Source of the DNA: Actinomycetota bacterium | Lineage (GTDB): Bacteria > Armatimonadota > SYMT01 | DNA: 54,465 nucleotides | Assembly (NCBI GenBank): GCA_005798285.1 | Contig: SYKE01000199.1 | Location: 1-54,465 of the forward strand | Direction of reading: 5' to 3' | Shown: positions 1 to 54,465 of the stretch, piece by piece | How positions within the stretch are numbered: position 1 is the first letter of the stretch | Layout: each line of letters starts with the position of its first letter | The notes under the pieces: generated by a model | Database searches by the model: none | Seen by the model: only the letters and a program-made list of their open reading frames with translations | What the model was told of the DNA's origin: nothing | Made by a program: the position numbers and the translations under genes

Positions 1-383
1 AGGCGTTCGCCGAGCGGCTGCACCTCGAGGCCCGGCGTGATTGGGGCTACGGCGTCAACGAAGCGCTGAACCACGACGAATTGCTTCGGGAAGCGTACCG
101 GGGAATTCGCCCAGCCGCCGGCTATCCGGCCAGTCCGGATCACACGGAAAAGTGGACTCTGTTCAGCCTGCTCGGCGCGGAGCAGGCGGCTGGAATGAGC
201 CTGACCGAGCACCTGGCCATGCTGCCCGCCGCATCCGTCTCCGGACTTTACTTCTCGCATCCCGAATCGCGCTACTTCGCCGTCGGCCGGATCGGCCGCG
301 ATCAACTGGCGGACTACGCAAAGCGAAAGTCGATGACGATGGACGAGATGGAGCGCTGGCTGTCGCCGAATCTGGACGAGTGA
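1..383 (+). CDS. metH: Cobalamin-dependent methionine synthase, C-terminal fragment (5' end outside the window)
   Basis: The frame-3 ORF is open from the window edge to TGA at 381-383. The translation ([17 protein letters not shown]...[24 protein letters not shown]...[25 protein letters not shown]) matches the conserved AdoMet-binding reactivation domain at the MetH C-terminus. Confidence 0.9.
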
Positions 384-386
384 TCC

Positions 387-409
387 CCGCCCCGGGATCC
401 CCGGGGCGG
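387..409 (+). terminator. GC-rich hairpin just after the metH stop
   Basis: ccgccccggg (387-396) pairs perfectly with cccggggcgg (400-409) around a 3-nt loop. It starts 4 nt after the stop. No clear T-run follows. Confidence 0.4.
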
Positions 410-568
410 CTCATAGAATTCACAAGAACGGTTAAAGAAGCGAAAGCAGGGAAGGGGAGCGGCTGCTTCCAATGAAACCCTGTGTCCTTCCGGGCGTCTT
501 ACCCGGCAGCGGCTTTTGCGTCGTCCGGCCCCACCTCTCCCCGATCCTGCTGTTCCGGACCAAACCCT

Positions 569-1762
569 ATGGCAATCCTGAATCGTCGGTTGTGTCTTCA
601 AACTCTCGCCGCGGGCGCTTTTCCCGGAGCGGCGTCTGCGCTTGACTGGTCGCAGTGGCGCGGACCTGCCCGCAACGGCATTTCCTCGGAGACGGGTTGG
701 AAGGCTGCCTGGGGCGCCGGCGGGCCGCCGAAGCTCTGGTCGGCTCAGGTGGGCGAGGGGTGGTCGGCTCCGGCGGTCGCGGGCAATCGCCTCTACACCA
801 TGGGCAACCAGGGCAATCAGGACACGGTTTATTGCCTGGACGCCGATACGGGTCGGGTGGTGTGGAAGCAATCCTACCCCTGCTCTGCGGGGGATTACGG
901 CGGTCCCCGATCGAGCCCGGTTCTGGAGGGCTGCCGCGTTTACACTCTATCGCGCGAGGGGTTCGCCGGCTGCCTGGATGCCGCGGGTGGGCGAGTGCTC
1001 TGGTCGCGTCATTTGCAGCGGGAAGCCAGGGCCGAAATACCGCGGTGGGGTTTCGCCGGTTCACCGCTGGTGCTGGGCAACCAGGTGCTCTACAACGTCG
1101 GCACGGCAGGCATTTCCCTGGCGAAGGCGAACGGCGAGGTACAGTGGATCTCCGGTCCGCGGGCTGCGGGCTACGCCTCGCCCGTGCCCTTTACGGCCGC
1201 CGGTAAGAGCGGCGTGGCGCTCTTCGTGGCGTTCGGCATCGTCGCGATCGAGCCCGCCACCGGGAAGCCGCTCTGGCAGCATCCCTGGGAAACGTCCTAC
1301 GACGTGAACGCCGCGGATCCTGTTTTCAGCGGGGACAGCGTGTTCATCACCTCGGGCTACAATCGAGGCGGAGCCCTTCTGCGACTGTCCGGCGGACGAC
1401 CGCAGGTGGTGTGGGAGAATAAGAACATCCGATCGCACTTCGCGAGTCCCGTTCTCCTGGGCGAAGGGATCTACGGCAACGACGACGGTCGTCTCACCTG
1501 TTTGAATGTGAAGAGCGGCAACCGCTCCTGGGAGATGCGAGGCATCGGCAAGGGCGGTTTGATGGCGGCGGGCGGCAAACTGCTGGTGCTCACGGAGCGC
1601 GGAGAGCTGGTGGCCGCAGAAGCGAGAACCGACCGCTATGTCGAACTGGCCCGGGGTCAGGTGCTTCGAGGAACCTGCTGGACCCATCCCGTACTGGCAA
1701 ACGGCCGCGTCTACTGCCGAAGCCATGAGGGTGAACTGGTCTGCTTGAACGTGAAGGGATAG
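569..1762 (+). CDS. Exported PQQ-like (BamB-type) beta-propeller repeat protein
   Basis: ATG at 569 gives MAILNRRLCLQTLAAGAFPGAASA, a signal peptide with a possible twin-arginine motif. DWSQWRGPARNGIS follows, then repeated propeller blades (LYTMGNQG..VYCLDADTGRVVW, VYTLSREGFAGCLDAAGGRVLW, VYCRSHEGELVCL). The ORF track start at 482 adds an implausible leader. Confidence 0.8.
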   Translation: MAILNRRLCLQTLAAGAFPGAASALDWSQWRGPARNGISSETGWKAAWGAGGPPKLWSAQVGEGWSAPAVAGNRLYTMGNQGNQDTVYCLDADTGRVVWKQSYPCSAGDYGGPRSSPVLEGCRVYTLSREGFAGCLDAAGGRVLWSRHLQREARAEIPRWGFAGSPLVLGNQVLYNVGTAGISLAKANGEVQWISGPRAAGYASPVPFTAAGKSGVALFVAFGIVAIEPATGKPLWQHPWETSYDVNAADPVFSGDSVFITSGYNRGGALLRLSGGRPQVVWENKNIRSHFASPVLLGEGIYGNDDGRLTCLNVKSGNRSWEMRGIGKGGLMAAGGKLLVLTERGELVAAEARTDRYVELARGQVLRGTCWTHPVLANGRVYCRSHEGELVCLNVKG

Positions 1763-1877
1763 CCAGGGCCCGGCGAACCGGGCGGAGATCCCTTTCGGTT
1801 TATCTGTCGAGTTGAGGCCGGATTGCAGCGATCATCTCCGATCTGCTGAACCCGTGCGATAGGGAAGGATTGAAAGC

Positions 1878-4202
1878 ATGCGTGGAAGCCTGATCCTGGG
1901 CCTGGCCGGCGCCTTGTTGGCGACCGCCGGCGTGGCGGCCCCGGTGCAGCGCGCCAAATCGGCGGCGGCCAGGCCGGCGGCAAAAGCAGCGGCCGTTACC
2001 GGATGGTTGAGTTGGCGAGGGCCCGACCAGACCGGCGTCTCCCACGAGACCGGACTGGTGGATACCTGGAAGCTCGGCGGAGCGAATGATCTCTGGAGTT
2101 ACAAGCTGGCCAGTGGGGGGACCCCTGTGCTCGCGAACGGGAAACTGTTCGTGCTGGGCTACGAAGGCGAGGGACCGAACCTGCAGGAAGTCTTCGTCTG
2201 CCTGGATGCGAATACCGGCAAGAAGCTCTGGGAGCGCCGCTACAACGACTACCTCAGCGACGTCGTTTACGATCGCTACGCCATTGGTTACCCCGCCGTC
2301 GATCCGGCCACCGGCAACGTCATCGTACTCACCGCCGCCGGCTACTTCTCCTGCTACACCCCCGCCGGGAAGCTCCTCTGGGAACATCCCATGATGGAAG
2401 AGTTCGGGAAGCTGACGTTCCCGAATGGTCGCACCGGGGGCCCGATCGTAGACGGAAATCTGGTGATTGTCCGCGGCATCACGTCCAACTGGGGAGGTGA
2501 GGGGCCGGCATCCGATCGCTTCTACGCCTTCGACACCGCCAGCGGCAAGCTCGTCTGGTCGTCCACTCCGGGCGGCCCTCCCAAGGACAACTCCTTCGCA
2601 AGACCGTTTCTCGGATGGCGCAATGGCAAGCGCGTCTTTTACACCGGCACCGGCGATGGCCAGGTGTCGTGCGTGAATGCCCGCACCGGAGAGCCGATCT
2701 TCCGGTTCCCGCTCTCCGCGGGCGGCATCAACTCCTCCGTGGTGCTCTACAAGAACCTCGCCATCGCCATCCACAACGACGAGAACCTGGATACCTCGGA
2801 AATCGGCCGAATGGTTGCGGTGAAGGTGGACACGGAGCCCAAGGCGCCGGTCGCCGGAGTTCCCGGCGCGCCGGAGATGCCCGCCACGGCGGAAGCCTGG
2901 CGCAACGAGCTGGGCACTGTCTCGAGTTCGCCGCTCCTCGTGGGCAACCGCATCTATCAGGCGAGCCACACCGGACAGCTCTGCTGCGTCGATGCGGACA
3001 CCGGAAAAATCCTCTGGCGCCACAAGCTGGCTCCGGATCAGCTCCATGCCTCGCCGCTCTACGCCGACGGCAAGATCTACATCCCGATGCAGAACGGCCT
3101 GTTCTACATTCTCAAGCCGGGCGAGACCGACTGCAAGGAACTGTGCAAGGTTCAACTTGCGGGCCGTTGTCTCGGACAGCCCATCGTGTGGGGCGGCAAG
3201 TTCTATGTCACCTCCACCGAGCGGATTTACTGCTTTGGCAACAAGGCGGGCGGCAAGCCGGCCGTCTGGCCGAAGGAGCCTGCTATGAAGCCGGGCGAAC
3301 CGGTGGCGCTCCAGATCGTCCCCGCCGAGGTGCTGCTTCGACCGGGTTCGAAGGCCACCTTCGAGATCCGTGGGATCGACGCCAACGGCCTGGTGACCGG
3401 CACCTATCCCGCCAATCAGGCGGCGTGGGCGAAGTACATCCCGCCGACCGCCCGGGTTCGCGCGGAGATGAGCGGATCGTTCAACGCGGCGGGTGAACTC
3501 GTCGCCGATGCGGCAATCAAGCCGTCGGCCGGCGCCTTCCAGGCCACCATCGGCAACTTGAAAGGCACCATCCGGGGCCGCGTGCTCCCCGATCTTCCCT
3601 TCAAAGAAGATTTCGAGGGCTACAACATCTCGGAAACACACGCCACCGAAGCCGATACCAAATTCGCCTACCCACCGCTGCCCTGGATCGGCGCCCGCTT
3701 CAAGTTTGAAGTTCGCGAGCACCAGGGGACCAAGGTTCTGGCGAAGACCCTCGACAACATCTTCTTCCAGCGAGCCACGGTGTTCTTCGGTCGACCGGAA
3801 AGCTCCAACTACACCGTCGAAGCCGATGTGATGTCCGACGGGAACCGCCGCACCATGTCTACGGTCGGACTCATCAATCAGCGCTACCTGATTTCGATGG
3901 TCGGCAACGCCCAGACGCTTCAGGTGACGTCGAACGAAGAACGGATCAAGGAAGGCGTGCCGTTCAAGTGGGAAACGAAGACCTGGTACCGGCTGAAGAC
4001 TCGCGTGGACGTTGCTGCAGACGGCTCCGGTGTGGTGCGGGCCAAGGCGTGGAAGCGTGGCGAGCCTGAACCCGCCGCGTGGAATCTGGAAGTCAAACAC
4101 CGCCAGGCCCACACGATGGGGTCCCCCGGCTTGTTCGGCTTCTCGCCGCAGAGCCTCTTCCGCGTGTATGTCGACAATCTGGCGGTGACGCCGAACTCCT
4201 GA
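1878..4202 (+). CDS. Exported PQQ-like beta-propeller protein with an Ig-like module and a C-terminal lectin/DUF1080-like module
   Basis: ATG at 1878 is preceded by AAGGA (1865-1869). Signal peptide MRGSLILGLAGALLATAGVAA. WLSWRGPDQTGVSHETG plus propeller blades (FVCLDANTGKKLW, VSCVNARTGEPIF, LCCVDADTGKILW). An Ig-like stretch (LQIVPAEVLLRPGSKATFEIRGIDANG) follows, then a C-terminal beta-sandwich-like tail ending FRVYVDNLAVTPN. Confidence 0.8.
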   Translation: MRGSLILGLAGALLATAGVAAPVQRAKSAAARPAAKAAAVTGWLSWRGPDQTGVSHETGLVDTWKLGGANDLWSYKLASGGTPVLANGKLFVLGYEGEGPNLQEVFVCLDANTGKKLWERRYNDYLSDVVYDRYAIGYPAVDPATGNVIVLTAAGYFSCYTPAGKLLWEHPMMEEFGKLTFPNGRTGGPIVDGNLVIVRGITSNWGGEGPASDRFYAFDTASGKLVWSSTPGGPPKDNSFARPFLGWRNGKRVFYTGTGDGQVSCVNARTGEPIFRFPLSAGGINSSVVLYKNLAIAIHNDENLDTSEIGRMVAVKVDTEPKAPVAGVPGAPEMPATAEAWRNELGTVSSSPLLVGNRIYQASHTGQLCCVDADTGKILWRHKLAPDQLHASPLYADGKIYIPMQNGLFYILKPGETDCKELCKVQLAGRCLGQPIVWGGKFYVTSTERIYCFGNKAGGKPAVWPKEPAMKPGEPVALQIVPAEVLLRPGSKATFEIRGIDANGLVTGTYPANQAAWAKYIPPTARVRAEMSGSFNAAGELVADAAIKPSAGAFQATIGNLKGTIRGRVLPDLPFKEDFEGYNISETHATEADTKFAYPPLPWIGARFKFEVREHQGTKVLAKTLDNIFFQRATVFFGRPESSNYTVEADVMSDGNRRTMSTVGLINQRYLISMVGNAQTLQVTSNEERIKEGVPFKWETKTWYRLKTRVDVAADGSGVVRAKAWKRGEPEPAAWNLEVKHRQAHTMGSPGLFGFSPQSLFRVYVDNLAVTPNS

Positions 4203-4278
4203 CACAGGCGCTCTCTCGAGCGTGGAATCAACTGAACGGCCGCGAGTCCGATTGCAGCCGGGCAGGATGGGGATCACT

Positions 4279-5823
4279 ATGAATCGAATGCGTTTTACCC
4301 GGTTGCTGGGACTGCTCGCGGTGGGTCTCACCCCCGTTGTGGCCGGCGCTGCCGACTGGCCGATGTGGGGCCTCAACTACTCGCGGAATATGGTGTCGGA
4401 TGAAACCGGCATTCTCTCAACCTGGGACCCGGGCAAGTTCAAGGGCAACACGGAAGAGATCGACGAGGCGACCACCAAGAATGTGAAGTGGGTGGTCAAG
4501 CTCGGATCGCAAACCTACGGGAATGTTGCCGTGAGCGGCGGCAAGGTCTTCGTGGGAACCAACAACGAGACCCCGCGAAACCCCGCCATTAACGGCGACC
4601 GCGGCGTGCTGATGTGCTTCGATGAGAAGACCGGCAAGTTCCTGTGGCAGCTCGCCGCGCCGAAACTCGGCACCGGCAAAGTCAGCGACTGGGAGTTCCT
4701 CGGGATCTGCTCCTCTCCCGCCGTGGAGGGTGACCGGGTCTACATCGTCAGCAATCGCTGTGAAGTGCTCTGTCTGGACGTGAACGGGCTTGCCAACGGA
4801 AACGACGGCGCCTACAAAGACGAAGCCAAGTATTCCACCGCGGTGATGAACCCGCCCCACAAGCTGGGCCCCACCGACGCCGACATCATCTGGCGCTTCG
4901 ACATGCGCGAAGAGCTGGGGGTGTTCCCGCACAACATCACCAACTGCGGCCCGCTGATCATCGGCGACCGCCTCGTGGTGACCACCTCCAACGGGGTGGA
5001 CTGGACCCACACCAACATCCCCAATCCCAAGGCCCCCGCCCTGGCGATGCTGAACAAGAACACCGGCGAATTGCTGGGTGAAGAAGCTTCGGGCGTGTCG
5101 AAGGGCACCCTCCATGCCAACTGGAGCTCTCCCACCGGCGCCAAGGTGGGCGGCAAGGACCTGATCCTCTTCGGCGGCGGAGACGGCGTGCTCTACGGCT
5201 ACGACGTGAACCCCGTGAAGGCGGACGACGGCGTGAACTTGCTGAAGGAACTCTTCCGCTACGACTGCAACCCGCCGAAGTATCGCGCGAAGGACGGCAA
5301 GCCGCTTAAGTACGCGACCTACGACGGCCCGAGCGAAGTCATCGCCACGCCGGTCTTTTACAAGGATCGCGTGTTTGTCTCCGTCGGTCAGGACCCGGAG
5401 CATGGCGAAGGTCTGGGCCAGCTTTCCTGCGTGGATCCGTCGAAGACCGGCGATCTGGCGAAGGGCGGCGTGATCTGGACCTACGACAAGATCCACCGCT
5501 CGCTCAGCACTCCCGCCATCAAGGATGACGTGATTTACGTCGGCGACTTCAGCGGCTTCGTCCACTGCATCGACGCGAACACCGGCAAGCCCTATTGGGT
5601 GTTCGATACCAAGAGCCACATCTGGGGCTCGGCGCTGGTTGTCGACGGCAAGGTCTACGTCGGCACCGAGGACGGTGACGTCGTCATCCTCGCGGCGAGC
5701 AAGACCCTCAAGGAACTGGGCCGCGTCGACATGCGCGCGCCGGTCTATTCCTCCCCCGTGGTTGCGAATGGAACGCTCTACATCTCCACTCCGACCCACC
5801 TCTACGCGCTCGGGACCAAGTAG
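4279..5823 (+). CDS. Exported PQQ-like beta-propeller repeat protein
   Basis: ATG at 4279 gives MNRMRFTRLLGLLAVGLTPVVAGAADWPMWG, a signal peptide followed by the family N-terminal motif. Blades include LMCFDEKTGKFLW, VLCLDVNG and VHCIDANTGKPYW. Confidence 0.8.
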   Translation: MNRMRFTRLLGLLAVGLTPVVAGAADWPMWGLNYSRNMVSDETGILSTWDPGKFKGNTEEIDEATTKNVKWVVKLGSQTYGNVAVSGGKVFVGTNNETPRNPAINGDRGVLMCFDEKTGKFLWQLAAPKLGTGKVSDWEFLGICSSPAVEGDRVYIVSNRCEVLCLDVNGLANGNDGAYKDEAKYSTAVMNPPHKLGPTDADIIWRFDMREELGVFPHNITNCGPLIIGDRLVVTTSNGVDWTHTNIPNPKAPALAMLNKNTGELLGEEASGVSKGTLHANWSSPTGAKVGGKDLILFGGGDGVLYGYDVNPVKADDGVNLLKELFRYDCNPPKYRAKDGKPLKYATYDGPSEVIATPVFYKDRVFVSVGQDPEHGEGLGQLSCVDPSKTGDLAKGGVIWTYDKIHRSLSTPAIKDDVIYVGDFSGFVHCIDANTGKPYWVFDTKSHIWGSALVVDGKVYVGTEDGDVVILAASKTLKELGRVDMRAPVYSSPVVANGTLYISTPTHLYALGTK

Positions 5824-5839
5824 TCGCGGCTCGGCCCAA

Positions 5840-5877
5840 CCGCCGGCTTCGGAGCATCGAAGCCGGCGGCCCCTTTT
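5840..5877 (+). terminator. Intrinsic-terminator-like hairpin with a short T-run
   Basis: ccgccggcttcg (5840-5851) pairs perfectly with cgaagccggcgg (5858-5869) around a 6-nt loop. The hairpin is followed by ccccTTTT (T-run 5874-5877). It starts 17 nt after the stop of the preceding propeller gene. Confidence 0.55.
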
Positions 5878-5886
5878 CCACACACC

Positions 5887-6972
5887 ATGAGTTCATCCAA
5901 CCGTCTCAATCTGACCCCCGCTCAGGCCCAGGAGGCCCTCGACGCCCACGTTCGAGAAATCGTTCAGTGGCACTTCTCGCCCGAAACGGGCAGCCCGTTC
6001 TGGTTGGACTGGGTAAAGCAAGCCGGTTGGGATCCCACCACGGAGATTCAGGGCTACGCGGACCTCGTCAAGTTCCCCCACTTTCAGGACGAGTGGCTCC
6101 GAGATGAGTTGAACGAGCGCTGGGTGCCGCGCGCCTATGTGGGTCGCCCGTACTACGTGTTCGAAACGGGCGGCACCACCGGGATGCCGAAGCAGCGCAT
6201 CGGCTGGGAAGACCAGTTCCGGGATTACGAGGAGTTCTCCGAGACCCTCGACGACGAACACTTCCCCCGGGGCGGAAACTGGCTGATGCTGGGACCCACC
6301 GGTCCCCGACGGCTCCGACTGTGCATCGAACATCTGGCTCACGTGCGGGGCGGGGTCTGCTACCACGTCGATCTGGACCCCCGGTGGGTCAAGCGGCTGA
6401 TCGCCGACAAAGAGTTCGCCATGGCGAACAAGTACAAGGATCATGCCGTGGAGCAGGGCGCCACTCTGCTGAAGAACCGCAAGATCAGTTGCCTCTTCAC
6501 CACCCCCAAGCTGTTGGAAGCGCTCGACGAGAAGATCAACGTGCCGGATGCCGGCATCAAGGGCGTGTTCTGCGGGGGCACTCAGATGACGCCGCAAAAC
6601 GTACGGTTCCTCGTCGAAGAAGTGCTCGACAACCGCGCGCAGTTCGTCCCGACCTACGGCAATACGCTGATGGGTTTGGCCTGCAGCCGGCCGCTGAGTC
6701 CCGACGACAACTGGAGCATCACCTACTACGCGCCGCAGCCGCGCGCCGTCTTGCGGGTGGTCGATCCGGACAATACCACCGAGACCGTCGGCTACGGAGA
6801 CTGGGGCCGGGTGGAGCTCACCACTTTGACGAAGGAGTTCTTCATGCCGCGGTTCCTGGAGCGCGATGAGGCGGTTCGTCGGGAGCCGTGGGGTCCGTAC
6901 GGCTGGGATGGCGTGGGCGAAGTCCGTCCGTTCGGAGCCATGCAGTCGACCACCATCGAAGGCGTGTATTAG
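5887..6972 (+). CDS. Adenylate-forming enzyme, LuxE (acyl-protein synthetase) / PaaK / F390-synthetase-like
   Basis: 361 aa with no signal peptide. YYVFETGGTTGMPKQRIG resembles the ANL-superfamily phosphate-binding loop (SSGTTGxPK). VFCGGTQMTPQNV and TYGNT resemble later ANL core motifs. The size is closer to LuxE (about 370 aa) than to full-length acyl-CoA ligases. The subfamily assignment is tentative. Confidence 0.65.
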   Translation: MSSSNRLNLTPAQAQEALDAHVREIVQWHFSPETGSPFWLDWVKQAGWDPTTEIQGYADLVKFPHFQDEWLRDELNERWVPRAYVGRPYYVFETGGTTGMPKQRIGWEDQFRDYEEFSETLDDEHFPRGGNWLMLGPTGPRRLRLCIEHLAHVRGGVCYHVDLDPRWVKRLIADKEFAMANKYKDHAVEQGATLLKNRKISCLFTTPKLLEALDEKINVPDAGIKGVFCGGTQMTPQNVRFLVEEVLDNRAQFVPTYGNTLMGLACSRPLSPDDNWSITYYAPQPRAVLRVVDPDNTTETVGYGDWGRVELTTLTKEFFMPRFLERDEAVRREPWGPYGWDGVGEVRPFGAMQSTTIEGVY

Positions 6973-7015
6973 TCGATCCGCTCGGCGAAGAGCTGGTTCG
7001 CAAGGAGAAAGATCC

Positions 7016-8254
7016 GTGCAGAAACGTTCAGGATACGCACTTTCGGCAGCGCTGCTGCTGGGCCTGCTCCGGCCCGTTGGGGCTCAGGAGTGGACCCGTT
7101 TCCGCGGACCGAACGGCTCCGGCATCAGCCAGGCCACCTCGGTTCCCGTGCAGTGGGCCGAAACCGAAGTGAACTGGAAGCTGCAGCTTCCCGGCGCCGG
7201 GCATTCCTGTCCGGTGGTGTGGAAGGATCGGATCTTTCTCACCAGCGCTGATGTGACCGCACAGAAGCGCTATGTCTTGTGCATCGGAACCAACGGCAAG
7301 GAGATCTGGCGGAAGACGCTCGATTTCCCCGTTCACAAGAAGCACAACTTCAACAGCTTCGCCTCCGCCACGCCGGCGGTGGATGCCGATGCGGTCTACG
7401 TGATGTTCAACACGCTGGACTCCTACGACATCATGGCGTTCGACCACAGTGGCAAGGAGCTCTGGAAGAAGGACCTGGGCGGATACAACGCGCAGCACTC
7501 CGGCGGCAGCTCCCCCATCGTGCTCGGGGAATCGCTGATCGTGGCCAAGGAGCCGGATGAAGGCGAGAGCTCGCTGGTGGCACTGAACCGCAAGACCGGC
7601 GCCGTCAAGTGGCAGAAGTCGCGCCCCGGGAAGAACGCGGTCTACGCCACACCCCTCGTCTACCAGGCGAAGGGCGGCAAGCCGGAGTTGATCTTCCAGA
7701 GCACTCTCTTCGGTTTCACCAGTCTGGATCCCGCCACCGGTGAGCTGAACTGGGAGCAGCAGGTTTTCAAGAATCGGGCGGTATCGTCGCCCATTCTGGC
7801 CGGCGAGCTCATCGTGGGCGCCGCGGGCCAGGGCGGCGGGGCCCGGGAACTGGCCGCCGTTCGTCCCGGTTCTCGTGGCGCCGGGGTAGAACCCAAGGTG
7901 GAGTACCACCTTCAGCGTGGGCCGTCGTATGTGCCCACCCCGCTCGCCTACAAGGACTGGATCTTCTGTTGGGGAGACGGCGGGATCGTCACCTGTCTGA
8001 ACGCCTCCACCGGAGAACAGGTGTGGCAGGAGCGAGTGGGCGGGGACTTTTTCGGCTCGCCGATCTGTGTGAACGGCAAGCTGTACGCCATCTCTACGCG
8101 CGGTGAAGTCGTGTGTATCGAGGCGGGGCCCGAGTTCAAAGTGCTGGGTCGGAGCCCTCTGGGTGAGGCCAGCCATTCCACGCCGTCGGTCGCCGATGGC
8201 GTGATGTATCTGCGCACGGAGGGTCATCTCTTCTCCGTGGGCGGGAAGAAGTAA
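7016..8254 (+). CDS. Exported PQQ-like beta-propeller repeat protein
   Basis: GTG at 7016 lies 8 nt after AAGGAG (7002-7007). It gives VQKRSGYALSAALLLGLLRPVGAQEWTRFRGPNGSGIS, a signal peptide plus the family motif. Blades include LVALNRKTGAVKW and VTCLNASTGEQVW. The ORF track start at 6866 would overlap the upstream gene by 107 nt. Confidence 0.8.
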   Translation: MQKRSGYALSAALLLGLLRPVGAQEWTRFRGPNGSGISQATSVPVQWAETEVNWKLQLPGAGHSCPVVWKDRIFLTSADVTAQKRYVLCIGTNGKEIWRKTLDFPVHKKHNFNSFASATPAVDADAVYVMFNTLDSYDIMAFDHSGKELWKKDLGGYNAQHSGGSSPIVLGESLIVAKEPDEGESSLVALNRKTGAVKWQKSRPGKNAVYATPLVYQAKGGKPELIFQSTLFGFTSLDPATGELNWEQQVFKNRAVSSPILAGELIVGAAGQGGGARELAAVRPGSRGAGVEPKVEYHLQRGPSYVPTPLAYKDWIFCWGDGGIVTCLNASTGEQVWQERVGGDFFGSPICVNGKLYAISTRGEVVCIEAGPEFKVLGRSPLGEASHSTPSVADGVMYLRTEGHLFSVGGKK

Positions 8255-9684
8255 TGACGTTGCCGCATATCCCCGTCCTTCGACGGGGCCAGGTGTACGA
8301 AAGCCTGGAAAAGGTCGAGATCAAGAGCGTTCGGACCGGTGAATCGGTGGTGGAAATCAGCCACGCGAACGCCGGCATCATCCGTCGAGACATGCGCCGC
8401 ATCGGCGATGCCCGAGCGGCCCTCCGCAAGTTCTCATGCGCCGAACTGGTGGCGATCGCGAAGAAGGCGGGCGAGCATTTCCTGCACTCCACCCTTCCGT
8501 TGGGCGATCAGACCCAATCGCCTCAGGACTACATCGAGCAGCTCAGCGCCACCAGCGGCCTGCCCCACATCCTGATCCGTCGAAACATGGGGAAGATCTA
8601 TCAGGTCTTCACCGAGATGGAGACGATCCTTCGCGGGCTCACCCGGGGCCTGGATCTCACGGTGATCGATCGTGGCAGCGGCGAGCAGCAGGGCGTGCCC
8701 GTGAGCTACTACGCGGCCACCGAGGCGCTCGGGGTGGTGCTCCCCAGCAACTCCCCGGGTGTGAACTCGCTCTGGATGCCGGCGCTCGTCATGAAGATCC
8801 CGGTGGTGTTGAAGCCGGGCCGCGAAGAGCCGTGGACGCCGTTCCGGATCATCCAGTCCTTCATCGCTGCCGGCTGTCCCGCCGACGCCTTCAGCTTCTA
8901 TCCCACCGACCATGAGGGCAGCGGCGCGGTGATGGATACCTGCGGTCGCGCGCTTATCTTCGGCGACGAGGCCACGGTCCAGCGTTATGCGGGCAATCCG
9001 GGCGTCTCGGTGCATGGCCCGGGCCGCAGCAAGGTGCTCATCGGGAACGATGAAGCGGAGAACTGGCCGCAGTATGTGGACCTGATCGCCCAATCCATCG
9101 CGGAGAACGGCGGAAGGTCGTGCGTCAATGCCTCGTGCGTCATCACTCCCCGCCATGCCGACGCGCTGGCTGACGCGCTGGCTCGACGCCTGGCCGAAAT
9201 CCGCCCCGTTCCCGCAACCGACGAATCGGCACAACTGGCGGGCTTCGCCAACCCCAAGATGGCTCAGTTCATCGACCAGGCCATCACTCAGGGACTGCAG
9301 ACCGCCGGCGCCGAGGACATCACGGCGGAGTACCGGACCGATCCGCGCATTCAGGAACTCGACGGCAGCACCTACCTGTTGCCCACGATCGTTCGCTGCA
9401 ACAACTTCAGCCATCCTCTGGCGAACCGGGAGTTCCTCTTCCCCTACGCCAGCGTGCTGGAGATCCCGCAGGACAAGATGTTGGAGCAGATCGGACCGTC
9501 CCTGGTCGTCACCGGCATCACCCACGATCCCGGCTTCTCCGACGCGCTTGTGGGCTCTCCGAACATCGATCGGTTGAACCTGGGACCCCTGCCGACCACG
9601 CGGGTCCAGTGGGACCAACCGCACGAAGGGAACCTCTTCGAGTTCCTCTATCGACGTCGGGCGATCCAGCGCGCGGGGAACTAA
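8254..9684 (+). CDS. Aldehyde-dehydrogenase-superfamily reductase, LuxC (acyl-CoA reductase)-like
   Basis: ATG at 8254 overlaps the upstream TAA (TAATG, 8252-8256). Motifs: GVVLPSNSPG...VVLKPGREEPWTP, HGPGRSK in place of the canonical ALDH ELGG, candidate catalytic Cys in ENGGRSCVNAS, and C-terminal PHEGNLFEFLY. From memory these resemble LuxC features (FGPKKS, AHDG..PLQRL). No signal peptide. Confidence 0.7.
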   Translation: MTLPHIPVLRRGQVYESLEKVEIKSVRTGESVVEISHANAGIIRRDMRRIGDARAALRKFSCAELVAIAKKAGEHFLHSTLPLGDQTQSPQDYIEQLSATSGLPHILIRRNMGKIYQVFTEMETILRGLTRGLDLTVIDRGSGEQQGVPVSYYAATEALGVVLPSNSPGVNSLWMPALVMKIPVVLKPGREEPWTPFRIIQSFIAAGCPADAFSFYPTDHEGSGAVMDTCGRALIFGDEATVQRYAGNPGVSVHGPGRSKVLIGNDEAENWPQYVDLIAQSIAENGGRSCVNASCVITPRHADALADALARRLAEIRPVPATDESAQLAGFANPKMAQFIDQAITQGLQTAGAEDITAEYRTDPRIQELDGSTYLLPTIVRCNNFSHPLANREFLFPYASVLEIPQDKMLEQIGPSLVVTGITHDPGFSDALVGSPNIDRLNLGPLPTTRVQWDQPHEGNLFEFLYRRRAIQRAGN

Positions 9685-9687
9685 ACC

Positions 9688-10863
9688 ATGCCCGGGGGGA
9701 TCCTCGGCTTCGACCTCCAGCCCCGGACGCGCATCGTCTACGGGCTGGGGGTATTGGAGCGGCTGGGTGAGTTGACGCGGGAGCTGCCGGCGCGGCGCGT
9801 GCTGGTGGTAACCGACCCCGGCATCGCGGCCGTGGGCCATCTGGAGCGGGCCCTGGCGATCCTGAAGGCGGCGGGCGTCACCGCCGCCGTCTTCGATCGG
9901 GTCCGCGAAAATCCCACCACCGTGGATGCCGCCGCCTGTCTGGAAGCGGCCCGGGGGGAAGGGGTCGAGGCGTTCATCGGACTCGGCGGCGGCAGCAGCA
10001 TGGACACCGCCAAGGGCGGCAACTTCCTGCTGACCAACGGTGGACGCATGCAGGACTACTGGGGCCACGGGAAAGCCTCCCGACCCTTGCTGCCGCTCAT
10101 CGCCGTGCCGACCACTTCGGGCACCGGCAGCGAGTGTCAGTCGTACGCCCTGATTGCCGATGAGGCGACCCACCAGAAGATGGCCTGCGGCGACCCCAAG
10201 GCGGCGGCACGGGTCGCGCTGCTCGACCCGGGGCTCACGCTGTCTCAGCCGCGCGGCGTGACCGCCTGCACCGGCATCGATGCCATCGCTCACGCCGTTG
10301 AGACGGCCGTCACGCGCCGTCGGAACGAATTCTCGCTTCTGTACTCCCGCGAGGCGTTTCGGCTCACCAGCGGCAGCTTCACGCGCGTCCTGGGAGAGCC
10401 TTCACATCTGGAGGCGCGCGCCGCCATGCACCTCGGCGCGAGCTTTGCCGGTATCGCCATCGAGCAGAGCATGCTCGGCGCGGCTCACTCCGCCGCGAAT
10501 CCCCTCACGGCGCGCTTCAATATCGTCCACGGGCAGGCGGTGGGAATGATGCTCCCGCATGTGGTGCGGTTCAACGCCGAGGATCCCACGGCGGCGGCGG
10601 CCTACGCCGATCTCGCTGTTTCGGCGGGCCTGGCTCCACACGGCGGCGACGCATGGCAGGCGTCGCACGCGCTGGCGGACCACCTCCAATCGCTTCTGCG
10701 GGCCGCGGGGTGGCCGGACTCGCTTGCCGTCCTGGGCGTCACCGAGGACAGCGTCCCCGCGCTCGCCACGGGGGCTGCGGGGCAGTGGACCGCGAACTTC
10801 AACCCACGCAGCGTCTCGGCCGCCGACTTTCAGCGGCTCTATCGCTCTGCGCTGGGGGTGTGA
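9688..10863 (+). CDS. Iron-containing (group III) alcohol dehydrogenase
   Basis: ATG lies 3 nt after the upstream stop. GLGGGSSMDTAKG, AVPTTSGTGSE and the metal-ligand region GIDAIAHAVE...HLGASFAG...LGAAHSAANPL are typical Fe-ADH signatures. Confidence 0.9.
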   Translation: MPGGILGFDLQPRTRIVYGLGVLERLGELTRELPARRVLVVTDPGIAAVGHLERALAILKAAGVTAAVFDRVRENPTTVDAAACLEAARGEGVEAFIGLGGGSSMDTAKGGNFLLTNGGRMQDYWGHGKASRPLLPLIAVPTTSGTGSECQSYALIADEATHQKMACGDPKAAARVALLDPGLTLSQPRGVTACTGIDAIAHAVETAVTRRRNEFSLLYSREAFRLTSGSFTRVLGEPSHLEARAAMHLGASFAGIAIEQSMLGAAHSAANPLTARFNIVHGQAVGMMLPHVVRFNAEDPTAAAAYADLAVSAGLAPHGGDAWQASHALADHLQSLLRAAGWPDSLAVLGVTEDSVPALATGAAGQWTANFNPRSVSAADFQRLYRSALGV

Positions 10864-10868
10864 AGAAA

Positions 10869-10898
10869 CGACCCCGGCTCCATCCGGAACCGGGGTCG
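10869..10898. terminator. Hairpin between convergent genes (Fe-ADH and glyQ)
   Basis: cgaccccgg (10869-10877) pairs with ccggggtcg (10890-10898) around a 12-nt loop. There is no T-run, so this rests on position and structure only. Confidence 0.35.
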
Positions 10899-10945
10899 AC
10901 GCCGACGTCCGATCAGCTCGGGCCCGGAGTCCGGGCCCCTCGCGT

Positions 10946-11830
10946 TCAGGCGGCTTCTTCGGTCTTCGGCAGGAGCGGGTAACCCGATTCCTCACGCTGT
11001 TTCAGGTAGGCCTGCGCCACTCGACGACAGATGTTCCTCACCCGGTCGATGTAGCTGGCCCGCTCCGTTACCGAGATGGCGCCCCGAGCATCCAGGATGT
11101 TGAAGGCGTGGCTGCACTTGAGCGCAAAGTCGTAGCAGGGGTAAACGAGCCCCTCCTTCAGAATTCGGTGCGACTCCGCCTCATACAGGTCGAACAGTCG
11201 GAAGTGGAGATCCGTGTCAGCCTTGTCGAGATTGTAGATGGAGTTCTCGATCTCCGCGGTTTTGTCGAGCTGCCCGTAGGTGAGACCGTGGTCCCATTCC
11301 AGTTCCCAGAAGCTGGCGACGTTCTGGAGCAGACAGGCGAGGCGCTCAGGTCCGTAGGTGATCTCCACCGTCACCGGCCGGCACTCGAAGCCGCCGCTCT
11401 GCTGGAAGAAGGTGAACTGGGTGATCTCGTTGCCGTCGAGTTCCACCTGCCAACCGACGCCCGCGGCGCCGAGCATGGGGCTCTCCCAGTCATCCTCCGT
11501 GAATTTGATGTCGTGTATGGCGGGGTCGATGCCAAGAGATCGCAGGCTGTCCAGATACAGGTCCACGATGTTGTCGGGCGACGGCTTCAAGATGACCTGG
11601 TACTGGTAGTAGTGCTGCACGCGCATGGGGTTGCGGGCGTAGCGGCTGTCGGCCGGGCGGCGGCTCGGCTGAACGTAGGCCGTGTTGAACGGCTCCGGCC
11701 CGAGGCTTCTGAAAAACGTCGCCGGGTGCATCGTGCCGGCGCCCATTTCCACGTCCCACGGCTGCAGGATGACGCAGCCCTGCGCGGCCCAGAAGCGTTC
11801 GAGATTGGAAAGGAGTTGTTGAAAGGTCAT
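10946..11830 (-). CDS. glyQ: Glycine--tRNA ligase alpha subunit
   Basis: [47 protein letters not shown]...[33 protein letters not shown] is the highly conserved GlyQ sequence. The length is 294 aa. Confidence 0.95.
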
Positions 11831-12618
11831 CGTCTTCTACCGCGGACCAGCCAGACATAGCCCAGTCGGCCGGTCAATGTCGTCACATCAAACCAGGGAT
11901 ACAGCAATCGCGCCAGTTCCTCGCGGCGAAACCGGTGAAAGTAAAGCTCGCCGCTGTGAAAACCCTCTTGCCGAAGCCACGGCAGAGCCCGGTAGGCCGT
12001 CAGAGCGAGCCTGCCGCCCGGTCGCAGCACCCGAGCCATCTCGGCGATCACCCGGCGCCGCAGGGCCTCGGTGGGAACGTGCTCGAGGAGCTGCGCCGAC
12101 ACCACGTGAGTTGCCCAGCCGTCCGCCACGGGGATTTGCGTTGCATCGGACCGGACCAGTTGTACCGCGTCCCGCCCAGGAGCGGACAGTTTTGCCTGAA
12201 GGCGATTCAGCGACGCCAGGCTGTGATCCACGGCGAGCACGCGAGCGCCGAGAGCTGCGAGGCGGAGAGTGACTCGGCCCGTGCCGCATCCGACTTCCGC
12301 CACCCGGACTTCCGTCCCGCGAAGGCCGCTCAGCAGCAGGGGGAGTTCGAAGCGGGAGAAGAGCCGTAGACCCAGCATGCCGTCGTAGCGAACGGAGTCG
12401 TCGTCTCGAAATGCCTGTTCCCGGCGGACCGTCTCCGCGGCATCCGGCTCCCAACCGTCGGGGGGTGGGAGATCCGGGATGCCGTTGGACAGCGGAGAGA
12501 TCCAACGACAAGCGGTGCAGAGGAGTGTCGGAGAAGCCCGTCCGGCTCCGGATTCCAATCCGGGCCGGAACTCCAGGGGCGCTCGGTCACGAGGACAGCG
12601 CAGGTCTTCAATCCCCAT
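11827..12618 (-). CDS. Class I SAM-dependent methyltransferase with an N-terminal Trm112-like zinc ribbon
   Basis: The N-terminus [12 protein letters not shown]...[17 protein letters not shown] looks like a Trm112-type ribbon. SAM motif I is [28 protein letters not shown]. The stop overlaps the glyQ start (ATGA, 11827-11830). Confidence 0.8.
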
Positions 12619-12630
12619 CGAGAATCGCCA

Positions 12631-13320
12631 TCAGAACTCGATGGCGAAATCCAGTCCCTCGATTCCGTCGGTGGAAACCCGGGAGACCTTGCGCTTGATT
12701 CGGGCCAGGGCGTTATCGACGGACTTGGTCTTGCAGCGAAGCTCGTCGGCGATCTCTCGATACGACTTGCCCAACTGGTAGCCCGCCAGAACCCGCCACT
12801 CAAATTCGCTCAGGAGTTGCTGGAGCATCCCCAGGAGCGCTTCACTGTCTTCTCGCTGCAGTACGAGTTCTTCCGGATCCGCCGTTTCGTCGGTCTGCAG
12901 GATGTCGGACATGTTCCAGTCGCTGAACTCGTCTTCCGAGGGAACCTCCAGGGAGAGTGAGGTGTTCAGCGGGAGCTGCTTTTGTCGGGTGGCCGCCTTG
13001 ATGGCGGTGATGATGTGCCGGTGAATACACACCTTGGCAAATGCCGGAAACGAGGTCGCCTTCGCGGGCTTGTAGTCCACGATGGCCTGCCACAACCCGA
13101 TCATGCCGACCTGGAGCAGATCTTCCCGCTCGGCGCCGACCAGGAAGTAGGACTTGACCTTGGATCGTACGAGATTCCGGTACTTGTAAAGGAGGTGCTC
13201 GGCGGCGTCTTCGTATCCTCGTTGAGCTCTCGCTACCACGTCGGCGTCCGGCATTCCGGCATAGCGGGCGATTGCCGCTCCGGAAACCATCTCCTCGGTG
13301 AAATCCATCTGGAACTTCAC
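12631..13320 (-). CDS. Sigma-70 family sigma factor, SigH/Spo0H-like
   Basis: LLYKYRNLVRSKVKSYFLVGAEREDLLQVGMIGLWQAIVDYKPAKATSFPAFAKVCIHRHIITAIKAATRQKQLPLN and ...SYREIADELRCKTKSVDNALARIKRKV align closely with the Bacillus SigH sequence recalled from memory (YRNFVRAKARSYFLIGADREDIVQEGMIGLYKSIRDF...FAELCITRQIITAIKTATRQKHIPLN...KSIDNALQRVKRKL). The start at 13320 is GTG. An alternative ATG lies at 13308. Confidence 0.85.
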   Translation of the reverse strand: MKFQMDFTEEMVSGAAIARYAGMPDADVVARAQRGYEDAAEHLLYKYRNLVRSKVKSYFLVGAEREDLLQVGMIGLWQAIVDYKPAKATSFPAFAKVCIHRHIITAIKAATRQKQLPLNTSLSLEVPSEDEFSDWNMSDILQTDETADPEELVLQREDSEALLGMLQQLLSEFEWRVLAGYQLGKSYREIADELRCKTKSVDNALARIKRKVSRVSTDGIEGLDFAIEF

Positions 13321-13632
13321 GCCGTCTCCTCCACGGTGGGGGTATGCCAGGAAGAATTATACAGATTGAGGACGCCCGTTGCCAGGGATCCTCAGCATCT
13401 GACGTGTGTCAAATGAACCCAGCCCCCGGCGGCCGCCCGGCAGCCGGGCATCGGCCACCGGGTCGAATTGTATCTTAAGTGAAGATGCTCAAGTTGGGTG
13501 ACAGAGAGGGCGCCACAAAGTCCGAACGGTTCCACATCCGAAACGGCTCCGGGGAAGGGATCAACCACCCTCCGTGTCCAATCAGCAGGCGGCGTCGGGA
13601 GGCCGATCCTCTCGCGCCTGGGAGAGTTTTCG

Positions 13633-14073
13633 ATGGATATCAACGGGAAATTGAAGGAGCTGGGACTTGAGATTCCGGCCGCCAGTCCCGGCAAGCTGGC
13701 TCCGGCCGTGCGAACCGGTAATCTGGTGTACACGAGCGGCGCAACGTCGCGGGTCACCGGCAAGGTCGGGGACAACGTCACGGTGGAAGAGGGCTACGAA
13801 GCGGCCCGTCAGGCGATCCTGGGCTGCCTGGGCTCGGTTCAGTGGCTCGTGGGGGATCTGAGCAAGGTCACACGCGTGGTCAAGATTCTGGGTATGGTGA
13901 ACTGCGCCGAGGGTTTCAGCAACACGCCTGCCGTCATTCACGGCGCAACCGACACGCTCGTCGCCATCTTCGGTCAGGAAGTGGGCTGGCACGCCCGCAG
14001 CGCCATCGGCGTCTACCAGCTTCCGGGAGATGCGGCGGTCGAGATCGAGATCATCGTCGAGGTCAAGGACTGA
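13633..14073 (+). CDS. RidA/YjgF-family protein
   Basis: ATG at 13633 lies 6 nt after GGAGAG (13621-13626). 146 aa. GNLVYTSG...EEGYEAARQAILGCL...VVKILGMVN...ARSAIGVYQLPGDAAVEIEIIVEV fits the YjgF/RidA fold pattern. Confidence 0.8.
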   Translation: MDINGKLKELGLEIPAASPGKLAPAVRTGNLVYTSGATSRVTGKVGDNVTVEEGYEAARQAILGCLGSVQWLVGDLSKVTRVVKILGMVNCAEGFSNTPAVIHGATDTLVAIFGQEVGWHARSAIGVYQLPGDAAVEIEIIVEVKD

Positions 14074-14094
14074 CGTCCCGGAGCCGTTAGCAGA

Positions 14095-14658
14095 ATGCGT
14101 ATTTACACCCGAACCGGGGATCAGGGAGAAACGGGCCTCTTCGGCGGCCAGCGGGTGCTCAAGAGCCACCCGCGCGTGCATGCCTACGGGGAAGTCGACG
14201 AACTGAATGCCCAGCTCGGGGTGTGCGCCACCCAGGTGGAGGATCCCGAGCTGCTCGGGCTTCTCCACCGCCTCCAGAGTGAGCTTTTCGTGGTGGGCGC
14301 CGATCTGGCCACCCCGCTCGATGCGCTGCAGGGGGAGCACCGTCGGAGCGTGCCACGGGTGACCGAGGGGATGGTGGCCCGGCTGGAAGATCTCATCGAC
14401 AGCTTTGAGGATCGCCTGGAGCCGCTGACCACCTTCATCCTGCCCGGTGGTACGGCGCAGGCGGCCCAGCTTCATCTCGCTCGAACGGTGTGCCGTCGCG
14501 CGGAGCGGGCCGTGCTGGCCGCCGCGGGCCGGGAAGAGGGCTACAACCCCGAAGTGCTGGTCTACCTGAACCGACTGGCGGATCTGCTCTTCGTGGCGGC
14601 CCGTTTCGCGAACCATCAGGTGGGCTGCCCGGATGTCCCGTGGGTCAGCCCGGCCTGA
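14095..14658 (+). CDS. ATP:cob(I)alamin adenosyltransferase, PduO type
   Basis: MRIYTRTGDQGETGLFGGQRV.K...V.AYGEVDELNAQLG, LQSELFVVGADLATP and LPGG...AAQLHLARTVCRRAER are hallmark PduO/MMAB-family motifs. Confidence 0.9.
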   Translation: MRIYTRTGDQGETGLFGGQRVLKSHPRVHAYGEVDELNAQLGVCATQVEDPELLGLLHRLQSELFVVGADLATPLDALQGEHRRSVPRVTEGMVARLEDLIDSFEDRLEPLTTFILPGGTAQAAQLHLARTVCRRAERAVLAAAGREEGYNPEVLVYLNRLADLLFVAARFANHQVGCPDVPWVSPA

Positions 14659-14674
14659 CGGTTCGAGGGAGGTC

Positions 14675-16702
14675 TTAGCGGATGCGGGCGCCTGCCGGCA
14701 GCTCTGTGTCCGGCTGAAGCAGCGAGACCTTGCCGTCCGCCTCGGCGGCGAGGAGCATCCCCTGGGAGATCAATCCCCGGAGCTTGCGCGGCGCGAGGTT
14801 GGCCACCATCACGACGCGGCGACCCACGAGGGTCTCCGGCTGGTAATACTCCGCCAGACCGGCCAAAACCGTGCGCTCTTCGTCGCCGAGGCTCACTTTC
14901 AGGTGCAGCAGCTTGTCGGCCTTCGGCACGCGCTCGGCGGACAGCACCACCGCGACACGAAGCTCGACCTTCGCGAAGTCGTCGATCCCGATCGTCGCGA
15001 TCCCCTCGGTCTGCTGGGGGGCTTCGGCCGTCGGGGCCGGTGGTGCGGGGGTTGGCGCGGGCGCCGCCGGGGCGACCGACTGCGGAGTCTCGCCGGACAT
15101 GATTCGATTTCCTTCCTCAAGGCGTTTGCGGTCAATCCGCGGAAAGATCGGGACCGGACTCCCCAGCGGGGCGCCGGTCTGGAGCGCATCCCACTGAAGC
15201 GCTTCCTCCCAGGTCGGGGTGGAGCTGAGCCCGAGCTGGGCGCGCATCTCTTGTGAGGCTACCGGCATTACGGGGGAGAGCCAGACGGTGAGCACGCGAG
15301 CCCCTTCCAGAGCGTGCCGCAGCACCCCCGCAAGCTCGTCGCGCTTGCCCTGCCGCGCGAGCACCCAGGGCGCCCGTTCCCCGATGTAGCCGTTCAGCGC
15401 CGCCACGTAGTCCCAGATCGCCGTGAGGGCGCCCTGGAGATCGATCGCCTCCAGCGAGGCCGTCACGCGGGCGTGGATCTCCGGAGCGAGCGCTTTCAGG
15501 CGGACTTCCGCCTCCGATGGCGGCGGCGTTTCGCCATCCGGCGCGCCTTCGCGAACAAAGTTCTGCCGCACCATGTTCAGCGCCCGATTCAGGCCGTTGC
15601 CCAGATCGTTCGCGAGATCTCCGTTGAAGCGCTGGACGAGCGACGAGCGTGAGAAATTGCCGTCCTCGCCGAAGGGCATCTCTCGAAAGAGGAAGTAGCG
15701 AACGGCATCCCGGGCGATGGGGCGGGTGGAGCCGGACACGGTTTCCAGCCACTCCGCCAGCTTCAGCGGTTCGATGAAGTTGCCGAGGGACTTCGACATC
15801 TTGGTCCCCTCGTTCATCCAGAAGCCATGTCCGAAAACGCAGCGGGGCGGCTTGAGGCCGGCGGCCATCAGCATGGCGGGCCACAGCGTGCAGTGGAACC
15901 GGACGTAGATGTCTTTGCCGACCAGGTGGAGCGAAGCCGGCCACCAGGCGTCCATCGACTCCGCGTCGTTCGGGAAACCGGCCACCGTGATGTAGTTGAT
16001 CAGCGCGTCGAACCAGACGTAGATCACCTGCGAATCGTCGTCGGGCACGGGGATTCCCCACCCGACGGCGGAACGCGTGATGCAGACGTCCCGCAGGCCC
16101 TGCTTGATGAACGACACCACCTCGTTCTTCCGAAACTCAGGGAGCAGGCAGCCGGGGTTCGCGTCGATCCACTCCAGCAGCCGGTCGCCGTAGCGGCTGA
16201 GGGCGAAGAAGTAGTTGGTTTCGCGCACCAGTTCCAGCGGTTTGTGCTGGGGCTCATTCGGGCAGGGGCGCACGCCTTCTTTCTCCGGAGCCTCCTCAGC
16301 GGCGAAGAAGGTCTCGCAGCCGACGCAGTACCAGCCCTCGTACTCCCCCTGGTAGATGTCGCCCCGTTCCTGGAGGCGGCGGAAGAATTCCTGACCCGCC
16401 GCGATGTGCCGCGCCTCGCTGGTGCGGATGAAGACGTGGTCATCCACGCCCAGCTCTCGCCAGGCCTCCTGAAAGCGGCCCGCCATGCCGTCCACGAACT
16501 CCCGCACGTTCATGCCTCGGGCCTCGGCGGCGCGAAGCACCTTGGTGGCATGCTCGTCGGTACCGGTGCTGAACAGCACTTCTTCCCCGCGAGCTCGATG
16601 GAATCGAGCGAGGATATCGGCCGCCAACGTGGTGTAGGCCGTGCCGATGTGGGGTACGTCGTTGACGTAGTAAATGGGGGTGGTCAGGAAAAAGCGGGAC
16701 AT
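14675..16702 (-). CDS. metG: Methionine--tRNA ligase with a C-terminal tRNA-binding (Trbp111/EMAP-like) domain
   Basis: ATG at 16702 gives MSRFFLTTPIYYVNDVPHIGTAYTTLAADILARFHR (HIGH region). The KMSKS motif is present (GTKMSKSLGN). A Pro/Ala linker (APAAPAPTPAPPAPTAEAP) is followed by DDFAKVELRVAVVLSAERVPKADKLLHLKVSLG. The ORF track start at 16942 adds 80 implausible residues. Confidence 0.95.
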   Translation of the reverse strand: MSRFFLTTPIYYVNDVPHIGTAYTTLAADILARFHRARGEEVLFSTGTDEHATKVLRAAEARGMNVREFVDGMAGRFQEAWRELGVDDHVFIRTSEARHIAAGQEFFRRLQERGDIYQGEYEGWYCVGCETFFAAEEAPEKEGVRPCPNEPQHKPLELVRETNYFFALSRYGDRLLEWIDANPGCLLPEFRKNEVVSFIKQGLRDVCITRSAVGWGIPVPDDDSQVIYVWFDALINYITVAGFPNDAESMDAWWPASLHLVGKDIYVRFHCTLWPAMLMAAGLKPPRCVFGHGFWMNEGTKMSKSLGNFIEPLKLAEWLETVSGSTRPIARDAVRYFLFREMPFGEDGNFSRSSLVQRFNGDLANDLGNGLNRALNMVRQNFVREGAPDGETPPPSEAEVRLKALAPEIHARVTASLEAIDLQGALTAIWDYVAALNGYIGERAPWVLARQGKRDELAGVLRHALEGARVLTVWLSPVMPVASQEMRAQLGLSSTPTWEEALQWDALQTGAPLGSPVPIFPRIDRKRLEEGNRIMSGETPQSVAPAAPAPTPAPPAPTAEAPQQTEGIATIGIDDFAKVELRVAVVLSAERVPKADKLLHLKVSLGDEERTVLAGLAEYYQPETLVGRRVVMVANLAPRKLRGLISQGMLLAAEADGKVSLLQPDTELPAGARIR

Positions 16703-16814
16703 GGGCGTGCCTCGGCGGCAGCGTTCCGGGGTGGATCGGAAGGATTCCGAACCGACTGGGAACGGCACAGGATACCTCTTCGGCCCCTCCCCGGCAACCC
16801 CGCCCGATTGGAGC

Positions 16815-17690
16815 TCAGTCCGGTGGAGCCCCCTGGGATCCCCGGGTGGAGCAGCCTCCGCGGCAGCTTCCGCCCTCCGCCACGGCGCAGCCGACGGTGA
16901 GGGCCCGATGCACGCCTTCGGGAGAGTAGGCCTTCTCCACACCCCCGTCCAGCCGAACCACCACGCTTCCCGCCGGGACGTTCCAGCCGCTGACCTTGCC
17001 GGCGCCGTCCGAAGTTTCCACCGCCGCGCCGACTGCGGGATAGTCGCTTCGAGCCTCGGCGTAGGCGCTGTACTCGAACCGCAGACAGCACATCAGCTTG
17101 CCGCAGACACCGCTGTAGCGGGTCGGGTTCAACACCAGCGCCTGTGCCTGCGCCATTCCCGCGGTGACCGATGAGAATTCGGTCATCCACGAGGTGCAGC
17201 AAAGCTCACGGCCGCAGGGACCGATCCCGCCGAGCAGGCGTGCGGCATCTCGGGCGCCCACCTGCAAGAGTTGGATGCGGGTGCGGAGTCGGGCCGCCAG
17301 CGCCTTCACGAGCGCTCGAAAGTCGACGCGGCCCTCGGACACGTAGAAGAAGGTGATTCGAGAGCGATCCCACTGGTAGCGGGCTCGAATCAAGCGCATC
17401 GGGAGACCGAGTTCGCGGATCAGCGCCGACGAGTCCGTCATGGCGCGCTCCGAGAGCTCGAGGTTTCGGGTCTCCTGGCGCACATCGGCCTCGGTGGCGA
17501 GACGGGTCATCCGCGCGGAGCCCGGTGGAGCCGTCTCGCCTTCGCGGGCTTCCCGCCGCACCTCACCGTATTCGAGTCCCTGACCCGTGTCGAAGAGGAC
17601 GAACGCTCGCACCGCCGGCTGAAACGGCCCCGCCGCCACGGCGAGCGGACGCTGGTCGGTGGCTGTGCGAACCGCCAGCCAGCGGGTCAT
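16815..17690 (-). CDS. PSP1-domain protein (YaaT/RicT family)
   Basis: ITFFYVSEGRVDFRALVKALAARLRTRIQLLQVGARDAARLLGGIGPCGRELCCTSWMTEF..V....A......LNP...SGVCGKLMCCLRFEY is the conserved PSP1 C-terminal domain, including its Cys cluster. Confidence 0.85.
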   Translation of the reverse strand: MTRWLAVRTATDQRPLAVAAGPFQPAVRAFVLFDTGQGLEYGEVRREAREGETAPPGSARMTRLATEADVRQETRNLELSERAMTDSSALIRELGLPMRLIRARYQWDRSRITFFYVSEGRVDFRALVKALAARLRTRIQLLQVGARDAARLLGGIGPCGRELCCTSWMTEFSSVTAGMAQAQALVLNPTRYSGVCGKLMCCLRFEYSAYAEARSDYPAVGAAVETSDGAGKVSGWNVPAGSVVVRLDGGVEKAYSPEGVHRALTVGCAVAEGGSCRGGCSTRGSQGAPPD

Positions 17691-17705
17691 GGCCGGCTCA
17701 CCCGT

Positions 17706-18020
17706 CTAACGGCGCCGTCCGAGCGTGAAGACGTACTTGAGCGCGCTCCGGAATCTGAGGTACCAGGCTTCTTCGGTCTGGGCGTCGCCGCGAGAGCGCT
17801 GCCAGCGCAGCTCGTTCATATAGGCCACGGCGCGTGCCCGTGACGCGTCCTCGGCTTCCCGGGGGACGGGAATCGACTGCGCCACACCGTGAAAGAGCGC
17901 CGCCGTTCGCAGCAAACTCTCACACTCGGTGGGTTCCGCCCCCTCCCGTTCCAGGGCCGGGGGCAGCCAGGCCTCGCGCTTACGCGCCTCCTCGATGAAG
18001 GTGGATGTGTTCGGGGGCAT
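17706..18020 (-). CDS. Hypothetical protein downstream of the ECF sigma factor (possible cognate regulator; unassigned)
   Basis: An ORF on the same strand as the flanking genes. ATG candidates lie at 18020 and 18089, and either overlaps the 3' tail of the sigma gene. I recognise no motif and no TM segment. Confidence 0.3.
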   Translation of the reverse strand: MPPNTSTFIEEARKREAWLPPALEREGAEPTECESLLRTAALFHGVAQSIPVPREAEDASRARAVAYMNELRWQRSRGDAQTEEAWYLRFRSALKYVFTLGRRR

Positions 18021-18663
18021 TGTCTTGAGCCTTTTGCGGAGCGACGACTCGCATCGCTCCGTCGGTTGAGTTCTGGGCGCCGGCAACATACGTCTTGAGA
18101 TGCTGACGGAGCCCCTGGAGAGCCCGGTGAAGCAAACTCTTCACCGCGCCCTCGGTTCGATCGAGTGCCTGGGCGATTTCCCGGATCGACTGATCCCCAA
18201 GAAACCTGAGCGTCACGGCGCGCGCCTGGTCGGGCGGAAGCTGATTGATCGCCAGCCGCACCATCTCCTGCACTTCTCCGCGTTCCACCAGTTCCTGTGG
18301 GTTGAGACCCTCGGCGGGCAGATACTCCAGGAAGCTGTCGACATCTTCGGCGGCCTGGGCATCTAAAGAGAGCATACCCCCCGCGGGCAGCCGGCGTACG
18401 TGATCGATGATCAGGTTGCTGGTGATCTGATGCAGCCAGGGGTAGAGAGTGGGGGCTCGGCGAAACTGGTAGGAATCGATCCGCTGCAGTGCGCGGCGGA
18501 ACGTCTCCGAGGCCACATCGGCCGCGTCTTCGGCATTGCCCAGGCGAAGGTAGGCCAGCCGGTACACACGCGGGTAATAGCGCCGGTGAAGCATCTCAAA
18601 GGCGCGCACGTCGCCCGTCTTCACCCGCTCCACCAACGCCTTATCGCTCTCGTCGAACGGCAT
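17980..18663 (-). CDS. ECF-type RNA polymerase sigma factor
   Basis: ATG at 18663 gives MPFDESDKALVERVKTGDVRAFEMLHRRYYPRVYRLAYLRLGNAEDAADVASETF...YPWLHQITSNLIIDHVRR (region 2). Region 4 helix-turn-helix: LPPDQARAVTLRFLGDQSIREIAQALDRTEGAVKSLLHRAL. Confidence 0.8.
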   Translation of the reverse strand: MPFDESDKALVERVKTGDVRAFEMLHRRYYPRVYRLAYLRLGNAEDAADVASETFRRALQRIDSYQFRRAPTLYPWLHQITSNLIIDHVRRLPAGGMLSLDAQAAEDVDSFLEYLPAEGLNPQELVERGEVQEMVRLAINQLPPDQARAVTLRFLGDQSIREIAQALDRTEGAVKSLLHRALQGLRQHLKTYVAGAQNSTDGAMRVVAPQKAQDNAPEHIHLHRGGA

Positions 18664-18882
18664 TAAACGGTGGGCCTCGCTCTCATGACCCGGCGGAATC
18701 GTTCCGACGAAGCCACTTCCGCTCCGCCATCGACCCAACCTCGTATTATAGGCCCAGCCGCGTTTGCCCTGCCGGGATCCCGGCGCCTGAACCTGTTCGG
18801 CCGCCAGCAACACTGAAACGCCTCCCGCCGGCCCACACCTGCAGACCGGTTCAGGTTGCTTAACGGTGGATCCGGAAGAAGG

Positions 18883-20241
18883 TCACTGCACTTTGTGCTT
18901 GGGAATGTTGGGATCCTCTCGGACTCGCGAGGCTTCGGCCTCCAATTTCTCAACGAACTTCTCCGGCGTGACGCTGCCCTGCAGCAACTCCGCCATCGCC
19001 TTGCCGGAGGCGTCCTCAAACGGCTTGTACCACTGGGCATAGCGGGTGGACCAGGTGGCCTTCGCCTCGCGGAGGGCCCGCGCCGGCGCCTGTAAGGTGT
19101 CCGGCAGGTCGCCCTCGTTGCCGCTGCGGATGGCGGTGAGGGTGCCCTTCTCGCGGACGAACTGCCGGGCTTTGGCTTCGCTGGTGATGTATTTGAAGAA
19201 GTCGATGGCCAGCGCCGGGTTCTTGCCGAGCGACGGAACCAGCCAGGGCTCCACTCCAACCTGAACGATGCTGGGATCTCCCTTGCCGCCATCCACCCGG
19301 GGCGGCAGGAAGAACTCCATTTTGAACCCCGCGGGAAGCTGCTTCTTCATCTCGCTTTCCAGCCAGGTGCCGCACGGAATCATCGCGGCCTTGCCCTGGA
19401 GGAACTCCATCTGCGCTTCGGTGTGGCTCATGCCGTTGGCGCCGTTCTGGAACCAGCCGGCCTTGCGGATCTCATCGATCATCCGGGCGGACTCCAGAAA
19501 CGGCGCCGCCTTCCAGGCGCCGGGCTCCAGCGCCTCTGCCTTCCGATAGGCCTCGATCCCGCCGATGCTGATGGCCCAGGGGAGCAAGAAGCCCTGGAAG
19601 GCGTAGTAGGGGTACTTTCCCTGGTGGGTAAGCGGCGCAATTCCCGCGGACTTGATCTGCGCCGCCAGCGCCTTGAACTCATTCCAACTCTGAGGCGGTT
19701 TCCAACCCTTTTCCCGAAACAGGTTGACGTTGCACCACCAGCCGTTGAGCGTGAGGTAGTGGGGCAGCAGGTAGGTTTGCCCTTCGTACTCCCCCATCTT
19801 CATCACTTCGGGTAGAAAGGTCTCTCGCCACGTGCATCGGGTCTTACCGTAGGGCGTGGTGAGGAGCGCGTCATCCAGCGGGAGCGCCTGGCGCTCGTAG
19901 ATGAGGGCGTAGTGGTCCATGCCCCACCCGGGAAAGGCGAGACCGGGCGGCTCGCCGGAGACGAAGCGCGGCCGAAGCTGATCCCAGATGCGGGGATCGC
20001 CTTTGATGTCGATCTTCACGCCGGGATGGGCCTGTTCATATTCCCGTGCGGCGGATTCATAGAAGTCGATGCCGTAACCGCCGAGGAACAGCCGTACCTC
20101 CAGGTCGCCGCTGCGAGGCTGACCGCGCGGGTCCGACTCCTCGGCGATCGGGTGTACGCAGCCGGAGGCCGACAGGCAGGCAAAGCCGCCAAGGGCTTTC
20201 AGCACCCGCCGTCTCTGGGCGGAAAAATCGTGGAGTGGCAT
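18883..20241 (-). CDS. Extracellular solute-binding protein (ABC-type, family 1-like), probable lipoprotein
   Basis: ATG at 20241 gives MPLHDFSAQRRRVLKALGGFACLSASGC, a signal peptide with a lipobox-like Cys. The body (LFLGGYGIDFYESAAREYEQAHPGVKIDIKGDPRIWDQLRP...WWCNVNLFREKGW.PP.SW.EF) resembles sugar SBPs. No permease or ATPase genes lie nearby. Confidence 0.65.
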   Translation of the reverse strand: MPLHDFSAQRRRVLKALGGFACLSASGCVHPIAEESDPRGQPRSGDLEVRLFLGGYGIDFYESAAREYEQAHPGVKIDIKGDPRIWDQLRPRFVSGEPPGLAFPGWGMDHYALIYERQALPLDDALLTTPYGKTRCTWRETFLPEVMKMGEYEGQTYLLPHYLTLNGWWCNVNLFREKGWKPPQSWNEFKALAAQIKSAGIAPLTHQGKYPYYAFQGFLLPWAISIGGIEAYRKAEALEPGAWKAAPFLESARMIDEIRKAGWFQNGANGMSHTEAQMEFLQGKAAMIPCGTWLESEMKKQLPAGFKMEFFLPPRVDGGKGDPSIVQVGVEPWLVPSLGKNPALAIDFFKYITSEAKARQFVREKGTLTAIRSGNEGDLPDTLQAPARALREAKATWSTRYAQWYKPFEDASGKAMAELLQGSVTPEKFVEKLEAEASRVREDPNIPKHKVQ

Positions 20242-20493
20242 CAGGCGCTTTCTCAAGAGGCTTCCCTCTCGGTTTCTCCCTGGGTCGCCGCCGGCCCTCC
20301 CCTCGACTCTCCCGACCGCCGGTGTGGCGCTACCGGCCGCGGCGAGAACGCTTCCGGGCCGGCGCCCGCGGAGGTGTCGAGCGGGAAGAGCGAACGGTGC
20401 GAGTCGCTCGGTTTGACCCAACACGTCTTAGTATTGCAACGACGGTCGTGCCGACAGGAGTCTTGAGGCCGGTGCGGCCTCAGGGACCGGCGA

Positions 20494-20886
20494 GTGAACG
20501 TAGAGGAGTTTGGGCGGCTGGAAGTTTCCTTTCAGCGGTTTCATGCGGAGTTTGCTCCGGTCTTTGGGCGCAAGCCCTCTCGTCACCGGAGCCAGGACTA
20601 CCTGCGCGCCCTGCCGGCGCCGGCCTATGAACGCGGGACCGCAGGAACTCGGGAACCTCTCCGAAATGACGAACGCCTCGGAGCGGAAGCTGAGGCGCTT
20701 CCTCACTGAGTCACGCTGAGACGAGCAGACGGTGCACGCGGAGCTGCAGGAGTACCTGGCGCTGCGGTTGGTTCATCCGGAAGCGGTCTGGGCCGTGGAT
20801 GGGAGCGGGTTTCCCAAGCGGGGATGAAGTCGGTCGAGGTGGAGCGCCAGTCTTCCAGCCACCTTGGCCGAACCGTCGTTGTGATA
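20494..20886 (+). pseudogene. Decayed IS701-family (DDE) transposase, N-terminal remnant
   Basis: Three reading frames carry consecutive transposase-like pieces. Piece 1: VNVEEFGRLEVSFQRFHAEFAPVFGRKPSRHRSQDYLRAL. Piece 2, after a frameshift: ELGNLSEMTNASERKLRRFLTESR[TGA]DEQTVHAELQEYLALRLVHPEAVWAVDGSGFPKRG. Piece 3, after a second frameshift: MKSVEVERQSSSHLGRT. The in-frame TGA at 20717-20719 sits where these transposases have Trp (..S.WD..). The remainder of the DDE domain is absent. Confidence 0.6.
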
Positions 20887-21879
20887 CTAGCCGGCGCGTC
20901 GGTTCCGCCCTTCGATCTCCATGCGTCGCCGCATGAGATCGATGCGTTGGCGCACCGAGGGCCGGCGGGGCGCGTCCCGGTCGTCCGGGCCACCGAGGGC
21001 GAGGTACCGCTCGTACGCGGCAATCCCCTCCCGCCACCGCGAACGGGCGGCGCTCGCCAGTCCAAGCTGGTACCAGGCGTCCGCCGACCCCGGACTCTGC
21101 CGGGTCGCCTCGGCCGCCAGCGACCCGGCGCGCCCCCAGTCCTGGGCCACGAAGGCGTCCTGTGCCTGACGGGAGAGCACTTCCGCCTGCTGCCCGGGCG
21201 TGCGGGCCTCCTCCACCTCGAATGGTAGCGGCACGGAGCGGAGGAGTCCCCGCCATCGCTCTGGGCCTGGCGTCGCTCTCGTGTCCAGCACCGCCACGGC
21301 TTCGTAGGTCCCGGCCTTCACGGCGCCGGAGTCGCGGGTGGGTAGCTGGAACAAAATGGAGGCTCTCCCCGTCTGTTCGGACTCGACGCCGCAGCGAGCC
21401 ACCTCGAACCGCGAAACACCGTCGCGCCAACCCCAGTTCTTCAGGATGCGACTGCGGGCGCCGTTACGCACGGCGAACAGCTCCACCTCCGCCAGATGGG
21501 TCCAGCCTCTGTAGGCAGCCGGGAGCCGATCGGAGACCCGGCCGGAGTTGGCCGGGTTGGCCGAAGGCCGGTCGGTCGGGAGCGATCGCACGGGGTAGCG
21601 GAGGGAGAGCCGGAACGCAACAGGCGCTCCCTGGAGCAATGTGGGCGGCTGCCCGTCCGCCTCCGGAAGCTCCAGAGCCAACACCGGCGGGGCTGCCGGA
21701 GGCCGGGAGAAAGCGGGCGCCTCGCCCCGGCACAGGGCCAGCGCGGCCAGAGCGAGCCCGAGTCCCCCCAGAAGTCCGGAGAAAACGACCCGCCGGGGCA
21801 CGCGGCGCCGTTCGTCCGGAGCGGCCCTGCCGCGGCTCGATGTTGGAACAGGACGCAACTTTGATGCTCCGCGACACAC
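20887..21879 (-). CDS. Exported hypothetical protein with C-terminal TPR-like helices (paralog B)
   Basis: Hydrophobic signal-like segment VVFSGLLGGLGLALAALALC. It shares blocks with the upstream paralog (see finding). The start is uncertain; the track start at 21879 is a GTG 7 nt after the upstream stop. Confidence 0.55.
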   Translation of the reverse strand: MCRGASKLRPVPTSSRGRAAPDERRRVPRRVVFSGLLGGLGLALAALALCRGEAPAFSRPPAAPPVLALELPEADGQPPTLLQGAPVAFRLSLRYPVRSLPTDRPSANPANSGRVSDRLPAAYRGWTHLAEVELFAVRNGARSRILKNWGWRDGVSRFEVARCGVESEQTGRASILFQLPTRDSGAVKAGTYEAVAVLDTRATPGPERWRGLLRSVPLPFEVEEARTPGQQAEVLSRQAQDAFVAQDWGRAGSLAAEATRQSPGSADAWYQLGLASAARSRWREGIAAYERYLALGGPDDRDAPRRPSVRQRIDLMRRRMEIEGRNRRAG

Positions 21880-21885
21880 GGCCGC

Positions 21886-22773
21886 CTACTTCTTCTCACG
21901 CAACTTTCGCTCGGCAAAGCCTATCAGCGAATCCATGAAGGCGCGCTCTTCGTAGGCGCCCGGTCTCAGTTTGTCTGTCAGCGACAAGCCCTTCCGGCCG
22001 GCCGCCACCGCCGTACTCCAGTCCCGGTTGTTGCTTGCCGCCGCCGCCAACGTGTACCAGGCATCCACGTTCGCCGGGTCCAATTGGGTCGCCTTCGCCG
22101 CCAACTGCTGTTGGGCTGCCGAGTCCCGCTCGATATCCCTGGCGAACCGCGCGCGCTGCACGTAGACCCGGCTCTGTTCCGCGGGAGTTGCGGCCAGGGG
22201 TCGGAGCGTGAACTCGGTGGTTGCAGCCACCTGGCCGTGCCAGCCGTCGCCGGCCGCCTTCCGCGTGTCCAGCACGGCGTTAACCCGGTACTTGCCCGGC
22301 GAGAGCTGCTCCGTCATGGAGGGGGACAGTGAAAACGGAATCCGGAGCGGCCGCGACCCGACCACCGACGCCGTATCCGTGCCCTTCTGCACGGCGCCGG
22401 CCCAGGCCCGCCAGTTGAGCGGGCCGCCCACCGGCTTCCACCATGCAAGACTCTGGCGCTCGAGACGCACCGTCATCAGATCCGGCCAGGCCTGTCCCGG
22501 TCCGCACAAACGCAGGTTGGGGACGGGACCTTCGGCCTGGCGTGCGTTGTGTGCCCGCCGCGCGGCACGCTCCGCATCCGGGTAGCGCAGCGTGAGCGCT
22601 AGCGGCACGGGCTCTCCCCGCCAGTAGTTGGATGGGTCTTGGCCGAAGGGGCCTTTCTGCTCAAGGATGAGCTGCACGGGAGCGGAACGGTTCGAGAAAA
22701 CGTCGGCCATGCCGAGAGGCGTGCCGCCCAACAGCACGCTGCCCAAGATCAGCCTCAAAACTGCAGCATTCAT
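21886..22773 (-). CDS. Exported hypothetical protein with C-terminal TPR-like helices (paralog A)
   Basis: ATG at 22773 lies 7 nt after GAGAGG on the minus strand. It gives MNAAVLRLILGSVLLGGTPLGMADVF, a signal peptide. The C-terminal helices (LDPANVDAWYTLAAAASNNRDWSTAVAAGRKGL) look TPR-like. Confidence 0.6.
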   Translation of the reverse strand: MNAAVLRLILGSVLLGGTPLGMADVFSNRSAPVQLILEQKGPFGQDPSNYWRGEPVPLALTLRYPDAERAARRAHNARQAEGPVPNLRLCGPGQAWPDLMTVRLERQSLAWWKPVGGPLNWRAWAGAVQKGTDTASVVGSRPLRIPFSLSPSMTEQLSPGKYRVNAVLDTRKAAGDGWHGQVAATTEFTLRPLAATPAEQSRVYVQRARFARDIERDSAAQQQLAAKATQLDPANVDAWYTLAAAASNNRDWSTAVAAGRKGLSLTDKLRPGAYEERAFMDSLIGFAERKLREKK

Positions 22774-23442
22774 CACAAATCCTCTCTTCCGGTTGTGCAC
22801 CGTGATCGAGAGAGCGCCGGCGGCAGCCGTGAAGTTGTCCTGTGCGTAGATATCGCTGAGGAACTCTGAACGGCCCGCCTTCCGGCAGTTCCTGCGGCCG
22901 GCAAGGTCGACTGCGACGGTTGAGACGCTGACTTCACACTATCGCAAGAAGTCCACATGCCGCAAATGTTTTTCTGCCCGTTTGAAGCGTTTTTGTAGCG
23001 GTACGGAGTACCAAATACGGATCCCCGGGGGTTGGGCCGCGACTCCTGCGCCGGGGCGTTGGGGGATGTGGACGATCTCTTCGGCTGAAGTAGAATCCTC
23101 AGCGTGCTTTCCGAGACGCGCCGTTCCACCCGACTCGCACGACTCAGCGCCGGCGCCGCGGGCCGGAATCGCCCGGACCCATCGGTCCCCATTCTCCAGA
23201 TGAGCCCGCGCCTCTGACGACGGCGCTGCCGGAGCGGGCCCGGCGAGAGAGCGCCGGCGGCGCTGTCGCCCGGGGGGCAGGAGTCCTGAAGATGCTCCTG
23301 ATCCCGGGCCCCGAGAGTCAGCGGATCGTCTGAGAATTGCTGCCGCGCAGGCGCAGTACTCCCAAGAGTTGCTCGGCCGGCGCCATCGCAGCAGGGCACA
23401 GAACGAGCGGCACAGGCAGTCTCTCGCACACCGTCGCGAGAG

Positions 23443-24867
23443 TCAGCGGCAAGCACGTTGTCCACGGTTCGTCGGTACTCGCTGAGACCGTCGTTGCAAT
23501 GTTAGAAGCAGGATGCCGGGTTTGCCCCCAGGGAGGCCGGAGATCAGAACCTGTCCGCCTGTGGAGGTGGCCGGCGGCAGGGCTCTGTATTCGTGGGTTT
23601 GGGGGGAGAGGAACGACGCGGCGTAGCGTCCCCGAGGTGCCGGGAGCGCGAGGTCGGACTTGCCGGCCGTCCAGGCGATCAGATTCGAACCGAACCGGCG
23701 ATGGGCCGGCTCGGAGGGAGAGAGACCTCCGCCGGCCTGGGCTTCCCGGGCGTGGAACCCGGCTCGGACGGCGAGCTCTCGAAACGCGCGGATCAACTTG
23801 TCGGCATGCTCGGGCAGCGCCTCGAGCGAGAGAACCGGGGCGCCCAATCCTCCGACGGCCATCCATTGCCAGAGCGACTCGAGGGGACTGCCCGCGGTCG
23901 CCTCGGCCATCGCCGGGCGCGCTCGCGTGCCGGTCGGGAAACCGGTCCCATAGCAAAAGTCGCCCACGTCGGACGCGCCCGCGACAGCGGCGGGGGCGCC
24001 GATCGCGTGACCGTAGGCATCGCCGGATCGAAGTGCGGCGGTGGCGGCGCCCCAATCAACCGCGGCCGAGTCTCCAGCCGTCTGCACTTGCCACGCGGCC
24101 AGGGCGACGGCCCATCCCCAGCGGCGTCCAGCGTCTCTCATCCGCGTCGCCACGGCTTCGGTGGGACCGTCGACCCTGAGCCGAAGGATGATGGCGAGGG
24201 GGGATCGACCGGGCTGCTCCGCGGTGAGGAGCAGGCGATCCACGGCATCCCCCGCCGGGCTTCCGGCGTGCGCGGCGTCGTCCGGCAGGGGCACGACCAC
24301 CAGGTTGGCGCCCAGCGCGCGGCACCGTTCGCACTCCGCCGCCGGGTCCCACGAACCCGGCCCCGGCAGCGCCGTTGGGGCGGCGAGGACGATCCCCAGG
24401 GGGAAGAGGCTGCCCGACGGTCCGGCCGCACCCGGGGTGGCTGGCGCCTGATGAAAGGCGCGTCCACCGTCCGGCTTGAGCGAGAGAAAGCCCGGACGTC
24501 GGGCCCTCCGAACCTGAATGAGCGGCACCAGCCCGATTTCTCGAGCCTCTCCCCGGGCCAGCACGGCGGCGCCGGTCAGCCGTCCGGCGAGGGTGGGGGT
24601 GAAGCGTCCGCGCCATTCGCCCGGCCGATCGGTGGGGGCGGCATAAACCACGGTGCGGCGGTCCCGAGCATCCGCCATGGTGACTTCGACCGGACCCGGA
24701 TCCGCGTCCTGTCCTTGCTCGGAGTCGACAACGGTGAGGGAGACCGACTCGTACTGGTAAATGAGGGGAGAGCCGACTCGAACGGTGAGCTCCGCCTCCG
24801 CCGGCTGAGCCGTTCCCAGCAGCGCCGGGAGCAGCCACAGGATCGCGGCGGCGCCACGGCGCATCAT
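23443..24867 (-). CDS. Exported hypothetical protein (474 aa)
   Basis: ATGATG at 24862-24867 (minus strand) overlaps the nadB stop. It gives MMRRGAAAILWLLPALLGTAQPAEA, a signal peptide. I recognise no family. The ORF track start at 25443 lies inside nadB and is rejected. Confidence 0.5.
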   Translation of the reverse strand: MMRRGAAAILWLLPALLGTAQPAEAELTVRVGSPLIYQYESVSLTVVDSEQGQDADPGPVEVTMADARDRRTVVYAAPTDRPGEWRGRFTPTLAGRLTGAAVLARGEAREIGLVPLIQVRRARRPGFLSLKPDGGRAFHQAPATPGAAGPSGSLFPLGIVLAAPTALPGPGSWDPAAECERCRALGANLVVVPLPDDAAHAGSPAGDAVDRLLLTAEQPGRSPLAIILRLRVDGPTEAVATRMRDAGRRWGWAVALAAWQVQTAGDSAAVDWGAATAALRSGDAYGHAIGAPAAVAGASDVGDFCYGTGFPTGTRARPAMAEATAGSPLESLWQWMAVGGLGAPVLSLEALPEHADKLIRAFRELAVRAGFHAREAQAGGGLSPSEPAHRRFGSNLIAWTAGKSDLALPAPRGRYAASFLSPQTHEYRALPPATSTGGQVLISGLPGGKPGILLLTLQRRSQRVPTNRGQRACR

Positions 24868-26498
24868 CCCAGGCCCACCTGCGAGACGAGCGGCAAAACG
24901 GTGTCGCTCGCCGGCCGGCTGTCGTCGCGTTCGGGATAGTCGGTGTTGAAGTGGAGGCCGCGGCTCTCCTTGCGCCGGAGCGCGCATTCGATGATCAGCC
25001 GGGCTACCTGCGCGAGATTCCGGAGCTCGATGGTCTCCAGCGTCACATGGCTGTGTTCGTACAGGTTTTCCACGGCCGTGTGCAGGATCCGCACCTCGCG
25101 CAGCGCCTGCTTCAGGCGGTGATCCGAGCGGACGATGCCCACGTGGGACCACATCAGCGTTTGCATGAGCAGCCGAAGCTGATGGGCGAACTCCGGCGTG
25201 ACTTCCGCCGCGCGGCGGGCGGGATCGTTGGCCGCGAGGAAGCGCTCCGGGGCTTTTGGCTTCGGAGCGGGCCCCTCCGCTGCCAGGAGCGCTTGAGTGT
25301 CGTGGGCCGCATGGTCGGCGAACACCAGCGCCTCGAGAAGCGAGTTGCTGGCCAGTCGATTGGCGCCGTGAACTCCGGTGCAGGCCACCTCGCCCACCGC
25401 GTACAGCCGATGCAGCCCCGTTCGGGCCTCGAGATCGGTGCACACCCCGCCGCAGCTATAATGCGCCGCGGGGACAATGGGGATCGGCGAGCAGGTGATG
25501 TCGAGACCGGCTTCCAGACAGCGGTGGTAGATGTTCGGGAAGCGCTCGCGCACGAAGTCGGCTTCGAGGTGGGTGACGTCGAGATACACGAAGTCATCCC
25601 CCGATCGCTTCAGCTCACTGTCGATGGCGCGCGCCACGATGTCGCGCGGGGCGAGCGACGCCATCGGGTGGTAGGCATCCATGAACGGCGTGCCGTCCTG
25701 AAGCTTCAGGATACCGCCTTCGCCGCGCACCGCCTCGGAGATGAGGAACGAGCGAGCTTCCGGCATGTAGAGCGTGGTGGGGTGGAACTGGATGAACTCC
25801 ATGTTGGCGATGGAGGCTCCGGCTCGGTACGCCATCGCCACACCGTCGCCGGTGGCGATGGAGGGGTTGGTGGTGTGCAGGTAGGCGTGCCCGGCGCCGC
25901 CGGTGGCCAAAACCGTGGCATCCGCCGCGATGAACTCCACCGCGCCGGCGCGGGTGTCGAGCACGGTGGCGCCCAGCACCGTGCTGCGGAGGGTCCCATC
26001 CTCGGTGGGCAGCGACTCCACCACCAGATCCACTGCGGCGTGGTGCTCCTTCACGGTGATGTTCGGGTGGCGCTGAACTGCAGCGACCAGGGTCCGCTCG
26101 ACTTCCCGACCGGTGAGGTCTTTTGCGTGGACAATCCGGTGCCGGGAGTGCCCGCCCTCGCGGCCCAGGCTCAAAGCCGGGCCCGGTTCGCTCCCGGAGA
26201 GCGAAAACTCCGCGCCCCACTCGATCAGCTCGAAGACGCGGGATGGGCCCTCGCGCACCATCTGCTCCACCGCATCCCGGCGGCAGAGACCCGCTCCGGC
26301 GACCTCGGTGTCCTCGATGTGAAACTCGGGGGCGTCGTCCGCGGCGATGACGGCTGCGATGCCGCCCTGTGCGTAGTTGGTGTTGGACTCCCGATCCTCT
26401 TTTTTGGTGACCAGGAGGACCGAGGCGAACTCGGCGGCTTTCAGAGCGTAGGTGAGACCGGCCACCCCGCTTCCGATCACCAGGATCGTCTGCTGCAT
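24864..26498 (-). CDS. nadB: L-aspartate oxidase
   Basis: MQQTILVIGSGVAGLTYALK...TNYAQGGIAAV is the FAD dinucleotide fold plus the NadB signature. FIQFHPT, RGEGG.L and HY.CGG are conserved in the succinate dehydrogenase / NadB flavoprotein family. The 544-aa length fits NadB. Confidence 0.93.
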   Translation of the reverse strand: MQQTILVIGSGVAGLTYALKAAEFASVLLVTKKEDRESNTNYAQGGIAAVIAADDAPEFHIEDTEVAGAGLCRRDAVEQMVREGPSRVFELIEWGAEFSLSGSEPGPALSLGREGGHSRHRIVHAKDLTGREVERTLVAAVQRHPNITVKEHHAAVDLVVESLPTEDGTLRSTVLGATVLDTRAGAVEFIAADATVLATGGAGHAYLHTTNPSIATGDGVAMAYRAGASIANMEFIQFHPTTLYMPEARSFLISEAVRGEGGILKLQDGTPFMDAYHPMASLAPRDIVARAIDSELKRSGDDFVYLDVTHLEADFVRERFPNIYHRCLEAGLDITCSPIPIVPAAHYSCGGVCTDLEARTGLHRLYAVGEVACTGVHGANRLASNSLLEALVFADHAAHDTQALLAAEGPAPKPKAPERFLAANDPARRAAEVTPEFAHQLRLLMQTLMWSHVGIVRSDHRLKQALREVRILHTAVENLYEHSHVTLETIELRNLAQVARLIIECALRRKESRGLHFNTDYPERDDSRPASDTVLPLVSQVGLG

Positions 26499-26765
26499 CA
26501 GTGCCTGTTCGGGACCGGCACGGAGCCATCGGTCCCAGGGGATCCAAAAACTGCGTCCCGCTCGGGGACTTGGCTTATTATAGGCGACCGGAACCGGTTC
26601 CTTCGTTCATTCGATATCAAGCTCACCTCGCATCCGAAGATGGGGTGGTGAGCTGTGTCGCTGCGGGGTGGGGCCGGCGCCAGCGGGGCGCCGCGGTGGA
26701 GGAGTCGCGTCCGGCGCGGCGGAAGTGAACTCGTTGTCGTTGTCGTGCCTCCGAGAGTCTGTTTT

Positions 26766-27815
26766 ATGAGTCGAGTATCCGATGCAACCGCTGCCCTCAT
26801 CGAGGAGCGCGTTGTCTGGCTGGATTCCGAGATGGAAGCCGCCATCGCTTCCGCCTCGCCCGATCTGGAACTGTATCGCTGGGCCCGCTACCACCTCGGC
26901 TGGCACTCGCAGAAACTGGAGCCGCTGAGCGCCGCCGATCGGCGGAAGCATGGCGGCAAGCGTCTGCGCGGCGTGCTCACACTGCTCGCGGCCGAGGGCG
27001 TGGGCGGGGATGGTCCCGCTGCCGCTGCCGGCGGGGCAGCCGTGGAGTTCATTCACAACTTCTCGTTGGTCCACGACGACGTGGAGGACAACGACGAGGA
27101 ACGGCGCCACCGTCCCACCGTCTGGAAGCTGTGGGGCATCCCCCACGCCATCAACGTCGGCTCGAACATGCAGGCGCTGGTCGACATCGCGCTGCTGCGC
27201 CTGGCGGACCGCTACCCGGCCGAACGCGTGGTCTCCGCCTTTCGCACCCTGACCCATGCCACGCTTCGGATGACCGAGGGCCAGTTTCTCGACATGTCGG
27301 CGGAGAATAGCACCGAGGTGACCGTGGAGCGCTATTTCCGGATGACCGGCGGCAAGACGGCGGCTCTCATAGAGGGCGCCCTGCGGCTCGGCGGCCAGTT
27401 GGGCGGGGCGGCGCTCGATCGTGCCGAGCGGCTCGCGGAGTTCGGCCGTCACTTCGGCCTGGCGTTTCAGTGCTGCGACGATTATCTTGGGATGTGGGGG
27501 CGAACCGAGGTGACGGGCAAACCGGTGGCGGCCGACCTGATTCAGGGCAAGCGCAGCCTCCCGATGGTGCATGCGCTGGTGAGCGCCCCGGCCGACACCG
27601 GGGCCGGCGCCCGCCTGCGAACCGCGCTCGCGGAGCGGGATGTGCCGGCAGCGGATGGCTTGATGCGGGAACTCGGCACGCCGACCTGGGTGCTGGAGCG
27701 GGCCGAAGAACACACGCGACTCGCGCTGGAGTCGCTCACCGCCGCCGAGCTTGCGGAGCCGTTCGGCGGCGCCATTCGAGATATCGCCCAATACGCGCTT
27801 CAGCGGGACAGCTAG
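26766..27815 (+). CDS. Polyprenyl diphosphate synthase (trans-isoprenyl, GGPP/longer-chain type)
   Basis: ATG at 26766. First Asp-rich motif FIHNFSLVHDDVEDNDEERRHRPTVW, second Asp-rich motif AFQCCDDYLGMWG, plus GKRSLP. Confidence 0.85.
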   Translation: MSRVSDATAALIEERVVWLDSEMEAAIASASPDLELYRWARYHLGWHSQKLEPLSAADRRKHGGKRLRGVLTLLAAEGVGGDGPAAAAGGAAVEFIHNFSLVHDDVEDNDEERRHRPTVWKLWGIPHAINVGSNMQALVDIALLRLADRYPAERVVSAFRTLTHATLRMTEGQFLDMSAENSTEVTVERYFRMTGGKTAALIEGALRLGGQLGGAALDRAERLAEFGRHFGLAFQCCDDYLGMWGRTEVTGKPVAADLIQGKRSLPMVHALVSAPADTGAGARLRTALAERDVPAADGLMRELGTPTWVLERAEEHTRLALESLTAAELAEPFGGAIRDIAQYALQRDS

Positions 27816-27823
27816 CCAACACC

Positions 27824-28819
27824 ATGCCCCACGCGGTGGCCGTTCTCGGGGCCGGGAGCTGGGGGACGGCGCTCGCCTGGATTCTGGCCCGATGCGGAGG
27901 CGATGTTCGGCTCTGGTGCCGCCGGGAGGAACAGGCGGCGCAGATCCGCGCCGAGCGCCTCAATCGGCAGTACCTGCCTCAGTTGCAACTGCCGGACTCC
28001 ATCACGGCGACCCACGATCTCGCGCTCGCAGCCATCGGGGCTGACCTGGTGGTGGTCGCCTGCCCGACCGCGTCCGTCCGCGCCACCCTGCGGGCGCTCG
28101 TCGAGGCGGCCGGCGTCCCTCCGGGGATCACGCTGGCCGCGAAGGGTCTGGAGCGAGACACCGGCATGCGCCTGAGCGAGGTCGCGATCGAAGAGTTGGG
28201 TCCGGCGCCGCGCCTCGCGGTGTTGTCGGGCCCGAACCTCGCCGGAGAGATTGTTCGGGAGATCCCCTCCGCCACCGTCATCGCCAGCCACGATCCGGAT
28301 TGGGCACGCAGGCTCCAGTCCCGGTTTGCGACGCCCTTCTTCCGGGTGTACACCAACAGCGACGTGGCGGGAGTGGAACTGGGAGGGGCGCTCAAGAATC
28401 CCATCGCCATCGCGGCGGGGATCTCGGACGGTCTCGGCTTCGGCGCCAACACGCGGGCCACGCTGCTCACGCGCGGGCTGGCCGAGATCACCCGTCTCGG
28501 AGAGGCGGCGGGCGGCAGGGCGGAGACCTTTCGCGGTCTCTCCGGCCTCGGCGACCTGATGGCGACGGCGGGGAGCCCCCTCAGCCGGAACTATCGACTG
28601 GGCATGGCGCTCGGTTCGGGCGTTCCGCTGGCCGAGGCGCTGGCCTCGCTCCACCAGGTGGCGGAGGGGGTGCCCACCACCACGGCGGCGGTTCGGCTTG
28701 CGGCGTCGCTGAACGTCGACATCCCGCTCCTCACAGAGCTTCATGCGCTGTTCTGGGAACATCGACCGGTGGCTGAAGCCGTTCGCGGTCTCCTCTCGCG
28801 ACCCTATCGAGACGAGTAG
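27824..28819 (+). CDS. gpsA: NAD(P)H-dependent glycerol-3-phosphate dehydrogenase
   Basis: ATG at 27824 gives MPHAVAVLGAGSWGTALAWILA (Rossmann GxGxxG). NRQYLP, LSGPNLAGEI and GALKNPIAIAAGISDGLGFGANTRATLLTRGLAEITRLG are GpsA signatures. Confidence 0.9.
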   Translation: MPHAVAVLGAGSWGTALAWILARCGGDVRLWCRREEQAAQIRAERLNRQYLPQLQLPDSITATHDLALAAIGADLVVVACPTASVRATLRALVEAAGVPPGITLAAKGLERDTGMRLSEVAIEELGPAPRLAVLSGPNLAGEIVREIPSATVIASHDPDWARRLQSRFATPFFRVYTNSDVAGVELGGALKNPIAIAAGISDGLGFGANTRATLLTRGLAEITRLGEAAGGRAETFRGLSGLGDLMATAGSPLSRNYRLGMALGSGVPLAEALASLHQVAEGVPTTTAAVRLAASLNVDIPLLTELHALFWEHRPVAEAVRGLLSRPYRDE

Positions 28820-29000
28820 CTGCGACGGTGGTTTTCCGCGTGCCCCGTGCGCGAAAGCACCGGTTCACGGGAGAGGCGAACCCGCAAGCATGAGTCAGTC
28901 GTTGTGGTATCGGGTGGCCAACGATCCCGGCTCCCGTCGGCTATACTGTCTGCGTTCCAGTGTTCCCTGGAACGCATTCCGAAAGTTGGAGAGACGCTTC

Positions 29001-30887
29001 ATGCGGGCACGAACCGCCTCCCCCCGCCCGATTTCACGGGCCCCGCGCTGGCTTGCCGCCGGCATGGTCGTCTGCGCGACCCTCTCCGCGTTCGCGGTAC
29101 AGGCCGCTGCCCGGAACTCCGCGGCTGCGGTTCGGTCGGCAAAGTCCATCGACTTTTCCAGATTGCCGGATGCCACAGGGAAGCGGCGAAGCCTTTCAGA
29201 CTTCAAGGCGAGCAAAGTGGTGGTGCTGTTGTTCCTTGGAACAAAGTGCCCGATCTCCAACAGCTACGCCGAGTCGGTGAGCAAGCTGGCCGACAGCTAC
29301 AGCGGGCGTGGTGTCCAGTTCATCGGGGTGAATTCCATCCTGGAGGACTCCGCCGCCGACGTCGCGGCGCATGCGCGAGAGTTCAAATACGCGTTTCCCG
29401 TGCTGAAAGACTCGGATCAGAAGCTGGCGGATCTGGTCGGCGCCCGGGTGACGCCCGAAGCCTTCGTGCTCGACGCCAACCGGCGAGTTCGCTATCAGGG
29501 CCGGCTGAACGATCAGTTCGCCAGCCGCGTGCAGCGCCGCACCCGCGTGACGCACACCGAGTTGACCGATGCCGTGGAAGCGCTCCTTGCCGGGAAACCG
29601 GTGCTGGTCGCGCAGTCGCAGGCCGTCGGCTGCCCGATCGCGCGGCCCGAGAAGAGCACCTCGGCGAGTCTGGCCGTCTCCTATCATAGGGATGTGGCGC
29701 CGATCCTTCAGGAGCGGTGCCAGAGCTGCCATCGACCCGGCCAGATCGCGCCGTTCTCGCTGACGAGCTTCGCCGACGCGAAGAGCTGGGCGAGCGAGAT
29801 CAAACTCTTCACCGCCAACCGGCAGATGCCGCCCTGGAAGGCGGAGCCCGGCCACGGGGCTTTCCACGGCGTCCGGCGCATGCCCGATGCCGAGATCGCG
29901 ACCCTGGCCCGGTGGGCCGATGCCGGGGCGCCCGAAGGCGACGTTCGGCAGGGGCCGCCCCAGAAGCAGTGGTCCGATAGCTGGTCGCTCGGCACGCCGG
30001 ACCTTGTTCTGACCATGCCGGATACCTACACGGTGGGCGCCAGCGGCGAAGACGACTTCCGCTGCTTCGTGCTTCCCACGGGACTGATGGACGACAGGGA
30101 AGTGGTGGGGGTGGAGATCCGCCCGGGCAACCCCAAAGTGGTTCACCACGTTCTGAATTTCATCGACACCAGCGGCCGCGGTCGGCAGTTGGACGAAAAG
30201 GATTCCGGTCCCGGCTACGCCTCCGGGTTGGGCGGCGTGGGGTTCTTCCCTAGCGGCAGCATGGGCGGCTGGGCCCCCGGCAACTTCCCGCGCTACCTGC
30301 CTCAGGGTGTGGGGATGCCGCTTCCGAAGGGCTCCGACATCGTGATGCAGGTCCATTACCACAAGACCGGCAAGGTGGAGCAGTACAAGACCGCGATCGG
30401 ACTCTACTTCGCCAAGAAGCCGATCGAGAAGCGCTATCGGGTCTGGCCGCTCACGTCACTCGGCATCGACATCCCGCCTGGCGTCGAGCGCCACGAAGTG
30501 AAGGCGAGCATGGTCATTCCGTGGGACACGCACGCGCTGAGCGTGACGCCCCACATGCATCTGCTCGGCCGCGAGATCAAGGTGACCGCGACGTTGCCCG
30601 ACAAGAGCGTGCGGAAGATGATCTGGATCAAGGACTGGGATTACCGCTGGCAAGACACCTACGTCTACCAGGATCCCCTGCCGCTGCCGAAGGGCACGCG
30701 TCTCGATCTGGTCGCCTACTTCGACAACAGCTCCAAGAACCCGCTCAACCCGAGCACGCCACCCAGGCGAGTGACTTTCGGAGAACAAACCACCGACGAA
30801 ATGTGCTTCGCCTTCGTCGGCTTCACGATGGACCAGGAGCTCCCCGGCCAGCAGCCTCGCCTGCTCCGCGGACTCTTCGGCGAATAG
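29001..30887 (+). CDS. Exported fusion protein: thioredoxin/AhpC-TSA-like + CxxCH cytochrome c module + PHM/DBH-like copper monooxygenase fold
   Basis: ATG at 29001 lies 7 nt after GGAGAG (28988-28993). Signal segment WLAAGMVVCATLSAFAVQAAA. Redoxin-like region KVVVLLFLGTKCPISNSY...YAFPVLKDSDQKLADLVGARVTPEAFVLD. Heme motif CQSCH (29718-29732) within ILQERCQSCHRPGQIAPFSL. His/Met series VVHHVLNF, VMQVHYHK, TPHMHLLG and DEMCF. Confidence 0.75.
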   Translation: MRARTASPRPISRAPRWLAAGMVVCATLSAFAVQAAARNSAAAVRSAKSIDFSRLPDATGKRRSLSDFKASKVVVLLFLGTKCPISNSYAESVSKLADSYSGRGVQFIGVNSILEDSAADVAAHAREFKYAFPVLKDSDQKLADLVGARVTPEAFVLDANRRVRYQGRLNDQFASRVQRRTRVTHTELTDAVEALLAGKPVLVAQSQAVGCPIARPEKSTSASLAVSYHRDVAPILQERCQSCHRPGQIAPFSLTSFADAKSWASEIKLFTANRQMPPWKAEPGHGAFHGVRRMPDAEIATLARWADAGAPEGDVRQGPPQKQWSDSWSLGTPDLVLTMPDTYTVGASGEDDFRCFVLPTGLMDDREVVGVEIRPGNPKVVHHVLNFIDTSGRGRQLDEKDSGPGYASGLGGVGFFPSGSMGGWAPGNFPRYLPQGVGMPLPKGSDIVMQVHYHKTGKVEQYKTAIGLYFAKKPIEKRYRVWPLTSLGIDIPPGVERHEVKASMVIPWDTHALSVTPHMHLLGREIKVTATLPDKSVRKMIWIKDWDYRWQDTYVYQDPLPLPKGTRLDLVAYFDNSSKNPLNPSTPPRRVTFGEQTTDEMCFAFVGFTMDQELPGQQPRLLRGLFGE

Positions 30888-30900
30888 CCGCGCCCCACCC

Positions 30901-30929
30901 GTCCGGTGGCCGAAGCTCGGCCACCGGAC
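30901..30929 (+). terminator. GC hairpin after the fusion-protein gene
   Basis: gtccggtggccg (30901-30912) pairs perfectly with cggccaccggac (30918-30929) around a 5-nt loop. It starts 14 nt after the stop. No T-run. Confidence 0.4.
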
Positions 30930-30961
30930 AACCCGCCCCAGGAGCCCGACCCTGGGGCGCC

Positions 30962-30998
30962 CCTGGGATCGCGGGCATCTTGCCCGCTCCGTGCGCGC
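30962..30998. repeat. REP-like hairpin repeat, copy A
   Basis: The 37-nt sequence cctgggatcgcgggcatcttgcccgctccgtgcgcgc is identical to 31879-31915 except at one position. It contains the perfect hairpin gcgggca-tct-tgcccgc (30971-30987). Confidence 0.75.
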
Positions 30999-31878
30999 CA
31001 ACACAGTGACGAAGGCAAGCCTGCGTGAAGCGCACGTTCCCTCACGCGCCGGGCTCGGACTCGTCTTGGCCGCAGCAGTGGCGCCAGTCGTGCGAACTGC
31101 GCAGAGAGCGGGAACCCATTCAGGGTGACGCGGCGCGGAGACCGCGAGGCCGGAGGCATTGTCCGGGCTGGGTTGAGTTTGGGCCGTTGGCCTGCGGATT
31201 GGGCACTCGGCCTGGATCTCGTGGCGCCAGGCGCGAGGCGTTGCCTCGATCCGAGTCACAGTTTCACCGTCTCACTCCGCAATCATCGTCATCCTCGGGC
31301 TTGACCCCGGGGGCTCAGCGACGTAGATGCCGCAAGCAGTTCTCGACCAGCGTGCCTGGCCGAGCCAGCCGGGGCGGTGCGCCAGATCGTTGCGAACGGA
31401 TCCCGGCTCCGTGGAGTGGGAGTACGCGCAGGTCGGCTTCTGCAGGGATGACGAGGTGTTGGTGTTCGTCCGGATGAGTGCAAGACGGAGGTCATCGGCA
31501 CAAATCCTGGGACGTAGCCCCCGGCAGGGATGAGGTTGGGCCGTTGGTCCGTGGACTCGGTACGGATGCCCGGATGTCGCGGCGTGGCGCCTCCGCCGGG
31601 GCGATCTGCGAGATCTGTCCTCGTCGATCGCGGAGTTTCCGGTTGGGCGTACTCTCCACTTGTGGGCCAAACCTCAGGAAAGCCCGCCTCTCGTAGATTG
31701 CCGCGTCGTTCGGCGATTCCCTACCCTGCCCGAGGACGTTTCGAACCCTGGACGAGGCTCTCGCCACCGTGCTTTCCGTCGCACGTCACTCCTCACAATG
31801 CCGTGCACGACGGTTGGGTGGTGGAAACTGGACCTGAGGGAGATCACCACGCCGGTCGTGACGGCGCCCACATCCGCT

Positions 31879-31915
31879 CCTGGGATCGCGGGCATCTTGC
31901 CCGCTCCCTGCGCGC
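31879..31915. repeat. REP-like hairpin repeat, copy B
   Basis: The 37-nt sequence cctgggatcgcgggcatcttgcccgctccctgcgcgc is in the same orientation as copy A. The single mismatch is 31908 c versus 30991 g. Confidence 0.75.
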
Positions 31916-32477
31916 TTGCCCAGCGCCAATTGCCCTGCGCGCGAGAAGCGCGATCGCCGCACCGGGTCAACGACTCACGATCATCACTCCCGCCCTGCAA
32001 ATGAGGTCGCCGCCCGCAGCGCCTGATGCGGGTGTGGCAATGCTCTGAGATCCAGAGACCCTTCCGAGTCTGGAGGATGGAGGCCGCTCCCGTCTCCCCT
32101 AGCCGATCCCATGCGGATGCTCGGGCCGGCCATGAGGCAGAACAATGGTCGCCTCGTATCCGAGCTCGTTCCGGCAGCGTTTGTGATTCGCAGGGTGGAG
32201 CAGGACCGATTCGAACTTCGAGGGTCCGACCGGAAGCAGGGCCGCCCAATTTGATGACTCAGAACCAGGATCGATTTAGAACTGTAGGGACACACCGGGG
32301 TTTCCCGGTGTTCGGTGGGCGGGATGACCGGGCGCGGCCCAGAGGTCCGGCATCCCCGGCCGTTGGCCCTGGGAAGGACGGGTGCAGTCGAGGTCGGTAT
32401 CTGCAGCGCGTCGGGCTGACGGACTGATATCCGGGCCCCCTGGTCTGTCGGGTTCGGACCCGAGTGAGGAGCACCGA

Positions 32478-32984
32478 ATGGAGCCTGAAGAGTTTCAGAC
32501 GGCGCGTCTGGCGCAGCGATTCTGGGCCGCCATGATCGACGGCATCCTCGAATTCATGCTGGTGGCGGCCGGCTATCTTGTCATCCATGGGTCCGAGTTC
32601 GCGGAGCGACTGACCAACTCGTTTGAAACGATAGGCGTGCCGGAGACGGATCTTCGAGCCCCGGTGGTGACAATGCTGTTTTGGCTGCTTTTGCAGGGGT
32701 ATCCTCTTCACCTGCGGGGTCAGACCATCGGGAAGATGGCCATGAAGATTCGAATCGCGGATCTTCGCGGTGGGAAGCCGTCGTTCTGGCGGATTATCTT
32801 CTTGCGGTACGGGGTGGTGGGACTGGTCGGCGTGATCCTGGAGACCTTTGCCGGCGCCCTGGGGCTCATCGCGCTCATTGACGTGATCCCGATCTTCGGC
32901 AAGCAGCGTCGGTGTTTGCACGACTATTTGGCGCGCACCCGAGTCGTCGTGGTTACCGGATCGCTCCGCCCCCTCCGCACGTGA
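32478..32984 (+). CDS. RDD-family membrane protein
   Basis: ATG at 32478 lies 6 nt after GAGGAG (32466-32471). RLAQRFWAAMIDGILEFMLV..., GQTIGKMAMKIRI and the C-terminal RRCLHDYLARTRVV match the RDD-domain pattern. Several TM segments are present. Confidence 0.8.
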   Translation: MEPEEFQTARLAQRFWAAMIDGILEFMLVAAGYLVIHGSEFAERLTNSFETIGVPETDLRAPVVTMLFWLLLQGYPLHLRGQTIGKMAMKIRIADLRGGKPSFWRIIFLRYGVVGLVGVILETFAGALGLIALIDVIPIFGKQRRCLHDYLARTRVVVVTGSLRPLRT

Positions 32985-33078
32985 TGGACTGCAACTCTCC
33001 CGGTTCGCGCCCGACAGGTCTCAATGGCGCCGCCATCTTCGCGGGACACGCCGCCGAAAACTGGGCGGCGTGCTGTCG

Positions 33079-33867
33079 TCAGGGGCTGAGCTGCTGGCCG
33101 CCGGTGACGTTGAGGGCCTGCCCCGTCATATAGCTGCTCTCGTCGGAGGCCAGGAAGACCACCACGTTGGCCACGTCTTCGTAGGTGCAGCCGCGGCCGA
33201 GGGGAACCTGGTCGACGTACTTCTTGCGGACCTCTTCCACCGTCAGGCCCCACTTGCGGGCGTACTGCTCGTAGAGGCTCTGGGTCCACAGGGTGCCGTC
33301 GAGGAGGTTGCCGGGGCAGACGGCGTTGACGCGGACCCCATACGGCGCCAGGTCGAGCGCCAGGCTCTGGGTGAGACCGATGCCGCCGAACTTGCTGGCG
33401 GCGTAGGCAGAGTTGCGGAAGCTGCCCTTTTTGCCGCTCTTCGAGTTGATCTGGATGATCGTTCCTCGCTTCTGAGGCGCCATCACCCGGGCCGCCTCTC
33501 GGGCGCAGAGGAAGTAGCCCGTGAGGTTCACGTCGAGGACGAAGCGCCAGTCGTCGAGCGGGAACTCGGTGATGTCGTGCGCCTTCAACACACCGGCATT
33601 GGCCACCAGAATGTCGAGCCCGCCATGGCGCTCGACGGCGGCGGCGACCATCGTCTGCACGTCGGCTTCCTGGGTGACGTTGGCGCGCACCGATGCCGCC
33701 TCGCCTCCAGCCTCGCGGATGGCGGCGGCGGCGCGCTCGGCGGCCTCGGCGTTCAGATCGGCGATCATGACTCGGGCGCCTTCCGCGGCCAGGCGGCCGG
33801 CCAGCGATTCGCCCAATCCCTGCCCGGCGCCGGTAATCAGCGCACTGCGGCCCTCTAACCGGCGCAT
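33079..33867 (-). CDS. Short-chain dehydrogenase/reductase, sorbitol-6-phosphate 2-dehydrogenase (SrlD/GutD)-like
   Basis: ATG at 33867 gives MRRLEGRSALITGAGQGLGE (TGxxxGxG). NSKSGKKGSFRNSAYAASKFGGIGLTQSLALDLAPYGVRVNAVCPGNLL......QSL..QYA.K.G........Y.DQVPLGRGC...DV......LASDESSYMTGQALNVTGGQ closely parallels SrlD as recalled from memory. Confidence 0.85.
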   Translation of the reverse strand: MRRLEGRSALITGAGQGLGESLAGRLAAEGARVMIADLNAEAAERAAAAIREAGGEAASVRANVTQEADVQTMVAAAVERHGGLDILVANAGVLKAHDITEFPLDDWRFVLDVNLTGYFLCAREAARVMAPQKRGTIIQINSKSGKKGSFRNSAYAASKFGGIGLTQSLALDLAPYGVRVNAVCPGNLLDGTLWTQSLYEQYARKWGLTVEEVRKKYVDQVPLGRGCTYEDVANVVVFLASDESSYMTGQALNVTGGQQLSP

Positions 33868-35510
33868 GGAGTCTCCACCGGCACGCCACCGTAGAGTTTC
33901 AAGAGCGCGGTCTCGGCTTCCGGCGTCCAGTAGCGCCCGTTGAAGAGCACCTCCGCGATCTCGGGATGGCGCTCCGCGAGTTCCTCGACCGTCAGAAGCG
34001 GCAGGTCTTTGCAATGCGGGTAGATCAGGGTCTTGCCGACGAACACGCCTTCGCGCACGGCGTGCAGGCCTTCTTTGAGGGCGGGGAGACCGCCGACGGC
34101 GGCCACGACTCGATCCGTCGCCAGTCCGCCCGCTTCCACTTTGTCGAGCACGTTTTTCAAGTCGGCGATGGAGCTGCCGCTGGTGCCCCACATTCGCACG
34201 CCGCGGCTGGGAACCGCGCCGATGTCGATCCGCGCCTCGGCGCCGACAGCGACGCCGGCGAAGATGTTCATCCCGCCTCCGGGCGCCAACAGGGTGTAGG
34301 CGCGTTCGATCACTTCGGCGTTCGGCACCACGACGCAGATGTCGTCGCAGCCGTGGCCGCCGGTCTCCCGCTTCACCAGGTCATACAGCTCCGAGCCGAG
34401 CGCCCTGGCGTCGAACGTGACGAAGGAGATGCCCATCTCGGCGGCGCGGGCGGCAAAGCGCTGACGCAGGTCATCGAGACGGGCGCCGCCGTTCTGGCTG
34501 ATGATGATCTTGGAGGGCGGGCTCGGAAGCGTCAGGGCGCGCTCGATGTGCATCTGCCCGATGGGGCCGCCCGCGCCGATGAACCAGGCCACGCCGCGCG
34601 GCGCGAGTTCGGCGGTCCGATCCCACCGATACACGTTGCCGGTCGGAAGTCCGGTGTACCAGTGATTGCGGTAGTGGACGCTGCCCACGTCGATCGGGAT
34701 CGGGCCCGTCTCTCCCTGACCCTGGATGGCGAGCACGCCGCCCGGCGCCAGGAGCGTGGCGGCGGCCGTCGCCAGCGTGGGGTTGGGCAGGCCGTAGATG
34801 AGCACGTCGTCGAAGCCGCCGGGATTCTCATCGAGCAGCGCCTTGACCTCGGCTCGGGCTCTGGAAGGGTCGCTCAGCCAGGGATTCGTCATCGCCGTGA
34901 GCGCGGTCACGGTCACCGAGCGGAAGCCGGGGAGTTCGTCCGCCACCTGCTCGATCTGGTACATGTCGAGCAACAGCAGCAGCGCCCGTCCGCCCGGCTT
35001 CAGGCTCTTGCGCGGCTGATAGGCGTAGGAGGCTTCGACACAGGCCCAGGGCTCGCACAGCGCCGCCTGAGCGTGACTCAGCCGATCGGTCACCGGGAGC
35101 AGGTAGCAGCCTTCGTCGCCGTCCAGGATCTCGCGCCCGATGATCTGATACTGGCTGAAGCCGCCCGGCAGCAGGTAGCCGAACGCCATTCCCCGGCCCT
35201 GAAAGTAAACATCCGCCTGAATGAGGTAGCGGCTGCCGACCGGAAACCGCTCGCTCACCGCGGAGCCGGCTTCCACCACGGTCATCGCGGCTTCGTGGCC
35301 CATCACGATCGGCTCGGCCACCATGTCTCGCCCCTGAAGGCGGGGGTGCGCCGGTCCCAGATTCAGGATTTTGATGTCGCTGAAGCAGATGCCGCACGCG
35401 TCGATGCGCACCAGAAGCTCATCCGGTCCCGGCGAGCGAAGCTCTCGTTCGACGAGGGCAAGGGAGTCCAATCCGGAGCCGCTCAGCTCCCAGCACCAGG
35501 TGGAGGCCAT
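33855..35510 (-). CDS. Long (551 aa) medium-chain dehydrogenase/reductase-family protein (zinc-ADH-like)
   Basis: N-terminal GroES-like ADH domain (LLVRIDACGICFSDIKI...GHEAAMTVVEAG). Rossmann segment AWFIGAGGPIGQMHIERAL. There is an insert of roughly 130 aa between the two, plus a C-terminal extension. The stop overlaps the SDR start by 13 nt. Confidence 0.75.
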   Translation of the reverse strand: MASTWCWELSGSGLDSLALVERELRSPGPDELLVRIDACGICFSDIKILNLGPAHPRLQGRDMVAEPIVMGHEAAMTVVEAGSAVSERFPVGSRYLIQADVYFQGRGMAFGYLLPGGFSQYQIIGREILDGDEGCYLLPVTDRLSHAQAALCEPWACVEASYAYQPRKSLKPGGRALLLLLDMYQIEQVADELPGFRSVTVTALTAMTNPWLSDPSRARAEVKALLDENPGGFDDVLIYGLPNPTLATAAATLLAPGGVLAIQGQGETGPIPIDVGSVHYRNHWYTGLPTGNVYRWDRTAELAPRGVAWFIGAGGPIGQMHIERALTLPSPPSKIIISQNGGARLDDLRQRFAARAAEMGISFVTFDARALGSELYDLVKRETGGHGCDDICVVVPNAEVIERAYTLLAPGGGMNIFAGVAVGAEARIDIGAVPSRGVRMWGTSGSSIADLKNVLDKVEAGGLATDRVVAAVGGLPALKEGLHAVREGVFVGKTLIYPHCKDLPLLTVEELAERHPEIAEVLFNGRYWTPEAETALLKLYGGVPVETPCAG

Positions 35511-38500
35511 CAGTTCTTTCTCAGGGTGGCTGACTCAAGCGTCAGGGCGAGGATCTTTATCGCCGGCTCGCGGGGAAAGTCAATTCCCACCAGTTGCTTC
35601 AACGAATCGACCGGCAGGGTTACTTGATTCACGTAGCATCGCGATGTCGGGTCGTCGCCGGTGGCGGTGTGCCGGTGGGTGGCCATGAACGCCACGCGCT
35701 CCCCGTGCCGGGGCGGATCGTTCCAGTGTGTAAAGGTCAGGCGCTTCTTGGACGTCGAGCCGTCGCTGTAATAGAAGGTGAACTCGGCTGAGGCATCTTC
35801 TCGGGTGGAGAGCGCGAGCAGGTGCACCGCAGTCCGTGGCAGGCCGGCGAACTGAAGCTGTTGCCCGGCGCACGCGGCCATGTTCGGCAGGCGATCCGCC
35901 TTGTTCGGGAACATGAAGCAGGCGCGCGGGCTCTCGATGTCGTTTAGCGGGCGGGCCCAGAGGCCGCTCGGGTAGAGCAGACTCGGCGCGAGGTTGCCGT
36001 TGGCCGAAGGTCGGGTCACATAGGGGGGCAGAAACTCGGCAGGAAGGGAGTTGCCGCGGGAGTCGATGTTTCCGTCCTGGCGGTTTACATCCGCGCTGAT
36101 CCCGTCCACGTTGAAGTAAGCGTTGATCGGCAGCGGCGTGAAGGTGGGGCTGAAGACATTCACCGGCGCCACGAGTATGTCGGTGCCCTTGGAGCCGGGG
36201 GAAGTGCTGGCGTGGATCCCGTCGTGGAGGAAGTCGAGCACGCAGTACATCGGTCCGAAGTAGTACGGCACGCGGATCGGCACCTCCCGAATGATCGTGT
36301 CGCGCATCACCCACTCGAGGCGGGTCTTGCCCTTGCGCCGTCGCGTGTCCGGCTTCTTGCCGTCCCGGGCCGCCTTGCTCTCTTCAAGCCGACGGGCTTC
36401 TTCGCGAGCCTTTGCTTCTTCGCGAGCCTTTGCCTCTTCGCGCGCTTTCGCCTCTTCACTCATCCGCGAGCGGTCGTCCTTGCCCTTGCCGCGCTTCTTC
36501 TCCGACTCGCGAGCCATCTCGGCTTCCTCGTCGGTCAGCGGGACTTCTTCCTGAACTCGGGAGAACGGCGGCACATCCTCGGGCAGCGGCAGTACGTCGT
36601 CGTTCCACGAGGCTTCCGTGCCGTCGAGGTAGTACCAGTGGACGACGATCTTGTCGCGGTCCTTCTTCCAGGTCTCCGGCCCCATGTTGCGGATGCCGAC
36701 GGTGATCTTCTCAATTCGGCCGGCGACCAGATCGGGCGACAGGCTGCAGCCTGCGAAACTCGGCGCGGGATCGCGATCGACCACCTCCACCGTCTCGCGG
36801 AACACTGCTTCACCCACAGCGGACGCGGGGCGGCCGTCGATCTTCAAGTCCCACTCCAGCACGTAGAACCAATCGTCCTTCGCGGACCAGGTTGTGAGGG
36901 GCTGTCCCTGCGCGTCGTTCGCGGTCACGTCCGCCTGCAGCGAAACAACTCGTCCGGGCGCCACGTCCTCCTTGATCGGCGTTGCGGGTCCTTCGGCGAT
37001 GAGCGTATCGGAGTCCGTGGAGACACCGTGGAGGTACGTGGAAATCTTGCGCCAGCGGTAAGAGAGCGAGGCGGCGCCTGCTTTCCACGGGGCGGAGCCG
37101 TCGTTGCGAAGTCGAATGCGTGTCGGGTAAGTGGCGCCGCGTCGCATCAGGAGCGGCGTGGAGGCTCCCAACCAGCCGGGCCGCACCGCAGGCGCGCCGC
37201 CGATCTTCACCGGAATCCGATAGGGCGCGGTATCCTCCAACGGGAACGGCACGCGATCGTTGCCCACGAGCTGCGCCATGTTGAACTCCAGCTCGTAGTC
37301 ACCCGGCGCCAGCGGCTTGCCTTCCTGGATCGGCGCGACACCGATGAGGTAGCTTTTGCCGACGCCGCGCGCATGGCCCGAGCTGTTCGTCGTGGCGCCG
37401 CGGTCCGCGATCACCTGCCCGTCCTTGAGCCACCGATAGGTGAGCACCGCCAGGTTGCTGGAGTCCCAGTCGGAGGTGCCGGTGTTCTGGACCACCACCT
37501 CCACCTGATACACGTGGCCCGGATCCATCACTCGGGGGGCGCCCGCGCGAATGAAGTGCGCGGAGTAATCGGCGGAGTGCTTGTACTGCAGCACCGCGGC
37601 CCGAAAGAGATCCTTGTAGAGCAGTCCGAACTCCAGGCTGGGGCCGATGTCGCTGCCGGTGGCGTAGTCGTTCCAGGAATCGACGACGATCCAATCGGGG
37701 CGCGCCTGAAGTACGCGCCGGATGTCGTCCACGAGGAGTTGACCATTGTCCCGTGGCCGGATGGTCGTCTTGCCGCCGGAGCCCGTATCGTCGTATCCGG
37801 GCCCAAGGGCCGCGGTTCGAAGCCAGGTGGTGTCGTTGATGCTCGCCTCAGCGCTGCCGGCGGGGTACGGCGCAACGGCGTCAAACGCCTTGACGCGGGC
37901 CTGCAGCACCGGCGTGCCGATCCAGAGGACCCGCGCGCCGAACTCGGCCTGCACCTGCTTCGAGGCTTCGGACAGCGTCTCCGCATCGATGTACTTCACG
38001 GCGGCGTCGCCAATGAGGCGCACGACATAGGCGGTGCCCGTCGGCGCCAGCGCGGGTCCGGCCGGGCTGCCGGCGCGGGCGGAGGGGAGCTGGACGGTGG
38101 CGCGAAACTCCGGCGGCACGTGCAGGAAGAAATCCCGAATCATCCCCTGGAACGAGCGGCGCGTCTCGGGGTCCTTCAGATCCACCGGACCGCCGTACTG
38201 GTCCGCAAGGCCGCTCAGGTCAAGGGCCATCCCCAGACGGGGGTAGTCGTGGGGGCGAGAGAAGGGCTGGTCTTCGGCTCCTCGCAGCTCCTTCAGCGCC
38301 TGCGACATCATGTCGAGGCCCTTCAGCGCGTAGGTCCGGCGGTCCGCCGCCCCGCCCCGGTACATCGCCAGGGCGACATCGATGCCGCCCGCAGCCATGG
38401 TCTGGAACTGCCCTCGATGCCACTGGGCGCGATCGTAGCTGAGCCAGGGCCCTGTGCTCTCCCAGGGGTGCGTGGTGAAACGGGTGGCGCCCTTCGGATC

Positions 38501-38722
38501 CCGAACATCCCGCACGCCCACCCCCTTCCGGGAATCGGCCTGATAGGAATAATGGTAGGTGGCGAAAACCAGCTTCTGGGTGGCTGCGGGCCGCGGTGCG
38601 GGTACATTCTGGGCGCTCGCCGCACTCAGCGACGCCGCCAGCGCGAGTCCGGCGCCGAGTAGGGCCATCCCCCCGCGGAGACGCGCTCCTACTTCGGCGA
38701 TTCTTTGACTCGACTTCCGCAT
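35510..38722 (-). CDS. Large (1070 aa) exported multidomain protein: N-terminal glycosidase-like region, three Ig-like (NxGxxxW) modules, a charged ER/K helix and a C-terminal beta-rich domain
   Basis: ATG at 38722. Signal peptide MALLGAGLALAASLSAASAQN. Repeated modules VVVQNTGTSDW, IRLRNDGSAPW and VGIRNMGPETW. Charged tract ...SEEAKAREEAKAREEAKAREEARRLEESKAARDGKK. The stop and downstream start form TGATG at 35508-35512. Confidence 0.8.
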   Translation of the reverse strand: MRKSSQRIAEVGARLRGGMALLGAGLALAASLSAASAQNVPAPRPAATQKLVFATYHYSYQADSRKGVGVRDVRDPKGATRFTTHPWESTGPWLSYDRAQWHRGQFQTMAAGGIDVALAMYRGGAADRRTYALKGLDMMSQALKELRGAEDQPFSRPHDYPRLGMALDLSGLADQYGGPVDLKDPETRRSFQGMIRDFFLHVPPEFRATVQLPSARAGSPAGPALAPTGTAYVVRLIGDAAVKYIDAETLSEASKQVQAEFGARVLWIGTPVLQARVKAFDAVAPYPAGSAEASINDTTWLRTAALGPGYDDTGSGGKTTIRPRDNGQLLVDDIRRVLQARPDWIVVDSWNDYATGSDIGPSLEFGLLYKDLFRAAVLQYKHSADYSAHFIRAGAPRVMDPGHVYQVEVVVQNTGTSDWDSSNLAVLTYRWLKDGQVIADRGATTNSSGHARGVGKSYLIGVAPIQEGKPLAPGDYELEFNMAQLVGNDRVPFPLEDTAPYRIPVKIGGAPAVRPGWLGASTPLLMRRGATYPTRIRLRNDGSAPWKAGAASLSYRWRKISTYLHGVSTDSDTLIAEGPATPIKEDVAPGRVVSLQADVTANDAQGQPLTTWSAKDDWFYVLEWDLKIDGRPASAVGEAVFRETVEVVDRDPAPSFAGCSLSPDLVAGRIEKITVGIRNMGPETWKKDRDKIVVHWYYLDGTEASWNDDVLPLPEDVPPFSRVQEEVPLTDEEAEMARESEKKRGKGKDDRSRMSEEAKAREEAKAREEAKAREEARRLEESKAARDGKKPDTRRRKGKTRLEWVMRDTIIREVPIRVPYYFGPMYCVLDFLHDGIHASTSPGSKGTDILVAPVNVFSPTFTPLPINAYFNVDGISADVNRQDGNIDSRGNSLPAEFLPPYVTRPSANGNLAPSLLYPSGLWARPLNDIESPRACFMFPNKADRLPNMAACAGQQLQFAGLPRTAVHLLALSTREDASAEFTFYYSDGSTSKKRLTFTHWNDPPRHGERVAFMATHRHTATGDDPTSRCYVNQVTLPVDSLKQLVGIDFPREPAIKILALTLESATLRKN
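36398..36457 (-). repeat. In-frame 18-bp tandem repeat (about 3.3 copies) encoding (EEAKAR)n
   Basis: On the plus strand: cttcttcgcgagcctttg (36398-36415), cttcttcgcgagcctttg (36416-36433), cctcttcgcgcgctttcg (36434-36451), then a partial copy. It lies inside the 1070-aa CDS. Confidence 0.85.
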
Positions 38723-38799
38723 CTGCTCTACTCCCGTGGCGCCGCGGCTTCGGCGGCGCAGCTCCCAACCTCACTCATTTTTGGAGACCGGGTCCAAAC

Positions 38800-38830
38800 T
38801 TGTCACCCGCTCAACGGCTAACTCTACAAT
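38800..38830 (+). promoter_or_regulatory. Candidate sigma-70-type promoter upstream of the SixA-like gene
   Basis: TTGTCA (38800-38805), a 19-nt spacer, then TACAAT (38825-38830). It lies in the divergent intergenic region about 120 nt upstream of ATG 38954. The spacer is at the long end of the allowed range. Confidence 0.3.
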
Positions 38831-38901
38831 GTGACCTGAATCCGGGCCTGTTTTCGAGGGCAATATCCCGGTATGCGTTATTTCAGAGGCGCAAGCCCGG
38901 C

Positions 38902-38930
38902 CCTGGGATCGCGGCAGATCCGCTCGTGTG
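38902..38930. repeat. Degenerate third copy of the REP-like element
   Basis: cctgggatcgcggcagatccgctcgtgtg shares the 13-nt head cctgggatcgcgg and the cgctc.gtg tail with copies A and B. The hairpin is eroded. Confidence 0.35.
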
Positions 38931-38953
38931 GCGGACAAGGGAGCACCGTTGTA

Positions 38954-39448
38954 ATGAGACTCTACTTCATGCGGCATGGCGAGGCGGAGGAACGCCACCC
39001 CCATCGTTCCGATGCCGAACGTGCACTTACCCCGCAGGGTGAGGAGGAGATGCGCCGGGTTGCCGCCGGCGTGCAGGCCCTCAAACTGGAGTTCGACGTC
39101 ATCCTATCCAGCCCCCTCGTTCGGGCGCGGCAAACCGCTGAGCATGTCGCCCGCACGCTCGACATTGAGGATCGGCTCACCCTCACTCCGGTTCTCGGTG
39201 GCGGCTGCCGGATGGGCGATCTTCAAAGCCTGCTCAAGAATTGCTCCACACGCTCTCGAGTGCTGCTGATCGGTCACGAGCCGGACTTCAGCATGCTGGT
39301 GGGAAGTCTCATTGGGGGCGGAATCGTCCGTATCCGCAAGGCATCGCTCGCGTGTCTGGATGTCGCAGTGGTGCAGCCGGGTGGGGCCGAACTTCGGTGG
39401 CTCCTGAATCCGGAACACCTGGCCGCTCTGGCGCCGCCCCTGGAATAG
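38954..39448 (+). CDS. Phosphohistidine phosphatase SixA-like (histidine phosphatase superfamily)
   Basis: ATG at 38954 gives MRLYFMRHGEAEE (RHG catalytic motif). LTPQGEEEMRRVA, ILSSPLVRARQTAE and LLIGHEPDFS are present. 164 aa. Confidence 0.8.
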   Translation: MRLYFMRHGEAEERHPHRSDAERALTPQGEEEMRRVAAGVQALKLEFDVILSSPLVRARQTAEHVARTLDIEDRLTLTPVLGGGCRMGDLQSLLKNCSTRSRVLLIGHEPDFSMLVGSLIGGGIVRIRKASLACLDVAVVQPGGAELRWLLNPEHLAALAPPLE

Positions 39449-39472
39449 CGGGGGCCGAACGGCGGGCCGCAG

Positions 39473-40561
39473 TCAGGGCTTCCACCGAGTCGAGGCGATG
39501 TACCGGTCGCTCTCAGGAGAGTCGTTGAAGTAGTAGACTGCCACGAGCGTGCCGTCCGGTAGGAGCGTGGTGCGTGGATAGCCTAGGTCGTGGCAACCGC
39601 CGTCGGTGCGAAGCAGCACCTCGTCGCTCCAGGTTTCCCCGGAGTCGGAGCTCAAGCGGGCGCGGATCCCGAAGGGCGCGTCGCGATAGCCGTAGATGAG
39701 ACAGAGCCGATCGTCCGGCAGCCGGGTGAGGGTGGCGGGATTGCCGCCGAATCCGGTGCTCGGCGCAGGTCGCCCCACGAGCGACCATGACAGGCCGTCG
39801 TCGGAGCTCCGATACAGATCGAGCCAGCAGCCATCGTTGATGTCCGGCCCGCGCCGCCGGCATCTCAGCGTCGAGAGGAGGTCGCCGTTGGGAAGCCGGA
39901 GCGATGCCGGCATAATGGTGTAGCCTTCGGGCTCGGGGCCGATCCACGAACGGAATTGAAAACTTCGGCCGCCGTCTTCGGTCCGCGCACAGAACACGCG
40001 TCCCTCACGCCCGTCGGATTTCGCGGCGGTGAGGAATACAGTCAACTGATGAGGGCCATCTACAATGCCGTCGGTTCGGCCCGCGATTCCGGGGAGACCC
40101 AGATCGCCGAGGGCGAACGGACCGCTCCAGGTTCGACACCGATCGAGGGACGTGTAAAACCAGGAGATCGCTCCGGCTGCGAGACCGGTCCGGCCGACCA
40201 TCCACACGAGCTCGGGCGCTGTGAAGTCGATGGGGTCGGGGCTGGGAAGGATCCGTTCTCCGGCATCCAGGAACGAGGAGATCTTGAGTTCCGGCTCCAC
40301 ATGCTCGTCCGCCGAGAGGCCGCGACCACCCGGGGTGGCGCAGCGGCAGGGCTCTGAGGTCCAGGTTCTGCCTCCGTCCAGGCTGCGCGCCTGCACGGCG
40401 GTGAACGGACGGGTCCGGTCGCGGGTGTGAAACCCGCCGCCCGGATGGTGGCTGCCGACAGTGAAAGCGGCGACGATTTCCTCGCCCCAGGACCAGATGC
40501 CGTAGTTGGCGGGCCAACCGGCATAGCGTCCCGGCTCTCGATACACAACTGTGTGCTGCAT
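39473..40561 (-). CDS. BNR-repeat (sialidase/exo-alpha-sialidase-like) beta-propeller protein with no evident signal peptide
   Basis: ATG at 40561 gives MQHTVVYREPGRYAGWPANYG. Four Asp-box (SxDxGxTW-like) motifs are present: SLDGGRTW, TEDGGRSF, SSDDGLSW and SSDSGETW. Confidence 0.75.
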   Translation of the reverse strand: MQHTVVYREPGRYAGWPANYGIWSWGEEIVAAFTVGSHHPGGGFHTRDRTRPFTAVQARSLDGGRTWTSEPCRCATPGGRGLSADEHVEPELKISSFLDAGERILPSPDPIDFTAPELVWMVGRTGLAAGAISWFYTSLDRCRTWSGPFALGDLGLPGIAGRTDGIVDGPHQLTVFLTAAKSDGREGRVFCARTEDGGRSFQFRSWIGPEPEGYTIMPASLRLPNGDLLSTLRCRRRGPDINDGCWLDLYRSSDDGLSWSLVGRPAPSTGFGGNPATLTRLPDDRLCLIYGYRDAPFGIRARLSSDSGETWSDEVLLRTDGGCHDLGYPRTTLLPDGTLVAVYYFNDSPESDRYIASTRWKP

Positions 40562-40698
40562 GAAGTCTCGTTCAAACCAGCCCGCCCGGATGGTGCCGGG
40601 GCTTGCGTGAAAGCGCACTCTCGGAGTGTGCAACGCATCACTCCGGGAGTGCCGGCTCAGTCGCCATACTCTGTGTGGGCAGCGGTTTCCATCTGCCT

Positions 40699-40737
40699 TC
40701 CCGGGATGGTTGCGGAGGATCATCCCGGGATTTTTTT
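40699..40737 (+). terminator. Hairpin + T7 (module 1 of a tandem pair)
   Basis: tcccggga (40699-40706) pairs with tcccggga (40723-40730). The loop is tggttgcggaggatca. The hairpin is followed by ttttttt (40731-40737). Confidence 0.6.
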
Positions 40738-40901
40738 GTTTCCGGCGACGTCGAAGGCTGAAGCCCACCGACGCTCGACCACCTGGCTGAACGCTATTTT
40801 TGTTGAGATCGCGGCGCACCCCGGAAGGTGTGGTCTTTTTCATAAAGAACCGTCGCCGCGACGCCATTCTTTATACCAGGCAGCGGGGCGACCTTCTGCC
40901 T

Positions 40902-40941
40902 CCCCGGGGTGGTTGCGGAGGACTGCCCCGGGGCTTTTTTT
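40902..40941 (+). terminator. Hairpin + T7 (module 2 of a tandem pair)
   Basis: ccccgggg (40902-40909) pairs with ccccgggg (40926-40933). The loop is tggttgcggaggactg. The hairpin is followed by c then ttttttt (40935-40941). Confidence 0.6.
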
Positions 40942-41057
40942 GTTGTATCCGCAAGGCGGCTCCAGGCGGGAGTCCAACAGCTTGGACCGCTGCGGCTCCA
41001 TTGGGGGTAGGGATTGCGGTCGCCGTGGGAGTAACTCTTTGGCGAGGTAATCCGGCA

Positions 41058-43070
41058 ATGACACCAGCAGAGCGCTATTCCCAGTGGTTGAACGACACCG
41101 CCCGCGGCCTGAGGGCGGCCGACCCGTCGCCGGGGAGCGCTGCGGAGACCCGGGAGCGTACCGCTCGCATTCGGGCTCGAATGCGGGCATCCGCAGGGGA
41201 TTGGCCGGAATCCCCCGCGCCGCTTCAGCCCGAGATGCACGGAGAGCTGAAGCGGGATGGCTATCGAGTCGAGCTGATCACCTTCCAGACGCGACCGGGC
41301 TGCCACGCGACTGCGTCGGTCTACGTGCCGGATCCCTTGCCGGCGAAGTGCCCGGCGGTTCTCTGCGTTCATGGTCACTGGGCAGGGGCCCGGCGCGATC
41401 CCGTCGTGCAGTCCCGGTGCATCGGCCTGGCGAAGCTCGGATTTGTGGCGCTGACTCTCGACGCGTGGGGCGCCGGGGAGCGAGGCACCCTCATCGGGAC
41501 CAACGAATACCACGGCGGTCTGCTGGGCGCTTCGCTCTGGCCGGTCGGCACGCCGCTCTATGGGATGCAGCTCTACGACAACATTCGAGCGCTGGATTAT
41601 CTCCAGAGCCGCCCCGAAGTGCTTCCCGATCGGATTGGATGCACCGGGGCCAGCGGTGGGGGCAACCAGACCACCCAGCTTTCGGCGTTCGACGATCGGA
41701 TTCAGTGCGCCGTCCCGGTCTGCAGCGTCGGCACCTTTGCCAGCTATCTGACCGCCGCCTGCTGCGTGGACGAGATGCTGCTCGACGCGCTCTCCTTTGC
41801 CGAAGAGGGCGATCTCCTCGGTCTGGTGGCGCCCCGAGCACTCATGGTGATCACCGCCACGCGCGACAGCTTCCATTTCGGTCCCATCGCTTCGGCGGAG
41901 GCGGTCGAGCGGGCAAAGGGATACTTCGAGGCGCATGGGGTGGGCGACCGCGTGCGGCACACGCTCTTCGAATCGGGCCACGACTACAGCCGCCCCATGC
42001 GGGAGGCGATGTACGGCTGGATGGCCCGCTGGCTCAAGGGGCAAGGCGACGGCTCTCCCATCCCGGAACCGACGATTCAAACCGAAGATCCGGAACTGCT
42101 TCGCTGTTTTCCGAAACCGTTTCGACCCGGCCGGGTGATGACCACGGTGGAGTGGGTTCGGCAGCGGGCGGAGGAACTGACGGCCACGGAGCGGGCGCCC
42201 ACGGATGCTGGAGAGTGGGCGACGGAGCGTCGTCGGCGAGTGGAAATCCTGAAGAGTATTCTCCACCTTCCAAACTCCGGCGCTGCCCGGCACACCGCGC
42301 CTCCGGCCGGCGCCGGCGCCGGCCGCTCCACGGCGGAGCTGGAGGTGGAACCGGGCGTCTCGCTTCCCATTCACCTTGAACGCCCCGCAGAGCCACGGGG
42401 TGGAGCGGCGCTGCTGCTGCACCCGCTCGGCGGCGCTGCGGCGCTCGACACCCCTCTGGCACGGGGCCTCGTCGCCGAAGGGATCACGGTCATGGCGCCC
42501 GATCTTCGGGGCTGCGGAAGCATGGTGCTGAAGGCGCAGGGACTCGGCGCCCAGATCCCCGATCACAACCTCTGCGAGTGGTCGTTCTGGATCGCGCGGC
42601 CCCTCTTCGGACAATGGGTTCACGACATTCGGCAGGTCGCCGCAGCCGCGCGAAAACTCGGGTCACCCTCGGATCGCGTGGCTCTCATCGGCTGGAAGGA
42701 AGCCGGGCTGACCACACTCGCCGCAGCCGCGCTCGACTCCTCGGTGCGGGGAGTCGCCGCCCTGGAGGCGCCCGCGACCTTCACCCAGAGCGGGGTTCCC
42801 CACAACGTGCGGATGGTGGCCTTTCAGCCCCATCTGCTGAAGGTAGGTGACGTGCCGATGCTGGCGGCGCTGGCGGCTCCACGTCCCGTGCTGATCGGCG
42901 ACCCCATCCAACTGGATGGCTCCCCCGTCGCCGAGGCCGGACTCCCACGGCTGGCGAAGCTGCCGCTCGCCGTCTACCGCGTCGCGGGAGCCGGAGATGC
43001 CTTCACGCTGAACCGGGGCGAAAGTCCGTCCGCGCAGGCCGTTCGAATCCGGGACTGGCTGCTGGACTAG
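41058..43070 (+). CDS. Alpha/beta-hydrolase-fold protein (acetyl-xylan-esterase / dienelactone-hydrolase-like), 670 aa
   Basis: ATG at 41058. VYVPDPLPAKCPAVLCVHGHW..., nucleophile elbow IGCTGASGGGNQT and later FESGHDYS (candidate His). A C-terminal second lobe is also hydrolase-like (LLLHPLGGAAAL...). Confidence 0.7.
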   Translation: MTPAERYSQWLNDTARGLRAADPSPGSAAETRERTARIRARMRASAGDWPESPAPLQPEMHGELKRDGYRVELITFQTRPGCHATASVYVPDPLPAKCPAVLCVHGHWAGARRDPVVQSRCIGLAKLGFVALTLDAWGAGERGTLIGTNEYHGGLLGASLWPVGTPLYGMQLYDNIRALDYLQSRPEVLPDRIGCTGASGGGNQTTQLSAFDDRIQCAVPVCSVGTFASYLTAACCVDEMLLDALSFAEEGDLLGLVAPRALMVITATRDSFHFGPIASAEAVERAKGYFEAHGVGDRVRHTLFESGHDYSRPMREAMYGWMARWLKGQGDGSPIPEPTIQTEDPELLRCFPKPFRPGRVMTTVEWVRQRAEELTATERAPTDAGEWATERRRRVEILKSILHLPNSGAARHTAPPAGAGAGRSTAELEVEPGVSLPIHLERPAEPRGGAALLLHPLGGAAALDTPLARGLVAEGITVMAPDLRGCGSMVLKAQGLGAQIPDHNLCEWSFWIARPLFGQWVHDIRQVAAAARKLGSPSDRVALIGWKEAGLTTLAAAALDSSVRGVAALEAPATFTQSGVPHNVRMVAFQPHLLKVGDVPMLAALAAPRPVLIGDPIQLDGSPVAEAGLPRLAKLPLAVYRVAGAGDAFTLNRGESPSAQAVRIRDWLLD

Positions 43071-43917
43071 AACCCGGGCCCGGCGTGGCATGCTGAATGG
43101 ACGGGCGCCCTCGAATTCCGTTCGTGCCCAGACTCGTAGGTTTCGCCCGACGAGATGAATTCCAGTCTGCTCGCAGCGCATCCTGGATCCACTTCTTCAA
43201 AGGTAGGGCGCGAATGGCGCGGATCTCTCGACGCATCCTCTCCTGGCGAAAGAGTGAAGTGGGGCTCCACAGCAACTCTCGAAGAGCGATCGCCTCTTTG
43301 TAACCAAGCCGATACCCCCGAGACATGAAGAGGCGGGTGCAGCGTGGGCTATCCGAGAGCAACGATGCTCGGAGCAAGCCCGGGATCGGTTGGTCGTCTC
43401 GGGTCTGCGCGTTTAGAAGCAGGAGCAAGACTACGGGCCGATCTCGTTCCACGGCGGCAATGGCGGCTGGAGCCAGTTCCTGGTTCGTAAGAAGTCCTCG
43501 GGAGCGGCTCTCGGTCACAAGGCGAGCCACCACGGCCAGGTCGCCGACTTGCGCAGCAGTGTACAGGTCAGTACGGAGCCGGGATGCATTTGGGATCTCG
43601 TTCTCGGAGCCGACCAAAAAGCTCCATGCCGACGGAACGACGAGTGTGAGGTACGCCACCAAGCAATGCGCTGCGAGGACTCCCCACGCCAGGCGGACCC
43701 GACGTGAGATGTGGCGCCGCGTCCTGGGTTGGTTCAGGTAATCGGGACTGAGTCGGAGGCGAGATTGCTCTCCGGATCGACGAATCGGCTCCTGCACGGC
43801 GGGACGACTCCTGGGTTCTCCTCGGGCCGCGGAACTCCGAAGCAACCGCAGCCCAACCCCCGCGACGCGGAAGGCGAACCCCTCCGTGAGAGTACGACTC
43901 GGCCCCTTCAGCTTCAT
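43003..43917 (-). CDS. Hypothetical membrane-anchored protein (one TM segment; helical-repeat-like C-terminal part)
   Basis: ATG at 43917. TM segment LAWGVLAAHCLVAYLTLVVPSAWSFLV. An ankyrin-like snippet DLYTAAQVGDLAVVARLV follows. The low-complexity 3' tail overlaps the convergent hydrolase gene by 68 nt, so the true stop is uncertain. Confidence 0.35.
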   Translation of the reverse strand: MKLKGPSRTLTEGFAFRVAGVGLRLLRSSAARGEPRSRPAVQEPIRRSGEQSRLRLSPDYLNQPRTRRHISRRVRLAWGVLAAHCLVAYLTLVVPSAWSFLVGSENEIPNASRLRTDLYTAAQVGDLAVVARLVTESRSRGLLTNQELAPAAIAAVERDRPVVLLLLLNAQTRDDQPIPGLLRASLLSDSPRCTRLFMSRGYRLGYKEAIALRELLWSPTSLFRQERMRREIRAIRALPLKKWIQDALRADWNSSRRAKPTSLGTNGIRGRPSIQHATPGPGSSPAASPGFERPARTDFRPGSA

Positions 43918-44108
43918 CGGAATGCGCTGAGGGCTGTGAAAACCAATATTCTGATCTGACTAAAAGCATTGTGTTGACGCCGATTGAACTCGGCGGATAA
44001 CATTTATTTGACGCGGTGGGAGACCGAAAGGGGATCTCCGTCCGTTCTCCTGTAGCTGGACGCGTCCTTTGGACTGGTTTCACTTCTCCCAGAATCTGGA
44101 GCGTTTGT

Positions 44109-44522
44109 ATGAATCCGTCAATGCGTAGCCGAGCCCGCACTCTGCTTGCTGCGGTGTGTGTCGGGCTGGGAGTTGTGGTTGCCACCTCTTCGCCCGCCGC
44201 TGTCGCGACCCTCGCGGCTCGACCCACTTTCGGTACCCATTTTGAAGAGTTCGAAGCCTACGACATAAGTGTCGCATTCACCGACTGGTGTCAGCCGTAT
44301 GTCGATGAGTCCCCCTACCACGAGATCTGGTCCGATCTGGATCACGACTCGGTCTACGAATTCTATGGCAGCACCAGCGGTCTGAGCCAGACGTGGACCG
44401 TTGCCAACGAAGGCGACGGCGACTTCTTCTGGAAGTTGAAGTGGTTCTGGCAGACGCACATCACCAACCCACCCTTGAACGCCTATGACGAGCAAATGGT
44501 AGGTCCCTACTACACACCGTAG
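44109..44522 (+). CDS. Small exported hypothetical protein (Trp/Phe-rich)
   Basis: ATG at 44109 gives MNPSMRSRARTLLAAVCVGLGVVVATSSPAAVA, a signal peptide. The mature part contains FFWKLKWFWQTHITNPP. I recognise no family. Confidence 0.45.
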   Translation: MNPSMRSRARTLLAAVCVGLGVVVATSSPAAVATLAARPTFGTHFEEFEAYDISVAFTDWCQPYVDESPYHEIWSDLDHDSVYEFYGSTSGLSQTWTVANEGDGDFFWKLKWFWQTHITNPPLNAYDEQMVGPYYTP

Positions 44523-44682
44523 ACGGCGGGCGGGAGAGTCTCCTCGGGGCATCTCGATCAGCGGCGGCCGGGCTCACGCCGATGGGCATGCCCTCTCGGT
44601 TGCTAATTGCCTAATCTCGGCTCCGCGGGCCCCATTTGAGACCGCCGTTGGAGCTACCGGGGGGATTGTATTGTCACCAAAC

Positions 44683-45567
44683 ATGTCGACTCCCTTGTTC
44701 CTGAATTCTCGCAGCCTTCAGCGGTTTCGTACGGCCGCAGCCGCCATCGCGCTCTTGGCGGGGTTGACGCCCGGGGCCTCGTTTACCAGCAGCGCCCAGA
44801 AGGCCGCGACCAGACCGCGTCATTCGGGGCCCCCTACCGTCTACGCCTACACGGAGATCAAGACCATGGAGCGCGGGCCAACGGCGCGCACCATGAAAGC
44901 CTTTCCGGGCGATGAGCGACGCATTGTGCGAAATGGCTCGGCCTACCGGGTGGAACTTCGCATTCCCGAGACTCATCGGGTCCACACCATCGTCTTGAAC
45001 GATGGTGTGGACAAAAACCTGGAGTTCCAGTACCGGCCCGAATCCGGCAACGCCAAGCTGACCCTGGAGTCCACCCTCTTTTTCTTTGCCCGAAAGTACC
45101 CGAAAGAGTTTCGAGCCCACTACGTCGATCCCCATCTCGCTCGGATCGCTTCGGCGGGGCCGCGCTGTCCGCCGTTCCCGTACTACGATGGACCGGAGAG
45201 CCTGGGGCGGCTGACCTTCCATGGTTCCCCGGGTGTCCCATGGTCTCTTGTGGAGGGGATGGAGATGGTGGGGCCGTTTCGGTGCCGCAAGTATCGGTGG
45301 CGCGGCACACGGCAGACCTCGGTGGCGCACTGCTGGGTTGACGAAGCGACTTCAACCGTCGTAAAGCGAACGCACGAAGCCACGGAGCCGGGCCGGTCCA
45401 TACGGGACACGGTGGAGATTCGGGAACTCACGATCGGCCAACCCGTCCCGATGGATGAGTTTCGATTGCCTCCGGGCGCGACGTGCCGTCATCCGAGCGC
45501 ATACCACATCAAGGTGCCTCCCGGCGTGATCTCACTTCCGCAGCCCGGGGGAGGGATCCGGTTTTGA
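44683..45567 (+). CDS. Exported hypothetical protein, possibly LolA/RseB-like fold
   Basis: ATG at 44683 (the track start at 44671 is TTG). Signal peptide FRTAAAAIALLAGLTPGASFTSSAQ. The C-terminal EIRELTIGQPVPMDEFRLPPGA resembles the ends of LolA-fold lipoprotein-carrier-like proteins. The assignment is weak. Confidence 0.45.
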   Translation: MSTPLFLNSRSLQRFRTAAAAIALLAGLTPGASFTSSAQKAATRPRHSGPPTVYAYTEIKTMERGPTARTMKAFPGDERRIVRNGSAYRVELRIPETHRVHTIVLNDGVDKNLEFQYRPESGNAKLTLESTLFFFARKYPKEFRAHYVDPHLARIASAGPRCPPFPYYDGPESLGRLTFHGSPGVPWSLVEGMEMVGPFRCRKYRWRGTRQTSVAHCWVDEATSTVVKRTHEATEPGRSIRDTVEIRELTIGQPVPMDEFRLPPGATCRHPSAYHIKVPPGVISLPQPGGGIRF

Positions 45568-47318
45568 ACCCCGCACTCCGCTCCGTCTGGGCAGGATGCA
45601 TGGCCCTGACCCTCGCAGCATGGGCATCCGCGTCGGAGCCGCTCACGCGAAGAGTCGTTCTAACCGAAGTCCGGGCCCCTTTGCGGCGAATTGCAGCCGA
45701 GATCGAGCGGCAAACCGGGACCCCTATCCATCTGTCGGATGAGATTGCGGCCGACCCGCTCTCGGTGATTCTGAAGGATCGCACGGCGGATGACGCCCTT
45801 CGCACGATCGCGGATGTGATGCACTACCGGATTCGGAAGAGTGCGAACGGCGCCGTGGAACTCTCCCTCGACCCGGCATGGGCCACGCTGGTCAGTCGCC
45901 TTGACACTCAGATGGCCGAGCGTGATCGCCGGGAGGAGACGGCGCGTGTGGATGCCCTGATGGCCGGCCTGGAGGGGCTGGTCGCAAAGCAGGATGGTCC
46001 GGTGGGTGGGGCGCCGTCGGAGATGCAGCGGGCGCTGGGTCGCGCCGTGGGGCAGTGGATTGCCGGTTTGGGTTCCGAAGCTCGACAGGCTCTCGCGCTG
46101 GCCGCTTCCCAGGAGATGGGCGTCATCGGCGCCGGCCCCCGGAACAGCCACATGGCGGACCGAACCCTCTTTTTTCAGCCGGTACTCTCGGCGCCGTCAG
46201 CGGTTCGGGAACTGCTGCAGACGAGTGCCGCGCAGGATCCCGGGCTGGCGGAGACGGTGGGATCAGAGGGCGCCGCGGTGGGGATCTCCACCTTTCCGGG
46301 CGCGGTGGGACTCACACTCTATGCGAGTGGGCGCTATGTCAATCTGGGCGCCGCCGGGATCGGGAGTTCCCGGTTCACCGCAGTGCGGAGCCGGCAGACG
46401 CAGGATCGCGCGGAGTGGACCCGGCAGCTTGAGATTCCGACACGCGCCGATCGTCGGTGGTTGGATCCCCGGGAGCAGCCCCTACCGGCGGCCACGGTTC
46501 AGTCGTGGCGCGCCATCCCGTTTTCCTGGACCGCCGACCCCCGGGCCGATCCGCGATTTCGTACCGCCGAAGACTCCGGACTGGCGCTCCTGACGGAGAA
46601 GGGCGGCCTGGAACTGGTTTCGGATGCCTGGGCGGATTCGCTACTTTCCGCACGGTCCGCAACTGCGGCACTCGTCGCCGTTCCGGCGGACACGGCGGCC
46701 GGCTGGGCTCGCCGCTTTGCCGCCGCCCACGGGAAACTCTACCGGGCCGTCGGGAATCGGCTGCTGCTCAGGTCGAACAGGGTGCTCTGGAGCCGCTGGG
46801 TGGAGCCGCCGCCTGTGACGGTGGAGGCGCTCCGTGCTTCGGTTCGAAAGAATGGACGCCTGAATTTCGGAGATTACCTCGCTCACGCCGATGTCATCAA
46901 TGCCCACCGTGCTCCGGTGCTTGCCGTGCTCCCGGAGACGGATGGCATCCAGTTCCGAAGAGAAGCCATTTTCTTCCGAGGCGAGCCGCGCCTCTTCGGT
47001 CTGCTCCAGCGACATCGAGTTCCGGAGCGCGGTGAGAGTGCTTCGGCAGAGTCCGGAAGCGCCGACTTCAGCCGGGTGGCGCCCGCCGAGCGCATCCGCT
47101 TCCTCAAGTTGCTGTGGACCGGGCTCCCCATCTCCACCGAGCGTCGAGCGCAGCCACTGCGCGACCTGTACGCCGAGTGGAAGACCCGAGGGGACGTGGT
47201 GGAGATCGAGTTCGAGGACGCTCAGCGCAAGCTGCTGACGCGGCGCTCCTTCCCGCTTCCGCCCCGGTTCATCGAACGGCCGGCTCCGGCCGCCGCACCC
47301 TCGAAGTCCGGCAGGTAG
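45564..47318 (+). CDS. Exported hypothetical protein with an N-terminal STN-like (secretin/TonB short N-terminal) domain
   Basis: A TTG at 45564 overlaps the upstream TGA (TTTGA). It yields (M)NPALRSVWAGCMALTLAAWASA-SE, a good signal peptide. An alternative ATG lies at 45600. APLRRIAAEIERQTGTPIHLSDEIAADPLSVILKDRTADDALRTIADVMHYRI resembles STN domains. The rest is unassigned. Confidence 0.5.
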   Translation: MNPALRSVWAGCMALTLAAWASASEPLTRRVVLTEVRAPLRRIAAEIERQTGTPIHLSDEIAADPLSVILKDRTADDALRTIADVMHYRIRKSANGAVELSLDPAWATLVSRLDTQMAERDRREETARVDALMAGLEGLVAKQDGPVGGAPSEMQRALGRAVGQWIAGLGSEARQALALAASQEMGVIGAGPRNSHMADRTLFFQPVLSAPSAVRELLQTSAAQDPGLAETVGSEGAAVGISTFPGAVGLTLYASGRYVNLGAAGIGSSRFTAVRSRQTQDRAEWTRQLEIPTRADRRWLDPREQPLPAATVQSWRAIPFSWTADPRADPRFRTAEDSGLALLTEKGGLELVSDAWADSLLSARSATAALVAVPADTAAGWARRFAAAHGKLYRAVGNRLLLRSNRVLWSRWVEPPPVTVEALRASVRKNGRLNFGDYLAHADVINAHRAPVLAVLPETDGIQFRREAIFFRGEPRLFGLLQRHRVPERGESASAESGSADFSRVAPAERIRFLKLLWTGLPISTERRAQPLRDLYAEWKTRGDVVEIEFEDAQRKLLTRRSFPLPPRFIERPAPAAAPSKSGR

Positions 47319-47328
47319 CGGGCGTTCA

Positions 47329-47349
47329 GCGGACCGATCTCCGGTCCGC
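47329..47349. terminator. Hairpin in the 33-nt gap between convergent genes
   Basis: gcggaccg (47329-47336) pairs with cggtccgc (47342-47349) around a 5-nt loop. No T-run. Confidence 0.35.
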
Positions 47350-47351
47350 CG

Positions 47352-47612
47352 CTACCGTGGAGGCTCGACGGTTTCCCGATCCAAGGCGAGGGAGATGCGC
47401 GAAAGCAGGTCGGCGGGAATGGTGATCTGCCGAATTCGCTCTCGAACGCCCTGAATCACATGCTCTTCGAACACATACTCCGAGGCGCACCATTCACACC
47501 GGTCGAGGTGTTCCCGAACCTGCTGCATCTCGTCGGCCGAGAGCTCCCGGTCAACGTAGTCATCGAGACGACGAAAGGTCTCCTGGCAGGTCAGTTGATC
47601 GAGCTGGCTCAT
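47352..47612 (-). CDS. Zinc-binding anti-sigma factor (ZAS), RsrA-like, soluble
   Basis: ATG at 47612 overlaps the sigma gene stop (ATGA). 86 aa with no TM segment. Cys9 (LTCQETF) plus HLDRCEWC (HxxxCxxC) and EYVFEEHV parallel RsrA Cys11, H37xxxC41xxC44 and KYGLEQAV as recalled from memory. Confidence 0.8.
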   Translation of the reverse strand: MSQLDQLTCQETFRRLDDYVDRELSADEMQQVREHLDRCEWCASEYVFEEHVIQGVRERIRQITIPADLLSRISLALDRETVEPPR

Positions 47613-48199
47613 GGTGCGGCGGCCTCCGGAGTCAACGGGGCTACCAACCCCTGATCGACCGCGAGCTGCCACAAACTCTTCTGGAGGAGCTTCCGGCCGC
47701 GATGCAGGCGGGAGCGTACCGTGCCGATGGGTACATCCACAATGCCGGCAATCTCCTCATAGGAGAACTCCTCGATGAAGTAGAGTGCGGCGACCATCCG
47801 AAAGTCGTCGGGAAGGGCGTCGATGGCTCCGGCTATGTGGTCCATCGAAAGCCGCTCCAGCACCAGACCGGCCGGATCATCCGACCGCTGATGCAGTCCT
47901 GCGTCGCGCGTCTGAAGATAGAGGTAGAGATCGGGCGCATCTTCCAGCTCCGTGAGCTGTGGTTCACGTTGACGCTGTCGGTACTTCTGGTAGTAGAGGT
48001 TCGTCAGAATCCTCAATAGCCAGGCGCGGAAATTGGTTCCCGGCGTGAAGGTGTGGAACGATCGATACGCACGGAGCGACGCTTCTTGAACGAGGTCTTC
48101 GGCGTCGTCCCGGTTTCGCACAAACCGGATCGCCACCCCGAATGCGGACGGCAGCGCCGCCGCCAGGAGTTGTTCGAACGTCTCTCGACTCGATGGCAT
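47609..48199 (-). CDS. ECF sigma factor (SigR/RpoE-like)
   Basis: Region 2: DAEDLVQEASLRAYRSFHTFTPGTNFRAWLLRILTNLYYQKYR. Region 4: LPDDFRMVAALYFIEEFSYEEIAGIVDVPIGTVRSRLHRGRKLL. Confidence 0.85.
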   Translation of the reverse strand: MPSSRETFEQLLAAALPSAFGVAIRFVRNRDDAEDLVQEASLRAYRSFHTFTPGTNFRAWLLRILTNLYYQKYRQRQREPQLTELEDAPDLYLYLQTRDAGLHQRSDDPAGLVLERLSMDHIAGAIDALPDDFRMVAALYFIEEFSYEEIAGIVDVPIGTVRSRLHRGRKLLQKSLWQLAVDQGLVAPLTPEAAAP

Positions 48200-48906
48200 C
48201 AGAGAGCGCGAACGCGGGCGACACGGAAGCCGAGCATGGTGCTTCTAGATTCGGGCCGGAAAGCAGTGCGGGCGGAAGATCGGCAGGCGTCCGGCAGGCT
48301 GATCCAGGAGCCCCCGCGGATCACGCGGAGCGTGCCCTTCTCGGGGCCGGACGGATCCCGCGTCGGGCCGCCGGCATAGGCGTTGGGCGAGTACCAATCG
48401 GAGCACCACTCAAACGCGTTGCCTGCCAGGTCCAGCGCGCCGAAGGGACTCCCGCCCGCGGGCGCCGCGCCCACCGGTCGGGTGCCGTCGAAGCCGATGT
48501 CCATGGCAAACGTCGCCCGCGTGAGATCCGGCTGAGTGTTGCCCCAGGGAAACTTGCGTCCCTCGGATCCACGAGCAGCGTACTCCCACTCGGCCTCTGT
48601 GGGAAGGCGGCCGTCGGCCCACTTGCAGAAGGCGACGGCTTCATCCCAGGTGACGGCGATCACCGGCTTCTCATCGCCGATAAAGCGCTTGTTGGTCCAG
48701 TGGGCCGGGGCGCTTGCGCCGGTGGCCGCCATATAGCGGCTATACTGCGCGCGCGTCACTTCGAAGCGGCCGAGGAAGAAGGCGGAGACTTCCACCCGAT
48801 GCACCGGACGCGTGTCGTCGTCGAGATCCTCGGAGCCCATCATGAAGGAGCCCCCGGCAACCGGAACATATTCGATACCGGTCCGGGGGTCGGTAAACGG
48901 GTTCAT
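48199..48906 (-). CDS. Formylglycine-generating-enzyme-family (SUMF1/EgtB/PvdO-like) protein
   Basis: YVPVAGGSFMMGS...RPVHRVEVSAFFLGRFEVTRAQY..., PVIAVTWDEAVAFCKW.GGRLPTEAEWEYAARG, NAFEWCSDWY, RVIRGGSW and GFRVAR are classic FGE-sulfatase-domain motifs. I see no signal peptide. Confidence 0.85.
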   Translation of the reverse strand: MNPFTDPRTGIEYVPVAGGSFMMGSEDLDDDTRPVHRVEVSAFFLGRFEVTRAQYSRYMAATGASAPAHWTNKRFIGDEKPVIAVTWDEAVAFCKWADGRLPTEAEWEYAARGSEGRKFPWGNTQPDLTRATFAMDIGFDGTRPVGAAPAGGSPFGALDLAGNAFEWCSDWYSPNAYAGGPTRDPSGPEKGTLRVIRGGSWISLPDACRSSARTAFRPESRSTMLGFRVARVRAL

Positions 48907-50255
48907 CCGAACAACTCGTGAACGGGCTCGCCCTTCTCGATGACCCGCTTCGGCTGACCGCCGACCGCGGGCACGGTTTGATCCGGGCCGATGCCGAAGG
49001 CGTGATACACGGAGGCGACGATGTCGTGAGAAGCGATCGGTCGCTCCGAGGGATAGGCGCCCTGACTGTCGCTGGCGCCGATGACCTGCCCGCCGCGGAT
49101 GCCGCCGCCCGCCATGATCACCGGCACGATGGCGCTCCAGTGGTCGCGGCCGTCGGCGTAGAGCGGATCGCTGGCGCCGATGGTCGGCGTTCGCCCCATT
49201 TCACCCATCGCGAGGACCATGGTGCTTTCGAGCAATCCTCGAGAAGCGAGATCCTCCAGCAGAGTGGACATGGCCCGATCCAGAGTCGGCGCGAGGTGGG
49301 AGCGCATCATCCCTTCGAGATCGGTGTGAACATCCCACGCCAGTCGTCGGGGCCAGTTCACGGTAACGAAGCGGGCGCCGCCCTCCACCAGTCGTCGGGC
49401 CAGGAGCGCGCCCTGACCGACATGGTTTCGCCCGTAGCGGTCTCGCAGGCGATCGGGCTCCTTGCGGAGGTCGAATGCCTGGCGCACTCCAGACGAATCC
49501 ATAAGGCTGAACGCCTGTTGATAAATCGCCTCCGACGCTCGGGTCGGCTCCACCTGCGCCAGCTCCGGCCCGCCGGCAGACGCCAACAGTCGGCGGCGTC
49601 GGGTCATTCGGGAGTGGGAAATGCCGGTGGGCGGATCCAGATTCTTGAGGGTCATCAAACCCTCGACGAGATCGCCCTCGGGAATCACCGCGTCGTACTC
49701 GGATCCGAGGTAGCCGGCGGTCTGCGCCAGCTTTTGCGGGGTGGCGTTGGTTTCGTACGCAATGTTGGGCACGAGCACCCAGGGCGGGAGCAGCGACTTG
49801 CCGCCTCGCAGGCGGGAGATGACCGCGGCCATGTTGGGATAAGCCACGGCGCCGTTGCCCATGCCGCAGAGCATGTACTGGTGACCGACAATGTGCGCGG
49901 GCGACGGATGGTGGACTGATCTCAGCAGCGCGTACTTGTCGGCCTGTCGCGCCAGCTTGGGGAACACCTCGGAGATTCGGATTCCGGAGACGTTCGTCTC
50001 GATGGGAGAGAACGGCCCTCGCACTTCGCTGGGCGCGTCCGGCTTGGGATCCCAGGTTTCGTGTTGGGGCGGGCCACCCTGAAGCCAGAGCAGAATGCAC
50101 GCCTTAGCCCGAGTCGGAACTTCTTGCTCAGCGGCTTCGGCCCGGAGCGCCTGTGGGAGAGTCAGACCCAGCGCGCCGAGGGAGCCTACTTGCAGGAAGG
50201 TGCGGCGATTCACGCCGTCGCAGCACCGAGTGATCGGTCCACCGATATCGATCAT
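48903..50255 (-). CDS. DUF1501-family protein (sulfatase/alkaline-phosphatase-like) with a Tat signal
   Basis: ATG at 50255 gives MIDIGGPITRCCDGVNRRTFLQVGSLGALGLTLPQALRA, a twin-arginine motif. ACILLWLQGGPPQHETWDPKPDAP, LLRSVHH and the C-terminal MGEMGRTP...GRDHW are typical DUF1501 blocks. The stop overlaps the FGE-like start (ATGA). Confidence 0.85.
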   Translation of the reverse strand: MIDIGGPITRCCDGVNRRTFLQVGSLGALGLTLPQALRAEAAEQEVPTRAKACILLWLQGGPPQHETWDPKPDAPSEVRGPFSPIETNVSGIRISEVFPKLARQADKYALLRSVHHPSPAHIVGHQYMLCGMGNGAVAYPNMAAVISRLRGGKSLLPPWVLVPNIAYETNATPQKLAQTAGYLGSEYDAVIPEGDLVEGLMTLKNLDPPTGISHSRMTRRRRLLASAGGPELAQVEPTRASEAIYQQAFSLMDSSGVRQAFDLRKEPDRLRDRYGRNHVGQGALLARRLVEGGARFVTVNWPRRLAWDVHTDLEGMMRSHLAPTLDRAMSTLLEDLASRGLLESTMVLAMGEMGRTPTIGASDPLYADGRDHWSAIVPVIMAGGGIRGGQVIGASDSQGAYPSERPIASHDIVASVYHAFGIGPDQTVPAVGGQPKRVIEKGEPVHELFG

Positions 50256-50347
50256 GTTCCCACTCCGAGCTTGGAACGATTTAGCGATTGAGACACCGAC
50301 CCGAAGTCGGGGTTGCACCCACCTGCCGCATCTCAACCAGTCAGGAA

Positions 50348-51697
50348 TTATTCCCCCCCGGCGGCGGTGGTTCCCTGCGCCGTTCCGGAGGATTTTGTGT
50401 CCGCACCCCCGGCGGCCGCGCTGGTTGAGGGTGTGAGCAGCTCCGAGCCTCGCAGCATCATGGAGGTGGATGCCACGTCGAACTCGTAGGGCGCGGGCCT
50501 CCGATCGCCGGCCGGCAGTGTTCCGGCGAAGGCCAGCACGGAGTTCCACGCGGCGGCCGGCCTCAGACCACCCACCCCAGCGGCGAGATCGGGAAACGAG
50601 GCTCCGCTCTTCCCGAGCAAACCGGGAAGGAACAGATCCTTCATCGGGTAGACCGTGGCCACCGCAAGGAGGTACTCCACGCCACCGTTGCCGGCGGGGT
50701 TGAGGACGCAGGCGAAGTTCTTGGAGGCGGCGGGAGACTCGAACACGATCTCGGCCCGGCCGACGGGGTTCACACGCACCAGGATCAGGTTGCAGTCTGT
50801 GGAGGCCGTCATTTTCGCGACCACGATGCCGCTGGGGAGGCGATCCGCCCGCAGTTTGATATTGAGCGGGTGCTCAGGCGAAGCCTCGGGCGCCCGCGGT
50901 GGCGGTTTTGGGCGCTCTCGGGGCGGTGCGGCGGGCGCCGCTGCGGCGAGGGCGGTCGGGTCGGGCAATTCGGACGCGAGTGGCGATCGCGGGCCGGGTT
51001 CGGACACGAGCGGTCGCACCGGGACAGCCGGCTCGGCGGCGGGGGGGTTCGTCTCGAATCGAGGGGCCGGGCCGCCTCCGGGGACTGCCGGCAGCGGGAC
51101 GTTTCGCCATTCCGGACCACGAACGGGGCCGGTTCCCGAGGGGGTTCCCGCGAACGGAGACGGGTCCGACGGGAGCTGAGTCTCGGGGCCCGCAGCCGGA
51201 GCGCTGCCCACCGGAGCGAGCGGTCCGGTGGGGCTGACGAATTCCCATCGAGGCGGCGGGAGGCCGGTTTCCGTGAGTTGGGCCGGCATGGGCGGCAGCG
51301 GCGAAAACGCGGTGAGGGTGCGGGGACCGTGGCGATTGGAGGCGAACGGAAGGACGCCTCGACTGAAGGAGGTGGAGAGTCCGAGGAGCACCATGCAGAC
51401 GAGCGTCAGCCCGCCGACCTTGAGCCAGAGCCGGTTCTGCACGCTGGCCGCAACGGAGGCTGTCTGCTCTCCGTCCGATGCGTCGAATGCATCCAACTCG
51501 AGTTCCGTCAGGTCAAGGGGTTCCGGGAGAACGGAACCGGGTGTGTGTGCGGCAGTTTTCGCCTGCAGCCCGCCGTCGTCGTCCACGTTGCTTAAGTCTG
51601 CGTCCAACTCTAAGAGAACACGAATTGAGGATTCGTGTCGTTGAGACCCTGTTGGAGTATACGGGGGACAGCGGGAAATTGCCGCGTCAGAACGCAA
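50348..51697 (-). CDS. Hypothetical single-pass membrane protein: acidic N-terminus, Pro-rich linker, C-terminal beta-rich (DUF4384-like?) domain
   Basis: TM segment LWLKVGGLTLVCMVLLGL. A long Pro-rich region follows. The C-terminal part is LNIKLRADRLPSGIVVAKMTASTDCNLILVRVNPVGRAEIVF. The only in-frame start before the TM segment is a TTG at 51697, which overlaps the pfkB-like stop by 11 nt, so the start is uncertain. Confidence 0.45.
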   Translation of the reverse strand: MRSDAAISRCPPYTPTGSQRHESSIRVLLELDADLSNVDDDGGLQAKTAAHTPGSVLPEPLDLTELELDAFDASDGEQTASVAASVQNRLWLKVGGLTLVCMVLLGLSTSFSRGVLPFASNRHGPRTLTAFSPLPPMPAQLTETGLPPPRWEFVSPTGPLAPVGSAPAAGPETQLPSDPSPFAGTPSGTGPVRGPEWRNVPLPAVPGGGPAPRFETNPPAAEPAVPVRPLVSEPGPRSPLASELPDPTALAAAAPAAPPRERPKPPPRAPEASPEHPLNIKLRADRLPSGIVVAKMTASTDCNLILVRVNPVGRAEIVFESPAASKNFACVLNPAGNGGVEYLLAVATVYPMKDLFLPGLLGKSGASFPDLAAGVGGLRPAAAWNSVLAFAGTLPAGDRRPAPYEFDVASTSMMLRGSELLTPSTSAAAGGADTKSSGTAQGTTAAGGE

Positions 51698-52667
51698 TCG
51701 GTTCGGGCGAGAGGCGCGGCTGCATCGAATTTGCTGCGAGGAACGCCATGGCTTCAGGTCCTCGAAACACTCCCTGGTAGCAGCCGATCGAGCGGACGCA
51801 CGAGGATCCGAGGGCGCTGCCGTAGCGGAGACAGCCGGCCAGATCCTCTCCTCGCACCATGCCGGAGATGTATCCGGCGCAGAAGGCGTCGCCGGCGCCC
51901 GTCTGATCCACCACCTCGGTGGGGAAGTGGGGCATCGTGAAGACTCGTGAGCCCTCTACGGCGAGCAGCCCATGCGCCCCCATGGTGATGATGACGGTCC
52001 CAGCCCCGCCCCGGCGCAGCGCGGCCGCCTGTCGGAGCGGTTCGACCTCACCGGTCAGCATCTGCGCTTCATCATCGTTGGGGAGAAAGACATCGGTGTG
52101 GGGGAGCACCGGCTCCAACTCTCCAGCGTACCGAAACCCGGATGGGATCACGACATCCAGCACGGTGCGGATCCCGCTCTCTCGACAGCGGCGAAAGAGT
52201 TCCGCCAGTTCGCCGGGAATGAGGCCGGGCATCACCAGATAGCCGCCGAGGTACAACACCTTTGCACTGCTCAGCGCCGAGAGGGGCACGTCGGATGCTC
52301 GAAACTCACGGTTGGCGCCAAAGGTGTGGACAAAACGGCGATCCTGACCCTTACAGAGCAGGATCATGGTCTGGGAGGTCTGCTCGATTTCGGAGGTGCC
52401 GATAAGGCCAGTGTCGACCCCTTGAGCGGCCAGATCTTCCTTCACGAAGCGGCCGAAAAAGTCGTTCCCGACCTTGCCCAGGACGCCGACGCCGATCCCC
52501 TGCTTGGCGATGTTCACGCCGACGTTCGCGGCGCAGCCTCCGGTGAGGAGAAACATCCGATCCACTGCGACCAGATGCCCCTCGGGCGGGAGTTGATCCA
52601 TGGGAGTGCTGACGTGGTCCGCCACCAGAATCCCGGCGCACACCACCTCATTCGTCGGCTTCGACAT
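51687..52667 (-). CDS. PfkB-family carbohydrate kinase (ribokinase-like)
   Basis: VCAGILVADHV......G.......LLTGGCAANVGVNIAKQG is the N-terminal GG motif region. The C-terminal VVDQTGAGDAFCAGYISG is the PfkB signature 2 with the catalytic Asp. Confidence 0.85.
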   Translation of the reverse strand: MSKPTNEVVCAGILVADHVSTPMDQLPPEGHLVAVDRMFLLTGGCAANVGVNIAKQGIGVGVLGKVGNDFFGRFVKEDLAAQGVDTGLIGTSEIEQTSQTMILLCKGQDRRFVHTFGANREFRASDVPLSALSSAKVLYLGGYLVMPGLIPGELAELFRRCRESGIRTVLDVVIPSGFRYAGELEPVLPHTDVFLPNDDEAQMLTGEVEPLRQAAALRRGGAGTVIITMGAHGLLAVEGSRVFTMPHFPTEVVDQTGAGDAFCAGYISGMVRGEDLAGCLRYGSALGSSCVRSIGCYQGVFRGPEAMAFLAANSMQPRLSPEPIAF

Positions 52668-52803
52668 CGCTCACCCCCACGGAATTCCCCCTTCGGAACC
52701 GGACCGGACCGGCGGCTAATTGGGCGGCGAGAGGGCGTTTCCCTCCGAAGGTCTGTACTGGGAACCGGTGCAGGCGACCGGCGCCCCGTCATCGGGTGGT
52801 GGA

Positions 52804-52835
52804 ATCCCGGGGGCGCGTTTCCGCGCCCCCGGGAT
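52804..52835 (-). terminator. Strong GC hairpin after the MBL-hydrolase gene
   Basis: atcccgggggcgcg (52804-52817) pairs perfectly with cgcgcccccgggat (52822-52835) around a 4-nt loop. It lies 13 nt downstream of the minus-strand stop at 52849. No U-run follows on the minus strand. Confidence 0.45.
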
Positions 52836-52848
52836 GAGTGCGAAACCG

Positions 52849-53922
52849 CTACCGGCTCTGTCGGGCCAGTCGCGCTCGCCAGGTGCTCGGAGCCCCGAGC
52901 CGGCGCAGCGGAGCGGCGTGGAGGGAGGCGTGACGATCGTGATCGTCGGCGGAGGCGCGCTTGTTTGGGAACGCCTTGCCGCCGGCTTCCTCATAGGCCT
53001 TCCCGAGTTGAGCTTCGAAGAAGTCCCCCACGTAGCGCTGGATCTGAGCGTCTTTCAGGATCCGAGCCTTGATCGTGGCCACCTGCGCCTGGGCCGCTGC
53101 GGGCCTCGGATGCGTCTTGAGCAGGCGCTGACCGGCGGTCTGCAGCGTGAGGAAGTATTTCTGCTGATCCGCCAGCAGGCCGCCGTCCGCCATCGGGCCG
53201 TGGCCCGGCACCACCCACTTCGGATTGAGCTTTCGGGCCGCCGCTAGAGTCTGGATCCACTGGCTGATGTTGCCGTCGCCGACGTAGTTGTAGGGTCCGT
53301 TCACGCAGGCATCTCCCGAGAAGAGGATCCGCTCCTTCGGAAGCCAGGCCCATCCATCCCCATGCGTGTGCGCCACGCCGAAGTGCTTGAGCTCCACCCG
53401 AAGCTTGCCGTCGTCGAAGATCATCGAGTCCGGGAACAGCAGCGTGGGCGGTTGGAGGCGGCTCTCGGCGACATCCTTGCGGGTCTTCGCGGCGTCCTCC
53501 CAGCGTCCGGGCTTGTTGCCGTAGAGACCGGACTCGTACTTCTTCATTTCCTTGAGCACGCCGACGTGGCCCACGGGTACGGCGCCCTGCTCCACCCAAA
53601 CCCGGTTCGCGTAGGCGTGATCGCCGTGATGGTGGGTGTCGAACGCAAAGCGAATCGGCTTCTGGGTCAGCTCCTGGATCTTCGGAATGATGACTTTCGC
53701 GCCGGACGGGAAGTTGGCGTCCACCACCAGCACATAGTCTTCGAAGATGATCCAGCCGTTGTTGCAGTGGCCGTTGCCCTTCAGATCGCCCTCGTGAAAG
53801 TAAACTCCCGGTCCGATCTGCTTCACGGTGTTCACCTGTGAGACCGCCGGATTCGCGGCCATCACGCCGCCCAACACCAGCGCGGCGCCCGTCGCCCCAA
53901 AGAGCGCGCTGCGGATCTTCAT
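52849..53922 (-). CDS. Exported MBL-fold metallo-hydrolase
   Basis: ATG at 53922 gives MKIRSALFGATGAALVLGGVMAANPAVSQ, a signal peptide. Metal motif FDTHHHGDHAYAN (HxHxDH), with later HTHGD and VVPGHGP. Confidence 0.85.
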   Translation of the reverse strand: MKIRSALFGATGAALVLGGVMAANPAVSQVNTVKQIGPGVYFHEGDLKGNGHCNNGWIIFEDYVLVVDANFPSGAKVIIPKIQELTQKPIRFAFDTHHHGDHAYANRVWVEQGAVPVGHVGVLKEMKKYESGLYGNKPGRWEDAAKTRKDVAESRLQPPTLLFPDSMIFDDGKLRVELKHFGVAHTHGDGWAWLPKERILFSGDACVNGPYNYVGDGNISQWIQTLAAARKLNPKWVVPGHGPMADGGLLADQQKYFLTLQTAGQRLLKTHPRPAAAQAQVATIKARILKDAQIQRYVGDFFEAQLGKAYEEAGGKAFPNKRASADDHDRHASLHAAPLRRLGAPSTWRARLARQSR

Positions 53923-54175
53923 GCTCCCCCCAATCGCCCTGGCCGGGCCCCCTCGGTATCGCCTTCGGAAGGGACGTTCGGATCCCGAGGGCGTTTCTCC
54001 TCGGCATCGGGCCCGGATCGGCGCCTCGTCTTGCCAATCCTGCTTTCGTTTAGGAATTTCGACACCGGGAATCGTATATATGTGGGAGACTCGTCTGGGG
54101 CGCACTCGGTTGATGTTCGCCAGGCGAGGCCAGGGTGGCCATCATCGCCGAGACTCCCAAGAGGCCCTCACCCCT

Positions 54176-54465
54176 GTGAACGTTCTTGTTGCCGAAGACG
54201 ACGTCACCAGCGCACTGGTGTTTGCCCGGACGCTGACGCGTCGCGGGCATAGCGTGTTGCTGGCGGAAGATGGTGTCGAAGCTCTCAAGGCGCTAGAGAA
54301 ACAGCAGTTCGACGCGCTCATCACCGACTGGATGATGCCCCGCATGGATGGGCTGGAACTCGTGGAGCGAGTTCGAGCCGACTTCCCGCAGGCCCCGGTG
54401 ATGATGGTGGTCACTGCCTACAACTCGGATGACCTCCGGAGCCGCGCCATTGACGCGGGCGCCGA
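54176..54465 (+). CDS. Response-regulator receiver domain (3' end outside the window)
   Basis: GTG at 54176 gives (M)NVLVAEDDVTSALVFARTL...FDALITDWMMPRMDGLELVERVR...VMMVVTAY, i.e. the acidic pocket DD, the phospho-acceptor D and the conserved T. An in-frame ATG at 54113 is an alternative start. The frame is open to the window end. Confidence 0.8.
   Translation, partial: MNVLVAEDDVTSALVFARTLTRRGHSVLLAEDGVEALKALEKQQFDALITDWMMPRMDGLELVERVRADFPQAPVMMVVTAYNSDDLRSRAIDAGA

Follow-up and report, generated by a model that had tools for sequence, protein, structure and literature searches.

Why would cytoplasmic enzymes for the activation and reduction of a carboxylic acid be encoded among a series of exported beta-propellers? 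This question is raised by the first part of the window, by which we mean the whole stretch of DNA that was analysed (54,465 nucleotides). A sequence-only reading had seen in it a Lux-like fatty-acid reductase interleaved with four propellers and had stated that no described system is known to couple such modules; we likewise found no description of a propeller-reductase operon in the searchable literature.

Organization of the gene cluster

Between metH and glyQ lie seven co-directional ORFs on the + strand, as had been described, in the order P1, P2, P3, EhpF-like ligase, P5, EhpG-like reductase and iron-containing alcohol dehydrogenase (Fe-ADH). On public contigs that are nearly identical, the called genes have products of 397, 774, 514, 361, 412, 476 and 391 aa. 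These calls moved two of the previously proposed starts, that of P1 to 569 instead of 482 and that of P3 to 4279 instead of 4222, the earlier P3 ORF comprising 533 aa. On the upstream side, ORF 81-383 encodes the C-terminus of B12-dependent methionine synthase (Met_synt_B12 was called on the equivalent upstream neighbour in the near-identical contig L086), and directly 3' of its stop (381-383) a GC-rich palindrome was read from the sequence at 386-410, marking the upstream cluster boundary. Downstream, a terminator scan located a hairpin of 13 bp with 10 G-C pairs at 10869-10898. It marks the other cluster boundary and lies where the Fe-ADH gene converges with glyQ (10946-11830, minus strand).

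The EhpF-like gene ends with TAG at 6970-6972 and is followed by a 43-nt gap, in which a Shine-Dalgarno-like AAGGAG (7002-7007, + strand) stands 8 nt 5' of the P5 GTG start at 7016. The P5 stop and the EhpG-like start overlap by 1 nt in the sequence TAATG (8252-8256), and the reductase stop is separated from the Fe-ADH start by 3 nt (TAA-acc-ATG, 9682-9690). Every one of these junctions had been noted before and was confirmed in the sequence. The tight packing of the genes at the enzyme end and the hairpins bounding the cluster support a single operon.

Exported beta-propellers

Pfam assigned PQQ_2 to all four propellers. P1 (569-1762, + strand; 397 aa, PQQ_2 127 bits), a BamB/PQQ_2-type propeller predicted to be exported, lies in an ORF open from GTG 482 and was called with 397 aa on both L086 and L087. 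Its N-terminus, MAILNRRLCLQTLAAGAFPGAASA, is signal-peptide-like and possibly a Tat signal, and orthologues with 42-57% identity precede P2 at eleven related loci. P2 (1878-4202, + strand; 774 aa, PQQ_2 103 bits), also predicted to be exported, combines an N-terminal PQQ_2-type propeller with an Ig-like beta-sandwich and a ConA-like jelly roll of lectin/glucanase fold; its full-length orthologues share 46-70% identity. The confident AF2 model of the C-terminal 313 aa (residues 462-774, pLDDT 87) supports the propeller-Ig-lectin architecture proposed from sequence. Foldseek matches of this tail in the PDB comprise the galactocerebrosidase lectin domain, sialidase BT_1020, PL14 and PL20 lyases, GH16 O-glycanases and legume/ERGIC-53 lectins, with E 6e-7 to 1e-3; the matches to the lectin fold are weak (TM about 0.4). 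The Ig-like and lectin-like tail suggests a glycan or polymer as external substrate.

P3 (4279-5823, + strand; 514 aa, PQQ_2), an eight-bladed propeller likewise predicted to be exported, is the one most tightly tied to the ligase gene. Its inserts are long and its invariant polar residues numerous; across 32 orthologues (65-76% identity) 130 columns are invariant. Its AF2 model (pLDDT 83, pTM 0.85) was matched best by BamB, designed 'Cake' propellers, tetrathionate hydrolase and YxaL, while quinoprotein ADHs reached a TM of ~0.45 at most. No catalytic motif could be identified in the propellers, which in structure come closest to a scaffold protein, BamB, and to designed propellers. Their matches to PQQ and TIGR03075 are weak and do not come near the cut-offs of the quinoprotein families. 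P5 (7016-8254, + strand; 412 aa, PQQ_2 106 bits) is again predicted to be exported on account of its signal-peptide-like N-terminus. A P5-type propeller occupies the slot between ligase and reductase in L091 (59% identity), L004 (37%), L090 (34%) and L009 (30%), and is absent from that slot in the Verrucomicrobiota and Planctomycetota loci examined. In the reading preferred below, P2 and P3 form the core of the propeller set, and P1 and P5 are accessory.

In all four propellers a positive N-terminus is followed by a hydrophobic stretch, with a 12-aa Kyte-Doolittle maximum of 1.3-2.3. The corresponding maximum is 0.10 for the ligase, 1.18 (residue 32) for the EhpG-like protein and 1.15 (residue 16) for the Fe-ADH, the latter two peaks occurring without signal-peptide architecture. 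N-terminal charge and hydrophobicity are thus consistent with the earlier view that the propellers are exported and the enzymes lack signal peptides, although P1, with the weakest score of the four (1.32), is not set apart from the EhpG-like protein and the Fe-ADH by score alone.

Ligase, reductase and alcohol dehydrogenase

The 361-aa product (5887-6972, + strand) is a putative cytoplasmic, EhpF-like adenylate-forming enzyme. A PDB sequence search matched its residues 20-361 to EhpF (PDB 3HGU/3L2K, E 3e-46), and it shares 32% identity with Pantoea EhpF (E 5e-50). It consists of the N-terminal domain of the ANL superfamily alone, without a C-terminal domain, and its P-loop, FETGGTTGMPKQR, is invariant. 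Pfam returned just a weak AMP-binding match, and the LuxE model gave none even at E <= 10. The LuxE/PaaK-like label does not hold: PaaK identity was also ruled out, the protein being a full-length EhpF homologue. Among more than 8000 clusters of ligase homologues, the best 120 listed are 70-99% identical, and identity is 64-81% at the 80 genome loci, which belong to Armatimonadota, Verrucomicrobiota and Planctomycetota. Elsewhere, the EhpF-like domain is fused to a class-III aminotransferase (P0412) or a Zn-ADH (P0455), both of which are partners that consume aldehydes.

For the 476-aa protein (8254-9684, + strand), previously taken for a LuxC-type reductase, the LuxC Pfam model gave no match even at E <= 10, and the protein proved to be a full-length EhpG homologue (E 1e-41 against the Pantoea protein, with 27% identity across 408 residues). 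An ordinary ALDH identity was ruled out by a weak Pfam Aldedh match of 49 bits and by NCBIfam ALDH equivalogs that all stayed far under their cut-offs. The catalytic Cys290 is invariant across the EhpG-like group, throughout which the general-base Glu is missing; its site (ELGGK in ALDH) reads VHGPGRSK here and has Q in EhpG and R in Streptomyces. The best plasmid matches are all ALDH-family genes, and in the two cases examined (Pantoea agglomerans and Streptomyces goshikiensis) this gene adjoins an EhpF-type AMP-binding gene. The protein would serve the ligase as a thioester-forming reductase that depends on NAD(P)H. The last gene (9688-10863, + strand; 391 aa) encodes a standard iron-containing (group III) alcohol dehydrogenase, as had been recognized (Pfam Fe-ADH 160 bits, ADH_Fe_C 114 bits), which reached no NCBIfam equivalog cut-off (best ErcA, 260 vs cut-off 550).

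Conservation of the gene neighbourhood

Synteny was assessed over 81 related genome loci, 80 of which have the highest similarity to the query; the frequencies therefore describe this subfamily alone. Orthologues of P2 and P3 lie immediately 5' of the EhpF-like gene and co-directional with it in 41 of 57 informative loci, in Armatimonadota, Verrucomicrobiota and Planctomycetota. A P3 orthologue is present in 49/65 informative loci, an EhpG-like gene 3' of the ligase in 39/72 and an Fe-ADH orthologue after the EhpG-like gene in 29/64; about a third of the informative loci have the ligase without an adjacent reductase, and in some it stands alone. Identities amount to 64-88% for the ligase and 46-76% for P2, P3, reductase and ADH. 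When the search was begun from P3 instead, with three of its orthologues, 2/3 contigs carried the EhpF-like gene; one Armatimonas contig carries propellers and an SSF transporter without ligase.

The slot between P3 and the ligase is filled by an SSF transporter (Na+/solute symporter) in 36 loci and by an MFS transporter in 13, the SSF type having a DUF3311 partner. The nearest named families are carboxylate/zwitterion importers in both cases, namely PutP, PanF and MctP for SSF, and aromatic-acid/H+ symporters, MhpT, PcaK and sialate transporters for MFS. Unlike most of its relatives, the window has no transporter gene of the cluster. In 6-7 loci the gene downstream of the cluster encodes a HemN-like radical SAM protein. 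Since the arrangement recurs in dozens of species-level genomes of several phyla, it goes far beyond chance, and this cross-phylum synteny supports the functional link between cytoplasmic module and exported propellers that had been suspected. What is conserved is the position of propellers upstream of the ligase; the exact ligase-propeller-reductase order was seen in the window and otherwise in none but its closest relatives (with 75-82% identity in the ligase, and labelled Armatimonadota where a name is given), whereas the ligase and reductase genes abut or overlap in Verrucomicrobiota and Planctomycetota.

Proposed function and alternative readings

With about even confidence, we read the cluster in the window as one copy of an operon conserved in at least three phyla, which would combine exported propellers with a two-component carboxylic-acid reductase and an ADH and is predicted to serve the import and the ATP- and NAD(P)H-dependent reduction of an acid. 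The propellers would act on an external substrate by binding, release or conversion, and a carboxylate product may then be imported by SSF plus DUF3311 or by an MFS of the aromatic-acid/H+ type, as gene position in the relatives suggests; for the window, this step would have to be borrowed from those relatives. The EhpF-like enzyme, judged by homology, would adenylate the carboxylate with ATP, and the acyl group would pass to the conserved Cys of the EhpG-like protein, which has no general-base Glu for hydrolysis and could reduce the thioester to the aldehyde with NAD(P)H. The Fe-ADH would finally convert the aldehyde to the alcohol. The enzyme families support this route from acid via acyl-AMP, enzyme thioester and aldehyde to alcohol, which the sequence-only reading had also drawn, with the activities themselves predicted. 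A fatty acid is a less likely substrate than an aromatic acid or a sugar acid of the uronic type. Against reduction count the cost of ATP and two NAD(P)H per imported acid, for which the gain is not obvious, and the status of the EhpF/EhpG reaction, itself a proposal.

Alternatively, ligase, reductase and ADH might start from an aromatic polycarboxylate, or an acid like it, and build a small molecule that bears an aldehyde or alcohol group, perhaps a cofactor, signal or envelope component delivered to the propellers, for example a prosthetic group of 'empty' PQQ-like propellers. EhpF and EhpG, the sole studied relatives, are biosynthetic with a tricyclic aromatic dicarboxylate as proposed substrate, and PQQ is a tricyclic aromatic tricarboxylate; the propellers carry PQQ-type repeats, yet far below quinoprotein cut-offs, P5 is translationally coupled to the reductase, ErcA, the sub-threshold best match of the Fe-ADH, belongs to PQQ-dependent ethanol oxidation as a regulator-like ADH, and the HemN-like gene would also fit. 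We nevertheless regard this as unlikely, though the next best reading, given that precursor-synthesis genes are missing in and beside the cluster (metH-glyQ interval), characterised members of the conserved transporter families import rather than export solutes, and no exporter is conserved in the neighbourhood of related loci. Fe-ADHs and ALDH-fold enzymes are reversible or often oxidative and PQQ-type propellers are classically alcohol dehydrogenases, so that propellers (with their weak PQQ and TIGR03075 matches), Fe-ADH and ALDH-fold protein could also oxidise an alcohol via the aldehyde to an acyl-enzyme or acid, which the EhpF-like enzyme would activate for further metabolism, the whole module working in reverse of the preferred reading. 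This oxidative catabolism appears improbable: the EhpG-like group lacks the Glu required to hydrolyse the thioacyl-enzyme to free acid, the propellers match BamB-type proteins better than quinoprotein dehydrogenases, and the aminotransferase and Zn-ADH fusions fit aldehyde production. In addition, the ANL C-terminal domain reportedly serves the thioester-forming half-reaction (Bera et al. 2010), and its absence from the EhpF-like protein would leave the acyl-AMP without an obvious acceptor except the reductase Cys.

A Lux-type (LuxE/LuxC-like) reductase, whose fatty aldehydes or alcohols would be handled by the propellers and serve to remodel envelope lipids, shares the enzyme logic of an activating enzyme with the ANL N-domain only, an ALDH-fold Cys reductase and then an ADH. 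We consider this very improbable, as neither Lux Pfam model was matched, a LuxD-type acyltransferase and luxAB are missing, lipid-metabolism genes are not conserved nearby, the substrate proposed for EhpF is an aromatic dicarboxylate and, in most related loci, a solute symporter of carboxylate-importing families lies 5' of the ligase. That propeller and enzyme genes stand together by accident, or through hitch-hiking in one lineage, can hardly be credited in view of the co-directional P2/P3 orthologues at 41/57 loci of at least three phyla and of the stop/start overlaps and very short gaps joining the window genes, even if some genomes have the ligase alone or the ligase-reductase pair only (L001, L036, L067 and others) and the Armatimonas contig lacks the ligase.

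Comparison with known systems

Our preferred reading of import followed by acid reduction remains close to the Lux system in its LuxE/LuxC-type logic and differs in the presence of propellers and, as the sequence-only reading had stated, in the absence of luxAB and luxD; the 'Lux-like' label is wrong in detail and right in logic. The closest characterised relative of the ligase is EhpF from the biosynthesis of the phenazine D-alanylgriseoluteic acid, and the two share the lack of the ANL C-terminal domain, which Bera et al. 2010 reportedly noted for EhpF. The same authors are said to have proposed that EhpF and EhpG take phenazine-1,6-dicarboxylate to the 6-formyl compound via an adenylate. 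Their EhpF study (Acta Cryst D66:664) is cited in PMC3175449. In the Pantoea ehp cluster and on the Streptomyces plasmid the EhpF-type and ALDH-family genes are adjacent, whereas P5 intervenes between their counterparts in the window.

Organization of the cluster

Analysis of positions 482-10863 revealed seven open reading frames, all on the plus strand and in one direction, and gene calls on three near-identical public contigs (L086-L088) gave products of 397, 774, 514, 361, 412, 476 and 391 aa. Because of these calls, 569 and 4279 are most likely the start positions of the first and third gene, respectively. In order, the cluster encodes three exported PQQ_2-type propellers, P1 (569-1762), P2 (1878-4202) and P3 (4279-5823), an EhpF-like ligase (5887-6972), a fourth exported propeller P5 (7016-8254), an EhpG-like reductase (8254-9684) and an iron-containing alcohol dehydrogenase (Fe-ADH, 9688-10863). 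It is flanked upstream by the 3' end of metH, which reaches to position 383 and precedes a GC palindrome (386-410), and downstream by the convergent glyQ, with a 13-bp hairpin (10869-10898) located between the Fe-ADH gene and glyQ. The co-directional arrangement and the close junctions described in the sequence-only reading were recovered on re-reading the DNA: the ligase gene ends with TAG (6970-6972) and is followed by a 43-nt gap, in which AAGGAG (7002-7007) is placed 8 nt before the GTG start of P5 at 7016; the P5 and reductase genes overlap in TAATG (8252-8256), and the reductase gene passes into the Fe-ADH gene through TAA-acc-ATG (9682-9690). The remaining intergenic gaps within the cluster measure 115, 76 and 63 nt.

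No regulatory RNA was found in positions 1-12000 (Rfam scan, E ≤ 1), the scan for sigma-70 promoters gave none, and the terminator scan stayed at background level with the exception of the hairpin at 10869-10898. Searches by tblastn detected no SSF or MFS transporter and no further propeller elsewhere in the window; an SSF/MFS gene is thus absent here, yet present in the closest relatives (L004, L005 and L007).

Several other genes of the window, all on the minus strand, are worth recording. A 551-aa Zn-ADH-like ORF (33855-35510) matches ADH_N at residues 28-124 and ADH_zinc_N at residues 354-459, and the two domains are set apart by some 230 residues, an unusually long interval that could be an insertion or may reflect an over-extended ORF. 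Directly downstream of it on the same strand lies a 1070-aa ORF (35510-38722) with no Pfam match at E ≤ 1e-5. Further genes encode a protein with sialidase-like BNR_2 repeats (39473-40867) and a DUF1501 protein (48903-50549), a family that is common in Planctomycetota and Verrucomicrobiota.

An EhpF/EhpG-type enzyme pair and an alcohol dehydrogenase

A search of the 361-aa ligase against Pfam (hmmscan, E ≤ 10) returned AMP-binding alone, with a weak score of 31.6 bits. Against the PDB, phmmer identified EhpF (3HGU/3L2K) with E 3e-46, aligning residues 20-361 to 22-366 and thereby reaching the last residue, and comparison with the plasmid-encoded EhpF of Pantoea agglomerans gave 32% identity (BLASTP, E 5e-50). 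An AMP-binding_C_2-type C-terminal domain was matched in the ligase by neither Pfam nor NCBIfam models. EhpF belongs to the ANL adenylating enzymes but lacks their C-terminal domain, and the full-length homology together with the absence of this domain places the ligase among the EhpF-type truncated ANL proteins. EhpF and EhpG are said to have been proposed by Bera et al. in 2010 to convert phenazine-1,6-dicarboxylate into 6-formylphenazine-1-carboxylate via an adenylate. Among 1.84 billion representative proteins, 254 relatives of the ligase were retrieved at E ≤ 1e-30; since almost every full-length member measures about 355-380 aa, the truncated architecture is typical of the EhpF-like family.

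Two of these relatives are natural fusions: P0412 (824 aa) carries a class-III aminotransferase beside its EhpF-like domain, and P0455 (725 aa) a Zn-ADH. As both partners are of aldehyde-using types, the fusions lend independent support to a family that would feed acid-to-aldehyde conversions, and they imply that other organisms have putative routes from an acid via an aldehyde to an amine or to an alcohol. A fusion of EhpF to EhpG, which would have linked the two proteins directly (Rosetta stone), was searched for among the ligase relatives and not found. P0412, whose partner is the aminotransferase, bears no similarity to the 476-aa reductase.

For the reductase, Aldedh was likewise the only Pfam match at E ≤ 10 (hmmscan, 49.3 bits, positions 79-379). 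Pairwise alignment with Pantoea EhpG gave 27% identity over 408 residues (E 1e-41), and tblastn searches of plasmids with the reductase returned ALDH-family genes; in both records examined, from Pantoea and Streptomyces goshikiensis, an ALDH-family gene directly follows the EhpF-type AMP-binding gene. Across the EhpG-like group the catalytic cysteine, Cys290, is invariant, and the general-base glutamate of ALDHs (ELGGK) is replaced by His, Gln or Arg, with His found in the window (VHGPGRSK). This residue pattern fits an enzyme that would form a thioacyl-cysteine and reduce it rather than hydrolyse it. The last gene of the cluster encodes a standard Fe-ADH, with 160 bits to Fe-ADH (PF00465, cut-off 31) and 114 bits to ADH_Fe_C (PF25137, cut-off 27), and reaches no specific NCBIfam equivalog cut-off.

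These assignments bear on the sequence-only reading, in which the enzymes had been taken for a Lux-like fatty-acid-reductase trio of a LuxE/PaaK-like adenylating enzyme, a LuxC-like reductase and an alcohol dehydrogenase. Neither LuxE (PF04443) in the ligase nor LuxC (PF05893) in the reductase was matched at E ≤ 10. That reading is supported in part: its enzyme logic and the novelty of the association with propellers hold, and the family names and the fatty-acid substrate do not. That reading had also considered that the two proteins might turn out to be a PaaK and an ordinary NAD-dependent ALDH, and neither proved to be the case. A PaaK or F390 synthetase identity of the ligase was rejected, with TIGR03335 (F390_ftsA) reaching 24 bits against a cut-off of 459 over the N-terminal 105 residues only; the 'PaaK-like' names of its homologues at JGI are automatic labels. 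An ordinary NAD(P)+-dependent ALDH identity of the reductase was rejected because the scores are weak (Aldedh 49 bits; NCBIfam ALDH equivalogs ≤ 31 against cut-offs of 448-850) and the general-base glutamate is missing.

The exported propellers

All four propellers match PQQ_2 with 76-127 bits (Pfam), and they are distant paralogues with 23-31% mutual identity. In all four N-termini a charged segment precedes a hydrophobic stretch, after which comes a (D/E)W..(W/F)(R)G motif. No hydrophobic N-terminal segment is present in the ligase, and the reductase and Fe-ADH contain modest segments only, located further in; as the hydrophobicity score of P1 is similar to those of the latter two enzymes, its predicted signal peptide is based mainly on the sequence pattern.

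The AF2 model of P3 (pLDDT 83, pTM 0.85) shows an eight-bladed propeller, and the top Foldseek matches in the PDB were BamB, designed 'Cake' propellers, tetrathionate hydrolase and YxaL, with TM values of 0.53-0.57 to BamB compared with about 0.45-0.48 to quinoprotein alcohol dehydrogenases. Approximately 130 residues are invariant across P3 orthologues, many of them polar, which is more than we would expect for a pure scaffold. BamB orthology was rejected for all four propellers, with TIGR03300 scores of 60-70 bits where the cut-off is 285, and no lipobox cysteine in the N-termini. A quinoprotein dehydrogenase identity was rejected as well (TIGR03075 ≤ 45 bits, cut-off 480), and the Pfam PQQ matches span only about 40 residues, corresponding to a single repeat.

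Sequence searches of Pfam and the PDB with the C-terminal 313 residues of P2 returned nothing. The fold of this part is seen only from the AF2 model (pLDDT 87), which consists of an Ig-like sandwich and a ConA-like jelly roll and resembles, at weak Foldseek E values of 6e-7 to 1e-3, lectin domains, PL14/PL20 uronate-polymer lyases and GH16 glycanases. The earlier description of P2 as a propeller-Ig-lectin protein was therefore correct.

Conservation and gene neighbourhood

Homologues of the ligase populate more than 8000 clusters, as a lower bound; the 120 best of them, with 70-99% identity, belong to Armatimonadota, Verrucomicrobiota and Planctomycetota. When a single genome was scanned for each GTDB species, at least 598 stretches matched the ligase. 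Synteny was analysed for the best 80 of these at least 598 and for two loci from metagenomes; across the 80 genome loci, drawn from three phyla, ligase identity amounts to 64-81%. Full-length orthologues of P2 (46-70% identity) and P3 (48-69%) are found immediately upstream and co-directional in 41 of the 57 analysed loci with sufficient upstream sequence. A transporter usually lies between P3 and the ligase in the analysed loci, namely an SSF symporter paired with DUF3311 in 36 and an MFS protein in 13. The nearest named families are PutP, PanF and MctP for the SSF proteins, and aromatic-acid/H+ symporters, MhpT, PcaK and sialate transporters for the MFS proteins. Since the MFS gene takes the place of the SSF/DUF3311 pair (L020:8359-9897, L022:8473-9960 and 11 further loci), two non-homologous transporter families occupy one slot in different loci.

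Downstream of the ligase, an EhpG-like gene lies within the flank in 39 of 72 informative analysed loci and is adjacent (<400 nt) in 29 of these 72; the Fe-ADH gene follows in 29/64. In the window, ligase and reductase genes are parted by the single propeller gene P5. This ligase-propeller-reductase order, whose recurrence the sequence-only reading had proposed to check, is shared by L091 (59% identity to P5), L004, L090 and L009, whose ligases are 75-82% identical to that of the window and whose contigs, where they carry a name, are labelled Armatimonadota; in the Verrucomicrobiota and Planctomycetota loci, however, the P5-type propeller is absent and the ligase and reductase genes abut or overlap. 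The L091 cluster is otherwise syntenic but contains a DUF433/DUF5615 pair, probably a toxin-antitoxin system, inserted between the EhpG-like and Fe-ADH genes (18064-18755).

Reciprocal searches starting from three P3 orthologues recovered the whole cluster on two of the three contigs. The third (L089, Armatimonas sp., JAYVPL010000158.1) encodes four propellers, including P2 and P3 orthologues, with DUF3311 and SSF genes at 4286-12514, and has no adjacent ligase, reductase or ADH gene; the propellers and the transporter can therefore be encoded apart from the enzymes. Six to seven Planctomycetota and Verrucomicrobiota loci (L002:13792-16933, L016, L018, L062 and others) carry three additional genes after the Fe-ADH gene, encoding a PQQ_2-type propeller of ~390-410 aa, a radical SAM protein resembling HemN/HutW (~446 aa) and a ~187-aa protein that is conserved but has no family. 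This stretch, which the window lacks, may represent an extension of the system.

Proposed pathway, alternatives and implications

The best-supported reading is that of a conserved operon combining propellers with carboxylate import and reduction to an alcohol. It builds on the homologies, the residue pattern of the reductase, the N-terminal architecture that marks the proteins as exported or cytoplasmic, and the synteny seen in several phyla; the activities, the direction of flux, the import step and the part played by the propellers are predictions. The exported propellers, with P2 and P3 as core and P1 and P5 as accessory components, would act on an external substrate, from which a carboxylate would be imported, a step for which the window itself carries no importer gene. 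The EhpF-like enzyme would then adenylate the carboxylate, reduction to the aldehyde would proceed on the cysteine of the EhpG-like protein, and the Fe-ADH would reduce the aldehyde to the alcohol. Weak hints, namely the proposed aromatic substrate of EhpF, the aromatic-acid type of the MFS transporters and the lectin- and uronate-lyase-like fold of P2, favour aromatic or sugar acids over fatty acids.

Less probable explanations need to be weighed against this reading. One is chance adjacency of the propeller and enzyme genes. Among the 46 loci that are informative on both sides, ten contain only the propellers, four only the reductase and nine neither, compared with 23 that contain P2, P3 and the reductase; ligase loci without a following reductase end in unrelated genes, such as those for a LysR regulator, DUF2339 or a protein kinase. 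Recurrence of P2 and P3 upstream of the ligase across three phyla argues for a genuine association. A Lux-type lipid role could draw on the common logic of activation and reduction, but the families differ at the profile level and the substrate hints point elsewhere. Oxidative flux through the module would use the same ALDH-fold and Fe-ADH proteins in the opposite direction; the missing glutamate and the aminotransferase and Zn-ADH fusions give indirect support to conversion of a carboxylate to an aldehyde with ATP and NAD(P)H as the putative reaction. Finally, the module might have a biosynthetic role, for instance in making a cofactor or signal for the propellers; the carboxylate-type transporter that usually stands between P3 and the ligase is more readily accommodated by import and reduction.

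A bolder reading is possible, although we lean against it: an undescribed pathway of Armatimonadota, Verrucomicrobiota and Planctomycetota, in which a dedicated multi-propeller assembly outside the cytoplasm, including one propeller with a lectin-like module, would be obligatorily coupled to ATP-driven cytoplasmic acid reduction. Such coupling could possibly allow uronic or aromatic acids set free from polymers to be assimilated reductively, with the acid turned into a neutral alcohol or sugar, or it could possibly supply a new organic cofactor of aldehyde or alcohol type for 'empty' PQQ-like propellers. If true, either variant would constitute a new metabolic route and provide a first function for a very large unannotated propeller family.

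Propellers of the PQQ_2/BamB-like type abound in Planctomycetota, Verrucomicrobiota and Armatimonadota; those of the cluster carry generic labels only ('BamB', 'PQQ-binding-like repeat protein'), as does the ligase ('PaaK-like'). The orthologous groups of P2 and P3 now gain a fixed genomic partner of predictable chemistry: a two-protein carboxylic-acid reductase of the EhpF/EhpG type, accompanied by an alcohol dehydrogenase and in most cases by a symporter of carboxylate type. This partnership makes their function directly testable. At the same time, phenazine tailoring, the one setting in which the EhpF/EhpG module was known, proves not to be the only one: a subfamily that is much larger and highly conserved exists outside phenazine clusters. 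Carrier-free two-component acid reductases are also of interest for biocatalysis.

Relation to known systems

The closest likeness is to EhpF of Pantoea agglomerans (3HGU, 3HGV, 3L2K), which belongs to the D-alanylgriseoluteic acid/phenazine cluster, aligns end to end with the ligase and shares with it the lack of the ANL C-terminal domain. EhpG and the reductase have in common the invariant cysteine, a GPGxSK motif and a C-terminal PH(E/D)G motif, and the proposed chemistry of the pair leads from carboxylate via acyl-AMP to aldehyde. Griseoluteic acid finally carries this product as a hydroxymethyl group, which corresponds to the acid-aldehyde-alcohol sequence proposed for the cluster. The Pantoea locus holds PhzA/B, D, E, F and G, whereas no Phz protein occurs among the seven cluster products or the immediate neighbours metH and glyQ. 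The subfamily represented here, moreover, shows far stronger conservation (64-88% identity) and is much larger, the cluster is chromosomal and placed among housekeeping genes, and its partners are exported propellers, a solute symporter and an Fe-ADH instead of secondary-metabolite tailoring enzymes. A further EhpF/EhpG-type pair, with a one-base stop/start overlap, was observed on a Streptomyces goshikiensis plasmid (L085, NZ_CP115937.1, 4703-10788) next to DAHP synthase and pabB genes, a position suggesting that an aromatic acid of the aminobenzoate type is reduced within a secondary-metabolite cluster.

LuxC/LuxE/LuxD of luminous bacteria resemble the pair in its predicted working: stand-alone LuxE forms an acyl-AMP, and LuxC, an ALDH-fold reductase with a catalytic cysteine, yields the aldehyde with NADPH. 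Similarity to LuxE and LuxC is nevertheless undetectable, a fatty-acid substrate is not indicated, and neither LuxD acyltransferase nor luxAB luciferase is encoded among the seven genes or the neighbours metH and glyQ. Type I carboxylic acid reductases of A-T-R architecture (Nocardia Car, fungal Lys2) also reduce free carboxylic acids to aldehydes with ATP and NADPH through an adenylate and a thioester. The cluster differs in having no carrier (PCP) domain, no SDR-type reductase domain and no phosphopantetheinyl transferase requirement, with PP-binding and NAD_binding_4 unmatched in all seven proteins (Pfam); its thioester is predicted to form on the cysteine of an ALDH-fold protein, and two separate polypeptides are involved. 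The pair would thus work like LuxE/LuxC and the type I CARs while belonging to neither group.

In fold, the propellers agree with the eight-bladed BamB/PQQ_2-type proteins, from which P3 differs by about 150 additional residues and inserts relative to BamB, and P2 by its Ig-like and lectin-like domains; they are neither BamB orthologues nor recognisable quinoproteins. We found no description of this module together with exported propellers and a symporter in the literature on EhpF/EhpG biochemistry, on PQQ-like propellers of these phyla or on F390-synthetase/SSF/Fe-ADH combinations. By homology and architecture, the predicted cytoplasmic pair is of the EhpF/EhpG kind and stands outside any phenazine cluster; its enzymology is of a recognisable type, and at the level of the whole system the association is widely conserved but undescribed.

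Follow-up and report, generated by a model that had tools for sequence, protein, structure and literature searches.

A tandem pair of family-restricted, covarying terminator modules as probable sibling small RNA genes in an uncultured bacterial lineage

The intergenic region at positions 40562-41057 of the window (the whole 54,465-nt stretch of DNA that was analysed) probably contains a tandem pair of sibling genes that encode a small, lineage-specific non-coding RNA. This RNA would be transcribed from the plus strand, act in trans, probably in association with Hfq, and use an invariant loop as its functional contact. The 496-nt gap separates a BNR gene from a divergently oriented esterase gene and holds two modules of about 62 nt, which form a repeat, fold into the same structure, covary with their homologues, are conserved at low copy number within one bacterial family and are independent of their neighbouring genes. 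The reading as a small RNA gene follows from this combination, in which a low-copy, mobile and independently conserved unit has such a shape.

Results

Two terminator modules in one intergenic gap

The window corresponds to contig C170 of a MAG with a completeness of 69%, and the closest clusters in a protein atlas point to Planctomycetota as the probable phylum. A repeat finder returned a 49-nt direct repeat within the gap (40689-40737 vs 40892-40940) with 82% identity and a spacing of 203 nt, and the 5.04-Mb assembly contains the 13-mer TGGTTGCGGAGGA at just two places, both inside this gap (40707-40719 and 40910-40922). The initial annotation, made from the letters of the sequence, had described a module repeated twice at this spacing with seven T at the end of each copy, and both descriptions hold. 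Over the core the two copies are 76% identical, with pairing kept at every stem difference, and both were called as terminator-like with 13 pairs each (40699-40730 and 40902-40933). Coordinates of all features are collected in Table 1.

Table 1. Features of the intergenic region and its surroundings in the window, and gene order around the module in related genomes (RNA, module; arrowheads, gene direction)
Feature	Position	Strand	Description
BNR/sialidase-like gene	39473..40561	-	Divergent upstream neighbour; Pfam BNR_2; context only
Possible 5' part of copy 1	40612..40676	+	Putative limits; 18-bp hairpin 40615-40652, then a ~25-nt unpaired linker with CAUACUCU
Module copy 1	40677-40737	+	Small hairpin, terminator hairpin, T7
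Copy 1 small hairpin	40677..40698	+	GGGCAG..CUGCCU, just 5' of the terminator; minimum-free-energy fold
Copy 1 terminator hairpin	40699..40730	+	13 bp, hexaloop GCGGAG at 40712-40717; fold; stem covaries over 7 homologues
Copy 1 T7 tail	40731..40737	+	Tail of intrinsic terminator; T-run listing, terminator call
Possible 5' part of copy 2	40806..40877	+	Putative limits; branched fold, then linker CGCCAUUCUUUAUACCA
Module copy 2	40878-40941	+	Small hairpin, terminator hairpin, T7
Copy 2 small hairpin	40878..40901	+	AGGCAG..CUGCCU; fold, family alignment
Copy 2 terminator hairpin	40902..40933	+	13 bp, hexaloop GCGGAG at 40915-40920; terminator call, fold, family alignment
Copy 2 T7 tail	40935..40941	+	T-run listing, terminator call
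AXE1/Abhydrolase_7-type esterase gene	41058..43070	+	Co-directional downstream neighbour; Pfam, protein atlas; context only
Locus in G001			mnmG> RNA> <PHP
Locus in G002			epsH (exosortase)> RNA> <recQ
Locus in G003			NUDIX> RNA>
Locus in G004			<pentapeptide RNA> <PHP
Locus in G005			<nusG RNA> <Big_2

Sites of this kind are rare in a genome of 64.5% G+C, where runs of at least seven T or A number only 59 and terminator-like sites followed by T6 or more only 71 genome-wide, so that two T7 terminator sites lying 203 nt apart are far from a chance occurrence. Among the few canonical terminators of this genome is one near position 3904 on the minus strand of another contig (C227), where a strong terminator with a CCCCGG stem and T7 lies behind a tRNA 3' end (GGTTCAAGTCC..).

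Comparison of the two stems confirmed the compensatory changes that had been proposed for the pairs T40699:A40730 (C40902:G40933 in the second copy) and A40706:T40723 (G40909:C40926). These two had been taken as the full set of differences, but five pairs differ in total, the remaining three being one-sided changes that leave the bases paired by way of wobble (U-A to U-G, G-C to G-U and G-U to G-C; 40707-40709/40720-40722 vs 40910-40912/40923-40925). Similarly, the 13 nucleotides assigned to the loop are indeed identical between the copies, but the minimum-free-energy fold pairs most of them and leaves the hexaloop GCGGAG as the actual loop.

Two long open reading frames run across the gap. 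The frame of the BNR gene stays open up to 40867 (39473-40867, minus strand), 102 codons past the ATG at 40561, and a plus-strand frame at 40427-41050 also crosses it. As homologues of the BNR protein measure 356-366 aa, the ATG at 40561 is assigned as its start, and these homologue lengths, together with the junk-like appearance of the translations through the gap, argue that the long frames crossing it are not coding. For annotators, this means that the gap is not empty, and that the plus-strand frame and the BNR extension to 40867 are spurious and should not be entered as genes. The BNR protein itself has homologues of about 60% identity that their sources label as Chloroflexota, Poribacteria and Latescibacteria, a patchy spread across phyla that suggests horizontal transfer of the gene, and another homologue (P0003) is 97% identical.

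Conservation of structure and loop

About 62 nt make up the conserved core, in which a short hairpin comes first and is followed by one U (or C), a 13-bp terminator hairpin with the GCGGAG loop, and a U tail. In a model-fitted alignment of seven copies from six related genomes, the 18 pairs of the two helices are paired in 93.5% of cells, and 8 of the 18 change on both sides, including two of the five pairs of helix 1, the small hairpin. Of 500 shuffled controls, 0-1 attained values as high as those of the real alignment, and when the pairing partners were slid by 1-3 columns, pairing fell to 40-54%. With seven related sequences, an alignment fitted to the model and modest statistics, we regard the covariation as supportive rather than conclusive.

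Identity between members over the core is 57-76%, while the base of the terminator stem (CCCGG/CCGGG) and CGGAGG at the loop are invariant. Six copies have GCGGAG as their hexaloop and one has UCGGAG; together with its closing G the loop presents a Shine-Dalgarno-like GGAGG. As the structure contains many G-U pairs and ends in a T tail, the plus strand is the one expected to be transcribed. The U tail is T7 in both window copies and in G002 and T8 in G001, and is shorter or interrupted in G005 (T5), G003 (T5CT4) and G004 (T3CT4).

Distribution of the module

In order to find homologues, a covariance model (R1) was first built from five sequences. In G001-G005, which belong to the same GTDB family as the source genome, this model detected a single module per genome, at E values of 1e-5 to 1e-15. 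The search of own and related genomes with a model derived from the copies, which had been suggested in the initial annotation, thus placed the module in five of the six other family genomes, each representing another genus and each with a single copy. The source genome yielded the two window copies at E ~1e-19 and no other convincing match; model matches at contigs C32 and C195 of the same genome, and at contig C97 of G007, were rejected because they lack the loop and correspond to generic terminators or to coding DNA. After rebuilding (model R2), the seven members scored 62-77 bits.

Searches outside the family were conducted at several scales. R2 found no member in the sister family, in a class that comprises only 8 genomes in the collection, and a covariance-model search of a sample of 150 phylum genomes gave nothing convincing in the 144 that lie outside the family. 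A looser sequence pattern of the core, applied to 401 phylum genomes, recovered the source genome and the same share of its family (five of six), with one stemless chance match among the 394 others, and the reversed pattern matched none of these genomes. When public genome contigs were scanned with the pattern, chance matches in GC-rich Actinomycetota filled the listing and none of the matches listed passed the model, and the sole match in a metagenome scan was the contig from which G002 itself derives. Across these searches the module was found only in one rare, uncultured GTDB family. It was not found in the remaining family genome, G006, whose mnmG contig ends about 115 nt past the stop codon and whose PHP locus is rearranged. 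The module of the congeneric G001 sits just beyond the point where this G006 contig ends, and the absence is most likely an assembly gap.

These data bear on whether the pair could be a dispersed repeat of the REP or MITE kind, or a recent neutral duplication. Two copies do lie next to each other and have a palindromic stem core (CCCGGG), but the source genome holds only these two copies and each relative one, the copies have diverged to 76% identity over the core with pairing kept at every stem difference, and the element is conserved across genera with covariation. We find this reading barely credible. The initial annotation had named a recent local duplication with random differences among the outcomes that would together speak against a functional RNA, and neither the copy number nor the covariation across genera fits it.

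Gene neighbourhoods

The order of genes in the window is <BNR RNA> RNA> esterase>, with the esterase gene starting 116 nt past the second T run. The next gene is convergent with the module in four of the five relatives (G001, G002, G004 and G005). Upstream, the window, G004 and G005 have a divergent gene next to the module, which would therefore need its own promoter; G001, G002 and G003 have a co-directional gene 50-170 nt upstream, and their copies could accordingly come from a 3' UTR.

The initial annotation had offered tandem attenuators of the downstream hydrolase as one function, and both window modules do stand upstream of the esterase gene in the same direction and at short distance from it. 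A conserved leader or attenuator role is ruled out by the convergent orientation of the next gene in most relatives, and no relative has an esterase at this place. No alternative antiterminator pairing is evident in the sequence, where the terminator fold dominates, and tandem attenuation of the esterase gene in particular appears very improbable.

A second possibility is that the module is a conserved terminator or 3'-UTR element, that is, an efficient intrinsic terminator of upstream transcripts that happens to have been duplicated in the window. The co-directional upstream genes of three relatives would suit such a role, and in a genome where intrinsic terminators are rare a good one might be kept. 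However, each genome has a different gene upstream, divergent from the module in three cases, there are only one or two copies per genome, and an invariant loop with an additional conserved hairpin, retained across genera between unalignable flanks, is left unexplained. On this balance a terminator element is quite unlikely. The pair of small RNAs that the initial annotation had offered as one option fits the evidence: covarying stems, a near-invariant loop, occurrence in five other genera at one copy per genome, and unrelated gene neighbourhoods.

The sole conserved neighbour found is the PHP-domain gene that lies tail-to-tail with the module in G001 and G004, where the two genes are orthologous and 72% identical (L019 661-1476 and L021 545-1456). 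A further observation concerns G005, where a ~125-nt inverted repeat with G-rich and (CCCCT)n-rich arms forms a long hairpin directly upstream of the module (contig C2, ~17.75-17.88 kb; L017 1635-1760); a search of this inverted repeat against Rfam gave only chance miRNA-type matches.

Sequences upstream of the core

No significant alignment was obtained between any two members over the 200 nt upstream of the core. Strong hairpins are nevertheless placed 25-30 nt upstream of it in most members, with a layout of hairpin and then linker that looks similar by eye. The 127-nt stretch of copy 1 folds at z = -5.8, and copy 2, taken with its candidate 5' part, at z = -3.1. The two copies also share GCGCAC..CGGA..GUGUG in a co-linear 17/20 match at offset 201, which may hint that a whole gene of ~200 nt was duplicated, although at z = 0.1 vs shuffles the match is not significant.

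Several elements of this region are recorded as separate observations. The hairpin at 40615-40652 is nearly perfect over its 18 bp and is not followed by a T run. It could form a 5' domain of the RNA or, on the other strand, be part of the promoter or 5' UTR of the BNR gene. Inside the candidate 5' part of copy 2 is a further terminator-like hairpin (40815-40832, T5 to 40840), which is weaker and has a GGAA loop. Just ahead of that part, at 40793-40805, a third tail-like motif, GCTATTTTTGTTG, resembles both terminator tails and might be what is left of another, decayed copy.

A terminator and promoter scan of the window found no sigma-70-like promoter, and ahead of copy 1 the sigma-54-like sequence TGG..TTGC was discarded because its spacing is off by one. 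In five or six members the small hairpin is preceded, at a distance of 2-8 nt, by the motif (C/G)AYACU. This motif could be a -10 box, which would give an RNA of ~60 nt, or an unpaired seed within an RNA of ~110-130 nt. The full RNAs would then measure from ~60 to ~130 nt, with a part 5' of the core that varies between genera.

A possible mode of action

We propose that both sibling genes are closed by Rho-independent terminators of their own and that the RNA would act in trans. Its double hairpin and long U tail may constitute an Hfq-binding 3' module, and the invariant G-rich loop (GGAG) may make a specific contact with a partner, most likely by loop-mediated pairing with an RNA that contains CCUCC(GC), or alternatively through recognition by a protein. 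Searches for the corresponding protein genes found hfq (PF17209) above the cut-off in six of seven family genomes, including the source genome, where the gene lies on contig C127. By contrast, csrA (PF02599) was found in none of the seven, five of which are at least 90% complete, with E. coli, B. subtilis and T. maritima positive as controls, and proQ was likewise found in none of the seven.

An Hfq-associated, trans-acting RNA is favoured because a hairpin followed by a GC-rich terminator and seven or more U matches the Hfq-binding 3' module. PMC5558911 describes the terminators of genes for Hfq-binding sRNAs as having at least seven T, and such a T7-or-longer rule appears both there and in PMC4509938. 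Both window copies, G001 and G002 reach this number, while G003, G004 and G005 fall short of it. A further point counts against the Hfq-type reading, namely that an invariant terminator loop is unusual for Hfq-type sRNAs; in the enterobacterial examples SgrS and RyhB the sequence of the terminator loop is not known to be a conserved functional element. As for the partner, CCTCCGC, the complement of the loop, is not enriched in the genome relative to a reversed control, and we found no CU-rich, terminator-capped RNA with CCUCCGC in the source assembly.

The loop also allows for a mimic or sponge, in line with the protein- or ribosome-binding decoy offered in the initial annotation, in which GGAGG in the terminator loop would titrate CU-rich anti-Shine-Dalgarno small RNAs, the 3' end of 16S rRNA or a loop-binding protein. 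Conservation is highest in the loop, with varying surroundings, and both copies gave weak, sub-threshold matches to the sponge RNA RsmW. These matches, at 21 and 19 bits, stand against a gathering score of 52, however; each RNA exposes a single GGA/GGAGG site where sponges usually carry many; the genome offers no CU-rich, terminator-capped CCUCCGC partner; and the search for csrA, negative in all seven genomes with positive controls, disfavours the CsrA/Rsm form. We consider a mimic or sponge unlikely as a whole. Its more specific version, a Shine-Dalgarno-mimic decoy that soaks up CU-rich anti-Shine-Dalgarno regulatory RNAs or a novel loop-reading protein, in a lineage without CsrA and ProQ, is decidedly unlikely, and if true it would amount to a new kind of sponge circuit.

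Discussion

Taken as a trans-acting, probably Hfq-associated small RNA, the element would represent a new family-restricted small RNA gene family outside Rfam, present here as a sibling pair. It would add a covariation-supported RNA gene family from an uncultured lineage whose RNA regulators are almost unstudied. The sharply defined, invariant GCGGAG terminator loop and the natural sibling pair provide handles for tests of Hfq binding and for capture of the partner.

Searches of the window and of the relatives' loci against Rfam gave no match at the gathering score, in agreement with the initial annotation, which had recognised no known Rfam family. With the threshold relaxed to E values up to 10, only chance-level matches to RsmW, NsiR1, Spot 42 and others appeared. 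The best of them for both copies was RsmW (RF02809, clan CL00106), at a sub-threshold 21.1 and 19.0 bits vs 52. The likeness lies in a GGA-containing loop on a terminator hairpin. Sponges of the Rsm/Csr type differ in that here the core exposes GGA at the terminator loop only, the other GGA motifs of copy 1 being held in stems, and on score, on csrA (0/7) and on the number of GGA sites the module does not belong among them. NsiR1 of heterocystous cyanobacteria (RF02399), which also matched both copies weakly, resembles the module as a two-hairpin RNA of ~60 nt that occurs in tandem repeats. It belongs to an unrelated phylum, however, and at 16 bits (E ~2.5), where Rfam sets the gathering score at 39, the match is at chance level.

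Other classes were considered on their defining features. An attenuator or 5' leader does not agree with the convergent downstream gene of G001, G002, G004 and G005, and REP or MITE elements, which have many dispersed copies, do not agree with two copies here and one in each relative. Compensatory change across homologues, the mark of a structured RNA, is present at 8 of 18 pairs, as counted over seven sequences in a model-fitted alignment.

The 3' end of the module, a putative Hfq-binding site, is comparable to the Hfq-binding 3' module of SgrS and RyhB as it is described in PMC5558911 and PMC4509938, where a hairpin is followed by a GC-rich terminator and seven or more U, and hfq is present in this lineage as well. 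It differs in that three of the homologues have shorter or interrupted U tails.

The arrangement of the two genes has its closest counterparts in another lineage. Tandem sibling sRNAs are found in the Proteobacteria, namely OmrA/OmrB in E. coli, AbcR1/AbcR2 in Rhizobiales and PrrF1/PrrF2 in Pseudomonas. Like the two copies in the window, these are adjacent, co-oriented paralogues with their own Rho-independent terminators, in which one part is shared and the rest has diverged, although no sequence or Rfam relationship connects them with the modules reported here. The conserved part also differs: in the OmrA/B, AbcR1/2 and PrrF1/2 pairs it is a 5' seed, whereas in the present family it is the 3' double hairpin with its invariant terminator loop.
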